A stretch of DNA of 64,000 bases from an uncultured Gemmatimonadaceae bacterium (GCA_963761305.1 CAVXGK010000001.1:96001-160000); one strand, 5' to 3'. Shown: positions 1-64,000, numbered from the stretch's first letter. Numbers and translations: made by a program. The notes: generated by a model from the sequence alone, not told the origin.

Positions 1-644
1 CGATCGATCCGCGCAATCTCGACCACGGTGTGCTCCAGCGCGCCGACCTGTTCGTCTTGCGCATGATCCAGGATTCGTGGCCGAATCGTCCGATCTACTT
101 CGCGCGAACGTCTGGCAGCTACGCGAAGCAGCTCGGGCTCGGCGACAACGTGATCACACAGGGACTCGCCGCCAAGCTGTTCCTCCCACCCACCGGCCAC
201 GGCGCGCCAGGTGACTCGCTGTATCTCCAGGGCGACGGCTGGCTCGACGTCGCGACGAGCGACTCACTCTGGCAGCACACCTTCGTCGGCCCGAAGTCGG
301 TGCTCAACACAGGCGACTGGATCGATCGTCCGTCGGTCGGCATTCCGTACCTCTACGTCGCCACGGGCATCGAGCTCGCCGAGGCGCTCAAGACGCAGGG
401 CAAGACGGCCCAGGCAAACAGCACCTTCAACACAGCGAAGCAGGTCGCGACGGCGGTGCGGCTGGACGATCTACTCCGCGGCGCCGAGCAAGAGTTCAAT
501 CAGATGACCGACACGGCGGCAGCGGCGCCGCTGCCCGGCGCGATCCCCCGCGGCAAGGCAGACATCACGGACACCCTTGTCGGCGAATCCACAACGAAAC
601 GGGGCAAAGCGCCGGCGAAAAAGCCGCCCGCGAAGAAGCCTTAG
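1..644 (+). CDS. C-terminal part of a membrane protein, possibly DUF2723/TMEM260-like glycosyltransferase family (5' truncated by window edge)
   Basis: Open frame running to TAG at 644; 'RPIYFART...QGLAAKL' resembles DUF2723 C-termini; low-complexity Lys/Pro tail. Confidence 0.45.
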   Translation, partial: IDPRNLDHGVLQRADLFVLRMIQDSWPNRPIYFARTSGSYAKQLGLGDNVITQGLAAKLFLPPTGHGAPGDSLYLQGDGWLDVATSDSLWQHTFVGPKSVLNTGDWIDRPSVGIPYLYVATGIELAEALKTQGKTAQANSTFNTAKQVATAVRLDDLLRGAEQEFNQMTDTAAAAPLPGAIPRGKADITDTLVGESTTKRGKAPAKKPPAKKP

Positions 645-648
645 GCTC

Positions 649-1785
649 CTAGTCGCGTCGCGGAGGACGCAACACTTCTCGGCGTGTCGTGATCAGCGAG
701 ATGCGATTCGCATCCACGGCGACGCCGAGCCCGGGCGATTCGACGGGCACGTGCACCAACCCGTTGGCGGCCATCGTCCACTCGGGTGAGACGATGTCGG
801 TGGCCCAGTAGCGCGAGCTCGGGCTCAGGTCCCCGGGAAGCACGAAGTTGGGCAGCGAGGCGAGCGCCACGTTGTACGCGCGTCCGATGCCGCTCTCGAG
901 CATCCCGCCGCACCACACGGGAATTCCCGCTTCGGCGCAGACGTCGTGAATCGCCTTCGACGCCGCGAGGCCGCCGACGCGCCCCGGCTTGATGTTGACG
1001 ATGCGACCGCTGCGCAGCGCGATCATGTCGCGGGCGCGTTTGACGCCGGTGATCGACTCGTCGAGACAGAGCGGCGTTTGCAGGCGGCGTTGGAGCGCGG
1101 CGAGATCGAGCAGCTCGTCGGCGCCGAGCGGCTGCTCGAGCATCAGCAGGTTGAACTCGTCGAGCCGCGCGAGATGGGCCGCGTCGTCGATCGTGTACGC
1201 GGCGTTCGCGTCGGCCATGAGCTCGATGTCGGGACCGACGGCCCGTCGCACGGCCCGGACGAAATCGACGTCGCGCCCCGGCTCGATCTTGAGCTTGACC
1301 TTCTGATAGCCCGACGCGACGGCCGCCACCGCGCGCTCGACGAGCGCGGCCGGCGTTTCCTGGAGGCCGAGCGAGATGCCGGTCGGCACGTCGGTCTGCG
1401 TTCCGCCGAGGAGGGCGGAGAGCGACTGCTTTCGCATGACCGCCTCGAGCCCCCAGCAGCCCATCTCGATCGCCGCCTTGGCCATGTTGTGCCCGCGTAC
1501 GTTGGCGCCGAGCACGAACTGCGCGTGCGACGCGTCGACGAGCGGGCGGCCGAGCACGCGCGGGGCGAGCCACTGGCTGATCGCCAGCCAGGCGGTGTCG
1601 ATCGTTTCAGCGCTGTAATTCGGAAACGCCGACGCCACGCACTCCGACCACACGCGCGCGCCGCTCTCGTCCACCATCTCGAGCAGCAGGATGCGCCGCG
1701 TGAACTCGACACCCGATGAGATGCGAAACGGTTCCTTGAGCGCGAGATGGATCTCGCGCATCGTGATTCGCTCGATGCAGATCAT
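649..1785 (-). CDS. menC: o-succinylbenzoate synthase / N-acylamino acid racemase (enolase superfamily)
   Basis: KVKLK, DANAAY, EQP, LDESI, NIKPGRVGG, WCGGMLESGIGRA motifs. Confidence 0.9.
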   Translation of the reverse strand: MICIERITMREIHLALKEPFRISSGVEFTRRILLLEMVDESGARVWSECVASAFPNYSAETIDTAWLAISQWLAPRVLGRPLVDASHAQFVLGANVRGHNMAKAAIEMGCWGLEAVMRKQSLSALLGGTQTDVPTGISLGLQETPAALVERAVAAVASGYQKVKLKIEPGRDVDFVRAVRRAVGPDIELMADANAAYTIDDAAHLARLDEFNLLMLEQPLGADELLDLAALQRRLQTPLCLDESITGVKRARDMIALRSGRIVNIKPGRVGGLAASKAIHDVCAEAGIPVWCGGMLESGIGRAYNVALASLPNFVLPGDLSPSSRYWATDIVSPEWTMAANGLVHVPVESPGLGVAVDANRISLITTRREVLRPPRRD

Positions 1786-1794
1786 CGCCTGAGT

Positions 1795-2838
1795 CTAGCG
1801 CCCGCTCGCCGCGTGAACGAGCGGGGAGAATCCGACACCGTCCGACCAGTTGCCGATCGGCGCCAGGGCCACGATCGTGCCGCGCGCGAGGTCGATCGTC
1901 GCGAGGCGGTTGCGCCCCTGGAGCGTGACGAAGGCCCAGCGGCTGTCGCGCGAGATGGTGACGCCTTCGGGCGACGGCGACCCAGCGACTTCGGCGGTCG
2001 AGACGAGGCTGTCCGCCGGCACCGCGATGTCGAAGCGCTGGCGACGCGTGGCCGCGTCGAACACGCGTACGCGCGCCTTGACCGGATCGGTGACGACCGC
2101 CGTGCGTCCGTCCGGCGACACGGCCATACGGTACGGCAGCCCGAACCCGCGCAGCGTGTCGACCGCCATGCCGGCGCGCAGATCGACGACGACAACGACG
2201 CTGTCGCGATTGCTCCCCGCCCACGCGAACGCGCCGTCGGGCGAGATCGCCACGCCTTCGGGCTGCGCCGCCACGCGAATCACTCGGCCGCTGTCTTTCG
2301 CCAAAGGATCGAGGACGGTGATGGTGCCGTCGGCGATGTTTCCCATCACGAGCCGGTCGCCGCGAGCGGAGAGGCCGAGCATGTGCGTGCCGCGCCCAGA
2401 GCTGGGTCGCGTCGTGATCACGGTGCCGCTCCGCACGTCGACCAGCAACACGGCGCGACTGACTTCAGACGTGACGGCGAGCAGCGTGTCGCCGGGAAGA
2501 AACACCATGCCGTGCGGACGCTGGTAGTCGTGCAGGTCGACCGTGTGGATCGTGTCGAGCTTCTGGATGTCGATGAGCGTGAGCGTGTGCCCCGGTTTCC
2601 CTCTCACGCCGTAGTTGCTGACGGCGGCTCGATACCCGCTGTGCGAGACGGCGACCTCGTGCGGCCCTTCACCGGTCGGGAGCGTGGCGAGCGTGCGTCC
2701 GCTCTCGGCGTCGAGGATCATGGCCGTGTTGTCGTTCATGTTGCTCACGACGACGGTGCCGCGCGGGCGCTCTTGCCCGCGGGCTGACGACACGGCAACT
2801 GCTGCTCCGATCGCGATGTGGAACGCGCGACGCATCAT
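1795..2838 (-). CDS. Secreted YVTN/YncE-family beta-propeller protein
   Basis: Signal-peptide-like N-terminus; repeated P[HE]G[VM]AxSPDG blades. Confidence 0.8.
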   Translation of the reverse strand: MMRRAFHIAIGAAVAVSSARGQERPRGTVVVSNMNDNTAMILDAESGRTLATLPTGEGPHEVAVSHSGYRAAVSNYGVRGKPGHTLTLIDIQKLDTIHTVDLHDYQRPHGMVFLPGDTLLAVTSEVSRAVLLVDVRSGTVITTRPSSGRGTHMLGLSARGDRLVMGNIADGTITVLDPLAKDSGRVIRVAAQPEGVAISPDGAFAWAGSNRDSVVVVVDLRAGMAVDTLRGFGLPYRMAVSPDGRTAVVTDPVKARVRVFDAATRRQRFDIAVPADSLVSTAEVAGSPSPEGVTISRDSRWAFVTLQGRNRLATIDLARGTIVALAPIGNWSDGVGFSPLVHAASGR

Positions 2839-2945
2839 CGTTTGGGTCTCCCGGATTGGATGACGCAAGATGATACGGCGGCGTGTACCGCTCGGTCCAC
2901 CTGGCGCTTACGCGGCGCCCGAGGCCTTACGATCTTTGAACATTG

Positions 2946-3028
2946 GGAGGGCTGGCAGAATGGCTAATGCACCGGTCTTGAAAACCGGCGTCCGCAAGGA
3001 CTTGGGGGTTCGAATCCCTCGCCCTCCG
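2946..3028 (+). tRNA. tRNA-Ser (anticodon TGA), CCA not encoded
   Basis: Acceptor GGAGGGC/GCCCTCC, anticodon arm CCGGT-cttgaaa-ACCGG, long variable arm GTCCGCAAGGAC, T-loop GTTCGAATC. Confidence 0.97.
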
Positions 3029-3566
3029 TTGGAGTTACGAGATCGCGAAAGCGATCGAGGTGGTGTTTGGGAAGGTTTTGGGAAGGTTTCTAGGCACGGA
3101 ACGAAATGACTGACGACGCGGAAGACGGTGGCACGTCGCGCCTAGCATGGATCTCACGCTACCAGGAAAAGGCGCTCGACCGAGCAGCGCTTGTCGCGGC
3201 CCTATCGAGCGCCCGGATGGAACCGCCCGTTAGCAATACTACGCTGACCTTTGACCTCAATGACCTGCCGAGCTCGGATGCGTTATACGCTGAGCCCCGA
3301 CAATAGTCCGGGAAGCTCCGCCTAGCGTCACGCGTCATGCGCTCGGCGGCCGTCGCTTGGAGCGGCTTCGCGAAGTGCAGCTCATTCTCGAGCATCTTCA
3401 TTTGTGGCGGGAACTCGTGGTAGGCAACCCGGCCGAACGCGTAGACGAAGATCGCCCCCTCGCGATTCACCGGGACGAACGCTCGAGCCTCGGCGCGCCA
3501 GTCGCCAATCGGGACGGGCTCGCTTGCGCCGCTCAACGACCACGTAGTCGTAGGCGTCGCAAGGCG

Positions 3567-4238
3567 CTACGTGGCCTCGTTGTGCCGGGTCAAGAGGTCG
3601 AAACCAATCGCGCGCTTCGGGTTGTCAAGATTCCCGACGCGAATCGTGCCGGCGAACCTCGTGTAGCGCTGTTCAGTGCCCGTGAAGACGTCGCGGTATG
3701 TGGTCTCACCCCACGCATGCACGAAAAGCGTTCCGTTGCGGACTCGTTCCAGGTCCGCGCGCTTCACGGCAATTGGCTTCGTCCATAACGTTTGTCGCGA
3801 CCCCATGACGGCTTTGCTCTCCACTTCGCCCTCCACGGAGAACCCGAAGTCTTTGGGCAGTTCCGTTTCAGCGAATCTCCACTTGGCTCGAATGTCCACG
3901 TCTCGAGCGGGAGTGAGTCCGTCGTTTCGGAACTCTGGCACGAGATTCCAGCCGATCACCTTTTCGTCGACGACGGTTGGGCTGATTTCGAGGCGTCGGA
4001 ACGTGACATACGCGCGCAACTGGCGCTGAGCGGTGTCCTTAGCCAGATCCACGCTCGCCTGCGTCGCGGTCGCTGCCAGCGTGGCCGCGTCCGCAGCCGC
4101 CTTCGCATCGGTCAAGCTCGTGCGCATGTAGACGAGCTGCCAGACAAATAGAGCAGCCTGCAGAATCGCGACCACCAGCATGCCGATTGCGACTCCATTT
4201 GCCATGCCGTCGCTCGGCGGGGCCTGGATCGTGAGCAT
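3567..4238 (-). CDS. Hypothetical protein with N-terminal TM helix and Ala-rich linker (island cargo)
   Basis: 223-aa ORF; hydrophobic segment followed by 'AKAAADAA...QRQLRAYV'. Confidence 0.7.
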   Translation of the reverse strand: MLTIQAPPSDGMANGVAIGMLVVAILQAALFVWQLVYMRTSLTDAKAAADAATLAATATQASVDLAKDTAQRQLRAYVTFRRLEISPTVVDEKVIGWNLVPEFRNDGLTPARDVDIRAKWRFAETELPKDFGFSVEGEVESKAVMGSRQTLWTKPIAVKRADLERVRNGTLFVHAWGETTYRDVFTGTEQRYTRFAGTIRVGNLDNPKRAIGFDLLTRHNEAT

Positions 4239-4379
4239 TCAGATCTGGGAAGGTTTCTGGGAAGGTTTGGCGCAAACACTCGCAAACGGCAGCAACAGGC
4301 GCAAATTGCTTTCTAGTCGGCTCGTTGTACTGCAACGACTCACGAACGCATGAGAGTTCACGCAAGAGCCATCCGGGAA

Positions 4380-4429
4380 CTTGAAAACCGGCGTCCGCAA
4401 GGACTTGGGGGTCGAATCCCTCGCCCTCC
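4380..4429 (+). repeat. attR-like duplicate of the tRNA-Ser(TGA) 3' half
   Basis: cttgaaaaccggcgtccgcaaggacttgggggt-cgaatccctcgccctcc; similarity continues into downstream ttggagtt. Confidence 0.92.
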
Positions 4430-4484
4430 TTTGGAGTTGCGACCTTAGCGTTATTTGAAGGCCCGAGCCCTCGCCCCGGGGGCT

Positions 4485-5222
4485 TCAGTTGTGCCGCGTG
4501 ACAATCAGGTCGGTGACGTAGAATTCGGCCGCCCACGGATACCCTACCCACAGACGGACCGCGGCGAACTGGCTCGCGAGGTTCGGGCGCTTGATCATGT
4601 AGTCATAGGTCCCCTGCGAGACGCCCTTACCCAAGAGGGTCACGTGCGCGACCGCGGAGCCGGCCGTGACCTGCATCGACACCGACAATGTGAAAAGCGA
4701 GCCGTGCGAATAGTGACAGCAAGTCACCGAGGGGTCATCGTCGAAACGGACACTGCCGTCCGGCATGAAGTCCAGGTGCAGAAAGCTCTGGGCGACGGGG
4801 CCTTGTGGGCTGGCGTCGAACTCCACCGAGGAGAGGCCGGTGATGCCCTCTGGGATGAGCATCGTGCCGAGGAAGCCGTAGTTGCCGGTGGGAAAGGTCT
4901 GGGCAAGCGTGGCTTGTGCGATCGCGGACGGAATGGAGTTGTTCTTCGCCAAGATTATGAAGCGGCGGACTCGCAGCCAGTTCTCGCCCGAGCCCAGCAC
5001 CAGTGGGTCGGTGACCTCGATCGCGCCCGAGTCGCCCGCAATCACCTGCATGGTGCCCACGAGCTGCGCCGCCTTCGGTGGCGTCTCCGTCCGCTGGGAG
5101 TTGAACGAGGATTGGAACAGAGTCGTCGAGGTGCAGGCGCCGAGCGCGGGCAGCGCAGCGGCGAGCATCACGCGGGACGCGGCGCGGAGAACACCGATGT
5201 GCAAGAACGCGGGCGAGGTCAT
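4485..5222 (-). CDS. Hypothetical beta-rich lipoprotein
   Basis: 245-aa ORF with lipobox-like LGAC after a hydrophobic stretch; GGAG upstream of the ATG. Confidence 0.7.
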   Translation of the reverse strand: MTSPAFLHIGVLRAASRVMLAAALPALGACTSTTLFQSSFNSQRTETPPKAAQLVGTMQVIAGDSGAIEVTDPLVLGSGENWLRVRRFIILAKNNSIPSAIAQATLAQTFPTGNYGFLGTMLIPEGITGLSSVEFDASPQGPVAQSFLHLDFMPDGSVRFDDDPSVTCCHYSHGSLFTLSVSMQVTAGSAVAHVTLLGKGVSQGTYDYMIKRPNLASQFAAVRLWVGYPWAAEFYVTDLIVTRHN

Positions 5223-5757
5223 GCCAACTCCTGTCGAGGACGGATCTACGAATGCGAATTATGAATACATCGGACGTCGTTGTTGAGTAGTACGCCGTCG
5301 CGTGCCGCGGCGCCGGGTGCTGGTCAGGACTCGAGCCGATCCGGAGGCCCGGTGAGGACGGACGGAGTCGATGTCGGCCCGTCTGAACGCGGCTTGCCCC
5401 TTGGATCTCGCGCCTTGGGGTCGGTCATAGCGACCTAAGCCTCGGCCGGAGGGCACTCCTTGTCGTGCCGAGCGGGCTCGCACCCGTCTCGAGCTCGCGA
5501 CCGGTCGTCTCGAGTTCGCGGCCCGTCGTCTCGAGCTCGCGCAGCGTCGTCCCGAGCGGGCCGCTGGCCGTCTGGGGTCGCAGTCGGTGGTCGCGTGGCA
5601 TCTCGATGCCGTCGCCGGCGACATGAGCGCCAGCCAGAGCAATCTTCACGCGTTCCGAACGCGACGTGGCCCGTTCTGCGGCGACCACGATCTCGTCCGC
5701 CGTGAGGTGATGGCCGGACGGCGCCGAGTGATGTCGCGGCGCGGGTGAGGTGCATCC

Positions 5758-6135
5758 CCGATGTGGCGAGCCACAACTCCGATGTGGCGAGCCACAACTC
5801 CGATGTGGCGAGCCACAACTCCCATGTGGCGAGCCACAACTCCCATGTGGCGAGCCACAACTCCCATGTGGCGAGCCACAACTCCGATGTGGCGAGCCAC
5901 AACTCCCATGTGCCGAGCCACAACTCCCATGTGCCGAGGTGCAACTCCGAAGTGCCGAGGTGCAACTCCGAAGTGCCGAGGTGCGACTTCGAAGTGCCGA
6001 GGTACAACTCCGAAGTGCCGAGGTACAACTCCGAAGTGCCGAGGTACAACTCCGAAGTGCCGAGGTACAACTCCGAAGTGCCGAGGCGCAACTCCGAAGT
6101 GCCGAGGTGAAGGTCCGATGTGCCGAGGTGAAGCT
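5758..6135. repeat. 21-bp tandem repeat, 18 units, drifting from CCGATGTGGCGAGCCACAACT to CCGAAGTGCCGAGGTACAACT
   Basis: Counted directly; no spacers; all six frames are open across it. Confidence 0.97.
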
Positions 6136-6245
6136 CTTTGCTGTGGCCACCCGCGATTGGCTGCGGCCCCGACGCTCGAGGCGGCGGTCGGATCTCGTTG
6201 TCTCGCGCCCCTACTTAGTAATCGCCACGGGCAGCGATTTGATAC

Positions 6246-6271
6246 CAATCGTCCTCATTAGAGGACGATTG
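6246..6271. promoter_or_regulatory. Perfect 11-bp inverted repeat (operator or hairpin)
   Basis: CAATCGTCCTC-atta-GAGGACGATTG in an AT-richer intergenic region. Confidence 0.4.
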
Positions 6272-6527
6272 CTTGCATGAATTACCCGGCGAATGACGCG
6301 CGTAGGATGTCTCGCCGACGGCGATGCGCGATCTCTCGCGCTGTAGCGTTTTGTTGCGGTATCAAATCGGGATCCGTGGCGATTTATATGTAGGGGCCCG
6401 CGTCATCTGAACTCCGCTGCCCGGTGCCGCCCCTGCGGGTCCTCACCGCGGCGATGCGGAGGCTTCGTCGGAGCGGACTGCGCCTGGTTCAGCGCCGTTG
6501 AGCGTTGTCGGGTGTCGGTCGGGACAG

Positions 6528-8957
6528 CTACTCGGAGCGCAGTGCGGCGATTGGGTCTGCGCGTGTTGCTCGCATCGCCGGAACGAGCGCCGCAACGAAT
6601 ACCGCCGAAGCCAGCGCGAGCGCCAGCGCCGCGAAGAACGGAGCGTCGTACAGATCGTTCATTCCCGTCATGAACATCGCCAGCCACGGCGTAGATCGCC
6701 GCGTGAGCAGCAGACCAGCGGCCGTCCCGATCAAGACGAGAAGCAGTCCTTCTCGCAGCACATCCCGCAGCACATCTCGCGTCGTCGCGCCGAGGGAGAT
6801 CCGCACGGCGAATTCTCGCCGGCGCTCGTTGACCGAATAGGCGACGATGCCGAAGACGCCCATCATCGCGAGGCCGACACCAAGCACCGCGAACAAGCTG
6901 AAGATCGAGGCAACGAAGCGTTCGCTCGACCGGTGCAGCGACAGGCCGTAGTGATCGTCGGCTGACTCGACTCGCGACGACAGGATGCCGGGCGTCGCCC
7001 AAAGCGCGTGCCGAACGTCGACGGCGGTCTGGCTCGTGGAACCCCGCGTGCGCACGTAGACGAGCAGCGAGTATCCGTCCTTTGAATGCGGCGCGAGATC
7101 CGAGGGCGTGAACGTGCGATACGCTGTCCCCAGGTGATAGCCCAAGGCCGGGTCGGCAATGCGCATCGTAGCCGTGTCGCGCGCGTCGCCGACCACGCCG
7201 ACTACGCGCGCCCAGGGCTCGCTCGATCTGAAGTCGCCAAACTTGATGCGGCGTCCAATCGGATCACCGCTCGGCCACAGGAACCAGGTTGTCGGCTCAT
7301 CCACGACCACCTGTCCTTCGAGGCCGCCGTCGCTGGGTTCTCGCCCGCGCGTGAGGAAACGGCCCAAGGTTCGAAAGTACGAAGCGCTCACGACGTCGGG
7401 ACTCCACATCGCTGCCGGGACCTCGCGGTAGAGGCGATCGTTACCCTCAGCAGTCACGGCCTTCCCGGCTGGCGCGATCGAAAACCGAACGGCGACGTCC
7501 GAAACACCGCGCACGGTGCGAAGTCGAGACTCGATGGAGTTTGCGACGGAGTCCAACCGAACGGTTCCGACGGTCACCGCGCTCATCCGCGCATTGGCGA
7601 CGACGATGGGCCCCGGGTCGAAGCCGACGTAGTGATGGATCACATAGCTCGTGCTTTCGAGCCGCCAAGCGGAGCGCGCTATCAACCCGGCCCCGCTCAG
7701 CAGCGGCAACCCGAGCGCGATCTGGATCGCGATGAGCCCCGCGTAGATGCGCCGATGCTTTCTATGGCTCCCTGTTCCAGCGCGATGGCTGAGGAGCCGG
7801 TTCGGGTCGACACGCGAGATGCGCCACGCCGGCAGCAGTCCGGCAACGAGGAGCGCGATCACCGCCGCGCCGACAGCGGCTGGAACCATCCGCCAATTCG
7901 TCCGCGGCGCAACGATGTACTCGGCGACCTGCGGCGGAATGAACGCGCGCAATGCGTCGGCGGCCCACAGCGCGAGGATCAAGCCGACCACGAGGCCTGC
8001 CGCGGCGAGGATGCAGTTCTCCCACATCAGCATCGCCGCGAGCTGACGTCGCGTGGCGCCCAGCGCGGAGCGGACAGCCAGGTCGGAACGTCCCAGTCCG
8101 CGCGCCAACTGAAGGTTGGCGAGATTGCCGCACGCAACGAGCAGGATCGCGAGCGCTGAAGCGACCAGCGCCCAGTGCAACGGTCCTGCGTGAAACGGTC
8201 GAACGGTGGGTTTCCCGAGAACGATGGCGACGGTCGAAGGGTCTACGCCGATGCTTGCCGCGAGCCGGGCTGCGATCACGGTGAGCTCCGGGGCGGCGGA
8301 CTTCGAATCGACACCCTGCCGCAACCGAATGAGCGTTGGCGGAACCGCCGATCGAACGTCTGTCGGAAGAATCCAGACGTCGTGATCGAGAGGTCCGAAC
8401 CCCACGTCGCGCCGGACGACGCCGACGAGCGTCCGCGGGTGACCGTCGATGTCGACCGAGGCGCCGATCACCGGCTCACCATCCGGGAACAACTCGGCGG
8501 CGAGTCGGTCGCTGATCACCGCGAGTGGCTCACCATCGTCAGTTGGCGCGAAGACACGGCCCTTGATCGCGTGCGCACCGAGAACGGAGAAGAAGTCGGC
8601 CCTCGTCGCGACGCCGCTGGCGTCGCGCGCGCGGCCTCGATGCTCGACGGTTACGTGATCGCCAAGTGGCAAGTAGCCCGTCGCCCCTTCATAGCCGTGC
8701 AACCCGTCGCGAAACGCCGCGTCGAGAATGGCCGTGGTCAAGCGCCGGTGCGTGTCGCCGTAGATGCGGATGCCACGCAGTTGCTCGGCGTTGTGCACGG
8801 CGATGGCAGGGTTCACCAGCGCGTCGAGCAGCGAGTACACCGTCGTATTGAGCGCGGTCGCGACGCCGAGCGACAACACGGCGACGATCGAGAATCCGGG
8901 GCTGCGGGTCAGCGCGCGAACGGCGCGGCGGGCCTCGGCGATGTGACGGGTGATCAA
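6528..8957 (-). CDS. ADOP-type duplicated MacB/FtsX ABC permease
   Basis: 'RSPGFSIVAVLSLG', 'LLVACGNLANLQLAR', 'AYSVNERRREFAVRISLGA', 'ATRADPIAALRSE'; probable TTG start after AAGAGGG. Confidence 0.9.
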   Translation of the reverse strand: MITRHIAEARRAVRALTRSPGFSIVAVLSLGVATALNTTVYSLLDALVNPAIAVHNAEQLRGIRIYGDTHRRLTTAILDAAFRDGLHGYEGATGYLPLGDHVTVEHRGRARDASGVATRADFFSVLGAHAIKGRVFAPTDDGEPLAVISDRLAAELFPDGEPVIGASVDIDGHPRTLVGVVRRDVGFGPLDHDVWILPTDVRSAVPPTLIRLRQGVDSKSAAPELTVIAARLAASIGVDPSTVAIVLGKPTVRPFHAGPLHWALVASALAILLVACGNLANLQLARGLGRSDLAVRSALGATRRQLAAMLMWENCILAAAGLVVGLILALWAADALRAFIPPQVAEYIVAPRTNWRMVPAAVGAAVIALLVAGLLPAWRISRVDPNRLLSHRAGTGSHRKHRRIYAGLIAIQIALGLPLLSGAGLIARSAWRLESTSYVIHHYVGFDPGPIVVANARMSAVTVGTVRLDSVANSIESRLRTVRGVSDVAVRFSIAPAGKAVTAEGNDRLYREVPAAMWSPDVVSASYFRTLGRFLTRGREPSDGGLEGQVVVDEPTTWFLWPSGDPIGRRIKFGDFRSSEPWARVVGVVGDARDTATMRIADPALGYHLGTAYRTFTPSDLAPHSKDGYSLLVYVRTRGSTSQTAVDVRHALWATPGILSSRVESADDHYGLSLHRSSERFVASIFSLFAVLGVGLAMMGVFGIVAYSVNERRREFAVRISLGATTRDVLRDVLREGLLLVLIGTAAGLLLTRRSTPWLAMFMTGMNDLYDAPFFAALALALASAVFVAALVPAMRATRADPIAALRSE

Positions 8958-9153
8958 GCCGCCCTCTTGGCGTTGGTGGTTACCAAGAAAGACGACCTGT
9001 TTCGCCAGATGCATCGACAAGGGGCGCGGGATGATGAACGCGGACGCCAGGAGCCGTTCTCGGCTTGACTCGCCGCCAGAATCGCCGTAGCGTGGTTCCG
9101 TCGGAATTGGGGCCGATGACGGCGATTAAGAGTCTCCTATTCCTGAGGCGAAC

Positions 9154-9492
9154 ATGAGTGACTTCCTCGCGGTGCTCAATCGGGCCCAGAGCGACTACGA
9201 CTTCTACGTGCGGGTCCAGGCGGATCCGGAAGCCGCGCTCGCCGGGTACGAGCTAGAGGAGGACGAACGAACCGCGTTGCGCGATCCGAACGTCCTCGGC
9301 CATGCGCTGGAACACGCGCTTCCCTGGAGGATCACGATCTCCGGAACGCACGACTGGGTGAACCGGACGTCCAAGAAAAGGAACATGGACCGTGCGGAGC
9401 TGATCGAGCCCGCAGCCGCGCTCGTCCGCAGCGCCGAGAATGCAAACGAACGTCGGGAGTCGGCCCTTCGACTGATTCAACTGTTCGGGTGA
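9154..9492 (+). CDS. Putative split-borosin precursor (SonA-like helical leader, internal core, helical C-terminal extension)
   Basis: 'DFYVRVQADPEAALAGYELEEDERTAL' fits the borosin-binding/LigA-like leader pattern; GAGG RBS; stop 1 nt before the methyltransferase start. Confidence 0.75.
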   Translation: MSDFLAVLNRAQSDYDFYVRVQADPEAALAGYELEEDERTALRDPNVLGHALEHALPWRITISGTHDWVNRTSKKRNMDRAELIEPAAALVRSAENANERRESALRLIQLFG

Positions 9493-9493
9493 C

Positions 9494-10336
9494 GTGGTCG
9501 CGGACGCGATGCCTGTCAAACCGACCGCACAAACGGTGTGGCCGTTCGACATTGGGATAATCGGTGCCGGCATCGTCGGGTCGCATCAAATGACCCGCGA
9601 GGCCGAAGAGGTGGTTCGGCGCAGCAACCATACGTTTGTCATCGCCTCCGGGTACGGGCTACCCGAGTACTTCAAGACGATCTGCCCGAAGGTTACAGAT
9701 CTCGGCTACCTCTACGAGCCGGGCATGAACCGCCTTTCGACCTACCAACGCATGGCGGCCGAAGTCGTTTCCGCAGCCCTTGCGGAACGTCCCGTTTGTC
9801 TGGCGGTCTACGGCCACCCATGGGTGTACTGTCACCCGACGGCGCTGATCTCGCGCGCGGCGCCGCTCGTTGGACTCCACGTCGAAGTATTCGCCGGGGT
9901 ATCGGCCTTTGACACGCTCCTCGTCGACCTGGGAACCGATATCGCCGAACACGGCATCCAGATGTATGAGGCGACGGACGTTCTTCTCCGTCGGCGCCCG
10001 CTGCAAACCGACGTCACTACCGTGTTGTGGCAGCCGACCGTCGTCGGCGATCCCACCTATCCGTCCGGCCCGTACTCGCGCGAACAGTTTCTGTCTTTGC
10101 AGGAGTATTTGCTGACGTTCTACCCGGCCACGCACCAAGTGAAGCTCGTAACCAGCAAAACGCACCCGCTTGCTCGATCGTCGGTGAGCACCTTCGAGCT
10201 GGGCGGCCTCGCCGAACAGCTCGCGGGCGCGCCGTCGATGGGAACGCTCTACATCCCGCCGGCCATCGACCGCCCCGTTGAGGACCACGCGTTGCTCGAC
10301 TTCATGGTCAACGCGGGATCGAGCCCACAGGCGTGA
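9494..10336 (+). CDS. Borosin-type peptide alpha-N-methyltransferase (tetrapyrrole methylase fold; OphMA/SonM-like)
   Basis: IIGAGI..QMT, Y-x5-R-x3-Y (YEPGMNRLSTY), YGHP, GVSAFDTLLVDLG, YEATD.L.R, LWQ..VVG, TLYIPP. Confidence 0.88.
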   Translation: MVADAMPVKPTAQTVWPFDIGIIGAGIVGSHQMTREAEEVVRRSNHTFVIASGYGLPEYFKTICPKVTDLGYLYEPGMNRLSTYQRMAAEVVSAALAERPVCLAVYGHPWVYCHPTALISRAAPLVGLHVEVFAGVSAFDTLLVDLGTDIAEHGIQMYEATDVLLRRRPLQTDVTTVLWQPTVVGDPTYPSGPYSREQFLSLQEYLLTFYPATHQVKLVTSKTHPLARSSVSTFELGGLAEQLAGAPSMGTLYIPPAIDRPVEDHALLDFMVNAGSSPQA

Positions 10337-11231
10337 GCCGCGCGTAGCGGCGAACAAACCATAAAAAGCGCCGCCCATCCGCCGCGCCAATGCCGCAACG
10401 CAGGTGATCGGCGGCTTCATGCGCGACGACCTCGATCCTGAAGCGGTCTGGCGTCCCCTCGACGAGCAGACTGTTCAACGCACCAGATTGCGCGTCAGCC
10501 TCCAGGTCGATGAGGTCGTCGATGCGCCATAGAGCCTCGCCGAGATGAGTTGCGGCGTCGATGTCGCCTCGGACGAGCGTTGCTATGATCAGGAACGGCA
10601 GGACCGAGGTATCTCGGGATGCTTTCAAGAGGTCGGCAGGCGCGGCCAACGATGGCGCGATGGACTGCTGCTCAGCTCTGAAAGCGTCTGCGAGCAGACG
10701 ACCGACGTCTCTCCGCACCGACAGCGGTTCGGTCGCGTGCAGCAGTGAAAAGAATGCGTCGATGACTCGTGCGGCGAAAGTGAGCGTCGGATCTGCTACT
10801 CCGGCCGCGGATAGTGAGGCGAGCATGCGTCCGTGCTGCCACCGTTGTTCGGTTGCCGCGGATTCGAGATCGAGCGACCGGATGCCTTCCATCAACGCCG
10901 CGCCCCGACGCGGGTCGGAGTCACACAGGCTATCGATCATCCCAACGCCGAGATTGAACAGCGCGCAGAGCAGGTATTGGTGGTCGTCGCCCACGGCGCC
11001 CGCGGTGAAGGCCAAGAGGTCCGCCGTGACCCATCCGAAGAGGAGCGCTTGTTCGATGCGCGACCGCACCTCGGCGCTTTCAAAGGCGATATTGACGTCC
11101 AGAGCGGAGACGTCGAATTCGGGAAAGCAGAGCGCGATTGCCCGCGGCAGCAACTCGGGGAGAGGAGACGTCGATAGGCCCGTCGTCGCCGACCGACGGC
11201 TCATGTGCCTGCAGCTCCGCGTGGAGCGCAT
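10308..11231 (-). CDS. Class I isoprenoid-synthase-fold protein (terpene synthase/prenyltransferase-like); true start uncertain
   Basis: All-helical; acidic motifs 'IDSLCD' and 'WRIDDLIDLEAD' followed by G..N. Confidence 0.65.
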   Translation of the reverse strand: MRSTRSCRHMSRRSATTGLSTSPLPELLPRAIALCFPEFDVSALDVNIAFESAEVRSRIEQALLFGWVTADLLAFTAGAVGDDHQYLLCALFNLGVGMIDSLCDSDPRRGAALMEGIRSLDLESAATEQRWQHGRMLASLSAAGVADPTLTFAARVIDAFFSLLHATEPLSVRRDVGRLLADAFRAEQQSIAPSLAAPADLLKASRDTSVLPFLIIATLVRGDIDAATHLGEALWRIDDLIDLEADAQSGALNSLLVEGTPDRFRIEVVAHEAADHLRCGIGAADGRRFLWFVRRYARLTPVGSIPR

Positions 11232-11266
11232 AGCGTGCCGTATCAGCGATGCTCATGCGTGGGTAC

Positions 11267-12295
11267 TCATGCGCGGGCACCAGTGAGCGCAATGGACGCC
11301 CGTGCCAAAGCCGCGACGCACGTGGCTGTGGTGAACGTGCGTTGCTGGTCCGCGACTTCCATCCCACCGTCAAAGCGAACGAGCCGCCACCTCCGGTCAT
11401 CGGATTCTGTTGTATCCGGGGGCACGGGAATGCGCAGCATCGAGGCGCTGGACCAACTTCCATCGGCGAGTTGATGGTGTTGGAGTATGTCGATTGCGTG
11501 GTTGATCGCCTCGAAGTCCCGCGGCGTCGCGCTGACGACGATCGAGAGGCAGAGCGCGATGTTGAACGCCGGGCCGTCGCGATTCAGGATGCGAACCGCC
11601 CACTTGGCGGCTCGCTCGATGGGTTCGGTGTCTCCGAGCGAAGCACCGAGTCTGACCGCTTGTTCCGTCGCGACGTGTGGAGTGGTCCACCAGTACGAAC
11701 CCCAACTCCCGTTCGGTCGTTGCCTCGATCGGATGTAGCGCCACGCCGAATCGTTGGATGACGAGGGGTCGATCGCCCCGAGAGCGCGAGTTGCTGTTGC
11801 GCTGACCTCGACGGTCGACTTGCACCAACCGTGGAAGGGCAGCCATCGCGGAAGCGACGTGTAGCGACGGATCGGTCCGGCTTTGTCGTAGGTCGCGATC
11901 CCGCCGTCACGGCGCCGGTGCCGCCGTAGAAAACCCGCGGCGCGCGGAATAGCGTTGCGGCAATCAATAGGGCTACTGAAGAGCGCCAGGACGACCCACG
12001 AGGTGGAGTCAGCATCGCTCGGTGTGTCCTCGTTGTAGCCCCACCCCCCGTCTGGGTTCTGACGTTCCACCAGAGCGCGAGCGGCGCGCGAAAGACTGCT
12101 GCGATCAGCGCCGGCCGCACGCGCCGCCGAAAGCACATACCCGGTCGGCCAGCATGAGGCCTGGCCCGCAGGCGTCATGAAATCGCGCCACATCCCGTCG
12201 TCGTGCTGTCCCTTCAATAAGAAGTCGATGCCACGCCGAACCGCTGGTTCTGCTGCACATTGACCTGTCGACGCATCCGTCGCTCGCGCTGTCAT
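11267..12295 (-). CDS. Single-domain prenyltransferase/squalene-hopene-cyclase-repeat protein (class II terpene cyclase-like)
   Basis: QW-type repeats QHDDGMW, QNPDGGWG, QRPNGSWG, QLADGSW; 'SDADST' at the DxDD position; ATGA overlap with the upstream gene. Confidence 0.85.
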   Translation of the reverse strand: MTARATDASTGQCAAEPAVRRGIDFLLKGQHDDGMWRDFMTPAGQASCWPTGYVLSAARAAGADRSSLSRAARALVERQNPDGGWGYNEDTPSDADSTSWVVLALFSSPIDCRNAIPRAAGFLRRHRRRDGGIATYDKAGPIRRYTSLPRWLPFHGWCKSTVEVSATATRALGAIDPSSSNDSAWRYIRSRQRPNGSWGSYWWTTPHVATEQAVRLGASLGDTEPIERAAKWAVRILNRDGPAFNIALCLSIVVSATPRDFEAINHAIDILQHHQLADGSWSSASMLRIPVPPDTTESDDRRWRLVRFDGGMEVADQQRTFTTATCVAALARASIALTGARA

Positions 12296-15200
12296 GGCCC
12301 AGACGAAGCTGTCGCTGCCCGGCCCGGCGACACACTTGGCTGCTTGACGCGTGAAGGGCTCGCCCAATATGCCTCAACCCAGCCGGTGATCGGGTAGACC
12401 ATGCTGTCGCCCTCGATGATCCCGGCACCGGCAACGATTTGCGCGGCCGGGACGTCCTTCACCCCGCCAGTGGGATCGAGAATGTCGAACTGCGGTTGTG
12501 GATCGAACGCGTCGGTCTCGATGCCGTTATCGAAGACATGGTCCAGGTAGAGTGCGTAGATCCCCGAGATGAAGACGGCGCTCGCGAACTCGATCAAGTC
12601 TTCGCCGGTCCCGAGCTCGGCGGCTCCCGAGGAGAGCAGATTGAGCTGATCGGTGCTGTAGGTCTCGTTCCGGCTGTTCGGCAGCGCAGGCGCTTGATAC
12701 GTCCGACCGTCTCGGCTCTGTTCGAGGAGATCGACCGTGACGTCGACACCGTCGCCGGCGGGATTGAGCTGGAGCCGCACCTGGCACGGGCTGCGAACGT
12801 TGAAGCGGTAGGACACAAATAGTTGCGCGTCGCGCTTCGGCCGCACCCCGGGCGGGCGGACGGTGAACGTCGCGCTGTGGTTGCCGCTAAAGGGCTTCTC
12901 CTTGATCTTCGAATGCATCTCGATCTGTGAGGATCTGAAAGTCAGGACCTTGATTAGCTCTTCGAACCCGTGGCTGCTATAGGTCGGACTGAGGAGCGGG
13001 CCGTCGTCGTCCACGCCATCCTGGTAACGCGTGCCGACATTGATCGTGTAGGTCTGGCCGCTGAGATACGGGCGCGAGATGAAGAGCGCGCGAGTGCGCG
13101 GAACCCCACCATCGGCGGGCTGCACAACATTGGCCGACGCCAGGAGCAACGGCGGATGGATCTCGGTGCGGAGTTGGCCGTCCACATTATGCCCGGCGTC
13201 GAGAATCCAGCGGCCGAGTACGGCCACCCGGTCTCCGTGGTTCACCCGGCCGCGATAGCTCTGCGGCAGCAGGTCCTTCTCCCATTCCAGCCCGAGCAGT
13301 CCTAGGGGCCTGGTCAACCCGAGCTGATCGGCCAGCGCGATGGTGTTCTCGTTGGGGCTGTCGTCCTCTTCTTCCTTGTGGACGTTCGCCGGGCTGACGA
13401 AGCCCTCGTAACCCTTGTCCACGGCGATGCCGAGCTCCCAGTCGAAGCCGAACGGATGGCTGAAGGGCACGTCGGCACCCGACTCCTCGGGCTTCACCAC
13501 CCAGCCGGAGACCCCAACGGGGTTGTCGTCGTATTCGTTCGCCGCGTCGAGCGCTTGCTGCCACTCGAAGGAAATGTCGGTGGGAAAGCTGCCAGACGCG
13601 TTGGCCCAATCGCTGCCGCCGGGCGGCGGCGGATTGATGAACCCACCGAGCGTCAGGATGTCGGCTGGCGCGAAGGGAATCTGGGCATCGCTCACCATCA
13701 TCGTGGACACCCACAAGCCCGTGGAATCCTTCATGCCGACATTGGCGGCGACGGCGACACGGCCCGGCTCGATCGCGCAAACGTCAGTCAGGGTGACGTC
13801 CAGGTCCGCCCGGTTGGTCATGTCTCCCGTCTCGATCAGCATCGGGACGCCCGACGCATCGTCGAGGAGTTGCCACGTCGTGACTTTGAGGCTCCCCGTG
13901 CCCCGCCGGTGCGAGGTGATGACGGTTGGACGAAGGCTCGGCGCCGTCAGGCAGACGGTGACGCCGATGTTGCTCGCGTCGCCATCAGTGTGCCCCTGGT
14001 CGCCGCTGTCGGTCAGCCGCGTGATCGTGCGGTCGTCGACTGACGCACGCCACACGATGACCAGTAAGCCGTTGGATCCGTCGCTCACCGCGGTCACGAC
14101 GTTCTTGTTGGAGTCGGCATCGTCGAGCGCAACCACGGCGATCTCCCCGATCTCGCCCGCATGGCCGTCCTGCTTCCAACGCGTGACGGTTCCGTCGGTG
14201 CCGATGGTCCAGCCGATCACGAGAAGGTTGCCGCTGCCGTCACGAACCGCGGTCACGACGTTCGAATCGTCGAGCGCCGTCAGGGCGATCAGGTCGATCT
14301 CGCCGGCTTGAGCATTCTCATGATTCAGGCGCGACAGTGTACCATCAGGTTCGATGCGCCACACGATGAGCAACAGGTTTCCGCTCAGGTTTCGAACCGC
14401 GGTCACCACCAGATCCGGCTCGAGCAGGGTGGCGGTGATGAGATCCGCACCTCCGGCCGCGGTGCCGGTTTGATGCACCCAGTCGATCGACGAGAGATCG
14501 CCGGCGATGTTCCAACTGTCGAGGCGGAGGGTTGCCGGGACGTTTGCCCGCCCCGCGCTTGTGGCGGTCACTGCCTGCTGCCCCCTCACGACGAGGGCGA
14601 CATCGCCGGCGACGATTGGATGACCCGACGTATCGGCGGCGCGCGTCACGGCGAAGTTCGCGGCCGTCACATCCCAGCCGATCAACTCGAGGTTTCCAGA
14701 CTCATTCCGCAGCGCGACGATGGCCTGATTCGCATTCAGCGCGCGAACCCGGATGGACGTTGCCTCGTCGTCAGTGGCTACAGCGAGCGGGCGGACGAGC
14801 GTCGCGGACAGATCTGAGAGGTTGTAGGCAACGAGTCCGAAGCCGTCGTCGTTCGCCAGCGTGGTCGCGAACTGTCCGTTCGCCAGAAAAACCGGCGCGA
14901 CCCCACCGATGTTCCGGAAACTGTCATCGTCCAGCTCACCGGTGAGGATTAGAGCGAGGCCGGACCCGTCTTCGATCACTTCGAACGCGAGGTTGACCAG
15001 CAGGTCGTACCCGGCCATTCCGGAGAGGAATACCAACGGCCTGCCGGCGGGTCCGATCGAGCCCACGGTGAGGCTGACCTGGGACAGTTCGTCCACGGTA
15101 GTTTGCGCGAGCCTGGTGACGGAACTGTTCGTCGTGGACGCAGCCCAGACCGAAACGATGACCTCGGTCTGGAAGGAAACGGACTGCCCGGTGACGACCG

Positions 15201-15993
15201 GTGTGATCCGCCGGTACGCCAGGACGAACTTGGGCTCCGGTCCCGGATCGCCCAGCGGCGCCATGCAGAGATTGTCTGCCAGCTGTTCCTCGACGGGCGA
15301 GCCCCACCATTTGGTGGGCTGGTTCGAGGCATTCAGCGCCCACGCGGCCAGTTCGAGCCCGCCGCTCATGTTGATTTTCGCCGTGACGAAATTCGATCCG
15401 TCGATGGCGGCACCCGCGATCAACCCGCCGCCCAAAGGCACGGGGACGCCGGTCTGGGTGCTGCCGGGCGGTTGGTACGTTGTGGACCCGTAGGCGACGG
15501 ATCCGCCTTGTCCCGGACCATTGTCCAGCCGGGATATGTGCCCGTTGGCATCCACACTCCAGGGGATGATGAGAAGATTCCCCGCGCCGTTTCGGCAAGG
15601 TGTCACCAGCACGCTATCGCTGAGCGGCATGATCGCGATGTACGAGGCGTTTCCCGCCTGGTTGTCGACGATTTCCAGCCGGGAGATGGTGCCGTCAGCC
15701 TCGAGCGCCCACGGGATGAGGAGGAGCTTGCCGTCGCCGTTCTGAACCGCCGTGACGCAGTGTTCGCCCATCATCGCCAGCGCGATGCCGCCGACCTCGC
15801 CCGCTTGTGTCCCGCTGTCGCTCAGTCGCGCGAGATTGCGATTGGCGGCGTCCGGCGCCCAGACGATGAGCTCGAGGTTGTCGGACCCGTTACACACTGC
15901 CGTCAACAACTTGCCGGAGCTGAACACGCCGGAAGCGATGGCACTCACCTCTCCCGCGCCGGCGCGGGCAAACTCCCTGATGACGGTTGGCAT
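12292..15993 (-). CDS. Large hypothetical protein: tandem ~50-aa beta-propeller-like repeats plus an unknown C-terminal domain
   Basis: Repeat consensus AGE..xIA...VTAVR[ND]GxG[NK]LxLIxWxxxxDGxxxR; GAGAGG RBS; no signal peptide visible. Confidence 0.85.
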   Translation of the reverse strand: MPTVIREFARAGAGEVSAIASGVFSSGKLLTAVCNGSDNLELIVWAPDAANRNLARLSDSGTQAGEVGGIALAMMGEHCVTAVQNGDGKLLLIPWALEADGTISRLEIVDNQAGNASYIAIMPLSDSVLVTPCRNGAGNLLIIPWSVDANGHISRLDNGPGQGGSVAYGSTTYQPPGSTQTGVPVPLGGGLIAGAAIDGSNFVTAKINMSGGLELAAWALNASNQPTKWWGSPVEEQLADNLCMAPLGDPGPEPKFVLAYRRITPVVTGQSVSFQTEVIVSVWAASTTNSSVTRLAQTTVDELSQVSLTVGSIGPAGRPLVFLSGMAGYDLLVNLAFEVIEDGSGLALILTGELDDDSFRNIGGVAPVFLANGQFATTLANDDGFGLVAYNLSDLSATLVRPLAVATDDEATSIRVRALNANQAIVALRNESGNLELIGWDVTAANFAVTRAADTSGHPIVAGDVALVVRGQQAVTATSAGRANVPATLRLDSWNIAGDLSSIDWVHQTGTAAGGADLITATLLEPDLVVTAVRNLSGNLLLIVWRIEPDGTLSRLNHENAQAGEIDLIALTALDDSNVVTAVRDGSGNLLVIGWTIGTDGTVTRWKQDGHAGEIGEIAVVALDDADSNKNVVTAVSDGSNGLLVIVWRASVDDRTITRLTDSGDQGHTDGDASNIGVTVCLTAPSLRPTVITSHRRGTGSLKVTTWQLLDDASGVPMLIETGDMTNRADLDVTLTDVCAIEPGRVAVAANVGMKDSTGLWVSTMMVSDAQIPFAPADILTLGGFINPPPPGGSDWANASGSFPTDISFEWQQALDAANEYDDNPVGVSGWVVKPEESGADVPFSHPFGFDWELGIAVDKGYEGFVSPANVHKEEEDDSPNENTIALADQLGLTRPLGLLGLEWEKDLLPQSYRGRVNHGDRVAVLGRWILDAGHNVDGQLRTEIHPPLLLASANVVQPADGGVPRTRALFISRPYLSGQTYTINVGTRYQDGVDDDGPLLSPTYSSHGFEELIKVLTFRSSQIEMHSKIKEKPFSGNHSATFTVRPPGVRPKRDAQLFVSYRFNVRSPCQVRLQLNPAGDGVDVTVDLLEQSRDGRTYQAPALPNSRNETYSTDQLNLLSSGAAELGTGEDLIEFASAVFISGIYALYLDHVFDNGIETDAFDPQPQFDILDPTGGVKDVPAAQIVAGAGIIEGDSMVYPITGWVEAYWASPSRVKQPSVSPGRAATASSGP

Positions 15994-16449
15994 GATGACC
16001 TCTCCTCACGATCGGTGTAGGATTCAGACTGCGACGGCCGCCATCACTGCGTGGCGGGCCGTTTGCTTTGGAGCGAATGAGCGAGCGCCCTGTTAGGCGA
16101 TCGAGACCAGGCGCCTCCGTGATGGAGGCGATCGCTCCCGCCTCGCCGAGCGATGCAATTCGCGCTAGGAGTTAGCTGACTCGGTCCACGTTCGGAAGGT
16201 GACGCGCGTAACGGCTGCGTCGAGGTTCAAGATTAGAAGCGTCTAATCTTCGACTTCGCAGGCTGCACTCGTCGAAGCCGTTGTTCGCTGCCGCGGATCT
16301 GCGACACCCGAGCTAGCTTCCTTTGCATCCGCGGTCAGACTGAAAGCGAACGACGTTCCTGACGACTCGCGATTCTCGGCGGAGGACGCGTCGCGATGAA
16401 ACTGATGAGCACGTTCAGGTCGAACTTGAAGCAACCGAGGCGGTAGAAC

Positions 16450-16710
16450 ATGCAAAAGAAAATCGTGGCCGTAGACGCTGAGGCCGGACCGGTGACGATC
16501 GCGCTGCGCGACGCGCACCAGCAGCACCACGACTTGAAGTACGGCGTGGAAACGTTGGCATCGCCCGGAGTGCCAGGGTGGCAGCGCGTTACCCTGCGCG
16601 CAGATGCCCCTGAGACGCTCCGCGAGGTGATCGACCTACTCGCTCAGCGATTCGGCGACGCGAAGGTCGACGAAACAATGGCCGCGTTCGCCAAGGGCCA
16701 AAGCCCGTGA
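16450..16710 (+). CDS. Small hypothetical protein
   Basis: 86-aa ORF, ATG preceded by GAGGCGG, plausible composition. Confidence 0.55.
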   Translation: MQKKIVAVDAEAGPVTIALRDAHQQHHDLKYGVETLASPGVPGWQRVTLRADAPETLREVIDLLAQRFGDAKVDETMAAFAKGQSP

Positions 16711-16774
16711 GCGTGCAAAGAACTGGAGTCGCGGCTATCCTGCCCTGCTACTCGGGACGGCGTTCAACGGTTGG

Positions 16775-17893
16775 CTACTGCCTGGGCAGATGCACGGTGA
16801 AGATCGTGCCCTTCTCAGCCGAGGAGCTGGCGTCGATCGTTCCACCGTGCGCCTTCACGATCTCGCCCGCGATGTAGAGACCGAGTCCGAGATGGTCGCC
16901 GCCGGCGCGGTCCGAGTCGCTCTGTCCCGTCGCACCGAGAATCTGCTCCAGCTTCCCGCGGGGAATGGGCGGCCCTTGGTTTTGGATCGAGATCACGACC
17001 TCCTTCGCCATGCCTTGCGCGGCGACGTTGATCGGCTTCCCACTCGGCCCGTGGTGCACGGCGTTCGCAATGAGGTTGGTGAGTGCCTGGGCCAGTCGAG
17101 TGGCGTCCCAGTCTCCGTGCAACTCGCCGCTCGCGCCCACATTCACGTGAGCATGCGGGTGCGACGCTCGGATCTCGTCGACGACGTCGCTCACGAGCCG
17201 CCCGAGATCCGTCTCGGCGCGCACGATCGGAATTCCCTGCCCGAACTGGCCGCGCGCGAAATCGAGAACGTCGCCGACCATCTGATTCATTCGCTCGGCG
17301 CTCTTCAGAATCATCTTGATGTGGCCGAGTGTCGGCTCGCGAGGCTCGGTAGTTTCCAGTATCAAGCCGGCGGTCATCGAGACGGCGCTCAGCGGTGTCC
17401 GCAGATCGTGGCCGAGTATGGCGAGAAATCGATCTTTCGAGTGACCGAGCTCGCGCGTATAGCGCGTGATGGACTCGGCGATCGCCTGATCGATGGCTTC
17501 GTGGAACTTCGCCATCTCGTCGAGATCCGCGCGAGTAATGTCGCGCTGCTTTTCGGTCCAGAGTCGGATGACCGTCGCGCGAAGCGCGCGAAACTCGGCC
17601 ACCATCTCGCCGACGGTGAAGCCGCGCTCCGCGCGAGCGGCACCGTGGCTCTGGGCGGCGGCTGACGCCTCGTCGCCGGTGTCTGTCTTTCCCTTGGCTT
17701 CTTGAGCTTGTTCCTGCTGTGGCTTCGGCCGCTCGAGCTCGCGGGCGATGCTCTCGAGCATTCCCGCGGCATGGTCGCGGAGGGCCGAGATGTCCATGGA
17801 GGCGCCCGCGGGCAGGCTCGCGGCGAACGTCTCCCACTCCGAGAGGATGTGGTCGGTGTTCTCCCGGATGAATTCAGCCAGTCTCGACATCAT
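16775..17893 (-). CDS. Cytoplasmic sensor histidine kinase with RsbRD_N-like N-terminal domain
   Basis: H-box GHDLRTPL, N-box NLIANAVHH, G-box GLGLYIA..IV..HGG; N-terminus 'FIRENTDHILSEWE...LRDHA'. Confidence 0.92.
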   Translation of the reverse strand: MMSRLAEFIRENTDHILSEWETFAASLPAGASMDISALRDHAAGMLESIARELERPKPQQEQAQEAKGKTDTGDEASAAAQSHGAARAERGFTVGEMVAEFRALRATVIRLWTEKQRDITRADLDEMAKFHEAIDQAIAESITRYTRELGHSKDRFLAILGHDLRTPLSAVSMTAGLILETTEPREPTLGHIKMILKSAERMNQMVGDVLDFARGQFGQGIPIVRAETDLGRLVSDVVDEIRASHPHAHVNVGASGELHGDWDATRLAQALTNLIANAVHHGPSGKPINVAAQGMAKEVVISIQNQGPPIPRGKLEQILGATGQSDSDRAGGDHLGLGLYIAGEIVKAHGGTIDASSSAEKGTIFTVHLPRQ

Positions 17894-18054
17894 GTGCGGG
17901 CGGGCGTTTGGTGGTTCGCACTTGGGGCGCGCGTTTCATGCCGAATCGACGATGCTTGCGCGAGGAAGCGCGTCCGCGGTCATGTCGAGCAGATCGTCCC
18001 TATCTTGCAGCTAGGTACGACCGAGTAAGAACGCGCGCATCAGATCGGTAGCAG

Positions 18055-18104
18055 CTTGAAGACCGGCGTCCGAAAGGACCGGGAGGTTCCAATGCCTCCG
18101 TTGG
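18055..18104 (+). repeat. Degenerate third copy of the tRNA-Ser(TGA) 3' half
   Basis: cttgaagaccggcgtccgaaaggaccgggaggttccaatgcctccgttgg aligns to 2977-3032 with substitutions and a short deletion. Confidence 0.8.
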
Positions 18105-19036
18105 CGTCCGAGCAGGCCAAGCGGTTCCGCCAAGCGTTCGATGTCGACGCACGACATCGCGCGTGGCCCGAGCTGTTGATTGCGGGTGCACTCACCGCGG
18201 CCGTGTTCGCGGCGGCGACCGTGTCGATGACGTCGGTGCTGCCATTGGTGAGATCTCACTCCGATCTCGCCGCCGATCGTTCGCGAACGCGCGTCACGTT
18301 TCTGGAAACGCATCGGCCGATTCCGCAAAGGCCGGCACGAACGCCGCGGCCACCGCGCGCGGTTCCGAAAGCGTCTTTACCCGTCAAAGCTCCGCCGGTG
18401 CGCGCGACGACTCCACCGGTGACCACACAGCCGATCGATACGGGGCGCATTGCATTGCGCGCGCGGCTCACCGACATCACTCCTCCGAGCCCGGTCGCGA
18501 GCCCTTCACCATCGCCGACCGCGCCCACCGTCGGCCGAGGAGCGCCGGACGCGCCGGCGGGTCTCACAATGAGCTCGCGAGCCGCTCGCAACTTCGCGAC
18601 GATGACATCGCGCGACTCGGCGTTTGCCGTGCGGGCAAAGGACGCGCACGACCTGGCGCGCTGGCAGGCGATGAGCGTGGCCACCGCCGGCGACATCGCG
18701 CAGAGCCAGCGCGAGGCCAAGCAGCTCGCGCAGCGCGTGGCCACGGCCGGGAATTCCGGCGACGTGCACGTGATGTCCGGCAACGGCAAAGACGGCGTCG
18801 GTGCCGCCGGCGGCGGCGGCCTCGGCGGAAGCATCGGGTTGCCGCTGTTTTCACGCGGACCGTCGCGCGCGCAACGCGTGCGCGACTCGATCACCGACGC
18901 CGACGTCCGCGCCGGACTGGCCGTTTTGGCCGCGCGCATCGCCGCAAAACGCGACTCCATCCGCGCCGATTCGATCCGCGCCGACTCGACGCGCGCCGAC
19001 TCCATCCGCCGGCTCGCCCGGTCGCGAAAGCCATAG
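18092..19036 (+). CDS. Hypothetical membrane-anchored Pro-rich protein
   Basis: TM helix, Pro/Thr-rich linker, C-terminal RADSI repeats; GGAGG 5 nt before the ATG. Confidence 0.65.
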   Translation: MPPLASEQAKRFRQAFDVDARHRAWPELLIAGALTAAVFAAATVSMTSVLPLVRSHSDLAADRSRTRVTFLETHRPIPQRPARTPRPPRAVPKASLPVKAPPVRATTPPVTTQPIDTGRIALRARLTDITPPSPVASPSPSPTAPTVGRGAPDAPAGLTMSSRAARNFATMTSRDSAFAVRAKDAHDLARWQAMSVATAGDIAQSQREAKQLAQRVATAGNSGDVHVMSGNGKDGVGAAGGGGLGGSIGLPLFSRGPSRAQRVRDSITDADVRAGLAVLAARIAAKRDSIRADSIRADSTRADSIRRLARSRKP

Positions 19037-19080
19037 CGCCGATGCGGTGACTCGCGCCCGCCGCGGCTCGTCCCTGCGGT

Positions 19081-19728
19081 ATGGCGTCCATTAAAGAATT
19101 CTCTAGCCGCCTCTATCAAATTGTTACAGTTTGCGCCGTGTTGCCGATCGCGGCCGGCGCGCAAGCGCCCCTCCCGCTCGACACGCTTGCCGTCATCGTC
19201 GGCCCGGGCGTGCGCGGCTCGGTCGGCACACAAAACGTTCGCACGGGCGACCTCGCCGGCGACGACGTGCGGACGCTCACGATCGTCGCGGCACGCGGAA
19301 GCAAGATTCCCTACGCCCTCGCGGCCGACAGCGGCTACGAACGTCCGGTCATCATGCTCGACGATGACTCGGTAGCGATGAACGGAACGATCACCCTCAC
19401 CGGCGACCATGCATTGATCGTCGCCGCGGAGCGCGCGATCACCGTCGGCAGCGCGAATCGCAGGATGTACGAATTGCTCCGGCAACAGCTCACCGCGCGC
19501 GATCCATTCGCGGCGTTCGTCGCCATCGAGTGCGAGACCGAGCGGCTGCTGCGCGTGTTCCCGGACTCAGGTGAGAAACTGATCGACGCGGCCGAGCAGA
19601 AGGCGATCGATCCGGCGCGCGACGCCAAGGCCCTCCGCCGCATCGACGCGGCGCTGGGCGGTCACGCGTTCGGCGGCTGCGTGGAGGATCGGAAGACGTA
19701 TCTGAAAGCGTCGCAGAAGACGCGGTGA
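19081..19728 (+). CDS. Hypothetical secreted protein
   Basis: 215-aa ORF with signal-peptide-like 'AVLPIAAGAQ'. Confidence 0.7.
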   Translation: MASIKEFSSRLYQIVTVCAVLPIAAGAQAPLPLDTLAVIVGPGVRGSVGTQNVRTGDLAGDDVRTLTIVAARGSKIPYALAADSGYERPVIMLDDDSVAMNGTITLTGDHALIVAAERAITVGSANRRMYELLRQQLTARDPFAAFVAIECETERLLRVFPDSGEKLIDAAEQKAIDPARDAKALRRIDAALGGHAFGGCVEDRKTYLKASQKTR

Positions 19729-19731
19729 ACG

Positions 19732-22194
19732 TTACGGCTTCTGGTGGAAGCGAATCGTCCAGATCACCAACACGCCGCACGTCGAATTGAGGCCGCTGTA
19801 GCGCGCGGGCGTCTCTGCCGCGCTGGCGTAGTACTCGATGGCTTCGATTTCACTCACCGGAATCGAGTTCACGTCAAAAAGGTCCTCGCCACTTCTCCCG
19901 TTGTACGCCAGGACGTTGTCGACGTACACCTGTGAGTAACACGCCGAAGTAGCGCCAAGATTGTGGCTGTTCGGATCAGGCTGGACCAGACGGGTTCCGC
20001 GCGAGCTCTTGATCCACGATCGAGCTCCCATTTTCGATCGCTCCACCCCCAAGCCTGGGATTGTCTCGAGGACGGAGGCGGTCGACGGGCCGTTTTCGAG
20101 CTTCGCCAAGTCGGCGCGGGTGAGAAAGTGGCCGAGCCCGACACGTCGGTTCTCCTCGAAACTCCACATGATCTTGTCGACCACCGATTCAGTGACGATC
20201 ACCGAATCCAGCGTCACCGCGCGCACCAACTCGAAGCGTCGCCGCACGGCGCGGTCCGCGGCGAACGCGAGGCTCGTGTCGATCGCGCGGTAGCCGATGC
20301 GGCGGACGAGCACATGCTGTTTGCCCGCTGGCACGGCGTCGATCCGAAACTCACCGGCCGCGTCGGTCACAGCGCTCTTGGACAGCTCGGGCAACGATAC
20401 GTCCGCGACGACGATTGGCTTACCCGCCGAGTCGACGACCGTCCCGACGAACGCGGCGGCGTCAGCGTGCGCGATGCGGCCGATGCTGAGCTCAGCGCGT
20501 GCGAAGCGGCCGCCGGGCGGAATGCGCACGACGACGGGCGCGCCACCCGAGTCTCCGGCGGTGAGCGAGATGGATTTGTCGACCGGCACGCCGCAGAGGC
20601 GGAATACGCCGTGTGCATCGGTGCGTGCGTCGAGGAATTGTTCCCGCGTGCTCGCATTCGCGGCATCCTGCGCGCCGAGGGGCATGAAAGCCTGTCTCCA
20701 CGAGGCGGTGACCTTCGCGTTGCGCGGCGCGGCCGAATCGCCGGCCACCGACACGGTGCCGATCACGATGCCCGGCCACTCGAGCTGTCGGCCGCCGCAG
20801 ACGAGCGCGAGAAGCTGCGCCGAGCTCGGCACGCGCACGGCGATCGGCGCCGAGGAGTCGGTGAACGCGATCGGAACCTGACGCACTGCGTTCACCGAAT
20901 CGAGCGACGGCGTACGGACCTCCATCGTGTACTCGCCGAGCAGAACGCCCTGGATCGAGAAGCGGCCGCGCGCGTCGGTCGAGTCGGCGAGCGTCGTTCC
21001 GGCAAGTTTGACTCGCGCGCCCGCGATCGACTTACCCGAGATCGAGTCCGCGACGGTACCCGACAGGGCGACCAGCGGCCGCGTCCACAATGTGTCGGTG
21101 CCCTGACGCGCGAGCGCGAGCTCCCCGCCGGCGACGTGAATCGCCGTCACCTTGAGCTGGTTGCCGCCCAGAGACTGCGAGCGAGCCACCAGCTCGATCA
21201 GCGGCATACGAATGCTCCAATGAGAGATCACCCACGATCCGTTCGCCATGCGGATGAAGCCGGCGTCGCCGCGCGCGTTGTCCTCCTGCTCGGGCAACAC
21301 GTTGGAGTAGCGGAACTCCAGGCTCCGCAGCTCGGCCGTCTTGGCGTCGAGCCAGAGCGTGCCGCGGATCTCCGGCGTCTTGCGGCGGTCGGGCGTCGGC
21401 TCGAATGCCAGCCCGAGGCGACCGCGGTCGACCGTCAAATGGAAGCAATGGTCGTCGACGAACGCCGGGGCGAGCAGCACCTCGAGGCCGGGCGCGTAGT
21501 ACGTCGTCGAGTTGTCGCGGTCGGTGACGACATAGCCCTTCGTGTGAAGCGCCTCCGGCGAAGCCGAGGCCCATGGCTCGCGCACGTAGCCCGAGTGGAC
21601 GGTCGAGGTCTGGGTGCGAACTCGGCGCGCGTCGGGCTCGAGCGTGCGGTCGTACGAGATGACCGTCGTGAAGACGCTGCGCGCGGCGGCGGTGAGCGCC
21701 GCCGCGGTGACGGCGCCTCGTACCTGCTCCCACACGGCGAACGCGGATCCCGAATCGGAGAGCGCGCGACAGGCGTTGCGTTCGGCGACGCGCACCGTGT
21801 CGAGCCCGATGGGAAGCCCAGTGAGGACGATGCGCCGGGTGACGTCGGGGCCGGGCTGCAGCGCGATCGGCGGCGACTCGGTGGGGCGAAACCCAATGCG
21901 CAGCGTGTGCAACCGGTAGTTGCCGGCGGTGCCGGCCACGACGCGAAATTCTCCCTGCGCGTTGGTCAGCGCTCGGGCCGCGACGTGCGACGCGCTGTCG
22001 ACGAGCTGGACGACGACGCCCGGGACCGGCGTCTGCGCACCGTCGACGACGATGCCGCGGATGGACTGCGCCGTGACGGCCGCCGGGAGGGCGGAGAGCG
22101 CAATCGCAAAAATGACGGCAGCCGAAGAACGCACGAGAGTCCTCGGTGGGGCGAGCGTCGACTTTAGGATGCAGCGCCCCTGTCGGGCGCGCAA
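19732..22194 (-). CDS. Carboxypeptidase-regulatory-like repeat protein with C-terminal TonB-dependent plug-like domain (start uncertain)
   Basis: Repeated G.V.D...P..G..V / T...G.F modules; C-terminal 'IPVSEIEAIEYY...CGVLVIWT'. Confidence 0.8.
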   Translation of the reverse strand: MRARQGRCILKSTLAPPRTLVRSSAAVIFAIALSALPAAVTAQSIRGIVVDGAQTPVPGVVVQLVDSASHVAARALTNAQGEFRVVAGTAGNYRLHTLRIGFRPTESPPIALQPGPDVTRRIVLTGLPIGLDTVRVAERNACRALSDSGSAFAVWEQVRGAVTAAALTAAARSVFTTVISYDRTLEPDARRVRTQTSTVHSGYVREPWASASPEALHTKGYVVTDRDNSTTYYAPGLEVLLAPAFVDDHCFHLTVDRGRLGLAFEPTPDRRKTPEIRGTLWLDAKTAELRSLEFRYSNVLPEQEDNARGDAGFIRMANGSWVISHWSIRMPLIELVARSQSLGGNQLKVTAIHVAGGELALARQGTDTLWTRPLVALSGTVADSISGKSIAGARVKLAGTTLADSTDARGRFSIQGVLLGEYTMEVRTPSLDSVNAVRQVPIAFTDSSAPIAVRVPSSAQLLALVCGGRQLEWPGIVIGTVSVAGDSAAPRNAKVTASWRQAFMPLGAQDAANASTREQFLDARTDAHGVFRLCGVPVDKSISLTAGDSGGAPVVVRIPPGGRFARAELSIGRIAHADAAAFVGTVVDSAGKPIVVADVSLPELSKSAVTDAAGEFRIDAVPAGKQHVLVRRIGYRAIDTSLAFAADRAVRRRFELVRAVTLDSVIVTESVVDKIMWSFEENRRVGLGHFLTRADLAKLENGPSTASVLETIPGLGVERSKMGARSWIKSSRGTRLVQPDPNSHNLGATSACYSQVYVDNVLAYNGRSGEDLFDVNSIPVSEIEAIEYYASAAETPARYSGLNSTCGVLVIWTIRFHQKP

Positions 22195-22204
22195 CGGCGA
22201 TGGA

Positions 22205-22897
22205 CTAGCTCGCCTTCCCCGGTAGTGCTCGTGTGACTTCGTGAATCAAACGTTGCGCGACAGCGTCGCCCAACGAGTCGGCCGCGGCCAGCGCGGGCTG
22301 GGCATCGGACGCGCTGGCGGTGACGCCGGCCGGCAGCTTGACGGGAATGACGATTCGCACCAGCGCTTCCTCGGTGTGCCCGAGGAGCGTCGCGTCGCGC
22401 AGCAGATTCCACTTCACCTGGTACTCGCTCGCCACGACCCGCCCGCGACCCTGATACCAGTAGTACACGATGTCGGTCGCCGGTCCGTTCTTGAGGACGT
22501 AGTGATTCACGTCGTGTGATGCGCCGTCCACCACGACCGACCGCGTGCCCCCGCGCAGCACTTCCCAACCGGCGCCGGGCAGACAGTTGCGCGGCGAATG
22601 GATCGTCTTGCCCTGCCCTTGCCGGTCGTAGTACGAGACGAGCGTCTGAAAGACCGGGACCGTGTCGCGCCGATACGTGCGGGCGACGTAGTCCGACATG
22701 CCGGCGACCTGCCGCTCCTCGTCGCCGAGGTGCAGATCGACGACCGAGTAGCCGTCGAGGCTCGGGATGATCGAGGTCAGCGGCGCGGCCAGCGACATCT
22801 GCCGCTGGGTGTGCGTCTGCCACACGAAACCGCAGCCGACGAGCAGCACGAGCGCCGGCACGAACGCGCGCCATCCGAGCCCGCTCGGCCTACGCAT
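22205..22897 (-). CDS. epsI: EpsI family protein (exosortase-associated)
   Basis: 'IHSPRNCLPGAGW', 'YYWYQGRGR', 'ALVRI'; directly downstream of the exosortase. Confidence 0.9.
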   Translation of the reverse strand: MRRPSGLGWRAFVPALVLLVGCGFVWQTHTQRQMSLAAPLTSIIPSLDGYSVVDLHLGDEERQVAGMSDYVARTYRRDTVPVFQTLVSYYDRQGQGKTIHSPRNCLPGAGWEVLRGGTRSVVVDGASHDVNHYVLKNGPATDIVYYWYQGRGRVVASEYQVKWNLLRDATLLGHTEEALVRIVIPVKLPAGVTASASDAQPALAAADSLGDAVAQRLIHEVTRALPGKAS

Positions 22898-23819
22898 GCT
22901 GCGCCTCCGGCTGCCGTCCGATGCGCTCCGCGAGACCGCCGAGCCACGCCATCAAGCCGAGCACGGACAGCGACACGAGGAAGAGCAGCCATCCTTCGGT
23001 GAGGTGCATGAAGCCCTCGCCGTACGACGGGCTCACGTAGTAGACGAGAAAGCCGGTGAGGAACACGCGCACGCCGTTGACGACGATCGCCACCGGCGCG
23101 GCGAGGAGCACGAGCGCCACGCGCGTGAGCGGACGCTTGAGCACGAGCGCGCTGAGGAGCACGGCCATGCTGAGGAGCGCGGTGAGCGAGCGCAGTCCAC
23201 TGCACGCCTCGGTGACGAACAGCTCGCGTCCGGGCAGTTGGATCACGTTGCCGGCGAGCCGCACCGGCACGTTTCTCATGTGCAGCAACGCGGCGCCCAT
23301 GCGCGACGCCTTGAACTGAAGCGGCATCGCCAGCGCCTGCGTGATCAACTCGGGCAGCGGAATGGAAAGACAGATCAGTGCGAACGGCAGCCACCATCGA
23401 AGGAGCTGCTTGAACCCGAATTCGTAAACGGTGATGCCGGCGAGCGCGATCACCACCGAACCGCGCATCGTGAACAATTCGGCGGCCAGCCCCGAGGCCG
23501 TGCGAACGAGCACCGCGATCAACAGCAGCGTGACGCCGAGCGTGCGATTGGGCTTTGCATCTGGACCGATGCCCGACTTCCACGCCATCCAAACGGCCAC
23601 CGGCGCGAGCAGCAATCCGTGCCCGGCTTCGGGCATCGTCCACCAGTCGCGCGCGAGCAGGTAGATCGGCTTGCCGAAGAGGATCGCGAAAACGACGGCG
23701 GTCGCCGCCCACGGGAGATAAGCAACCGCGCTCGCCGGCGCGGCGCGCTCACCGGCGGCGGGCTGTGCGACGCCGGAAGAAATCGAAGTGGATGAAGCCG
23801 AGGAAAGACCGGTTTCCAA
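22890..23819 (-). CDS. Exosortase (EpsH family); start uncertain
   Basis: 'HGLLLAPV', catalytic 'VTEACSGLRSL', 'NGVRV', late His. Confidence 0.92.
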   Translation of the reverse strand: METGLSSASSTSISSGVAQPAAGERAAPASAVAYLPWAATAVVFAILFGKPIYLLARDWWTMPEAGHGLLLAPVAVWMAWKSGIGPDAKPNRTLGVTLLLIAVLVRTASGLAAELFTMRGSVVIALAGITVYEFGFKQLLRWWLPFALICLSIPLPELITQALAMPLQFKASRMGAALLHMRNVPVRLAGNVIQLPGRELFVTEACSGLRSLTALLSMAVLLSALVLKRPLTRVALVLLAAPVAIVVNGVRVFLTGFLVYYVSPSYGEGFMHLTEGWLLFLVSLSVLGLMAWLGGLAERIGRQPEAQHA

Positions 23820-23982
23820 TGTTCCAGTTCTCGGGGCTGGGGCGAGCCTGTCTCGAGCAGTCCGAAGGCCCCAAAAACGCGGCGGGGCGCTCGGGCAATA
23901 TACGATTTGGACGAGCGAGCGCCGCCGCCCATTTCGATACACGCCGGACTTCGCGACCGAAAAAAGGGAACAAAAGACCCGC

Positions 23983-24558
23983 TCAGCGGTCTTTGACGCG
24001 CCCCATTGCGTAGCGGAAGGCGAGGATCGCGGCCGCGACGTAGGCGATCTCGTCAGACCCGCCCATGACCGCCGTCCGCACGACAGCCTTTCTGGCGGCC
24101 ATCACCGCCGCGCCGTCGGGGGCGTGCAGCGCGAGCGGCACGTCGAGCGCGAACAGGGCCAGAATCGCCGCCACGGCCATGAACAGGAGGAGAAACAGAA
24201 CCCCCATGAACGTGACTGCCTCGCGTTTGCCTCGTGCCAGAAAGCTGGCGAGCAGGACGATGAGTCCGATCGTGAGCAGCGGCAGCGACGAGATCGTGGC
24301 GGCGGCCGCACCGAACTCCCACTCCCGACTCTGAAACGCGGCGGGGAACCACTGCGTGAGCACGTCGCTCCCACCGAGTACCGCCAGCAGCACGCCGAGC
24401 CAGCCGACCATCTGCCACGCCGTGTTCGGCGCCCCGATGCTGATGGGATCGCGCGCCCTTCGATCCGCCTGGATGACTACGTGGGGGGCAGAGTTGGGCG
24501 GCGTCGTTTCCGGCACACCGCGCCCGCGCTTGAGCTCCGCTTCAGTCGCCACAGACAC
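23983..24558 (-). CDS. Hypothetical multi-pass membrane protein
   Basis: Hydrophobic helices with 'WFP...WEFG' motif. Confidence 0.75.
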   Translation of the reverse strand: MSVATEAELKRGRGVPETTPPNSAPHVVIQADRRARDPISIGAPNTAWQMVGWLGVLLAVLGGSDVLTQWFPAAFQSREWEFGAAAATISSLPLLTIGLIVLLASFLARGKREAVTFMGVLFLLLFMAVAAILALFALDVPLALHAPDGAAVMAARKAVVRTAVMGGSDEIAYVAAAILAFRYAMGRVKDR

Positions 24559-24676
24559 ACACTCCGCCGGTCGGAAACCACCGGCCGATCAACACGCTGG
24601 AAACAACGCGAACGACGAATATGCAAACGCTCTAAACGAACGGCAACAGATTCAGCGGTAACGAAGCGAAACGGAT

Positions 24677-26560
24677 TCAGCGGTAGCCGGCAGCCTGCAT
24701 CGCAAACAATTCCGCGTAGAGTCCGCCAGCCAAGACCAATTCGTCGTGCGTTCCCTGCTCGACGATCTCGCCCTTCGTGAGCACGACGATGCGATCGGCC
24801 ATGCGCACCGTCGAGAAACGATGCGAGATGACGACCGCCATGCGCCCCGCCATCAGCGCGTTAAATCGCACGAAAACGTCATACTCGGCCCGCGCGTCGA
24901 GCGCGGCGGTGGGCTCGTCGAGAATCAATAGCTGCGCGTCGCGCATGTACGCTCTGGCGAGCGCGACCTTTTGCCACTCCCCGCCCGAGAGGTCGACGCC
25001 GTCGTCGAAGCGTCGCCCGAGCATTTGCCGATACGACTGTGGCAGCCTCGGCAGGAGCGACGCGGCAAGTGACTTCTCCGCGGCGCGCGCAATCGACTCC
25101 GGCGGCGTGCCGTTGGTCTCCGACGTTTCGGCGTCGAGATATTGTCGCACGTCTTCGACTTCGCCCACGCCCACGTTCTCGTCGAAGCGCATGTCGTAGC
25201 GAACGAAGTCCTGGAAGATCACGCCAATCGTGTGCCGGACTTGGTCGAGGTCGTACTCGCGGAGGTCGACGCCGTCGAGGAGGATTCGTCCTTCGGTCGG
25301 TTCGTAGAGGCGCGCCAACAGCTTGGTGAGCGTCGTCTTGCCCGCGCCGTTCTCGCCGACGAGCGCCACGCGCTCGCCCGGCAAGAGCGAGAACGACAGA
25401 TGCCGAACCGCCCAATGCTCGCTGCCGGGATACTTGAAGCCGACGTCGTCGAAAACGAATCCGCGTCGGATCGGTCTCGGCACGGCCAGCGCGCCGGGCT
25501 GGCTGCGAATCGTCGGCTTCATGTCGAAGAAGTCGAACAGGTCCTTGAGGTAGAGACTCTGCTCGTAGATGCCGCTCGCAGACATGAGCAGCGATTGGAT
25601 CAGATCGCGGCTCTGCCGGAATGACGATGCGAGAAAGGTGAGCGTGCCGATCGAGATCGCGCCGACGATCGCGCGCAGCAACACGACCACATAGGCGGCG
25701 TAGTAGCCCGCCGTTCCAAGCAGCGAGAGCGCCGAGCTGACGCCGGCTTTCTTGAGCGAGAGCGAGCGGTTCTCGTCGTAGAAGCGATCCGACAGCACGC
25801 GATAGCGCTCGATGAGCCACGGGGCGAGCCCGAACAGCTGCACCTCTTTCGCCGTCCGGTCGCTCGCGCCGACGAAGCGCACGTAGTCGAGCTGCCGCCG
25901 CTGGGGCGTCCAGCGGAACAGCAGCGCGTACGACAGCGCCGCGAAGTGCGTCTCGCCGAGGAAGCTGGGGAGCACGGCCAGGACGAGCAGGACGAGGAGC
26001 CATGGCGCCTGGGCGGCTAGCGCGACGCTCAGCGAGGCCAGCGTGAGCAGGCTCTGCCCCATGCCCAGCAGCTGAGTGAGCAAGGCCACTCGGCCGGACG
26101 TGCCCTGCCGGGCGCGCTCGAGGTGGTCGTAGAAGGCCGGGTCCTCGAACTGGTGCAGGTCGAGCGTGGCGGCGTGTTCCATGAGCCGGATGCTCATCCG
26201 GTTCGTGAAGCGGTCGGCGAGGAGCGATTCGATCAGTCCGGACGTTCGCGCCAACAACTCCCCCGTGACGACCGTAGCCATTTCGAGCGCAACGAGGGAC
26301 CACAGGTGGTGAGACGACCCACCGGATCGTGCCAACCGAATCACCTCATCGATGATCAGCTTCCCGACCCAGAGCGTCGCGACGGGCACAAAGGATCGTA
26401 TCGCGCGGAGCACGATCATCGCCGTGGTGTATCCGCGGTGTGTCTCCCAAACGAGCCCGATGAGCCGCGGGACCAGCCGCATCGCGGCAAGGCGTTCGCG
26501 GAGCGGCGGCTTCGGCGCGCCGGAATCCGAACGCCCTCGCACGATCATGGGATGAGCCAT
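24677..26560 (-). CDS. ABC transporter, fused permease/ATP-binding protein
   Basis: Walker A GENGAGKTT, signature LSGGEWQK, Walker B LILDEPT, ISHRFSTVR; start at 26560 or 26548. Confidence 0.93.
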   Translation of the reverse strand: MAHPMIVRGRSDSGAPKPPLRERLAAMRLVPRLIGLVWETHRGYTTAMIVLRAIRSFVPVATLWVGKLIIDEVIRLARSGGSSHHLWSLVALEMATVVTGELLARTSGLIESLLADRFTNRMSIRLMEHAATLDLHQFEDPAFYDHLERARQGTSGRVALLTQLLGMGQSLLTLASLSVALAAQAPWLLVLLVLAVLPSFLGETHFAALSYALLFRWTPQRRQLDYVRFVGASDRTAKEVQLFGLAPWLIERYRVLSDRFYDENRSLSLKKAGVSSALSLLGTAGYYAAYVVVLLRAIVGAISIGTLTFLASSFRQSRDLIQSLLMSASGIYEQSLYLKDLFDFFDMKPTIRSQPGALAVPRPIRRGFVFDDVGFKYPGSEHWAVRHLSFSLLPGERVALVGENGAGKTTLTKLLARLYEPTEGRILLDGVDLREYDLDQVRHTIGVIFQDFVRYDMRFDENVGVGEVEDVRQYLDAETSETNGTPPESIARAAEKSLAASLLPRLPQSYRQMLGRRFDDGVDLSGGEWQKVALARAYMRDAQLLILDEPTAALDARAEYDVFVRFNALMAGRMAVVISHRFSTVRMADRIVVLTKGEIVEQGTHDELVLAGGLYAELFAMQAAGYR

Positions 26561-27184
26561 CGGGACAAAGTTACCGCGGACCTGGCGGAGACAGGGGATT
26601 CGGCGGGGTCCCCAAACGCTCCGGGCGCGGGGGCTGTAGCACCGGCAGCGGAGGATGAGCGCTCGATCGTCGACCGGGTCCAGCGGGGCGACGTCGCCGC
26701 TTTCGACGCGCTCGTGCGCCGCTACATCGATCGGGCGCTCGTCGTCGCCAGACGAATCACCGGCAACACGCACGACGCAGAGGATTTGGTGCAGGATGCG
26801 TTCATGCGGGCGCTCGACCGGATCGGCAGCTTCGACAACACACGTCCATTCGGACCGTGGTTCTTTCGCGTACTCACCAACACAGGGCTGAACGCCCGTC
26901 GCGCGCGCGTGCTGCGCATGACGGAGCCGGAAGCCGTCGACGCGCCGTCGAGCGACGCGCTGCCGGACGAGGTGGTGGAGCGCCACGAGATCCGCGAACG
27001 GTTCGACGCCGCCTTGGCGTCGCTTTCACCGAGGCAGCGATTGATCGTCACTCTGTTCGAGGTGGACGAGGTACCTTCGTCCGAGATCGCCGCGCGATTG
27101 GGTATTGCGCAGGAGACGGTTCGGTGGCATTTGCATCAGGCACGACTCCTCTTGCGCCAAGCGCTGGGAATCGTAAGAGATTGA
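26552..27184 (+). CDS. ECF RNA polymerase sigma factor (start uncertain)
   Basis: 'AFDALVRRY', 'DAEDLVQDAF', region 4 'EIAARLGIAQETVRWHL'. Confidence 0.92.
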   Translation: MSHRDKVTADLAETGDSAGSPNAPGAGAVAPAAEDERSIVDRVQRGDVAAFDALVRRYIDRALVVARRITGNTHDAEDLVQDAFMRALDRIGSFDNTRPFGPWFFRVLTNTGLNARRARVLRMTEPEAVDAPSSDALPDEVVERHEIRERFDAALASLSPRQRLIVTLFEVDEVPSSEIAARLGIAQETVRWHLHQARLLLRQALGIVRD

Positions 27185-27203
27185 GACGGCAACGGAGACC
27201 GGA

Positions 27204-27635
27204 GTGACGCCGATGCGCTCTTCCTCACCGCACGAGCCGCTGGATCGCGATCCGCCGCGAGACGCCGCGCTGGCCGCGGAGCTCGTGCGCCACGACGCGA
27301 TCGCGACGGACACCGACGCGCTTCGCGCCGCGATCACGGCGAGTGCGCGCCAGCGCCTGGCTCGTCTCGAGGCAGGTTCCGGCGACGCCTGGTGGGAGTG
27401 GACGGCACGGTGGGGTCACGCGGCGATTCCGATCGCGTGCGCCGCGGCCGTCATCGGCGTCGCCGCCACGACGATGCTCGCGCTGCCCGCCGTCGAGGAG
27501 CAGCAGATGCTTCGCGCACCGGTGGTCGCCTTCGCGACCGTCGCGTCGCCCGCCGAGTCCGGAACGCAGCTCATGGATTCGCTCGTCGGCCCGGCGACGC
27601 ACGACTGGGTGCTGAACGGGGCCGTCGCTCGATGA
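27204..27635 (+). CDS. Putative single-TM anti-sigma factor
   Basis: Directly after the ECF sigma gene; one TM helix. Confidence 0.6.
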   Translation: MTPMRSSSPHEPLDRDPPRDAALAAELVRHDAIATDTDALRAAITASARQRLARLEAGSGDAWWEWTARWGHAAIPIACAAAVIGVAATTMLALPAVEEQQMLRAPVVAFATVASPAESGTQLMDSLVGPATHDWVLNGAVAR

Positions 27636-28090
27636 GCGGTCGCGGGACCGCTGCCGTCGTTCTCGCGCTGTGCGTCTCGGTGGGCGTGATCGGTGGAGTC
27701 GTGCTCGATCGCGTGCTGTTGATCCCGCATCACATCGGCCGGCGTGCGCCGCGCGGCGCACGTCCTGTGTGGCCGGCCAGTCAAGAAGCGTCGCGCGACC
27801 GCCTGGCCAGAGAGCTCGCCCTCAGCGACGCGCAGCGCACGCAGCTCGATTCGGTGCTGTCACGCCAGACGGCGCGCTTCCGCGCGACGCGCGAGCAGAT
27901 TCAGCCGCAGATGGACAGCATCTTCGAGCAGACGCGCGCGCAGATCGATTCGATGCTGACGCCACCGCAGCGCGAACAGCTCAAGACGATTCGCGACCGG
28001 AACGTCTTTGGCTTTCCGCCGGGGCTGGGCCCGAGACCAGGAGATTCGTCGCGGCCGAGGCGGAGAGGTCGGACGGGCGGCGGCGGGTAG
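27632..28090 (+). CDS. Spy/CpxP-like periplasmic protein
   Basis: 'LALSDAQR' and 'LTPPQR' LTxxQ motifs; ATGA coupling to the upstream gene. Confidence 0.75.
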   Translation: MSGRGTAAVVLALCVSVGVIGGVVLDRVLLIPHHIGRRAPRGARPVWPASQEASRDRLARELALSDAQRTQLDSVLSRQTARFRATREQIQPQMDSIFEQTRAQIDSMLTPPQREQLKTIRDRNVFGFPPGLGPRPGDSSRPRRRGRTGGGG

Positions 28091-28230
28091 CGAGGAGTGC
28101 GGTGGCGGGGTGCGGAGAACTGGGACGGGTGCGGTGGCGGGGTGCCGAGGCTTGGGACGTGCGACGGGCGGAGTCGGGGGAAAGAGCTCCCGCCCGTTTA
28201 GCGGTCCACCGGTCCACCGGTCCACCTGCT

Positions 28231-29013
28231 TTACACCCACCCTCTCACCCAATACTCGACCATCGCCAGCTGCTCGTAGAGCCAATCGGCCGTGGCGAGG
28301 AGGCGCGTCGTCGGGGATTCGAAGGTGCGGACGGAGTAGAGTCGCTCTTCCGACGGCACGCAGGTGACTCGGAATCCGACCTTCTCGAACGTGCGACACG
28401 CGCGGCGCGTGTGGAGTGGGCTCGTCACCACGGCGATGCGGCGTTGGTCGAGAGGAATGAGGACTGCCGCGGTCTGGACGGCTTCGTCGTGCGTCGTGTG
28501 CACGGGACCGACGGCGTGCCAGCGCGCTGTGTCGGCGGCGAGATCGATGAGACGGCGATGGTCGACGTCTGGTTCCATGCGCCGGTCAGAGCGCGATACA
28601 CCGTTGCGCGTCGTGACGAGCAGCCGCGCTCCGTTGTCGCGAAACACGGCGAGGCCGGTGAGCAGGCGCTCGACGGCGGCGGGATCGAGCAGGCTGTCGT
28701 CGCTCACGCCTGACGACAGCACGACGACCGCGTCCAGTCGCTCGGCGGGAATCGAGTCGCGGCGAATCCACGAATGCACCGGAACTCGCATGACTGGCGT
28801 GAAGGCGAGGATCGCGACGATCGCGGCGACGACGGTGCACACCCAGGCGATCCTGCGAGGCAGTGCGAATCCACCGAGCAAACCGCCGATCACCACGGCG
28901 AGCGTCGCGGCGAGCGAGGCGCTGCCGATGGGCCGCGGAAAGTTGGTGGCGAGAAACGTCAGCGTGCCGAGAAGGCCGAGGGACGCGCCGATGAGCGCGC
29001 CGATGCGATTCAT
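28231..29013 (-). CDS. YdcF/ElyC family protein (DUF218)
   Basis: 'DAVVVLSSG', 'TTHDEA', 'VVTSPLHTRRA', terminal 'YE.LA...Y..RGW'. Confidence 0.88.
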   Translation of the reverse strand: MNRIGALIGASLGLLGTLTFLATNFPRPIGSASLAATLAVVIGGLLGGFALPRRIAWVCTVVAAIVAILAFTPVMRVPVHSWIRRDSIPAERLDAVVVLSSGVSDDSLLDPAAVERLLTGLAVFRDNGARLLVTTRNGVSRSDRRMEPDVDHRRLIDLAADTARWHAVGPVHTTHDEAVQTAAVLIPLDQRRIAVVTSPLHTRRACRTFEKVGFRVTCVPSEERLYSVRTFESPTTRLLATADWLYEQLAMVEYWVRGWV

Positions 29014-29240
29014 GCGCGCGTGCTTGCGCGCGCCGTGCAGGTAGGTCGGGGTCTTCAGTGGTCGAGCCTCGTGGAAACGTCTCGAATGTGTCCTAGCACG
29101 ACGAGCGAGCGGCGCGAGTGTCCCGGACCAATCGTAGTCCGAGCGCGCGCTCCCGCGCGTCCTAGTGACTTCGGCAGGGCGCGACTATTATTCGAGACGC
29201 GCCGCGATCCGGGGGGAAGTCGAGAAAGGGCGCGGGGTTT

Positions 29241-29331
29241 GGGGAGGTGGCCGAGAGGCTGAAGGCGGCGGTTTGCTAAACCGTTATACGGGCTTAAACC
29301 CGTATCGAGGGTTCGAATCCCTCCCTTCCCG
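29241..29331 (+). tRNA. tRNA-Ser (anticodon GCT)
   Basis: Acceptor GGGGAGG/CCTTCCC, anticodon loop ttGCTaa, long variable arm, GGTTCGAATCC. Confidence 0.97.
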
Positions 29332-29337
29332 TGCACA

Positions 29338-29375
29338 CGACGGCGAGCCCGCAACCGGCGGGCTCTCGTCGTTTT
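29338..29375 (+). terminator. Probable intrinsic terminator after tRNA-Ser(GCT)
   Basis: CGACGGCGAGCCCGC-loop-GCGGGCTCTCGTCG followed by TTTT. Confidence 0.7.
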
Positions 29376-29396
29376 AAGCATCTCGAACGGCACGTC

Positions 29397-30848
29397 ATGG
29401 CACATCGTCTTCGATTCGCTCCGTCGCCGACGGGGTACCTCCACGTCGGCAGCGCCCGCACGGCGCTCTTCAATTGGCTCTACGCCAAGCACTACGGCGG
29501 ACAGTTCCTGCTGCGCGTCGAAGACACTGATCGCGCGCGCAGTACGGACGAGAGCACGCGGGCAATTTTCGAAGGCCTCAATTGGCTCGGATTGAAGTGG
29601 GACGAAGAGGTCGTGTACCAGGGCGCGAACCTCGCTCGGCATCAAGCGGACACGGCGCGCCTCATCGAGGCGGGCAACGCGTACCGCTGCTTTTGCACGC
29701 CCGCCGAGCTCGACGAGATGCGGAAAGCCGCCGAGTCGCGCGGTGACGCGTTTCGGTATGACGGACGCTGCGCGCGCTTGTCGAACGACGAGGTGGCGCG
29801 TCGCGTGGCCGCCGGAATGCCGTTCGCGATTCGCTTTCGCATGCCGGAGGGCGTGACGTCGTGGACGGATCTTGTCCACGGGAAGATCACGTTCGCCAAC
29901 AAGGACATCGGCGAGGGCGACTTCATCATCCTTCGCTCCGACGCGACACCAATCTACAACCTGGCCGTCGTGTCGGACGACATCGCGATGGGGATCACGC
30001 TCGTGATGCGCGGCGACGATCACATCTCGAACACGCCGAAGCAGATCCTGCTCTACCAGGCGCTCGGCGCGTCGCTGCCCGAGTTCGCGCACCTGCCGAT
30101 GATCCACGGCCTGGACGGCAAGAAGCTGAGCAAGCGGCACGGCGCGACCGCCGTGGCCGACTATCAACACATGGGAATTCTGCCCGACGCGATGCTCAAC
30201 TTCCTCGCGCTGCTCGGCTGGTCGCCGGGCGGCGACGTCGAGGTGATGACCGTGCAGCAGATGATCCAGGCGTTCTCGGTCGAGGGATTGTCGAAGAACG
30301 CCGCTGTGTTCGATACGAAGAAGCTCGAGTGGATGAACGGCCAGCATCTGAGCATGATCGCCGCCGCGGATCTGGCGCCGGTGGTGGGTCGCGCGATCGT
30401 CGCCGCGGGACTCGCCGGCGACGGCGACTTGGCCGAGCGAGAGGCGTGGTTCCTCGGTCTCATCGATCTGCTCAAGGTGCGCGCGCGCACGGTCGACGAC
30501 ATGGTGCGTCAGGCCGCGCCGTACTTGCTGGACGACATCACCTACGACGAAGACGCGGTCGCGAAGACGTGGAAGGACGCCACGGGAACGCACGACGTCC
30601 TCGCCGCGACGCGCAAGGCGCTCGCCGACGCGCCGGCGTGGGACGCGGTCGCGTTGGAAGGAGAGCTGCGCGCGCTGGCGGACTCGCGCGGCATCGGCGC
30701 GGGGAAGCTGTTTCAGCCGCTGCGCGTGGCCCTCACGGGCGTGACGGCGAGCCCGGGCATCTTCGACGTGCTTGTGTTGTTGGGGCGCGATCGCTCGCTG
30801 GCGCGGCTCGACGCGGCGATGGCGTGGCTGTCGGCCGGCGCGCGCTGA
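29397..30848 (+). CDS. gltX: Glutamate--tRNA ligase
   Basis: RFAPSPTGYLHVG, RGDDHISNTPKQ, KLSKRHG. Confidence 0.98.
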   Translation: MAHRLRFAPSPTGYLHVGSARTALFNWLYAKHYGGQFLLRVEDTDRARSTDESTRAIFEGLNWLGLKWDEEVVYQGANLARHQADTARLIEAGNAYRCFCTPAELDEMRKAAESRGDAFRYDGRCARLSNDEVARRVAAGMPFAIRFRMPEGVTSWTDLVHGKITFANKDIGEGDFIILRSDATPIYNLAVVSDDIAMGITLVMRGDDHISNTPKQILLYQALGASLPEFAHLPMIHGLDGKKLSKRHGATAVADYQHMGILPDAMLNFLALLGWSPGGDVEVMTVQQMIQAFSVEGLSKNAAVFDTKKLEWMNGQHLSMIAAADLAPVVGRAIVAAGLAGDGDLAEREAWFLGLIDLLKVRARTVDDMVRQAAPYLLDDITYDEDAVAKTWKDATGTHDVLAATRKALADAPAWDAVALEGELRALADSRGIGAGKLFQPLRVALTGVTASPGIFDVLVLLGRDRSLARLDAAMAWLSAGAR

Positions 30849-30863
30849 GCGCGCCGGCTCACG

Positions 30864-31784
30864 TCACGGAATGATCGGCGACTGCGCCTTCGTCTTGTCC
30901 TTGTCGGCGTCGGTGTGCTCGCGATCCATGCGCTCGCGAATGCGCTTCACGGCGGACCGGAAGTCGTCTTCGCTCATCCCCTGCGAGTGCGAGTAGATGT
31001 CGTTCTGAATCCAGTCGGCGTTGCGCGCTTCGGTGATACGCGAACCTTCCACGCCGCCGCGGTTGAGCGGTAGCGCGGCGAGAATCGCCGACGGAATCTT
31101 GAACTTGCCCAGGTAGATGTACTGCGAATCGAGACCGTACTTCTGGCCGTCGTGCGACATCGTCCAGTCGCGCGGACTGCGGCCGCGGTGCTCCGCCGCC
31201 TCGATCTCCGCCTCGCGGTAGGCGAGGTAGATGGCCTTCACGGCGCTGTCGTTCTTCTGCGCCATCGAGAGCGGCAGTCGCAGGGTGCTGGGACGTAGAT
31301 CGATGCGCGGGTCGGGGAGCGCCGGCTCGACGCCCGTGGCGAAGCCCGTCGGAGCGCCGCCCGTGCCGCCGGGTGTTCCTGAAATCGCGCCTGGACTCAC
31401 CGACGGCGGCGGAAGCGGCGGCAGCGCGGTCGGAATCATCGACGGCGGCAGCAGCGGCGCGGGATTCAACTTCTGCTTCGGCTTCACGCGCGTGTCCGAC
31501 CCGTTGCCCACGCGCTGGCTCGCGGCGGCGGCCGGCGCGACGCGCACGTACTGAATGCGCTCGCGCGGCATCGTGTCGCGATCCGTGTTGAACAGCGACA
31601 AGAACGGATAGCGGAACGTGATCGACGCGATGGCGAAGATCACGAAGACGTGAATGCCCAGCGAGAGGACGATGGACCGTTTGTCTCTCTTGGGCGGCGC
31701 GATGATCGCGAGCCGCTCGTGCTGGCGCGTCGACGCCTTCACCGGCGCCACTGCCTTCGTCGGCTCTTGATCGACGCGCTTCAT
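30864..31784 (-). CDS. Hypothetical membrane-anchored Pro-rich protein
   Basis: TM with SxxxH motif, Pro-rich linker; overlaps the upstream stop codon. Confidence 0.75.
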   Translation of the reverse strand: MKRVDQEPTKAVAPVKASTRQHERLAIIAPPKRDKRSIVLSLGIHVFVIFAIASITFRYPFLSLFNTDRDTMPRERIQYVRVAPAAAASQRVGNGSDTRVKPKQKLNPAPLLPPSMIPTALPPLPPPSVSPGAISGTPGGTGGAPTGFATGVEPALPDPRIDLRPSTLRLPLSMAQKNDSAVKAIYLAYREAEIEAAEHRGRSPRDWTMSHDGQKYGLDSQYIYLGKFKIPSAILAALPLNRGGVEGSRITEARNADWIQNDIYSHSQGMSEDDFRSAVKRIRERMDREHTDADKDKTKAQSPIIP

Positions 31785-32971
31785 GCGACCTCCGCGGTCA
31801 TCGATGCCAGTACTTTGCCCGCGCGTCGCGCCGCCTCGGCGATTCGCTCAGGCGACGTCACGAACGAGATGCGGAAGAACCCTTCCCCACCAGCACCGAA
31901 CGCCGAGCCAGGCATGACGACCACTCCTTCCTCCTCCAAGAGACGATCGGCGAAGAGCGCGCTCGGCACTTCGCCCGGGAGGGGGATCCATAAATACATA
32001 GTCGCGCGCGGCGAATGGCAAGCAAAACCGGCATTTCGGAAGGCAGCCACCGCCGCGTCCCGGCGTCCCTTGAAGGCGGCAACGTTTGCCGGCACAAAGG
32101 TTTCATAGCTTTCCAGCGCCGCCACCCCCGCCGCCTGCACCGCCATGAATTGGCCAGTGTCGGTGAAGGACTTGATCCGCGTCAGGGACGAGGCGATCTC
32201 GGCGCGCGCGACCGCCCAGCCGCAGCGCCAGCCCGTCATGTTGTACGTCTTGGACAGCGAGTGGAACTCGATGGCCACGTCGCGCGCCCCCTCGATCTCG
32301 AAGATGCTCGGCGGCACGTAGCCGTCGAACGCGAGCTCGGAGTACGCGTTGTCGTAGACGAGCAGAATGCCGAATTCGCGGCACCGCTCGACGACGCGCG
32401 TCAGGTAGTCCTTGGGCGCGATCGCCGCGGTCGGGTTGTTCGGATAATTCAAATAGAGAATGCTCGCTCGGCGCAGCGTGTCGTGCGGAATCTCGTCCAG
32501 ATCGACGAGAAAGTTCGTGCGCGGCCGGAGCGCGTAGCGATATACCTCGCCGCCGGCCAAGAGCGCGCCGCCCTGGTAGGCGTTGTAGCCGGGTTCGGGC
32601 ACGATCGCGACCCGTCCCGGCTCGACGTACGCCAACGCGAGGTGAGCGATGCCTTCCTTCGAACCGATGAGCGGCACGATCTCGTTGAACGCGTCGAACT
32701 CGGCGTCGAACCGCTTTCGCATCCAGGCGGCGATCGTCTCGCGAAACGACACCAGACCGAGGCCGAAGCCGTAGCGGTGCATCGCCGGCTGGTGGGCCGC
32801 CTTGGTGATCGCCTCGATGGCCTTGGGCGGCGGCGCGAGGTCCGCGTCGCCGGCACCCAGATCGATCACGTCGACGCCCCGCGCGGCGAGCTCCCGCTTC
32901 TTCTGCGGGATCGTCGCCAGCGGATACTCGGGCAGCGTGTCGAAACGGGCAGCCAATCGCGGCAAGAGCAC
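31781..32971 (-). CDS. PLP-dependent class I/II aminotransferase (LL-diaminopimelate aminotransferase-like)
   Basis: 'LIGSKEGIAH', 'LNYPNNPT', 'DNAYSE', 'SLSKTYNMTGWR'. Confidence 0.92.
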   Translation of the reverse strand: MLLPRLAARFDTLPEYPLATIPQKKRELAARGVDVIDLGAGDADLAPPPKAIEAITKAAHQPAMHRYGFGLGLVSFRETIAAWMRKRFDAEFDAFNEIVPLIGSKEGIAHLALAYVEPGRVAIVPEPGYNAYQGGALLAGGEVYRYALRPRTNFLVDLDEIPHDTLRRASILYLNYPNNPTAAIAPKDYLTRVVERCREFGILLVYDNAYSELAFDGYVPPSIFEIEGARDVAIEFHSLSKTYNMTGWRCGWAVARAEIASSLTRIKSFTDTGQFMAVQAAGVAALESYETFVPANVAAFKGRRDAAVAAFRNAGFACHSPRATMYLWIPLPGEVPSALFADRLLEEEGVVVMPGSAFGAGGEGFFRISFVTSPERIAEAARRAGKVLASMTAEVA

Positions 32972-33606
32972 TAAGCGTCCACCTTTACAGGGTTCGTCAC
33001 ACGAGAGAGCCCGACGATCTCTACTTCTACCTCGTCCCCCGGCGAGAGTTTCCCCACTCCGGCGGGTGTGCCCGTCAGGACCAAGTCGCCGGGCTCGAGC
33101 GTCATCACCTGAGAGACGTAGGCGAGCACGTCGGGAATCGGGAATACCATGTCCGATGCGTTCGCTCGTTGACGCTCCACGCCGTTCACCCGCGTAACGA
33201 CCGTCAGGCTGGACAAATCGGCAGGCGGGGGAACGAGTTCGCCGGTCGGGCAGAACGTATCGAAACCCTTGGCACGGGTCCATTGCGAGTCCGAGCGTTG
33301 CAGATCGCGAGCCGTAACGTCATTGACGGCAACGATACCGGCAATCGCGCCACGCGCCTCTGTGCTGGTTACACGCCGCAGCGTGCGGCCGATGGTGACG
33401 CCGATCTCTCCCTCGAACTCCACCTGCGCCGATTGCGGCGGCAGCACGATCGCGTCACCGCTCCCGATGACACTGCTCGGCGGCTTGAGAAAAATTAGCG
33501 GCTCTTTGGGAACGTCGTTCCCGAGCTCCTTCGCGTGATCGACGTAGTTGCGCCCGACGCAGACGATCTTGCCGGGACGGTCGGCGCGTGAGGTTGGTGC
33601 GGTCAT
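32971..33606 (-). CDS. Fumarylacetoacetate hydrolase family protein
   Basis: 'KIVCVGRNY..HAKE', 'NDVTARDLQ', 'AKGFDTF', 'LTGTPAGVG'. Confidence 0.95.
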   Translation of the reverse strand: MTAPTSRADRPGKIVCVGRNYVDHAKELGNDVPKEPLIFLKPPSSVIGSGDAIVLPPQSAQVEFEGEIGVTIGRTLRRVTSTEARGAIAGIVAVNDVTARDLQRSDSQWTRAKGFDTFCPTGELVPPPADLSSLTVVTRVNGVERQRANASDMVFPIPDVLAYVSQVMTLEPGDLVLTGTPAGVGKLSPGDEVEVEIVGLSRVTNPVKVDA

Positions 33607-33607
33607 G

Positions 33608-36193
33608 TCAGGTTGAACGGAATGGGGCGTTGGCGGCGCGAGCGCCGCGTGAAGTGACGGCGCGACTCGTCGCGCGCGTGGGAGGCGGACTTGAATAGAA
33701 CCGCCGAATGGCCGGCAGCAACTCCGCCCACGAGCCGACCAGGCGCTCCGCGGGCGGCAAACCCTCGATCAACGCGCGACCGTACCCCTTGGTGACGACG
33801 CGCGGATCAGCGATGACGACGACGCCGCGATCCGTGCCGCTCCGAATCAGACGGCCGAATCCCTGTTTGAGACGCAGCGCGGCGTGCGGCAGCATGTACT
33901 CGACGAACGGATCGCCGCCGCGCTCAGAAATCGCCTCGCAATTCGCCGCGGTGATCGGCTCGGTGGGCACGCGGAAAGGCAGCTTGGCGATGAGCAGCGC
34001 GCGCAGCGCGTCGCCCGGAACGTCCACGCCTTCCCAGAACGACGACGTGCCGAGGAGAATCGCGCCACCGGAATCGCGAAATCGTCCGAGCAGCGAGTCG
34101 CGCGTGTCGTCGCCGTGAACCAGCACAGGCCAGCGTTTCTCTGCACCCCGAACGCGCAACTCGGACGCCATGGCGCGCACGTCACGATGGCTCGTGAACA
34201 GCACGAACATGCCGCCGTCGCTCGCGTCGGCGAGATCGTGCGTGATGCGGGCCACCGACGAGAAGTGGCCGGGCGCGTTCACGTTCGGCGGCGGCACGTC
34301 GCGCGCGATGGCGAGGATGGCCTGATCGCGATACTTGAACGGCGACGGATAGATGCCCGTGCGAGGCTCGAGCTCCGGATCGTCGAGACCGAGTCGCGAC
34401 GTGAGGAAGTCGAAGCGCCCGTCGGTGGCGAGCGTCGCGCTGGTGACGACGGTCGTCGTCGCGCGACGGAAGAGATCTTCGCGCAGGATCGGCGCGAGGT
34501 TGAGCGGCACGGTCGACACGCTCGCGGCGCGATCGCGTCCGCGCGATTCGATCCAGCGAATCGACGGATCGTCGTCCACCGGCGGATCCAGCGCGCGACG
34601 CAGCCCGTCGCCACCGGACTGCAGCCGGCGCGTGACGGCGCGAATCTCGTTGATGAGCGTCATCACGGTTTCGTCCGGCCGCTGCGCGCTCTCGAGGCGC
34701 TCGCGCACCAGGTCGAGCCCGTCGGCTAGCACGTTGATCTGGCCGACCGTGTCCTCGAGCGCGACGCGCAGGCCCGAGCGCCACACCGGATGCTCGCCGA
34801 AGTCAGTGGTCAAGCGCAGCACAGACTCGCCGCTCGAGGCAAGAAACGTCTCGAGGAGATCGAACAGCGTTCCGCTCTTGTCGCGCACCGACTCGAGCGC
34901 GGGCCTGAGGCGCGTCAGCACCAGATCGAAGCTCGCCGTGCTCAGCAGGTCGTTGGATTTGGCGAGGCGCGCCATGAGCGCGGCGAGCAATCCCTTGCCG
35001 CGGCGGTCGAGCCGGCCGAAGAGTCGCTGCAACGAGCGCCGCGACACCGTGGCGCCGAGGTGATTCGCGGCCGCCTCCTCGAGGTGATGCCCTTCGTCGA
35101 TCACCAGGCGGTTGTAGGCCGGCAGTACCGCCGACTCGCCCCAGTTGCCCGACACGCGCCGAACCGCGAGATCCGACAACAGCAGGTGATGATTCACCAC
35201 GATCACGTCGGCCTGCGCGGCTTCGCGGCGCGCCTTGAACAGAAAGCACTTCTCGTACGCCGGGCATCGCGCGCGCTGGCAGAGATCCGGCTCGGCCGCT
35301 ACCTCGTCCCACACCTCGGAGCGCGGCGAGATGGTGAGATCGCTCAACGATCCGTCGCGGGTGCGCTCGGACCATTCGCGGATTGTCTCGAGCTCCTGAC
35401 CGAGTCCTTCGTCGAACAGCGAATTGCCGGACGCGCGGGCTTGGTCGAGGCGAACCAGGCAGAGGTAGTTGCGCCAGCCTTTGAGCAGCGCGAACCGCAC
35501 CTTCTGGTCGCTCAGCGCGCGCTCGAGAAACGGCAGATCCTTGCCGACCAACTGCTCCTGCAAGTTGATCGTGTTCGTCGAAACGACCGTGCGCTCGCCG
35601 TTGGCCGCCGCCCATCGCAACGCCGGCACGAGGTAGCCGAGCGATTTGCCGACGCCGGTGCCGGCTTCGAGCAGTCCGACGCCGCCGTCGTTGTACAGCT
35701 TGGCGATTTCCGCCGCCATCGCGCGCTGGCTCGGCCGGTCTTCGTAACGCGGCAGCTCGCCGGCGATGGGGCCGCCCGGCCCCAAGTCGTCGTCCACCGA
35801 CGCCGAGGTCAGCGGGTGCAGCTCGGCGGCCCGCGGCACTTCGACGACGACGTACAGCTCCGACGCGTCGTTGTCGGTGATCGCGAAGCCGATGCCGTCG
35901 TCGTGCATCCGCGCGGCGACGTCGAGGTCGGGACGCGATGGGTCGAGATTTCCCGACGGATGGTTGTGGATCAACATCTGTCCGCGCTGCGCGAAGCCCG
36001 GCAGTGCTAGCACGCAGCTGGAATCGCCGCGTGCGACAGTCTTCACCGTGTTGACAATGCCGACGTCGTCCAGCGTTCCGACGAAGCACACTTCGCGTCC
36101 GCCGGCCAGCCGAATCGCCGCGCGAATGGCAACGGCCGCGGTCGGGCTGAGTCGAGTCGCCGGATCCGCGGCCGTGTGGGCGGGGGGGGGCAT
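33608..36193 (-). CDS. DinG/YoaA-family helicase with N-terminal JAB/RadC-like domain
   Basis: EAGTGVGKS, DEGHH, FWEGVDVPG, LKQGFGRLIR, Fe-S-type Cys; N-terminal GGREV and HNHPSG...S..D. Confidence 0.92.
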   Translation of the reverse strand: MPPPAHTAADPATRLSPTAAVAIRAAIRLAGGREVCFVGTLDDVGIVNTVKTVARGDSSCVLALPGFAQRGQMLIHNHPSGNLDPSRPDLDVAARMHDDGIGFAITDNDASELYVVVEVPRAAELHPLTSASVDDDLGPGGPIAGELPRYEDRPSQRAMAAEIAKLYNDGGVGLLEAGTGVGKSLGYLVPALRWAAANGERTVVSTNTINLQEQLVGKDLPFLERALSDQKVRFALLKGWRNYLCLVRLDQARASGNSLFDEGLGQELETIREWSERTRDGSLSDLTISPRSEVWDEVAAEPDLCQRARCPAYEKCFLFKARREAAQADVIVVNHHLLLSDLAVRRVSGNWGESAVLPAYNRLVIDEGHHLEEAAANHLGATVSRRSLQRLFGRLDRRGKGLLAALMARLAKSNDLLSTASFDLVLTRLRPALESVRDKSGTLFDLLETFLASSGESVLRLTTDFGEHPVWRSGLRVALEDTVGQINVLADGLDLVRERLESAQRPDETVMTLINEIRAVTRRLQSGGDGLRRALDPPVDDDPSIRWIESRGRDRAASVSTVPLNLAPILREDLFRRATTTVVTSATLATDGRFDFLTSRLGLDDPELEPRTGIYPSPFKYRDQAILAIARDVPPPNVNAPGHFSSVARITHDLADASDGGMFVLFTSHRDVRAMASELRVRGAEKRWPVLVHGDDTRDSLLGRFRDSGGAILLGTSSFWEGVDVPGDALRALLIAKLPFRVPTEPITAANCEAISERGGDPFVEYMLPHAALRLKQGFGRLIRSGTDRGVVVIADPRVVTKGYGRALIEGLPPAERLVGSWAELLPAIRRFYSSPPPTRATSRAVTSRGARAANAPFRST

Positions 36194-36208
36194 GGCCCGA
36201 AATGTAGC

Positions 36209-37477
36209 CTACGTCTTGAGCGGCTTCTTCTTGGCGGCCGGAAACAAAACGTTGTTCAGAATGAGCCGGTAGCCCGGGGAATTCTTGTGCAACGACAAGT
36301 CGGTCGGGGAATCGCCAATCGCGTGGCTGGGCGCTTCCGGATCGTGGCCGCCGTAGTAGGTCCAGGTCCCCTTGCCGTAGTCGCCGTGGATGTACTTCAC
36401 CCAGGGTGCGCCTTCTTCGTCGGCCAGGATCGTGACGCCGGGCTTGAGGACGGATTTGTTGAAACTCGTGGTTACGCCAAAGAAGTCGTTGATCACGCCC
36501 CGGTGGTCCTGCACGAGCATCGAGTTCACCGGGTCGATCTTCGCCGAGAAGTTGAACAGGGTGAAGGTGCCGATGGGCTGGCGCCGGCCGGGCACGTTGA
36601 CCTGGTGCCCGTCAATGTCGCTCATCGAGTTCACGAACGGCGACATCTCGAGGTGCGCGTCCTTGAACGCGAACGTGCGTTTCCAGTCCATCTTCTTGTC
36701 GGCGTCCGGGTCCATCGGCGTGCCGTCGATGAACGCCTGCGCGATGTCGACGTGCTGTGAGGCAAGGGCCAGCTCGAGCGTCTCTGTCGCGCCGCACATC
36801 GCGAACAGGAATCCGCCGCGATCCACGAACTCGCGGATATGCTCGGCGACGTCCTTCTTGAGCGCCGGAATGTTCGCGAACCCGAGGCGTTTGGCGGCCG
36901 CGGTGTTCTTCTGCATCAGATCGATGAACCACGGAAAGTCGCGGTACGTGAGGTAGAACTTGTTGAGCTGGCCCGTGAAATCCTCGTGGTGCAGGTGCAG
37001 CCAGTCGTACTTCGTCAGGTCGCCGCGCTCGACTTCGTCGTCGTAGATCGGCGTGTAGTCGATGCCGGCGTACTTGAGGGCGAGCGTGACCGCGTCGTCC
37101 CACGGCGTCGCGTCGGGCGGCGTGTAGACGGCGATCTTGGGCGCTTTCTCGAGCGGCACCGATTCCATGTTTGCCGACGCGATCTGCGAGCGGATCTGCC
37201 CGAGCTTGGCGTCGTCGATCGATTCGATGGTGATGCCGGCGAGTCCCGCCTGCCGCCTGAGCTCGGGCGTGTCGCCAAGAAGAAACGACCCACCGCGATA
37301 GTTGAGCAGCCACTCCGCGCTCACGCCGGCTTTGATGGCGTTGTACGTGAGGCCGTATGCCTTGAGATGGTCCTGTTGTGCGTCGTCCATCGGCACGAGC
37401 AGTCGCTGCGCGGCCGCCGCCGACAGCGCGGCGAACGTGAGCGCCGTGACGAACGCGAGGTGTTTCAAAACTCTCAT
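36209..37477 (-). CDS. Conserved secreted protein, class I glutamine-amidotransferase-like fold
   Basis: Signal peptide; 'WLHLHHEDFTGQ', 'GGFLFAMC', 'GGHDPE'. Confidence 0.75.
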   Translation of the reverse strand: MRVLKHLAFVTALTFAALSAAAAQRLLVPMDDAQQDHLKAYGLTYNAIKAGVSAEWLLNYRGGSFLLGDTPELRRQAGLAGITIESIDDAKLGQIRSQIASANMESVPLEKAPKIAVYTPPDATPWDDAVTLALKYAGIDYTPIYDDEVERGDLTKYDWLHLHHEDFTGQLNKFYLTYRDFPWFIDLMQKNTAAAKRLGFANIPALKKDVAEHIREFVDRGGFLFAMCGATETLELALASQHVDIAQAFIDGTPMDPDADKKMDWKRTFAFKDAHLEMSPFVNSMSDIDGHQVNVPGRRQPIGTFTLFNFSAKIDPVNSMLVQDHRGVINDFFGVTTSFNKSVLKPGVTILADEEGAPWVKYIHGDYGKGTWTYYGGHDPEAPSHAIGDSPTDLSLHKNSPGYRLILNNVLFPAAKKKPLKT

Positions 37478-39201
37478 CGGTCTATTGAAGCAGGAGGGGG
37501 AGCGGGGCTCTTGATCAATTCCAGTTCGCGCCGCGCCTGGGGCACCAGCGAGCTGCCAGGATACGTCAGAATCAGGTGCTCGAGGTGGCTGGTGGCCGCG
37601 GTCGTGTCGCCCTTGCGGCGCAAGAGCCGCGCCCACTCGAGCTCGACTTGTGGCGCTTCGGGCGAGTCCTTGTCTTGTTCGAGCACGCGCGTCCAGAGCG
37701 CGACGGCCTGGTCCTCGTTTCCCATCGCGAGGTCGAGCTGCGCCGCGGTGGTGAGCAACAACGACCGCACGACGGGCGTGGAGTCGGCCGCGGCGGCGAA
37801 TTGCTCGGCGGCGCCGGCGCTGTCGCCTTTGGCCAACGCCAGGAACGCGTGCCCCACCGCCGGGGCGCTGTCCACGTGCAGGCGCGCGACCAAGCCGAGC
37901 GCCAGCGCGAGCTCCGGCGAGCTTTCCGTGCCGCCGCGCAACAGTCCGCGCGCGGCTTTCAAATTTCCATCGTAGAGCGCGAGCCATCCGGCGGCGTCGC
38001 TCGAATCGCCCTCTACGCCGGTGGCGGCGAGCGCGGCGCGTGCCTTGACCATGTCGCCGGTGCGCACCCAACCCCACGCGATCGTGCGCGTGAGGGAGTT
38101 CTTGGCGCCCGGCGTGAGAAATTTGTCATACGCGTCGACGAGCTGCTGCGCTTCGACCGGCCGCCCAACGGCCGCCAACGCCTTGACGCGCACCGGCAGG
38201 TACTCGCGCGCGGCCAGCGCCGAATCGTCGCCCGCATCGGTGAGCGGTGCGAGACGCAGAGCGGCGGCGGGATCGCCGGCGTTGAGCGCCGCGGCGGCCG
38301 CGCGGACCGAGAGCGACGTCGTTCGCTTCCAGCGAAGCGCGGACTCGAGCGCTTCGCGGGCGAGCGTCCATCGGTCCTCGGCTTCCGCGCGGTCGGCGAA
38401 GTCGGACCAGGCCGCGGCCGACGTGCTGTCGGGCGGCAGACCCTTGAGCGCGTTCCATCCGTCGGCGAGCGATCCCCACGTTCCCTCGAGGTCGGCGAGC
38501 GCACGCCTGGCGGCGACGTCGATCGGCAGCGCGAGGAAGATGTCGCGAATCTGGTCGCGCGCCGACGACGGGGCCGGCGCGAGCGCGTACGACGCCGCTT
38601 GCGAGAGATAGTCGGCCGTCGAGAGCGCGTCGCGCCACGCGTGCGCCGACTCGATCCACTGCCCTTGCGCGGCCCGCGCCTGCGCGATCTCCAGCGACAG
38701 ATCCTTCGACGAGCCGAGCGCCGCCGTCGCGCGAGCGATCACGCTGTCGGCAGCGAGCGCCCGATTGTGCTGCAACAGCAGTTTGGCGTACTCGCGATAT
38801 GGCGCCGAGTTCGTCGGCTCGTCGCGAATCCATTTGTCGAACGCTTTGCGCAGATCGGCCTCGCGGCCGGTCGCGTCGAGCGTGCGCAGTTGGACGACGC
38901 GGTACATCTCTTCTTTGGGGTTTGATGCTATGAGTGAGTCGAGCGGCGCGACCAGCGAATCCGTCCACCCGAGCTCGGCGTACACGCGCTCGAGGCCGAG
39001 CAGCGCATTCACCCCGGCGGGCGTGCGCAGCACCGAACGGAAGAGCGGCGCCGCCTCTTTGTACTTGCCCGCCGCCTCGAGATCCATCGCGCGATAGAAC
39101 GCCATGGTGTCCGCGGCCTGCGCGACGAGCGGGGTGTGCCAGGCGAACAGAGGGTGCAGCGCCAGCGCGATCAACGCGGCCCTACGGCGGATTCCCCGCA
39201 T
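37474..39201 (-). CDS. Secreted tetratricopeptide-repeat protein
   Basis: Signal peptide, Ala-rich helical repeats, C-terminal 'LILTYPGS'. Confidence 0.8.
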   Translation of the reverse strand: MRGIRRRAALIALALHPLFAWHTPLVAQAADTMAFYRAMDLEAAGKYKEAAPLFRSVLRTPAGVNALLGLERVYAELGWTDSLVAPLDSLIASNPKEEMYRVVQLRTLDATGREADLRKAFDKWIRDEPTNSAPYREYAKLLLQHNRALAADSVIARATAALGSSKDLSLEIAQARAAQGQWIESAHAWRDALSTADYLSQAASYALAPAPSSARDQIRDIFLALPIDVAARRALADLEGTWGSLADGWNALKGLPPDSTSAAAWSDFADRAEAEDRWTLAREALESALRWKRTTSLSVRAAAAALNAGDPAAALRLAPLTDAGDDSALAAREYLPVRVKALAAVGRPVEAQQLVDAYDKFLTPGAKNSLTRTIAWGWVRTGDMVKARAALAATGVEGDSSDAAGWLALYDGNLKAARGLLRGGTESSPELALALGLVARLHVDSAPAVGHAFLALAKGDSAGAAEQFAAAADSTPVVRSLLLTTAAQLDLAMGNEDQAVALWTRVLEQDKDSPEAPQVELEWARLLRRKGDTTAATSHLEHLILTYPGSSLVPQARRELELIKSPAPPPASIDR

Positions 39202-42200
39202 TGATTCGCTTGAAGTATTCCAGAATGGCGCGACGCTCATCGGCGGTGAGGCCGCGCAGCTCGTCCCACGTGGGTTCGTGGAACTTCACCGCCGCCTTCC
39301 CGTTCGCGTTCGTGTTGTCCGGTTGGAATTCGTTTCCGCCCTTGGCCGACGTCGCCTGACGCTTGCCGGTGTCCTCGCGATCTTCTTTCTCGAGCGAGCG
39401 GCCGGCGTCGAGCAAACGGCGGAACAACTGCTGTTGCCGCGCGACCGTCGTCGCGTCGAGGCGACCGCCTTCGAGCGCGTCGGCGAGCTGTTTCGCTTCC
39501 TTGGCCAACTGCGCCGCGCGATCGCCGCCGACGGATTCACCCAACTCGTCGAGTTGTTGCGCGACTTGCCGCTGCTCTCGGGCCAGCGCGCGCGACGTCG
39601 CCTGATTGCCCGCGGACATCGGCTGGCCGACTCCGGGCAACAAGCCCTGCGCCTGCGCGTTGATCGAACCCTGCTTCTTCGCCATGTCCTGCAACTGCTG
39701 CATCATTTCAGCGAAGCCGGTGGCGGAGCTCGACGAATTCGCTTTCTCGCGGTCGCGCGCCAGTGACGCCGCGGCGCGATTGAGCGCGTCGGACGCGTCG
39801 CCCAATGCACTCGCCGCCTGCTGGCTGCCGCGCGCGTCGGCCGTGGACTGAAGCGCCTCCGAGACTTTCTGCTGCGCTTCGGAGACCGAGCGCTCGGAGC
39901 GGCCGGAGAGGAGCGACGTCTTCTGCCCTTCCTGCTGGAGGCGCTGCGCGGCGTTGTCGAGGCCCTGCTTCACGGCGCTCTGCGCGCCGCGCAGATCTTC
40001 CGGCTTCGACTGGCCACTGCGCGCTTGCTGCTCGAGCGTCTGTTCCTGCCGAGCCATCTGCAGCATGTCCTGAATCGACTGATCGAGCGCGTTGGTGAGC
40101 TCGGACTTCCACTCGCCGACTTGTGCGTCGCGCGCCTGTTTCATCGCGTCGGCAGCGCGCTCCATTTGAGAGGCGGCTTCCTGCGCGTTCTGCGACATGG
40201 CGCCGCTCTTTTGTCCGTTCTGCTGGCCGTTTTGCTGGCCATTCTGTTGGCCGTTTTGCTGACCATTCTGGCCACTCTGCGGCTGGCCGCTCGATCCCGT
40301 CTGCTGTTGCTGCTGGCCGCTCGATCCGGTCTGCTGTTGTTGCTGCCCGTTCGATCCTGTCTGCTGCTGCTGCGACGTGCGCGCCGAGTCCTTCTGGGCT
40401 TGCGTTTGCTGGGCCTGCGCCTGCTGCGCTTGCGAATTCTTGTCGCCTGATTGGCGCTGGTCGCCCGCCGCCTGCCGCATCGCGTCTTGTGACGCGTCGG
40501 CGTGCTGCTTGGCTTCCTTCGCGCCGTTGGCGCCGGCGTCGGCCTTGGCGTTGTCGAGTCGGTCCTGAAGCTTCTTCACCTCGTCGGAGAATCGCTGCGA
40601 GCGGTCGGCGAGGTCCCGGGCTTCATCCTTCTGCTTCTGCGCCTCGCTCGGCTTGGCGTTCGACGAATCGGCGAGCTGCTTGTCTTTTTGCGCGATGTCC
40701 TTGGCTTCGTCCTTGAGCGTCTCCATCGAGCCTTCGAGGGCGGCGCGCTTGAGCATCTCGGCGCTCTTCTCGAGCTGCTCGCGAAGCTTCTGCTGCATCG
40801 CCTGGAGATCCTTGAGCGACTGCTGCGCCTGCTCGCGCGACAACTGCTGCGTCGCGTTGTCGAGCTTTTGCATCTGCGCGAGCAGCTCGGGCGTGAGCGC
40901 GTCACGCAACATCGCCTGAGCTTCCTGCAGCTGACGTTGCAACGCGCTGTCCAGCGCGCCTGCCTGCTTCAACTGCTGCTCGAGCGACGCGGCTGTCTGC
41001 TGAAGATTCTTGACCTGGTCGGTGAGCTCGCGCTGATCCTTGGCGACGGCCTTGGCCTTCTCCGCCGCCTCGTACGTCATGTTGCCCTGCTTGCCGTTCG
41101 CGCCGCTCGGCGGCGGTGCGTCGGCCGGCGGGCGCGATCGATCCCGCGCCGCGTCGCTCGTGCGCTCTTGAATCGACTTCTCGGCCTGGGCCGCGGCGCG
41201 CACCTGGCTCACCGCGGAATCCATCGCATCGCGCGCGATGGCGCGACGTTCTTCGAGCGTGGGAATCTTGAGCAGCAGCTCGCGGCTCTCACCGCGCTGT
41301 GCCCACGGCGAATTGTCCGTGGCGACGAACTTCACGTGGAGCGCATCGCCCGGATGCAAATGCAGCGGCGCGAGGTCGAGCGTCGTGCTGCCGTTCCACA
41401 CCGTGCCCGCCGACTCGGCGGCGCGCTCCAACGTCGGCGCTTTCTGGCCGACCCACGAGCTGGCCCAACTCATGATCTCGACGAGGGCGAGTCCGTGGTC
41501 GTCCGTCGCCGTCGCGCGAAGCGTGATGCGATCGTCGCCGGCGACGAGCGTGTCGGTGGCCGGCGCCACGAGATCCACGCGAGGCGCCGAATCGGGCACG
41601 ACCTCGAGCTCGACCGGCGTCGGCACGTCGGCGATCGGGCCAGCGGCCCCCATCGCCATCCACGTGTATCGCCCCGTGTGACGCGCCGAGAAGCGGCCGG
41701 CGAACATGCGATCGTTGGCGTTGAGGTCCACCGTGTCGCCCGACGCGGCGAGACGCACCGAACGCAGCGCCGCCGACGCGCGCCCCGAGACATCGATGAT
41801 CGTTCCGACCGGCACCTTGGCCGGCTCGCCGACGGGCAGTCCTTCAGCCGGTCGCGCGAGGTACGACGGATACGTCGCGCGCATCGACACGGCGCCGACG
41901 AACGGACGGTCGGTGACGTGCACGACGCCAGTGTCGCTCGACACGCGGCCGTCGTTGGCGACGACGCTGAGGTCGCCGCGCAGCGGACCGACTTCGGTCG
42001 TCGCGACGCCTGTGCGCGGATCGACGGTGAGCGTCTGCGTGCGCCAGGCTTCGCCCGGCACGCGCTGCGCGAGCGACACCGTGGTGCGTCGCGCGGCGCT
42101 GACACGAATGCGAACCGTCTCACCGCGGAGCACATCGGGCGGAAGATTCTCGAAGGCGATCTTGGGCAGCAGCGTGCCGTTCCACGCGCTCACCGGATTC

Positions 42201-42715
42201 AAAATCGCCAGCATGCCGTCGTTGAAGTTCGGTACCGCGAAGGCCAACGCGACGGCCGCCATCGTCGCCGCGCCGGTCGCTTGCGCCGCGCCGCGTCGCA
42301 CGAGGCGTCGTTCACCGACGGCGAGCTTGCCGGCGTGGGAGCCGAGTCGTTCGCTCAGCGCCGACGCGGCCTTTCGTCCGAGCGCGCCGGAGTTCGCGAC
42401 TTCGATCACGCCGCGTAGCGAGCCGGCGCGAAGCAACTGCTCGCGTTCGATCGCCGCGGCGACGCTCTGTCGCGTCGCCTTGCGGTCGAGGCGGGCGATC
42501 GTCCACGCGACGACGGCCACGTCGGCGATCAATACGACCAACCAGATCACGAACGGCGTTCCACGCGGAAGCGCGATCCATCGCGCGCTGCCGAGCGCCG
42601 ACGCGCCGACGGCGAGCAACACGCACGTCGCGCCGACAGCGAGGGCTGCGCCGGCCAGGACGTAGAGCCGTCGCAGCCGTGCCCGCTCGCGATCGACGAG
42701 CTCGACGACGGTCAC
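39182..42715 (-). CDS. DUF4175-like membrane/coiled-coil protein
   Basis: N-terminal TMs, 'ATDDHGL', long Gln-rich coiled coil, terminal 'LEYFKR'; GTGA coupling. Confidence 0.8.
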   Translation of the reverse strand: MTVVELVDRERARLRRLYVLAGAALAVGATCVLLAVGASALGSARWIALPRGTPFVIWLVVLIADVAVVAWTIARLDRKATRQSVAAAIEREQLLRAGSLRGVIEVANSGALGRKAASALSERLGSHAGKLAVGERRLVRRGAAQATGAATMAAVALAFAVPNFNDGMLAILNPVSAWNGTLLPKIAFENLPPDVLRGETVRIRVSAARRTTVSLAQRVPGEAWRTQTLTVDPRTGVATTEVGPLRGDLSVVANDGRVSSDTGVVHVTDRPFVGAVSMRATYPSYLARPAEGLPVGEPAKVPVGTIIDVSGRASAALRSVRLAASGDTVDLNANDRMFAGRFSARHTGRYTWMAMGAAGPIADVPTPVELEVVPDSAPRVDLVAPATDTLVAGDDRITLRATATDDHGLALVEIMSWASSWVGQKAPTLERAAESAGTVWNGSTTLDLAPLHLHPGDALHVKFVATDNSPWAQRGESRELLLKIPTLEERRAIARDAMDSAVSQVRAAAQAEKSIQERTSDAARDRSRPPADAPPPSGANGKQGNMTYEAAEKAKAVAKDQRELTDQVKNLQQTAASLEQQLKQAGALDSALQRQLQEAQAMLRDALTPELLAQMQKLDNATQQLSREQAQQSLKDLQAMQQKLREQLEKSAEMLKRAALEGSMETLKDEAKDIAQKDKQLADSSNAKPSEAQKQKDEARDLADRSQRFSDEVKKLQDRLDNAKADAGANGAKEAKQHADASQDAMRQAAGDQRQSGDKNSQAQQAQAQQTQAQKDSARTSQQQQTGSNGQQQQQTGSSGQQQQQTGSSGQPQSGQNGQQNGQQNGQQNGQQNGQKSGAMSQNAQEAASQMERAADAMKQARDAQVGEWKSELTNALDQSIQDMLQMARQEQTLEQQARSGQSKPEDLRGAQSAVKQGLDNAAQRLQQEGQKTSLLSGRSERSVSEAQQKVSEALQSTADARGSQQAASALGDASDALNRAAASLARDREKANSSSSATGFAEMMQQLQDMAKKQGSINAQAQGLLPGVGQPMSAGNQATSRALAREQRQVAQQLDELGESVGGDRAAQLAKEAKQLADALEGGRLDATTVARQQQLFRRLLDAGRSLEKEDREDTGKRQATSAKGGNEFQPDNTNANGKAAVKFHEPTWDELRGLTADERRAILEYFKRINAGNPP

Positions 42716-43401
42716 GGCGTAGGCCGGCTGGTGACGGCGTACACGAACAGGTTCACGCCCATGCGCAGTGCGGCCTCGTGCAGTTCCGGCGGATCGTGAT
42801 AGACCTCGGGATCTTCCCATCCGTTCCCGAGATCGCTGGAGAAGCTGTAATACACCGCGAGCCGGTCACCAAGGAAGATGCCGAACCCGCGCGCGGGGAG
42901 CCCGTCGTGCTCGTGAATCTTGGGGATCCCCTTCGGAAAATCATAGACGATGTGGTAGATCGGATGCGTCAGCGGAACGTCCACCAGCGGGCGGTCGGGA
43001 AAGACCCGCTTGATCTCGCGGCGGAAGCTTTCATCCAATCCATAGTTGTCGTCGACGTGGAGGAAGCCGCCCTTCGCGAGGTAGTCGCGCAGGCGCACGA
43101 TCTCGGCGTCGCTGAAGTGGATGTTGCCGTGCCCCGTGACGTGGATGAACGGATAGTCCCAGAGCTTGTCGTCCATCAGCGTGACGCGCGCTTCGGTCTT
43201 GTCCACCTGGAGCGACGTGCGCTGGCGGATGGCCGCGAGCAGGTTGGGCAGACTCGATGGGTTCGCGTACCAGTCGCCGCCGCCGTCGTACTGCAGCCGG
43301 GCGATGGTGAGCGTGGGCGGCGCCGTGCGCGCGCCTCCGGCCAACGGCAAGAGAGCCGCGAGCGCCACCGTGCGAAATCGACGCAACGTGCCGAAAGTCA
43401 T
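42712..43401 (-). CDS. DUF4159 domain protein
   Basis: 'RLQYDGGGDWY', 'GGFLHVDDNYG', 'DLGNGWED'. Confidence 0.88.
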   Translation of the reverse strand: MTFGTLRRFRTVALAALLPLAGGARTAPPTLTIARLQYDGGGDWYANPSSLPNLLAAIRQRTSLQVDKTEARVTLMDDKLWDYPFIHVTGHGNIHFSDAEIVRLRDYLAKGGFLHVDDNYGLDESFRREIKRVFPDRPLVDVPLTHPIYHIVYDFPKGIPKIHEHDGLPARGFGIFLGDRLAVYYSFSSDLGNGWEDPEVYHDPPELHEAALRMGVNLFVYAVTSRPTP

Positions 43402-44246
43402 TCGCTTGTCTCTTTTTCCTCACGAGCGAGACGATACGCGACGCGCTTCGATACACCCAGCTCCGCGGCGACACGCGCCGACGCATCGCGGGCACTCAGT
43501 CCGGCAGCGCGGAGCGACCGCACTCTCGCCGCCACATCCTCCTCGCTGGCCGCGCGCTCTTCCGCTCCGCCGACGACGAGCACCACTTCCCCGCGCACAG
43601 GGCGTTCCTGATAGTACGCGCGGAGCTCGGTCACCGTTCCTCTCCGGATGTTCTCGAATTGTTTGGTCATTTCGCGGGCCACGACGGCGGGCCGGGGCCC
43701 GCCACCCAGCCCCTCGAGCTCGGCAAGCGTATCCACAAGCCGGTTTGGAGATTCGTACACCACAACCGTGTGTGGAGACGAAGAAATCTCGTCGAGCGCG
43801 GCGCGACGGTCGCGGCCAGTTCGCGGCACGAAGCCGAGGAACAGAAACCGCTCGGCGTCGAGACCCGACGCGACGAGCGCCGCGAGAGCCGCCGACGGGC
43901 CGGGAACGGGGACGACGACGATGCCCGCGTCGATCGCCGCGCGCACGAGCCGCGCGCCGGGATCGGACACGAGCGGCGTGCCGGCGTCGGACACGAGCGC
44001 GAGCGACTCGCCGGCGAGCAGCCGCTCGACCAATCGTGGGGTCGTCTTCGCCTCGTTGTGCTCGTGGTACGACGCCATCGGCGTATGGATGTCGTAACGG
44101 TCGAGCAGATGACGCGAATGCCGCGTGTCTTCGGCGAGCACGAGGGCCACCGACTTGAGCACGTCGACCGCGCGAAAAGAAAAATCCCCCATGTTGCCGA
44201 TGGGGGTGCTGACGACGTACAGGGCGCCCGGCTCCGTTGGAGTCAC
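43398..44246 (-). CDS. rsmI: 16S rRNA C1402 2'-O-methyltransferase
   Basis: 'LYVVSTPIGNMGD', 'AEDTR', 'VSDAGTPLVSDPG', 'YESPNR', 'REMTKQFE'. Confidence 0.96.
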   Translation of the reverse strand: MTPTEPGALYVVSTPIGNMGDFSFRAVDVLKSVALVLAEDTRHSRHLLDRYDIHTPMASYHEHNEAKTTPRLVERLLAGESLALVSDAGTPLVSDPGARLVRAAIDAGIVVVPVPGPSAALAALVASGLDAERFLFLGFVPRTGRDRRAALDEISSSPHTVVVYESPNRLVDTLAELEGLGGGPRPAVVAREMTKQFENIRRGTVTELRAYYQERPVRGEVVLVVGGAEERAASEEDVAARVRSLRAAGLSARDASARVAAELGVSKRVAYRLAREEKETSE

Positions 44247-45218
44247 ACGACCTTCCAGGGCATCTGATCGAACAACCCGGCCGACTGAAAGATGTGCCGG
44301 CGCTCGTAGGTCAGCTCGCGGAACAAGCCCTCGGGCGGCGCGTCGTCCGCGCCCTTGGCCGTCCACAGCACTTCACGAATCCACGCCGCGATGCCCGACG
44401 TGAGCGCCGGCGTGTCGGCAACGGGATCGCTCGCCGCGCGCTCGGTCACGGAGAATGACTTCGAGGACCGGATGGCTCGCGGCGAGCATCACGCGCGCGC
44501 GTTCGGCGAGCTGCGGCGCGTCCTCGTGTCCGCCCTCGGCGATGCGCTTGACCAGCGTGCAGACGAGATCGCGATACGCCTGGACGAGCGCATGCGGCGC
44601 CTGCACCGGCAGCGGCGCCGGCAGCGGCCACCGCGTAACGCGCAGATCGCCGACGCGCCCCTCTCGGCTGAAGAGCTTCGCCACGCGGTCGATCACCGTG
44701 CCGAGCGCGGCGTTCGTGAGAAACGCCTTGGCGATGCTGCCGTTCTTGAGCACGAGATAGTTCACGTGATCGTTGGCGACGATCTCGATGAACCCGTCGA
44801 AGGTCGTGGAGGCGAGATAGGGAAACAGGACCTTCGCGTCGGCGGCGTTCATTCCCGTCGGCCACGGCTCCGGCGCCGTCGTCTCGGCGGCGAAAATGCA
44901 CGCCAGCTCGTCCGGCGACGCTTCGTGAAAGCAGCACTCGCCGTACTCGGGCTCGTGCGGAACCTTCTCGAGCGCGCTGGCGATGGCGATGGCGCGGGAG
45001 CCGCGCGGGTCGCGCACGCTCGCGTTGGCGACCTCGCCGTTCAACAAATAGAAGAGAACGAGCTCGTCGAGCAGCGACACGGCGACGTACCCGGAGATCC
45101 GGGCCGCGCGGTCACGCTTGGCGTCGGTGAGCAGATTGCGGAGGTGGACGTAGGCAAGCCGCGTTCGCGCGAGCAGAACGCGGCTGTGCGGAAACTGAAG
45201 GGCTGCGGGCGTCGGCAT
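44243..45218 (-). CDS. Conserved hypothetical protein, frameshifted near 44460
   Basis: Protein-like frame 'MPTPAALQFP...HPVLE' continues in a different frame as 'SFSVTERAASD...MPWKVV'. Confidence 0.7.
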
Positions 45219-45238
45219 TGGCGCGCGCGGCCCCGTTC

Positions 45239-45568
45239 TTACGCCGCTGAGTGTTGGAGCAGCTTGGCCTCGATGAATTCGCGGCGCACGGCGCCGATGA
45301 TCTGATCGACGACCTTCCCTTCCTTGAAGAACAGTAGCGTCGGAATCGACCGCACGTTGAATCGCGCGCTCGTTCTGACGTTGGCGTCGGTATCGAGCTT
45401 GGTGACCTTCACCTTGCCCTCGTACTCGGTCGCGAGCTGGTCGAGGATCGGCGCGATCATGCGGCACGGGCCGCACCACGTGGCCCAGAAGTCGACGATG
45501 GCCAAGCCACTGTGCTTCTCGACCTCGGCCTCGAACGTGGCGTCGGTAACGTGCATGACGTTCGACAT
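45239..45568 (-). CDS. trxA: Thioredoxin
   Basis: DFWATWCGPC, SIPTL. Confidence 0.97.
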   Translation of the reverse strand: MSNVMHVTDATFEAEVEKHSGLAIVDFWATWCGPCRMIAPILDQLATEYEGKVKVTKLDTDANVRTSARFNVRSIPTLLFFKEGKVVDQIIGAVRREFIEAKLLQHSAA

Positions 45569-45674
45569 GGGATTCCTCAAAAATGATTCGCTCGGGCGCC
45601 CGGATGCTGCGCCGGAGATGGTTGGGCGGGCGAAAACTGACGCGTCCTCGATCCGCTGCCTATAGCTTAATCAC

Positions 45675-46100
45675 ATGGAAAAGGCTCCGAACAGCGCGAA
45701 CGCACGCGGCGGCGCTGTGATCGCGCACATCGGCATCGCCGTTCGCGGCCTCGACGCGAGCGTCTCGTTCTACCGCGACGTGTTGGGCATGCCCGAAGTC
45801 CCGCTCGCCGATTCCGACGGCGCCAACATCGTCGGCTTCGCGGCCGGCGAATCGCTCGTCGAGCTGCTGGAGCCGGCGGCCGATGACTCGCCGATCGGAA
45901 AATTCGTCGCCAAGCGCGGCAGCGGATTGCATCACGTCTGCTTCGCCGTGCCCGATCTCGATGGCGCGCTCGCGCGCTGCCGGGAGTTCGGCGTCCGCCT
46001 CATCGACGAGACGCCGCGCATGGGCGCCGAGGGCAAGCGCATCGCCTTCCTGCACCCGTCATCCACGTCCGGGGTGCTGGTCGAGCTGACCGAGCGTTGA
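45675..46100 (+). CDS. mce: Methylmalonyl-CoA epimerase (VOC family)
   Basis: 'HIGIAV', 'ELLEP...SPIGKF', 'GLHHVCF', 'AFLHP..T.GVLVEL'. Confidence 0.92.
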   Translation: MEKAPNSANARGGAVIAHIGIAVRGLDASVSFYRDVLGMPEVPLADSDGANIVGFAAGESLVELLEPAADDSPIGKFVAKRGSGLHHVCFAVPDLDGALARCREFGVRLIDETPRMGAEGKRIAFLHPSSTSGVLVELTER

Positions 46101-46132
46101 CCGGCGCCGCCAGGCGCCGGGTCGCCGGCGCA

Positions 46133-46616
46133 TCACGCGACGCAGATCGAGTGCAGCGGCTGCAGGTCCACGGACTGCACGAACCAGCGATGGTCGGGTC
46201 CGGGCACGACGGTCAGGTGGGTGGTGTTCTGCGAGTTCGTGATACACGACGTTCACCACCATGTCGCGCGTGCCACTCTCGCTCGGCGCCTCGCCGAGCA
46301 CGTCGTACCGATCGTGCTTGAGACACTTGAGCATGATCAGCTCACGCTTCTCGAGCTCCTCGCGCGGGATGGCGTTGCGCGTCGGTCCGTTCGCTGATCC
46401 CCACCACAGGGACAGCGACTGAATGCTCTGAACCTTCGCCGCGGCCATGAAGCCGCGCACGGCGCTCGTCGCGTCGGCGCCGCCCGGCGCGCCGGTTGGG
46501 GCGCTGGTTGCGGCGCTGGCTGGAGCGCTGGCCATCAGCCCCGGAGCAGGTGTCGGAGCCGACGCGCATGCAGCGAGCGCCACGAACGCGAAACCCATCG
46601 TGATTACTTTCTTCAC
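46133..46616 (-). CDS. Hypothetical lipoprotein, frameshifted near 46230
   Basis: Lipobox LAAC; the reading frame switches to 'TTHLTVVPGPDHRWFVQSVDL'. Confidence 0.65.
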
Positions 46617-46658
46617 ACGAACCCCCTGTGACCAAAGACCAGCGACCCGTTTCCTGAG

Positions 46659-47384
46659 ATGCATCAGCGTCTCTACATCAACGTCGACCACATCGCGACG
46701 CTGCGCCAAGCGCGTCGCTCGATCTTTCCGGACCCCGTCGAGGGCGCCGTGGCGTGCGAGCTCGCCGGCGCCGACGGCATCACCGCCCACCTCCGCGAGG
46801 ACCGCCGTCACATTCAGGACGACGACGTGCACCGTCTCGCCACAACCGTCACCACGGTGTTCAACCTGGAGATGGCGTGCACCGACGAGATGCTCGCCAT
46901 CGCCGAGCGGCTCCGGCCGCACCAGGTGACGCTCGTCCCTGAGCGCCGCGAGGAAATCACGACGGAAGGTGGTCTCGACGTCCGCCGGGAGAAGGACCGA
47001 ATCGCCGCCGGCGTGGCGCGGTTGAACGCCGCCGGCATTCGCACGAGTCTGTTCATCGCCCCGGACCGCGAGACCGTGGACGCGTCGCGTGCCGCCGGCG
47101 CGGCGGCCATCGAGCTGCACACCGGCGCCTATTCCCATCGCGCGGACGACCCCGCGAAACTGCACGCGCTCCGTGACGCCTCGGCTCACGGGGCGTCGAT
47201 TGGGTTGGCAGTGCATGCAGGACACGGATTGACGACGGCGAATGTGCGGCCCGTCGCAGCGATTCCGGAGATCGAAGAGCTGAATATCGGTCACTGGGTC
47301 ATCAGCCGTGCCATCTTCACCGGTTTGGCGGAAGCGGTTCGTGAGCTGCGCGCGGCGATGGACTCCGCTCGAGCACCTTTCTAG
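46659..47384 (+). CDS. pdxJ: Pyridoxine 5'-phosphate synthase
   Basis: 'NVDHIATLRQAR', 'HLREDRRHIQ', 'IELHTG', 'HAGHGL', 'ELNIGH'. Confidence 0.98.
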   Translation: MHQRLYINVDHIATLRQARRSIFPDPVEGAVACELAGADGITAHLREDRRHIQDDDVHRLATTVTTVFNLEMACTDEMLAIAERLRPHQVTLVPERREEITTEGGLDVRREKDRIAAGVARLNAAGIRTSLFIAPDRETVDASRAAGAAAIELHTGAYSHRADDPAKLHALRDASAHGASIGLAVHAGHGLTTANVRPVAAIPEIEELNIGHWVISRAIFTGLAEAVRELRAAMDSARAPF

Positions 47385-47429
47385 CTTGCTGGCGCTCGGG
47401 CGAAGGCAATCGGATCACTCGGAGGACGG

Positions 47430-48968
47430 ATGACCGCACCTGCGGGTTTTCTCGAGTTTTTCATCCTGGAAGCGAGCGAATACGTCGAGCAGCTCGACGG
47501 TCTTCTGCTCGGCGCCGGCGCGTCCGGCCCGGACAGCGCCGCGTTCCAGCGAACGGCGCGCGCGCTCCGCGGTACGGCGACGATGGCGCGTCTCGCGCCT
47601 TTCGCCGAAGTCGCGGCGGCGCTGGAGCGAGTTGGCCGTGTGCTGCAGGAGGGCGCGCTGCGCTGGGAGCCGGCGCTCCGCGGTGCTCTCGTCGCGGCGG
47701 TCGACGACCTGAAGGTCCTGCTGCACGCGGTGCGCGCCTGGTCCCCGAGCGAAGACTCGCGTGCCCGCGCTCGCGCGGCGGAGCTGTCGAAATTCCTGCC
47801 GGGAGCGGCCAGCCCGGCGCCGGCACCCGCCGCCACGGCGACGGCCGCGCCCTTCCTCGCCGGCGAGGCGGCCAACATCGCGGCTGGGCTCGAGCTGCTC
47901 ACGACCCGCCCGGGCGACATCACGACGGCGGCGAACGTCCTCAAACGCGTCCGGGCGCTGCGTGGCGTCGCCGGCGTGGCGAGCGTCGCGTCGCTGGCCG
48001 ACGCGCTCGAAGCGACGGAGGACGCGGCGCGCGGACTCGAAACCGGCAACGAAGGCATGACGCCCCAAGCACGCGCGCTGCTGGAAGCTTCGGCGGCGCA
48101 CCTGCGAACGCTGTCCGCCGTGATGCGCGGTGGCGGCGACGTGAACGGCCCCGGTCCCACACGCGACGCCTTCAACACGGCGCTCGAGGCGTGGAATTCG
48201 AGCACGAGCGAGCGCGAGCGCGTCGTTCCGATCGCGCAGCTGTTCTACGGTGACAGCGAAGGCTTGGTCGAGACGGCGGCCGCGCCGCCCACGTCGGCGG
48301 CCGAACGATTCCGGCTCGAGCTGGTGAGTCAGGGCGAGCATCTGCGCGAGGTCGTCGCGTCGGCGCGCCAGGCGAGAGATTCGACGTCCATCTCGCGCGC
48401 CCAGCGCGACCTTCGGCGCGCGATGCGCGCGCTGCAAGCCGCCGCCGAGAGCTTCGGGGAGAGCGACGTCGCGACGCTCATCGCGCAGCGGATGGACTCG
48501 TTGAGCCACCTCGATCCACGCTCGTTCCAGATCGACGCGCACGTGTTGGACGACCTGAATTCCGTCGCCGCGGCGCTCACCGATGCCACCGCGCCCAGCA
48601 TGGATCTGCGGACGCGGCTGCGGGCGATCGCCGCGAAGACGGCCGCGCGCATGCCGACGCCTCCGCGTCCCGCGCCAACCCCCGCTCGGCCCGTCGAGCC
48701 GGCGCGCATGCGCACACCGGCCCGGATTGCCGCGCTGCTCGACTCGAGCATCCTGGCAATCGAGTCGTTGAGCGGGCAGCCGCTCGCCCGCGCCGTGGAG
48801 ATTCCTGAAGACGCGCTGGTGCCGATCGACTCGCTGCTCTACCGCGGACGCGCCGCGCTCGACCGCGCGCTCGAGATTCGCGACGAGCTCAAGCGATCGG
48901 GCAAGCCGGCCGACAAGTCGTCCCTCGACGAGCTGTTCGAGCTGATCGACCTCGCGCGCTCGGAGTAG
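47430..48968 (+). CDS. Hpt-like domain protein (phospho-acceptor His apparently absent)
   Basis: 'LEFFILEASEYVEQL...ARALRGTATMA' and a second Hpt-like helix bundle. Confidence 0.7.
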   Translation: MTAPAGFLEFFILEASEYVEQLDGLLLGAGASGPDSAAFQRTARALRGTATMARLAPFAEVAAALERVGRVLQEGALRWEPALRGALVAAVDDLKVLLHAVRAWSPSEDSRARARAAELSKFLPGAASPAPAPAATATAAPFLAGEAANIAAGLELLTTRPGDITTAANVLKRVRALRGVAGVASVASLADALEATEDAARGLETGNEGMTPQARALLEASAAHLRTLSAVMRGGGDVNGPGPTRDAFNTALEAWNSSTSERERVVPIAQLFYGDSEGLVETAAAPPTSAAERFRLELVSQGEHLREVVASARQARDSTSISRAQRDLRRAMRALQAAAESFGESDVATLIAQRMDSLSHLDPRSFQIDAHVLDDLNSVAAALTDATAPSMDLRTRLRAIAAKTAARMPTPPRPAPTPARPVEPARMRTPARIAALLDSSILAIESLSGQPLARAVEIPEDALVPIDSLLYRGRAALDRALEIRDELKRSGKPADKSSLDELFELIDLARSE

Positions 48969-48973
48969 CCCGA

Positions 48974-49989
48974 ATGAAGTTCGGCTGGCGCGGCGCACTG
49001 GGAATCCTCGTCAGCGTCGCGTTTCTCTACTTCGCGTTCCGCAACCTGGACTGGTCGCGCGCGCGAGAGATGGCGCGCCACGCGGACTACGGACTGTTGA
49101 TCCTCAGCGCGGCGGTCGCCACCTGCATGTTTCCGCTGCGCGCGCGACGGTGGCGAACGATTCTCGATCCGGTTGCGCCGAAACTGCCGTTCGGCCCACT
49201 CTGGCGGTCCACCGCCATCGGCGTGATGGTGACGAACGTGATCCCGCTGCGTGCCGGCGAGCTCGCGCGGCCGCTCGCGCTCACGCGGCAGGTGCCGTCG
49301 GTGAGCTTTTCCACGGCGCTCGCCTCCGTTGCCGTGGACCGCGTGTTCGACGGGATCGTGGTCATGGTGCTCCTCGCCGTGGGAGTGGCGATCGCGCACT
49401 TCCCGACCAGTACGACGATCGCCGGCTACTCGCTCGCCCACGCGGCGGGATTCGTCGTGCTCGGCGCGCTCGCGTTGCTCGTCGCCTTTTACATCCTCGT
49501 CTTCTTTCCGAAAACGCTCATTCGAGCGTTCGAGCTCGTCGCGCGACGCGTCTCGCCGACGATCGAACGGCGCGGCGCCGAGATGCTGGCGCGCTTCTCC
49601 GAAGGGACTGAGCGTCCTCACGCACGCCGGGACATTTCATCGCCGTGTTCGGATGGACGCTCGCGCACTGGCTCGTCCAACCGCTCGCCTTCTGGCTCGC
49701 GTTCCGCGCCGTCGGCGTGAACGTGCCGCTCGCCGCCACGCTCATCGTGCAGGGCGTGATCGTGATTCTCGTGGCGCTGCCGTCGGCACCTGGGTTCTTC
49801 GGCGCGTTCGAAGCCGGCGCCGCGATCGGCCTTTCACTCTACGGCGTGGGCCAGTCGGAGGCCGCGACGTGGGCGCTCCTCTTCCACATCGCGTCGTACA
49901 TTCCGATCACGCTGATCGGCGGGTACTACGCGCTGCAACTCGGGTTCTCGCTCGGCGACATGCGCGCGCCGCCGTCCGACTCGACTTGA
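48974..49989 (+). CDS. Lysylphosphatidylglycerol-synthase TM (flippase-like) protein; two apparent +1 frameshifts near 49605 and 49630
   Basis: 'RARRW', 'P.RAGELARP', 'DRVFDG', 'PSAPGFFGAFE' distributed over different frames. Confidence 0.85.
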
Positions 49990-50871
49990 CCGCCACCGCG
50001 CGCGTCGCCGCGCAGGCCAAGGTCAATCTCTTTCTCGACGTCGGCGCGCGGGACGCGACCGGCTATCACGCGCTCGAGACCGCGTTTCTGCGCATCGATC
50101 TCGCCGACGACGTCACGGTGCGTGAAGCGCCGGGCCGAACGCTCGACGTGAGCGGCCCCGCGCTCCCCGCCGCCGGCCTGGGCCCAACAGAAGAAGAACC
50201 TCGCGTATCGCGCCGCCGCGGCGTACAGCGAGGCGGCCGGATGGCCCTCCGGGTTCGCGATCGAGCTGATCAAGCGAATTCCGGCCGGCGCGGGGCTCGG
50301 CGGCGGCAGTGCCGACGCGGGTGCGGTCCTTCGCGCCCTCGACGCGCTGTCGCCCCGCCCACTGGGCCCGCGACTCGTTGAGCTCGCGGCTACGCTCGGC
50401 GCCGACGTGCCGTTCATGACGATCGAGGATCCGATGGCGCTGGCATTCGGACGTGGCGACCGGCTCAAGCCCGTGCCCGCGCTCGAGCCACGCGTCATCG
50501 TTCTCGCCGTGCCGCCGTTCGCCATCGGGACGGCAGACGCCTACGCGTGGCTCGACGCGGATCGCGCGGCACAGCCTGACGCGAGGCGGCCGCGCACGGC
50601 TGAGCCTTTGGCGACCTGGGACGACGCGGCCGCGGCGGCGCGCAACGACTTCGCGGCGGTGGTCGCTCGTCGTCATCCCGAGATCGGCGCCATGCGCGAG
50701 GGTTTTCGCGCGGCCGGAGCGGCGATTGCACTGCTCGCCGGCTCGGGATCCACGGTTTTCGGCATTTTCGGCGCGGCGCCGGCCGTCTCTTCGATGAAGG
50801 TCGGCGACAACGTTCGCATGATCAGCACGTGGACGAGCGATCGAGTTGAACGGGTGACCGTGGAACAGTAG
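49986..50871 (+). CDS. ispE: 4-diphosphocytidyl-2-C-methyl-D-erythritol kinase; apparent +1 frameshift near 50190
   Basis: 'AKVNLFL', then 'KNLAYRAA...KRIPAGAGLGGGSADA', 'LGADVPF', 'GSGSTVF'. Confidence 0.92.
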
Positions 50872-50885
50872 CTTTAAAGGCTCGC

Positions 50886-50956
50886 TGCCCCCTCGTCCAA
50901 TGGCAGGACATCGGACTTTGGATCCGAGAATGGTGGTTCGAATCCACCGGGGGCAA
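50886..50956 (+). tRNA. tRNA-Gln (anticodon TTG)
   Basis: Acceptor TGCCCCC/GGGGGCA, anticodon arm TCGGA-ctTTGga-TCCGA, GGTTCGAATCC; typical ispE-tRNA-Gln-prs order. Confidence 0.97.
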
Positions 50957-51065
50957 TGACGCGAGCTCTGCGGCAAGGAAATGGATGCGCTCCGCGTCCG
51001 CCTCCGCATAAGCTTTCCGCGAACCCGCTCGTCCGATGCTCACCGCCCAAGCCCCCGCGCCGCGC

Positions 51066-52019
51066 ATGGATGGATTAGCCGTACCGAGCCACGGCCTCAA
51101 GCTGCTCGCCGGGACGGCCAATCGGCCGCTCGCCGAGGAGATCGCGCGCAACCTGGGCGTCGATCTCTGTCGCGTGAACCTCGGCCGGTTCGCCGACGGC
51201 GAGATCTCCGTCCGCATCGACGAAAACGTGCGCGGCAACGACGTCTTCATTTTCCAGCCGACGAATCCGCCGGCCGAGAACGTGATGGAGCTGCTGCTGC
51301 TGATCGACGCGGCGCGACGCGCGTCGGCGGCGCGCATCACGTGCGTCATGCCGTACTACGGCTACGCTCGACAGGATCGAAAGGACCAGCCCCGCGTGCC
51401 GATCGGCGCCAAGCTGATGGCGAACATGATCCAGGCGGCCGGCGTCGACCGTGTGCTCGGCGTCGATTTCCACCAGCACCAGTTGCAGGGCTTCTTCGAC
51501 GTGCCGGTGGATCACCTGTACGCCATGCCCGTGTTCACGGCGCACTATCGCAAGATGCAGCTCAACGAGCCGGTGGTCGTCGCCCCGGACGTAGGCTCGG
51601 CGAAGATGGCGCGCGGTTTCGCGAAGCGCCTGAACGCCACGCTGGCCATCATCGACAAGCGGCGGCCGCAGCCGAACGTGTCCGAGGTCGTGAACGTGGT
51701 CGGCGACGTGGAAGGACACGATTGCATCCTCGTCGACGACATGATCGACACCGCCGGGACCGTGAGCGAGGCGGCGCGGGCTCTGCGCAATCTCGGTGCG
51801 AAAGACATCTATATTTGTGCGACGCACGCGCTGCTCTCCGGACCGGCGCGCGCGCGTCTCAACGACGCGCCGATCAAGGAAGTCGCGGTCACGGACACGA
51901 TCGCGATCCCCGAAGAGCGACGGCCCAACAAGCTGTTCGTGCTGTCGGTCGGCGAGCTGCTCTCCAAGGCGATTCGGTTCACGCACGCGGAGCAGTCGGT
52001 CAGTTCTTTGTTCGATTAG
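51066..52019 (+). CDS. prs: Ribose-phosphate pyrophosphokinase
   Basis: 'FADGEI', 'PYYGYARQDRK', 'LVDDMIDTAGT'. Confidence 0.98.
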   Translation: MDGLAVPSHGLKLLAGTANRPLAEEIARNLGVDLCRVNLGRFADGEISVRIDENVRGNDVFIFQPTNPPAENVMELLLLIDAARRASAARITCVMPYYGYARQDRKDQPRVPIGAKLMANMIQAAGVDRVLGVDFHQHQLQGFFDVPVDHLYAMPVFTAHYRKMQLNEPVVVAPDVGSAKMARGFAKRLNATLAIIDKRRPQPNVSEVVNVVGDVEGHDCILVDDMIDTAGTVSEAARALRNLGAKDIYICATHALLSGPARARLNDAPIKEVAVTDTIAIPEERRPNKLFVLSVGELLSKAIRFTHAEQSVSSLFD

Positions 52020-52020
52020 A

Positions 52021-52054
52021 GACGTCTGACGTCAGAAATCTGACATCAGACGTC
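52021..52054. terminator. Hairpin after prs built of 7-bp units (possible terminator)
   Basis: GACGTCTGA-c-GTCAGA-aa-TCTGAC-a-TCAGACGTC. Confidence 0.5.
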
Positions 52055-52087
52055 GGATTTCTCAGGCGGTTTGAAAGACTGTAGGAA

Positions 52088-52147
52088 CTCGCACCTGTCT
52101 CATGGTAGGGAGGACGCAGCCTCCCGAGAGTAGACGGACGGCGCGAG
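52088..52147 (+). promoter_or_regulatory. Putative L25-binding leader RNA mimicking 5S rRNA loop E
   Basis: ATGGTAG-GGAGG-loop-CCTCC-CGAGAGTAG within a longer stem, 40 nt upstream of rplY. Confidence 0.75.
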
Positions 52148-52187
52148 CGGGCTGCGATGGGTCGACGTTCAGACGGAATTCACTGAA

Positions 52188-52853
52188 ATGGCAACAGCAT
52201 CTTTGAAGGCAACGGTACGAAGCGGCGCCGGAACGGGTGACGCCCGCAAGCTCCGGCAGGCCGGCACGATCCCGGCGATCATCTACGGCCACGGGCGCGA
52301 CCCGCAGAGCCTGTCGCTCGAAGGACGAGAAGTCGAGAAGCTCCTCAGCACGATCTCGGCGGCCAGCACCGTCATCGAGCTCGCGGTCGACGGCACCACG
52401 GCCCGCACGCTGATCCGCGAGGTCCAGCGCCACCCGGTGCGGCGCAACATCATGCACATCGACTTCCAGCAGCTGGTGGCCGGCGAGAAGGTCACGGTGA
52501 GCGTCCGCATTCGCTTCACCGGCACGGCCGACGGCGTTCGCAACTCCGGCGGCATCCTCGCCGAGACGATGCATGAAATCTCCGTTCGCTGCGATCCGTC
52601 GCTGATCCCGGAGTACGTCGAGGTCGACGTCACGCCGCTCACGATCGGGCACAGCATCCACGTGCGCGATCTCAAGCTCCCCGAGGGAGTGCAGGTGCTC
52701 GACGAGCCGAGCGCAACGGTGTGCGTCTGCACCGTGCCTGCCGCGGCGATCGAGGAGGCCAAGCCGGCCGAAGGCGCCGAGCCCACAGCGGCGGCCGAGC
52801 CCGAGCTCATCCGAAAGGTGAAGCCCGAGGACGAGGAAGAAGAAGCCAAGTAA
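52188..52853 (+). CDS. rplY: 50S ribosomal protein L25/Ctc
   Basis: 'RKLRQAGTIPAIIYG', 'VQRHPV..IMHIDF', 'GHSIHVRDL'. Confidence 0.97.
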   Translation: MATASLKATVRSGAGTGDARKLRQAGTIPAIIYGHGRDPQSLSLEGREVEKLLSTISAASTVIELAVDGTTARTLIREVQRHPVRRNIMHIDFQQLVAGEKVTVSVRIRFTGTADGVRNSGGILAETMHEISVRCDPSLIPEYVEVDVTPLTIGHSIHVRDLKLPEGVQVLDEPSATVCVCTVPAAAIEEAKPAEGAEPTAAAEPELIRKVKPEDEEEEAK

Positions 52854-52936
52854 TTGGCGTCGTGCTGCGATTTCTCTTCAGGCGCGGACGCTCGGCCACA
52901 CCGGCCGTCGAGTCCGCGCCGCGCGACGACGAAGCC

Positions 52937-53527
52937 ATGAAAGTCATTGTCGGGCTCGGAAACCCCGGAAAGGAATACGAGCGCACGCGACACAACGTCG
53001 GCTGGTGGGTCGTCGACCACCTCGCCGACGTTTGGCGTTTCGACGCGTGGAAGCGCGACGGCGAAGCGCGCGTCACGAGCGGGTTGGTGGGGCGAACCCG
53101 CGTGCGCCTCGTGAAGCCGCACACGTACATGAACCTGAGCGGATCCGTGCTGCGGCCCTATCTCCGCCGTCCGGCGTGGTCGGCCGCGGCTGACCTGATG
53201 ATCGTCGTCGACGAAGTCGCGCTGGCGCTGGGACGCTATCGCTTTCGCGCCAACGGAAGCGCCGGCGGCCACAACGGATTGAAGAGCATCGAGGCCGCCG
53301 TCGGGTCGCAGGACTATCCACGTCTCCGCATTGGCATCGCTCCCGAGGATCCGCGCCGCCGCGGCACTTTGAGCGACTTCGTGCTCGACGACTTCGGCAA
53401 GCACGAAGCCGACGCCGTGCTGGCGTTGATGCCGACGCTCACGTCGGCTCTGGAGCTCTGGATCTCGAGCGGCATCACTCCCGTCATGAATCGCTTCACC
53501 GGAGCGGCCACGGCCGCCGATGAATAA
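52937..53527 (+). CDS. pth: Peptidyl-tRNA hydrolase
   Basis: 'VGLGNPG..Y..TRHNVG', 'KPHTYMNLSG', 'GGHNGLKS'. Confidence 0.97.
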   Translation: MKVIVGLGNPGKEYERTRHNVGWWVVDHLADVWRFDAWKRDGEARVTSGLVGRTRVRLVKPHTYMNLSGSVLRPYLRRPAWSAAADLMIVVDEVALALGRYRFRANGSAGGHNGLKSIEAAVGSQDYPRLRIGIAPEDPRRRGTLSDFVLDDFGKHEADAVLALMPTLTSALELWISSGITPVMNRFTGAATAADE

Positions 53528-53533
53528 ACCAGA

Positions 53534-54640
53534 ATGCTGAGACTTGGAATCGTCGGGCTGCCCAACGTCGGCAAATCCACCCTGTTCAACGCGCTGACGT
53601 CGGCCGGGGTGCTGGCCGCGAACTATCCGTTCGCCACCAAGGACCCGAACGTCGGACGCGTGAACGTCCCCGATCCGCGGCTCGACGTGCTGGCCGGCAT
53701 CGTGCGCCCCGAGCGCGTCGTGCCGGCGGTCGTCGAATTCGTCGACATCGCGGGTCTCGTCAAGGGCGCGTCGCAGGGCGAAGGGCTCGGCAACCAATTT
53801 CTCGCCAACATCCGCGAGACCGACGCCGTCGTGCACGTGGTGCGCGCGTTCGACGACGACGACGTGCTGCACGTGATGGGCGCCGTCGACCCGGTGCGCG
53901 ATCGCGAGGTAATCGAGTTCGAGCTCGCCCTGGCCGACCTGTCGATCGTGGAGAAGCGGCTCGACCGCGTGCGCCGCGCGGCCAAGACGGGTGACAAGGA
54001 AGCGCTGGCGGAATTGGGAGCGCTCGAGGCCGCGCACGCCGAGCTCAAAGAAGGCCGCGCCCTGTGGCACGCGCGACTCGCCGACGCACATCGTCGCACG
54101 CTGGCGCCGCTCTCGCTGCTCACGCTCAAGCCCGTCCTCTACGCGGCGAACGTGACCGACGCCGAGCTCTCGGGCGCGGAACACGAGGGCGCGCACATTG
54201 CGAAACTGCGTCGCGCCATCTCCGACAGTGGAGAGCCGGCCGAAGTCGTTCCCTTCTCCGCCAAGATCGAAGCGGAGCTGGCCGATCTCCCCGAGGAGGA
54301 CCGCCAGGCGTTTCTCGAATCGCTCGGCCTGGAGTCGGCCGGGCTCGATCGCCTGATCCGCGCCGGATACCACCTGCTGGGCCTCCAGACGTACTTCACC
54401 GCGGGCGAGCAGGAAGCCCGCGCCTGGACGATTCACCGCGGCGACACGGCGCCCGTCGCGGCCGGCGTCATTCACACAGATTTCGAGCGCGGCTTCATCC
54501 GCGCCGAGACGGTGGGCTACGACGAGTTCGTGGCGAACGACGGGTGGAAGGGCGCGCGCGAGAAGGGCGTTGTCAGGTCGGAAGGCAAGGAATACGTCGT
54601 CAAGGACGGGGACGTGATGCTTTTCCGCTTCAACGTTTAG
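53534..54640 (+). CDS. ychF: Redox-regulated ATPase YchF
   Basis: 'GIVGLPNVGKSTLFN', 'DIAGLVKGASQGEGLGNQFL', 'EGKEYVVKDGDV'. Confidence 0.98.
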   Translation: MLRLGIVGLPNVGKSTLFNALTSAGVLAANYPFATKDPNVGRVNVPDPRLDVLAGIVRPERVVPAVVEFVDIAGLVKGASQGEGLGNQFLANIRETDAVVHVVRAFDDDDVLHVMGAVDPVRDREVIEFELALADLSIVEKRLDRVRRAAKTGDKEALAELGALEAAHAELKEGRALWHARLADAHRRTLAPLSLLTLKPVLYAANVTDAELSGAEHEGAHIAKLRRAISDSGEPAEVVPFSAKIEAELADLPEEDRQAFLESLGLESAGLDRLIRAGYHLLGLQTYFTAGEQEARAWTIHRGDTAPVAAGVIHTDFERGFIRAETVGYDEFVANDGWKGAREKGVVRSEGKEYVVKDGDVMLFRFNV

Positions 54641-54834
54641 AAACGCCAAAACGTCGGTTAACATCGCCGTTTGGCCGGTTAGATTGCCGCTTTCCCCCCG
54701 AATGCAGTCCGAAGATCGCCGACTTTGATCGGCCGGTCCGGCACACATTCGCACACCTGGTACGTCATTCGACGTATGGGCGGTGGCATCGTGAGATCGT
54801 AGCGTCGCGTTGACCTCAAGCCTGAGGAATCGCC

Positions 54835-55185
54835 ATGCGCCACTTTCGCGTCGTGCTGCTGCTCTTCACCGCCGCATGCAATTCAGACGCGTTCGGGGTC
54901 ACGCATCCGGCTGACGCCGGGGGCGCTTGGAACCTGCGGACGATCGGTGGGCAGCCGTTGCCCGTGACCATCCAACTGCTCACCGCTGAGGACTCGCTTG
55001 TCGTTCTGAGATCAGTCCTGACGCTTTACGCTGACGGCTCCTACTCCGAGATTGCCTCGGGTCGACTCGTGTCCTCTGGAGCGCCCGACACCGTCAGGGA
55101 CGGCGGAACGTGGGAAAGCGGCCTCAATGAGACTGACGTCATTTTCCTCACGACGATTTATGGCCCGTCCGCGAGGCTTGGCTGA
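54835..55185 (+). CDS. Hypothetical lipoprotein (lipocalin-like beta strands; possibly truncated)
   Basis: Lipobox TAAC; 'GAWNLRTIGGQPLP'; GAGGA RBS. Confidence 0.6.
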   Translation: MRHFRVVLLLFTAACNSDAFGVTHPADAGGAWNLRTIGGQPLPVTIQLLTAEDSLVVLRSVLTLYADGSYSEIASGRLVSSGAPDTVRDGGTWESGLNETDVIFLTTIYGPSARLG

Positions 55186-55514
55186 GTCTCCGACGACTCT
55201 TTGTCGACCTGGGGCAACCCATGGGTCGGGTCGACACTGGTCTACCGCCGTTGAACGTTCTCGAGCGAGGGCCAATCGCGCCCCGAAAAGCGAGCCCAAT
55301 CGGAACACGCCAGGCACAGCCGAAACGCAAGAGACGGCCTGACAAGGCGTTAGAAAAGTGTCACGCGCCCCCCGCTTCAACGTCTGAATCGTCACAACAA
55401 GCGGACAGATCCCTACAAGGGGCCGTTGAACCCATTTTCGGGCACAAGCGTAGTATTTGCAGAGGCATTAAGCGGCGATCTCTGCCGCTGGCCTCTCCTC
55501 CTACTGAGAACGCT

Positions 55515-56501
55515 GTGATCCTTCCCGGTCTTGGGCTTGTCGTTCGTGGCGCCATGCTGGTGCTCGGCATCGCGGCGGTGTTTCCCGCCGGCGCCGGGGA
55601 CATGCGCTCGCACCCCAACCCGGCCGCGAACTACGACGAGGCCGTCGCGCGTGCGAGACAGATCATCGCGGCCGACTCGGCCGTCGCCGCGCCTGGGGGC
55701 GAGTCGATTCTCCTCGTGCACGGGGCGAAGACGCCGCGCGCCGTCGTGCTGCTGCATGGGTTCACCGATTCACCCCATCAATTCGCCGCGCTCGCCGACT
55801 CTCTCTACGCGCTCGGCGACAACGTCTTCGTTCCGCGACTGCCGCATCACGCGGAGCGCGGCCGCGACGCGCGCGAGTTGTCCCGACTCTCGGCTGCGGA
55901 TTTGTGCCGGACCGGCGACGCGTCGGTAGACGTGGCGGCCGGACTCGGGGACTCGGTGATCGTGGCGGGACTGAGTGTCGGTGGAACGATCGCCGCCTGG
56001 GTTGCCGAACATCGGCCGGAGGTCACGCGGGCGGTCGTCATCGCGCCGCCGTTCGAGGTGACGCACCTCCCGGCCGTCCTCGAAAAGTCGGTCGTGAACT
56101 TGAGCTCGCACGTGCCGAACGTGACGCGCCGCGAGCCCGCCGACTCCGGGCGTCCCGATCGAGATCCGGGCTACACGACGCACGCGCTCGCGCAGGTGCT
56201 CAAGCTCGGCATGGTGGTGCGCCGGGACGCGAGCCGCGACGTGCCGTCGCGCGCCGAGGTGCTGTTCCTCGTGAACGCGAACGACGGCACGGTGAAGACG
56301 GCGCCCGTGCTGGACCTCGCTCGCCTGTGGAACGACCGCGGGGTTGCGGTTTCGGTATTCGAGTTCCCTGATTCCCTGCGCCTCGCCCACAACGTCCTCG
56401 ACCCCATCAAGCAGCGTTCCGACGCCGATGCGGTGTACCCCACGCTCGAAGCCCTCGCCCATGGACAAAGTCCGCCGGCCTGGCTCCGAGCGCGTTTCTA
56501 G
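55515..56501 (+). CDS. Alpha/beta-hydrolase (carboxylesterase-like)
   Basis: 'LLHGFTDSP', nucleophile GLSVGG, late Asp and His. Confidence 0.88.
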   Translation: MILPGLGLVVRGAMLVLGIAAVFPAGAGDMRSHPNPAANYDEAVARARQIIAADSAVAAPGGESILLVHGAKTPRAVVLLHGFTDSPHQFAALADSLYALGDNVFVPRLPHHAERGRDARELSRLSAADLCRTGDASVDVAAGLGDSVIVAGLSVGGTIAAWVAEHRPEVTRAVVIAPPFEVTHLPAVLEKSVVNLSSHVPNVTRREPADSGRPDRDPGYTTHALAQVLKLGMVVRRDASRDVPSRAEVLFLVNANDGTVKTAPVLDLARLWNDRGVAVSVFEFPDSLRLAHNVLDPIKQRSDADAVYPTLEALAHGQSPPAWLRARF

Positions 56502-56529
56502 GCGTTTCTAGCCGTTGGCGGACGGTCGT

Positions 56530-56922
56530 CTAGCGAATGACGACGTTGCTCTGCGCGAGCACCGCGCCGACCGTGAACACGACACTCTGTCCCGGACCGA
56601 CGGCGACCGACCCGGTCGAGGCGCGGCCGGTGCCGCCGATCGGCACCGCGATCAGGCTAAAGTCGCGCGACCCGATCGCCCCATCGAGCAGGAAGTGACG
56701 GCTGCCGTTCCCGGTGACCGTCCCGAGCCGCGTGGAAATCCCGTCGACGATCGAGAAGACGTCCACGTCGAGAAAGTTTTGGTTTCTGACGTCCAGCCCA
56801 ACGTCGCTCGCGGGTACGACGTCGCCTCCAGCCGTAGCGGCGTAGCCACTGCTTCCGCAGGCCGAGACGCCCGCCGCGGCTCCAACGGCGAGCACGACGG
56901 CTATGATTCTCAGGTTCTTCAT
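56530..56922 (-). CDS. Hypothetical lipoprotein
   Basis: Lipobox VSAC; GGAGGA RBS. Confidence 0.75.
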   Translation of the reverse strand: MKNLRIIAVVLAVGAAAGVSACGSSGYAATAGGDVVPASDVGLDVRNQNFLDVDVFSIVDGISTRLGTVTGNGSRHFLLDGAIGSRDFSLIAVPIGGTGRASTGSVAVGPGQSVVFTVGAVLAQSNVVIR

Positions 56923-57137
56923 AAATGTCCTCCGCATTTATTTAGCAAGCGGGGCGCTAAGAACGCCCCGGAGGCATAGAGAAGGGCATCTGTGGTGCCA
57001 GGGGACCACTTGACTTGCGGGAACCCTGGATGCGAGGCCGCTTGCGTCAAACACACGATGCGGCTGACTTGAGATAATTCGTTGCGCCGATTATGATTAG
57101 CGAGCTGGGCGCACATCGCGCGCAGCCACAAACGTTC

Positions 57138-57187
57138 CCCTCCCCTCGCTCCGGCAACCAGCGAGAGGCGGTCAGACCAAAGGGAGG
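57138..57187 (+). promoter_or_regulatory. Putative S6:S18 ribosomal-protein leader
   Basis: CCTCCC can pair with the SD GGGAGG, enclosing a CTCGCT/AGCGAG hairpin and an unpaired ACCA just before the SD. Confidence 0.6.
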
Positions 57188-57198
57188 ATTGCCTGCGC

Positions 57199-57567
57199 AT
57201 GACGCGCCATTACGAGGCGGTGTACGTCTTCGACTCGACCCTCGAAGACGCCGCGATCACCGAGAAGCTCGGTCGACTGCATGGACTGCTCGGCAACCCG
57301 GGCGACCTGCAAGTGAATCACTGGGGCCGGCGACAGCTCGCCTACCCGATCGGCCGGCGCGAGTCCGGCTACTACGCCGTCGCGAGATTTACGATCGACG
57401 CGACGACGCTTCCCGAATACGAACGCGCGATCAAGCTCGACGACGGCATCGTCCGTCACCTGATCACGCTCTTCGAGAACGAGCTCGGCGCTCCGCCGAT
57501 GTCGGAAGAGGAGATCGCCGCCGCCAACCGTCGTCGCGAGTCGGACGACGACGACGACGAGGAATAG
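57199..57567 (+). CDS. rpsF: 30S ribosomal protein S6
   Basis: 'YE...', 'WGRRQLAYPI', 'GYY'. Confidence 0.96.
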   Translation: MTRHYEAVYVFDSTLEDAAITEKLGRLHGLLGNPGDLQVNHWGRRQLAYPIGRRESGYYAVARFTIDATTLPEYERAIKLDDGIVRHLITLFENELGAPPMSEEEIAAANRRRESDDDDDEE

Positions 57568-57570
57568 ACA

Positions 57571-57792
57571 ATGCGACGACCCCAGAAAGCGTGTCCCTTC
57601 TGCGAGACGCGCGTCCGCTACATCGACTACAAGGACGACCGCACGCTCGGCCGCTTCATCACCGACCACGGAAAGATTCTTCCGAGCCGGCTGAGCGGCA
57701 CGTGCTCGCGCCACCAGCGCCAGCTCTCCACGGCGATCAAGCGCGCGCGCTACCTCGCGATCATCCCGTATACGCGGGGCCTGCAGCCGTAG
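57571..57792 (+). CDS. rpsR: 30S ribosomal protein S18 (Cys-containing form)
   Basis: 'CPFC...IDYKD...GKILP.R..GTC..HQR..AIKRAR'. Confidence 0.97.
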
Positions 57793-57796
57793 TCCG

Positions 57797-58915
57797 ATGA
57801 CCGATCCGGCGTCGCACACGACCACGATCGAGCCACCGCCACCGCCGCCGGCCGACAGCACGGCGGTGGCGCCGCAGCCTGCGCCGTCGGAGCGAGGCTG
57901 GGGCAAGCTCTTTCTCGCCCTGGCCGCGTTCGTGTTCGTTCCGCTCCTGCCGCAGGTGCGCGCCATCCTGCCGATCGAACAGACGATGTTGCTGTTCGTG
58001 CCGGCGGTCGCCGCGTGCGCGCTCGTTGGATGGTGGGCGGGAGGCCGCGCGTTTTTCGCGATCGCGTGGGTCGCGATCGCGGTGTTGATCACGGTTCAAC
58101 CGCCGGGAATCGCCGGGCCGTTCTACAATCTGGCGCGCGGCTGGAGTCTGCTCCTCGCCGGAGCGTTTGGGCTCGTGTGCCTGCTGTCCACCGACCGGCC
58201 GTTTTTCACGCGCGCGATGGCGGCGCTGGTGATGACGCTCGGATTGGGGATCGTGATGAGCTTGATCGGTCCGGTCACGATGTCGCGCACGGCGACCGTG
58301 ATGTCCGGCGAGTTCACGCGCCGGAACGGCGACACGATGGCGTCGTTCACGTCGGTCATCCAAACGCATCCGCAGGAGTGGCGGCAGTTGGTCGACAAGA
58401 TGCCGGCGCTCGCCGAGCTGCCGTCGGACGCCGAGAAGGGGTTGGCGTCGCTCTCCGACTTGGGGCGCACGATCTTCCCGTCGCTGCTCGCGCTCGAATC
58501 GCTCGCCGCTCTCGCGCTGGCGTGGGCGACGTATCACCGTCTCAGCCGCGCGCGACTCGGCGCGCCGCTCGGCGCGCTGCGCGAATTTCGGTTCAACGAC
58601 CAACTGGTGTGGGGGCTGATCGTCGGGCTGGTGACGGTGCTCGTGCCGAGTCTCTCCGGCATGCGCGATTTCGGCGCGAACCTGCTCGTCTTTTTCGGAA
58701 CGTTGTACGCGGTGCGCGGGCTCGGCGTCCTCAACTGGTTCATGGCGCCGGGAACGCTCGGAGTCGCGATGGTCATCGGCGGGGTGCTGCTGTTCGCCCC
58801 CGTGCTTCAGGTGTTTGCCGCACTCGCCTTCATCATGCTCGCCGTCGCGGCGATCGCGCTGGGCCTCGGTGATACATGGGCCGATTGGCGCGGGCGCGCC
58901 CGGCCGACTGCATAA
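57797..58915 (+). CDS. DUF2232/YybS-like membrane protein
   Basis: Multi-TM protein between rpsR and rplI; 'GLGDTWADWR'. Confidence 0.8.
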   Translation: MTDPASHTTTIEPPPPPPADSTAVAPQPAPSERGWGKLFLALAAFVFVPLLPQVRAILPIEQTMLLFVPAVAACALVGWWAGGRAFFAIAWVAIAVLITVQPPGIAGPFYNLARGWSLLLAGAFGLVCLLSTDRPFFTRAMAALVMTLGLGIVMSLIGPVTMSRTATVMSGEFTRRNGDTMASFTSVIQTHPQEWRQLVDKMPALAELPSDAEKGLASLSDLGRTIFPSLLALESLAALALAWATYHRLSRARLGAPLGALREFRFNDQLVWGLIVGLVTVLVPSLSGMRDFGANLLVFFGTLYAVRGLGVLNWFMAPGTLGVAMVIGGVLLFAPVLQVFAALAFIMLAVAAIALGLGDTWADWRGRARPTA

Positions 58916-58954
58916 CGTCGTCTCTCAATTCAGCACTTCGATCGGAGCTCAGTC

Positions 58955-59398
58955 ATGGAAATCATCCTTCGCCAGGCTGTCGAGAACCTCGGCAAAACGG
59001 GCGACGTCGTGAACGTGAAACCCGGTTACGCCCGCAACTATCTACTCCCGCACGGTCTCGCCTACGAAGCGACGCCCGGCAACCTCAAGCGCATCCAGCA
59101 GGAGCGTGACCGCCTCGAGGCCGCCGAGAGCGACCGCCGCGGCGTGGCACAGGGATTGGCGGAGAAGCTCGAGCAGGTATCGCTCACCTTCTCGGCGCGC
59201 GTGGGCGAGGAGGGCAAGTTGTTCGGCTCCGTGACGTCGACCGACATCGCGGCCCAGCTCGAGGCCCAGGGCTACCACATCGAGAAGCGCCAAATCGACC
59301 TGCACGAGCCGATCAAGGCGCTCGGGGTCTATCGGGTGCCGATTCGCCTGCACGCCGACGTCAAGCCGGAAGTCCGGGTCTGGGTCATTAAGCAGTAA
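58955..59398 (+). CDS. rplI: 50S ribosomal protein L9
   Basis: 'LGKTGDVVNVKPGYARNYLLP', 'GKLFGSVT'. Confidence 0.98.
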   Translation: MEIILRQAVENLGKTGDVVNVKPGYARNYLLPHGLAYEATPGNLKRIQQERDRLEAAESDRRGVAQGLAEKLEQVSLTFSARVGEEGKLFGSVTSTDIAAQLEAQGYHIEKRQIDLHEPIKALGVYRVPIRLHADVKPEVRVWVIKQ

Positions 59399-59399
59399 G

Positions 59400-59599
59400 T
59401 CGGGTGGACCGGTAGACCGGTGGACCGGTGGGCCGGAACACGACGCGTTGAGGCGAACGGCGTGGCACGTTGCCACGCCGTTCGCGTTCAGATGATCGAA
59501 CTCGTTCTACCCTTCTCGAGAACGGCCGTTATCCTACCAATGGCAGGGGTGTCGGGGGTCTACCTGTCTACCCGTCCACCCGTCCACCCGTCCACCCGA
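59400..59599. repeat. 200-bp intergenic element with terminal inverted arrays of an 8-bp unit (MITE/REP-like)
   Basis: Left TCGGGTGGAC-CGGTAGAC-CGGTGGAC; right ...GTCTACCC-GTCCACCC-GTCCACCC-GTCCACCCGA. Confidence 0.6.
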
Positions 59600-59623
59600 A
59601 AACGGAGCGTCGACCGGACCTTC

Positions 59624-59995
59624 ATGCCAGTAACTTCGTCAACCCTTGGCTCGCTCGCGGCAGCGCAGCGCGCGGCGCAGATCGCCATCGACAGCAAAGC
59701 GCGGGATGTAGTTCTTCTGGATTTACGCGGCCTCACCGACATGACGGATTTCTTTTTGATCGCGAGCGGAACCTCGGACACGCACGTGCGGTCTCTCGGT
59801 GAGCACCTGATGGCGGGGCTGAAGAAGGAGGGCTGGCCGGCCCATCACGTCGAAGGATTGGAGAAGGGACGGTGGGTGCTGCTGGACTTCGTCGACATCG
59901 TGGCGCACGTGTTCCATCCGACGTTGCGAAACTTCTATCAACTCGAGCGCTTGTGGGCCGACGCCGAGCAAATTCCGCTGGAGACGGGCGCCTAG
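59624..59995 (+). CDS. rsfS: Ribosome silencing factor
   Basis: 'KARDVVLLDL', 'DFFLIASGTS..HV', 'WVLLDF.DIVAHVF', 'FYQLERLW'. Confidence 0.96.
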   Translation: MPVTSSTLGSLAAAQRAAQIAIDSKARDVVLLDLRGLTDMTDFFLIASGTSDTHVRSLGEHLMAGLKKEGWPAHHVEGLEKGRWVLLDFVDIVAHVFHPTLRNFYQLERLWADAEQIPLETGA

Positions 59996-60018
59996 CGCGC
60001 ACCGTTGGTGATGGCACG

Positions 60019-63000
60019 ATGGCGCGCCGGATCCTGGCGGGGCTCGGCCTCGCACTAGGCGCACTAGGCGCGCTGTGCGGCGCCGCCGGCGCGGCGCACG
60101 CCCAGAACTACTTCGGCCAGAATCAAGTCCAGTACGACAACTTCAAGTGGCTGGTTCTGGATACCGAACACTTCCAGATCTACTACTACCCCGAGGAGCG
60201 CCAGGCGACGTGGGACGCCGCGCGCATGGCGGAGCGCGCGTACGCGCGCTTGTCGCGCGTGCTGGATCATCAGTTCCGCGAGAAGAAGCCCATCATGCTC
60301 TTCTCGTCGCGCGCCGACTTCGGGCAGAACAACGTCACCGGCGATCTCGGCGAAGGCACCGGCGGCGTCACCGAAGCGACACGGCACCGCATGCTGGTGA
60401 ACTTCACCGGCGACTATCGCAGCTTCGAGCACGTCCTCACGCACGAGATGGTGCACGCCTTCCAGTACGACATCTTCGCGCACGGCAAGGCGGGCAACGG
60501 GCTCGAGTCGCTGTCTCAGGTGTCGCCGCCGGCCTGGTTCATGGAGGGCATGGCGGAGTATTTGTCGCTGGGCCCCAACAGCACGATCACCAACGTGTGG
60601 ATGCGCGACGCGTCGCTCTTCGGCAAGCTGCCGACGATCAAGGAAATGAGCGACGACCCGGACAAGTATTTCCCGTATCGCTTCGGCCAGTCGCTGTGGG
60701 CCTTCGTCGGCCAGAAGTTCGGCGACGAGACGATCGGTCAGATCATGAACTCCGTGCCGACGGTCGGCATCGAGCGCGCGTTCATCCGCGAGCTCGGCGT
60801 GAACCTCGACGATCTCGGCGACCAGTGGCGCGAAGACGTCCAGACGCGAATGCTCCCGTCGATCGGCGTGACCGACCGGCCGCGAAAATTCGCGACGGCG
60901 TTGCTCAACAAGAAAATGAGCGACGGCGACATCTTCCTCGCGCCGACCCTGTCGCCCGACGGCCACACGATCGCGTTCCTCTCGAACGGCAAGGTGCGGC
61001 GCGGCGAGGTGTTCATCGACCTGTGGCTGGGCGACGCCGAAACAGGCAAGCGCACGGCGCATCTCATCCGCAGCGAGTACGACCCGAACTTCGAGGAGCT
61101 GCGATTCCTCTACTCGCAGTGCGCGTTCTCGCCCGACGGGCAGCAACTGGCGTTCACCGCGCAACGGCGCGGCAAGGACGTCCTCTACGTGCTGGACATC
61201 CGATCGCGAAAGACGCGCCGGTTCAACCTCGCGCTCGAATCGGTGGCCGGGCCCACCTGGTCGCCGGACGGATCGCGGATCGCGTTCAGCGGCGGGACCG
61301 GCGGTATCACGGATCTCTACGTGGTCAACCGCGACGGCACGGGATTCCGACGGCTCACCAACGACCGGTTCGGCGATTTTCAGCCGCAGTGGTCGCCCGA
61401 CGGCCGCACCATCGCGTTCGCGACCGATCGCGATTCGGCGAGCTTCGCGCTGCTGCGGTTCAATCCCTGGCGCATCGCGCTGCTCGACGTCGCATCCGGC
61501 GCGATCAGCGTCGTGCCGGGGCAAGCCGGGTTGAACCTCAATCCACAGTGGGCGCCCGACGGACGGTCGATCGCGTACGTCTCCGATCGGAACGGGACGC
61601 CGAACATCTTCCTCTACGACCTCGACGCCCGCCTGCATTACCAACTGACGAGCGTCACCGGGGCGGTACAGGCCGTGACGGAGTTCAGTCCGGCGATCAC
61701 GTGGGCGCGTGAGGCCGACCGGCTCGCGTTCACCTATTTCGAGAACGGCGAGTACACGGTGTGGTCGGTCGCCAACCCGCGCGGGCTGCGAAAGGCGCCG
61801 TATCGCGATCTGCAGCAACTCGCGTTCGCGAATGCCTCACAGGCGTCGATCGCGCCGCCGACGACGCCCGACGACAGCCTCACGCGCTCGGTATCGCTCG
61901 TCGCGCTGCTCGATTCCTCGGAGCTCGGGCTGCCGGATACGACGCGCTTCCACGTCGCGCCCTACCGCGTGCGGCTCACGCCCGACTTCTCGGCGCGGCC
62001 GACGATCGCCTACTCGCCCGATGCTGTCGGCGGCCGCACTGTGTTCGGCGGCACGACGCTCGTGATGAGCGACATGCTCGGCAACAATCATTTGGCGGTG
62101 GCAGGAGAGATCAACGGCCGCATTCGCGAAGCCGCCGCGCTGCTGGGCTACACGAACCTCGGCCATCGCTGGCAGTTCACGACGGCGCTGTCGCAGCAGC
62201 CGTACTACTTCCTGTCGGCCGACTCGCTCGCCAACACGCTCGATCCGGACGTCGCCAAGGAAAACCAGCAGATCACGACCTACGTCGCGCGCCAGGCGTT
62301 CGCCGTCACGGCGTACCCGCTCGATCGGTTCACGCGCATCGAGTTCGGCGCCGGGTTCAACAACATCGACCGCACGCGCGACTTCATCACGCGGCAGGTC
62401 ACCGACGGCGTCGTCGCCGGCGGCTACTCGATGGACAGCACGCACCGCGACCCGTCGCTCAACTACATCGACGGCCAGGTGGCGCTCGTCTCGGACAACA
62501 CGCTGTTCGGCTACACCGGCCCGGTGATGGGACGGCGTTTCCGTCTCCAGGTGAGTCCCGTGACCGGCGCGTACCACTGGGTCGAGTATCTCGCCGACTA
62601 TCGCCGCTACGATCCGGTCATCTTCAACTATCTCACGCTGGCGACGCGCGCCTACGCCGACCTGTCGGTTGGAAAAGACGAAACAGCGTTTGAGAAATAC
62701 ATCGCCCGGCCGGACTTCGTGCGCGGGTACGACCGCAACAGCACCTTCTACCTCTCCTGCCCCGTCGTTGGCGCGAACCCGACCAACTGCAGCGCCGTCC
62801 AGCTGCTCGGCAGCCGAGTCGCGGTGGCGAACGCGGAGCTCCGGTTCCCGCTCATTCGGCGGCTCGAGTTGGGGTTCCTCCCTGGCGCGCTCCCGCCCCT
62901 CGATGGACTTTTCTTCTACGACGCCGGTCTCGCATGGTCGCACGGCCAATCAGTTTCGCTTTCGCAGCCGGCAGGCTACGATGTGAGCAAGGATCGGATT

Positions 63001-63135
63001 CCGCTCCGCAGCTACGGGTTCGGCCTGCGACTCAACCTGTTCAACTACGCCATTCTGCGGTGGGACTACGCGATTCCAGTGAATCAGGAAGGACACAAAG
63101 GGCTCTGGACGTGGTCACTGTGGCCGAGCTTCTGA
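60019..63135 (+). CDS. Outer-membrane protein: peptidase-MA-like domain + PD40/TolB-like propeller + Omp85-type beta-barrel
   Basis: Signal peptide; HEMVH..WFMEG; repeated WSPDG; 'VRGYD', 'NAELRFP'; terminal Phe. Confidence 0.88.
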   Translation: MARRILAGLGLALGALGALCGAAGAAHAQNYFGQNQVQYDNFKWLVLDTEHFQIYYYPEERQATWDAARMAERAYARLSRVLDHQFREKKPIMLFSSRADFGQNNVTGDLGEGTGGVTEATRHRMLVNFTGDYRSFEHVLTHEMVHAFQYDIFAHGKAGNGLESLSQVSPPAWFMEGMAEYLSLGPNSTITNVWMRDASLFGKLPTIKEMSDDPDKYFPYRFGQSLWAFVGQKFGDETIGQIMNSVPTVGIERAFIRELGVNLDDLGDQWREDVQTRMLPSIGVTDRPRKFATALLNKKMSDGDIFLAPTLSPDGHTIAFLSNGKVRRGEVFIDLWLGDAETGKRTAHLIRSEYDPNFEELRFLYSQCAFSPDGQQLAFTAQRRGKDVLYVLDIRSRKTRRFNLALESVAGPTWSPDGSRIAFSGGTGGITDLYVVNRDGTGFRRLTNDRFGDFQPQWSPDGRTIAFATDRDSASFALLRFNPWRIALLDVASGAISVVPGQAGLNLNPQWAPDGRSIAYVSDRNGTPNIFLYDLDARLHYQLTSVTGAVQAVTEFSPAITWAREADRLAFTYFENGEYTVWSVANPRGLRKAPYRDLQQLAFANASQASIAPPTTPDDSLTRSVSLVALLDSSELGLPDTTRFHVAPYRVRLTPDFSARPTIAYSPDAVGGRTVFGGTTLVMSDMLGNNHLAVAGEINGRIREAAALLGYTNLGHRWQFTTALSQQPYYFLSADSLANTLDPDVAKENQQITTYVARQAFAVTAYPLDRFTRIEFGAGFNNIDRTRDFITRQVTDGVVAGGYSMDSTHRDPSLNYIDGQVALVSDNTLFGYTGPVMGRRFRLQVSPVTGAYHWVEYLADYRRYDPVIFNYLTLATRAYADLSVGKDETAFEKYIARPDFVRGYDRNSTFYLSCPVVGANPTNCSAVQLLGSRVAVANAELRFPLIRRLELGFLPGALPPLDGLFFYDAGLAWSHGQSVSLSQPAGYDVSKDRIPLRSYGFGLRLNLFNYAILRWDYAIPVNQEGHKGLWTWSLWPSF

Positions 63136-63181
63136 CGGCCCCGCACGTTCCACGCGCGCTCACTCCGCCTCCACGGCGGAC

Positions 63182-64000
63182 ATGACGGCGTCGGCGACAG
63201 AGCGCGGATTCGACTGGGAAGCCGCCGGGCGGGGTCTCGGCGAGTCGCTCAACCTCCACCACTCGATCGTGGTCGTCGGCCACGACGCGGAGCACGCCGG
63301 CCAGATCGCGCTCGGGATCGGGCTCGCGCAGTCGGCGCATCGTCGCGTGTCGATCGGCGACCTGTTCGCCGACTCGCCGCCGCTCAAGCGGCTCGTCGTC
63401 GACGACGACGCGCACGGACTCATCGAGGCCATCTCGTACGGGATCTCGCTGTCGCGCGTCGCGCGCGCGGTGTCCGGGTCGTCGCGGCTGTTCGTGATGC
63501 CGAGCGGCGCCGAGCCGCCCGACTACGAGGAGCTGTTCTCGAGCCCGCGGTGGGCCCGCGTCGCCGAGGAATTCCGCAAGGCCGACGCGCTGCTAATTCT
63601 TGTTGCACCGGCGACGGCGCGCGGGATCGCCGAGCTCGTGGCGTCGACCGACGGCGTGGTGGTCGTCGGAGACGCAATGCCGGAGGGCGTGCCCGCGTCG
63701 TCCGTCGTGGCGCTGCTGCGCGAAACGAAACCGGCCGCGCCAGCCGCGCCTCGGGAGCAGCGGGCGCCGCGTCTCGCGCCCGTCTCGCGGCGATCGTTCC
63801 GCGTCACGTCGATGCCCGGCCTGGCGTTGGTCGCGCTGATCGTGGTGCTCGTGGGATGGCTGGCCTACCGCCCACTCGCCGGCGGTCCGGCACGGCTCGG
63901 GCCCAAACCGGACACCGTGAATCGTCGCGCGATCCCTGCGCCGATCGCCGTGCAGCCCGCGAATGCCCCGGCCGACGGCGTGGACACGGCCGCCATCGAT
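63182..64000 (+). CDS. Hypothetical protein with degenerate MinD/CapB-like N-terminal domain and TM helix (3' truncated)
   Basis: Open frame from ATG 63182 to the window end; 'RVSIGDL', 'LFVMPSG', hydrophobic helix near the end. Confidence 0.6.
   Translation, partial: MTASATERGFDWEAAGRGLGESLNLHHSIVVVGHDAEHAGQIALGIGLAQSAHRRVSIGDLFADSPPLKRLVVDDDAHGLIEAISYGISLSRVARAVSGSSRLFVMPSGAEPPDYEELFSSPRWARVAEEFRKADALLILVAPATARGIAELVASTDGVVVVGDAMPEGVPASSVVALLRETKPAAPAAPREQRAPRLAPVSRRSFRVTSMPGLALVALIVVLVGWLAYRPLAGGPARLGPKPDTVNRRAIPAPIAVQPANAPADGVDTAAID

Follow-up and report, generated by a model that had tools for sequence, protein, structure and literature searches.

A conserved soil-bacterial cassette linking a split borosin pair to class I-fold and class II isoprenoid enzymes

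NctPC and ChrPC are published prenyltransferase-cyclase RiPP maturases that cyclise a chain already attached to the peptide (excerpts of PMC13290415). The characterised trans-IDS-like peptide prenyltransferases all target Trp (PMC13290415), and a Gln located before the second Asp motif is required for indole recognition by Ord1 and is conserved in PalQ (excerpts of PMC12510300 and PMC10853753). The class II cyclase MstE uses a DxD motif (excerpt of PMC12324236), while the class IB enzyme BalTS requires six Asp residues (PMC5939612). A pairing of a borosin with a prenyltransferase and a cyclase was not described in the literature searched, in agreement with an earlier note on this DNA whose author knew of no borosin pathway with terpenoid tailoring. 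The words "prenyl," "terpene," and "squalene" are absent from the main texts of two borosin surveys. Since NctPC and ChrPC, which the earlier note had missed, have been published, the terpenoid half of the pathway considered here is less novel.

The locus lies in a 64,000-nucleotide stretch of DNA from an uncultured Gemmatimonadaceae bacterium (the window). It comprises a precursor gene and genes for a split-borosin methyltransferase, a divergent class I-fold enzyme, and an MstE-like class II cyclase. This four-gene cassette is real and conserved; its genes, folds, motifs, linkage, and selection are established, and the genes co-occur in many soil bacteria belonging to the Actinomycetota, Gemmatimonadota, and Alphaproteobacteria. 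Judged from the sequences, its product is rather probably a backbone-N-methylated, Trp-polyprenylated, and usually cyclised peptide.

Precursor peptide and methyltransferase

The precursor (9154..9492, plus strand) has 112 amino acids, with a leader at residues 1-56, a core at 57-79, and a follower at 80-111. Its structural model predicts a helical leader resembling a borosin-binding domain (five helices within residues 3-55), a disordered core, and a conserved C-terminal two-helix follower. When the model was compared with 48,161 chains, the top match was the borosin domain of MroMA (Z 6.0, rmsd 2.9, 59 residues aligned) and the second was SonA (Z 5.7, rmsd 2.3, 52 residues aligned), both with modest Z scores. 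Split (type IV) borosins characteristically encode the precursor apart from the methyltransferase and give it a borosin-binding domain of five helices, as modeled here. A profile scan gave weak matches to Frankia_peptide/Os1348 of the NHLP clan, below the cut-off.

The conserved core (9325..9366, plus strand) has the consensus I-T-[IV]-[KT]-I-S-G-x-H-D-W-[VI]-N-R, and mean column conservation is 0.86 at residues 60-70 versus 0.36 at residues 71-84. The alternating aliphatic residues of the core are candidate N-methylation sites. The H-D-W-x-N motif (9349..9363, plus strand) is invariant, with H66, D67, W68, and N70 present in all 52 aligned precursors, and the prenyl chain is likely to be accepted by W68 (9355-9357). 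The earlier note had counted two relevant Trp residues, of which only W68 is conserved. W58 was ruled out as a conserved site, as any Trp before HDW is found in just 9 of the 52 precursors.

The predicted split-borosin alpha-N-methyltransferase (9494..10336, plus strand; start at GTG 9494 or ATG 9509) is a stand-alone borosin-type domain, as in type IV systems. It matches OphMA and SonM structures (E 9e-21 to 1e-16), which are the sole structure matches when a family profile is used (E down to 3e-30). These matches, together with the resemblance of the precursor leader to the MroMA and SonA borosin domains, bear out the split borosin pair proposed earlier. Among 46 sequences, Y74, Y84, Y106, W110, Y112, E159, W179, and Q180 are invariant and R80 is kept in at least 90%. 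Residues equivalent to the catalytic Y66, R72, Y76, and Y98 of OphMA and R67, Y71, and Y93 of SonM are retained, as is what is presumably the equivalent of SonM Y58. The SonM residues were mapped by spacing in the excerpted text of the paper (PMC8429565). Counting against the pathway proposed below, the position of OphMA Y63 is not conserved, and the subfamily is marked by YGHPW where YGHPG is usual. The mean identity of the methyltransferases is unusually high (74%). The gene overlaps the class I gene by 29 bp at the stop-codon ends (10308-10336), an overlap that was correctly described before, as were the locations of all five open reading frames (the fifth encodes a repeat protein).

Isoprenoid enzymes and repeat protein

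The divergent class I isoprenoid-synthase-fold enzyme (10308..11256, minus strand; start ATG 11256) is a putative peptide prenyltransferase. In the numbering of the 307-amino-acid open reading frame, its motifs are D100-x-x-C-D104 and W235-R-I-D238-D-L-x-D242-x3-D246-x3-G-x-L-N. All 50 listed structural matches of its model (pLDDT 88) belong to the isoprenoid-synthase superfamily (Z 12.3-15.1), which upholds the class I reading of what had been noticed as a DDxxD gene. The fold is equally close to prenyl synthases, terpene cyclases, and prenyltransferases, which counts against peptide prenylation. Pfam and NCBIfam scans of 56 family members returned no relevant family, and a sequence search of solved structures gave just a weak GGPP-synthase match (E 0.14).

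The analogy with ComQ drawn in the earlier note is a loose one. The class I fold and a neighboring precursor with a conserved Trp agree with the trans-IDS-like Trp prenyltransferases, but the third position before the second Asp motif, typically Gln elsewhere (ComQ/PalQ/ChrPC/Ord1), is Trp in 55 of the 56 sequences, as placed by motif spacing and alignment to 1wmw. Because the conserved Gln is absent, the enzyme was not assigned to that group. Nor is it part of a fused prenyltransferase-cyclase polypeptide, as the two are separate genes in all loci; no fused longer form was found among proteins of 661-2000 residues, which is weak evidence. With the Gln absent and with motifs like those of class IB terpene synthases, the class I enzyme may instead have a free-terpene role.

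An extra base near 11166, overlooked in the earlier note, throws the class I gene out of frame in the assembly, and the listed open reading frame has a wrong-frame N-terminus because of this insertion. The 96%-identical P0001 reads through, and the extra base is absent from contigs of two sequencing runs of one study (X3 and X4); the site is uncovered in the other two of the four runs. The base is either an assembly error or a strain-specific lesion. With the gene frameshifted, the window's copy may therefore halt at methylation unless the base is a sequencing error.

The single-domain MstE-like class II terpene cyclase (11267..12295, minus strand; 342 amino acids) has its most likely start codon at ATG 12295, where it overlaps the repeat gene's stop. 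Over almost its full length it matches a "prenylcyclase" (6ij1, E 2e-31) and MstE (6sbb, E 4e-29), so the QW-repeat gene of the earlier note is indeed class II cyclase-like. Its DxD motif (D94-A-D96) has both Asp residues invariant in 37 of 37 sequences and lies in a single beta domain, as in MstE-type monodomain cyclases. Partial matches to two-domain SQHop_cyclase_C structures (7xq4 and others) were also found.

The accessory repeat protein (12292..15993, minus strand; 1233 amino acids) contains repeats of about 50 residues, at least 11 of them recognizable in residues 1-720, and a conserved C-terminal domain without known family. The repeats are probably propeller blades. The protein received no Pfam, PDB, or Atlas assignment; 57 homologues, lacking context, were found, and a comparison with 400 further genomes from the phylum turned up nothing close.

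Linkage, spread, and genomic setting

The methyltransferase was used as the anchor to retrieve 34 genome loci. The class I gene and the precursor are each present in 33 of these and the cyclase in 31, and the full four-gene set occurs in 29. When metagenome loci were anchored on the class I gene, the methyltransferase was found in 22 of 29 non-duplicate loci, and six of the seven loci without it end within 177 bases. Recurrent co-occurrence, put forward earlier as a test of all five genes, thus holds strongly for four; the repeat protein lies beside the cassette, on the opposite strand, in 4/34 genome loci and was ruled out as a core part. None of 20 more distant borosin loci matched the class I enzyme, the cyclase, or the polyprenyl synthase. 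In the two sister borosins nearest to the cassette, terpenoid genes are missing and the core is without Trp, one of them with H-D-I at the H-D-W site of the cassette family. At the sister locus L110 (one case), H-D is kept while W and the class I enzyme are absent.

The order precursor, methyltransferase, class I gene is constant across loci, and at 30 of the 33 loci the stops are at most 100 bases apart. Because the class I gene runs on the strand opposite the precursor and methyltransferase, it forms no common operon with them, which counts against the proposed pathway. The cyclase occupies three placements, and three genomes have the three-gene core without a full-length cyclase match, which suggests that cyclisation is not obligatory. 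When neighboring open reading frames were clustered, neither a protease nor a transporter recurred; the repeat protein and a polyprenyl synthase (PF00348) alone did so, the synthase adjoining the cassette at 12 of the 63 loci tabulated. Pairwise Spearman correlations of the four genes' distance matrices range from 0.67 to 0.84 over 25 loci (kin, not independent) and show that the genes are co-inherited. The dN/dS values against two relatives are 0.06-0.37.

Cultured Streptomyces and Kitasatospora carry copies (L040, L041, L042, and L045). The cyclase of the Streptomyces rubellomurinus locus (L045) is deeply divergent, with a long branch in the FastTree cyclase tree, and sits in a third position, as if the gene had been re-recruited; the class I tree was a quick tree. 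Two genome loci are decayed (L067 and L069), and L032 is a truncated class I remnant with the cassette absent. A search of sequencing runs listed no RNA dataset as containing the sequence.

A tRNA-Ser(TGA) gene (2946..3028, plus strand), which is context outside the pathway, forms the left border of a variable region (about 3032-16445) that contains the cassette. In a same-genus genome (G131), the end of the tRNA-Ser (window 3031) is followed 89 bases on by a match to window 16446, with about 13.4 kb missing, and the GC content of the island is 64.3% versus 66.2% for the genome. These data substantiate the tRNA-anchored island of the earlier note. No integrase was found among 10 open reading frames scanned around the island. 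The neighboring ADOP-family permease (6528..9020, minus strand), which the same note had placed next to the genes, has many paralogs, some in its own genome; it was ruled out as an exporter, being absent from all 34 genome loci and from the metagenome loci. A mobile four-gene RiPP unit is the best explanation for the cassette.

Proposed pathway, alternatives, and known systems

In the proposed pathway, the methyltransferase would dock on the borosin-binding leader and, as is strongly indicated, alpha-N-methylate backbone amides of the aliphatic core. The class I-fold enzyme would then ionise a polyprenyl diphosphate (C20 or longer), supplied by the host or at some loci by the cassette-linked polyprenyl synthase, and attach the chain to the core, with the invariant HDWxN Trp as the most likely site. 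By analogy with MstE, NctPC, and ChrPC, the MstE-like enzyme would use its DxD motif to protonate the end of the attached chain and cyclise it; cyclase-less loci would yield a linear lipopeptide. A host protease may free the part that lies between leader and follower, or release may not occur. That the Trp is invariant and the catalytic motifs are intact fits such an N-methylated, prenylated, and cyclised peptide, and peptide prenylation draws support from the sister borosins, since those without the class I enzyme have no core Trp (n=2).

Bacillus, by the YtpB/SqhC route, makes a terpene and then cyclises it. On this model the cassette may give two products, a free long-chain terpene made by a class IB-like synthase and cyclised by the class II enzyme, and a peptide that is solely methylated, the genes being co-selected for a common function. 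Two products are an unlikely outcome. Language-model features put the class I enzyme nearest DUF2600/tetraprenyl-beta-curcumene synthase (0.90, over 164 of 256 features and below the tool's bar of 170), but hhalign with shallow profiles gives DUF2600 a probability of 0.4% (E 0.17, both motifs joined over 170 columns), the polyprenyl-synthase profile does no worse (0.6%, E 0.1), and HMM scores of the class I family are at background level. The class I motifs resemble those of class IB large-terpene synthases, whose products are free hydrocarbons, and a two-motif pattern (drawn post hoc with both families in view) occurs in 43 of 56 family members, 6/6 DUF2600 proteins, and 0/10 polyprenyl synthases; among 9,561 background frames, the class I gene alone carries it. 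Of the main structural matches, BalTS (5yo8) aligns over the greatest length (262 residues, tied Z of 14.2, rmsd 4.6). The first of its six Asp residues is Gly in 54 of 56 family members and the other five match by spacing, which leaves the six-Asp set of DYLDNLxD and DY(F,L,W)IDxxED incomplete. A free terpene would also suit the absence of the Trp-recognising Gln, but the fixed partner of the peptide genes is the class I gene rather than the cyclase, and the Trp-less cores of sister borosins that lack the class I enzyme argue for a peptide substrate.

Replacement of the indole-binding Gln by Trp raises another question, namely whether the chain is placed on His66, Asp67, Asn70, or another indole position through recognition unlike that of ComQ/PalQ. 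These three residues are as invariant as W68 (52/52), and peptide prenyltransferases elsewhere modify His, Arg, Ser/Thr, and Tyr (excerpt of PMC10853753); however, every characterised peptide prenyltransferase with a class I fold targets Trp (PMC13290415), and L110, a single case, has H-D and neither W nor class I enzyme. A different acceptor is improbable. Slightly less probable again is a reversed order, in which the class II enzyme cyclises free prenyl diphosphate and the class I-fold enzyme moves the cyclic unit to the peptide. Pzm1/PzmP act in this sequence in phenazinomycin biosynthesis (PMC11776366), and the cyclase does partially match two-domain structures (7xq4 and others). Pzm1 is a beta-gamma two-domain protein, though, whereas the cassette cyclase is single-domain with far stronger full-length MstE matches, MstE acts on a chain already on an aromatic head (excerpt of PMC12324236), and the class I gene is kept in cyclase-less loci. 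It is very improbable that the methyltransferase has left the backbone for the indole, a side chain, or the terpenoid. A specialised site is suggested by the invariant Trp110 in the YGHP loop, the lost OphMA Y63 position, and the 74% mean identity, but equivalents of OphMA Y66, R72, Y76, and Y98 and, by spacing in the excerpted account, of SonM F99, E146, W166, and Q167 are kept, and the precursor retains a leader of the borosin-binding type.

If the methylated and prenylated peptide is indeed made, the cassette is a compact natural route to N-methylation and lipidation, both wanted for peptide stability and membrane permeability, plus a cyclised terpene. It would extend the borosin and prenylated-RiPP classes, offer a product hypothesis for many orphan bacterial borosins, and define an unannotated prenyltransferase family. 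A bolder and doubtful proposal is a new RiPP class whose internal core, flanked by a borosin-binding leader and by a helical follower, is backbone-N-methylated and bears a polycyclic C20-C30+ terpenoid. The terpenoid would be added by a new, Gln-independent family of peptide prenyltransferases with kinship to the class IB large-terpene synthases, and the product might remain a lipid-anchored mini-protein that the repeat protein recognises.

SonM/SonA, the type IV split borosin described by Miller et al. (2021), shares the separate alpha-N-methyltransferase with its catalytic Tyr/Arg set and a precursor in which a borosin-binding-domain-like leader precedes an aliphatic core; the cassette differs from the excerpted description in its YGHPW subfamily, an internal core ahead of a helical follower, and fixed linkage to isoprenoid enzymes (PMC8429565). 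Like NctPC/ChrPC, as excerpted, the cassette combines a precursor that contains Trp with a putative prenyltransferase (of class I fold, as in ChrPC) and an MstE-like class II cyclase, but it encodes the two enzymes separately, can do without the cyclase, lacks the conserved Gln, and always includes a borosin methyltransferase as partner (PMC13290415). The class I enzyme resembles ComQ, PalQ, and Ord1 in its isoprenoid-synthase fold and in having no RRG past the first motif (excerpts of PMC10853753 and PMC12510300), and PalQ in its two DxxxD pairs (PalQ D89/D93 and D200/D204), whereas it has Trp at -3 of the second motif and no detectable family match. It shares with BalTS/BsuTS (class IB, DUF2600; PMC5939612) the D-x-L-C-D and D-x-x-I-D-x-x-x-D-x3-G-x-L-N spacing, but has Gly for the first catalytic Asp, no significant profile match, and a peptide pair as its genomic partner. 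The cyclase is closest to MstE (PDB 6SBB), with the same single beta domain and DxD motif and a full-length match (E 4e-29). MstE acts on geranylgeranyl-dihydroxybenzoate (excerpt of PMC12324236), whereas the head group for the cassette cyclase would be a peptide residue.

Distribution of the cassette

Split-borosin and terpenoid genes form a real, specific and horizontally spread cassette. Scanning metagenomes with the class I isoprenoid-synthase-fold family as anchor yielded 32 loci, or 29 once the near-duplicates L007, L021 and L022 were dropped, and in 22 of the 29 the methyltransferase gene lies tail-to-tail with the class I gene. Of the seven loci without a methyltransferase, six end within 177 bases and one, L032, holds a truncated remnant. 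Independently, genomes were scanned with the methyltransferase as anchor, which turned up 34 loci in Actinomycetota (among them cultured Streptomyces and Kitasatospora), Gemmatimonadota and Alphaproteobacteria. Because a single protein served as the query, the reach of the genome scan is limited to close relatives (66% or more); since the collections share loci (e.g. L002/L037 and L019/L046), their counts are not additive. Recurrent co-occurrence, which the earlier note set as its test, is borne out in the genome loci by the class I gene (33/34), the precursor (33/34), the cyclase (31/34) and all four genes together (29/34). Two other genes mentioned in the note are not core parts: the 1233-residue repeat protein (12292..15993, minus strand) is present at only 4/34 genome loci and the ADOP permease (6528..9020, minus strand) at 0/34. 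In a control set of 20 more remote borosin loci, drawn from Streptomycetaceae and the window's own phylum and in several cases cut by contig ends, none had a class I, cyclase or polyprenyl synthase match. The cassette is rare, with strong methyltransferase matches in 2/401 own-phylum and 3/401 Streptomycetaceae genomes.

The order precursor, methyltransferase and, on the opposite strand, class I gene is fixed, and the cyclase gene varies in position, being upstream of either the class I gene or the precursor, or divergent. Between the four genes, pairwise distances are correlated (0.67-0.84 in 25 of 28 loci, near-identical ones removed), the methyltransferase and class I trees agree in supported clades, and comparison with L038 and L001 gives dN/dS values of 0.06-0.37. 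The cyclase is missing from the vicinity in three loci (L039, L041 and L042), whose genomes also gave no full-length match with the cyclase query used; L067 lacks the class I gene and carries stops in two genes, and L069 is frameshifted and interrupted by a transposase. Cyclase-less Streptomyces cassettes adjoin LanC/LanB lanthipeptide genes (L041:11971-16334; L042 from 13276 onward, by similar ORFs).

The repeat protein adjoins the cyclase in the window and in L019/L046, L052, L057 and L066, in two different orientations, suggesting a repeated but optional association. Its C-terminal domain (12292-13716, minus strand) belongs to an unnamed family with 57 homologues (31-83% identity, itself aside), and is also fused to FG-GAP repeats in the protein P0117. 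A polyprenyl synthase (PF00348) adjoins the cassette in 12/63 tabulated loci, one being a fragment and one divergent; the window, which lies on contig C1 of its genome, has none, and two such enzymes are encoded on contig C2. The cassette-linked enzyme carries Ala and Ser at positions -5 and -4 of the first motif, which we take to suggest a product of C20 or longer. No protease or transporter was seen to recur among the neighboring genes of cassette loci.

The locus in the window

Inspection of the sequence upheld all five ORFs, and also the 29 bp by which the methyltransferase (9494..10336, plus strand) and class I (10308..11256, minus strand) genes overlap at their converging stop codons. 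The class I gene starts at ATG 11256 and contains one extra base near 11166, through which its 96% identical homologue P0001 reads. The base is absent from contigs of X3 and X4, two sequencing runs of a single study and the only ones of four with coverage of the site; the frameshift is either an assembly error or a lesion. For the cyclase gene (11267..12295, minus strand) the likeliest start is ATG 12295, which overlaps the stop of the gene upstream. A five-codon ORF (11253-11270, minus strand) shares an ATGA with the cyclase stop at one end and with the class I start at the other, which could possibly couple translation. No 19-residue stretch with a mean hydropathy above 1.7 occurs in any of the five proteins.

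The closest relatives of the window's cassette sit in Gemmatimonadaceae records. The same-genus genome G131 lacks the region between tRNA-Ser (2946..3028, plus strand) and about 16445 at the corresponding site, and the cassette was not found in G131 or in the genome G337. The 3' half of tRNA-Ser is partly repeated at 4380-4438 (58/60 bases) and 18055-18079 (23/25 bases), which suggests nested insertions at that tRNA; G131 likewise has a partial copy after its homologue of 16446-16714. Short tandem repeats with repetitive open frames, in several frames and on both strands, occupy 5425-6280, and the composition profile shows strong AT skew at 22001-26000 and 38001-42000 (up to +0.23 and -0.35).

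Precursor and enzymes

Borosin methyltransferases are the sole solved-structure matches of the 280-residue methyltransferase (dbOphMA, E 9e-21; SonM, E 2e-17). It retains Y74, R80, Y84 and Y106, equivalent to OphMA Y66, R72, Y76 and Y98, and, mapped by spacing (PMC8429565), the equivalents of SonM F99, E146, W166 and Q167. Unlike OphMA, it lacks the Y63 position, and YGHPW is invariant in cassette methyltransferases. In its model, the precursor (9154..9492, plus strand) has five helices at residues 3-55, is disordered over 57-79 and ends in two helices at 80-111. Its top two structural matches among 48,161 compared, both modest, are the borosin-binding domains of MroMA (Z 6.0) and SonA (Z 5.7). 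Together, the two proteins have the testable features of a type IV split borosin.

An alternating aliphatic stretch precedes H66, D67, W68 and N70, which are invariant in 52/52 precursors. Of the two core Trp residues on which the earlier note drew, W68 is thus conserved and W58 is not. Both of the nearest sister borosin loci, L109 and L110, share the leader type, have Trp-less cores and lack terpenoid genes; L110 reads H-D-I where cassette precursors have H-D-W. In L110 (1529-8590) the sister pair has a sulfotransferase and a 2OG-Fe(II) oxygenase in its vicinity and is possibly another tailored borosin. Six further precursor-like proteins (P0045, P0054, P0057, P0062, P0063 and P0064) have the same leader, a similar C-terminal helix and cores that are long and Pro-rich or otherwise different; the leader-core-follower build is that of a wider family.

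The class I enzyme was assigned no Pfam or NCBIfam family. Its model (pLDDT 88) matches exclusively class I isoprenoid-synthase-fold chains, and its motif aspartates are D100/D104 and D238/D239/D242/D246. Distant homologues (P0025 and P0026, 31-32% identity) keep a W-R-I-D-D motif. Matches of the QW-repeat protein to 6ij1 ('prenylcyclase'), MstE and 8paj/8pak span its full length, and its DxD (D94/D96), the motif used by MstE (PMC12324236), is kept in 37/37 sequences; it has the testable features of an MstE-type enzyme.

Proposed product and known systems

The cassette probably makes an N-methylated terpenoid peptide. In the route we favor, with some confidence and with all three reactions inferred, the methyltransferase would N-methylate the backbone of the aliphatic core, a prenyl chain of C20 or longer would be transferred to W68, and the MstE-like enzyme would then cyclize the chain, cyclase-less loci yielding the linear form. 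The class I enzyme is given the transferase role because the constant companion of the peptide genes is its gene rather than that of the cyclase, and because the invariant Trp tracks class I presence in the two sister loci. A free terpene made alongside a methylated peptide is unlikely, although the modelled fold does not separate a transferase from a terpene synthase and the class I motifs align with those of class IB large-terpene synthases (PMC5939612); profile comparisons of the two families were not significant.

That a residue other than W68, such as one of its invariant neighbors, accepts the prenyl chain is less probable still. Cyclization before transfer, the order described for Pzm1/PzmP (PMC11776366), is a slighter prospect again, and methylation at a non-backbone group seems very improbable. 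Returning to transfer onto W68 followed by cyclization, the class I enzyme probably acts in the manner of ComQ, PalQ and ChrP; the indole-binding Gln of ComQ-type enzymes is Trp here (PMC10853753, PMC12510300 and PMC13290415), and the enzyme is not classed with them.

A borosin with isoprenoid tailoring was not found in the literature searched, mostly outside subscription papers, and a prior listing is possible; 'prenyl', 'terpene' and 'squalene' are absent from the main texts, as distinct from the supplements, of two borosin surveys. The genes are strongly linked and the proposal would be simple to test, but the window's own copy is frameshifted. RiPP prenylation with MstE-like cyclization, a precedent absent from the earlier note, is already published for NctPC and ChrPC (PMC13290415). 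The cassette would join two known RiPP chemistries via an unannotated enzyme family, with precedent for each half.
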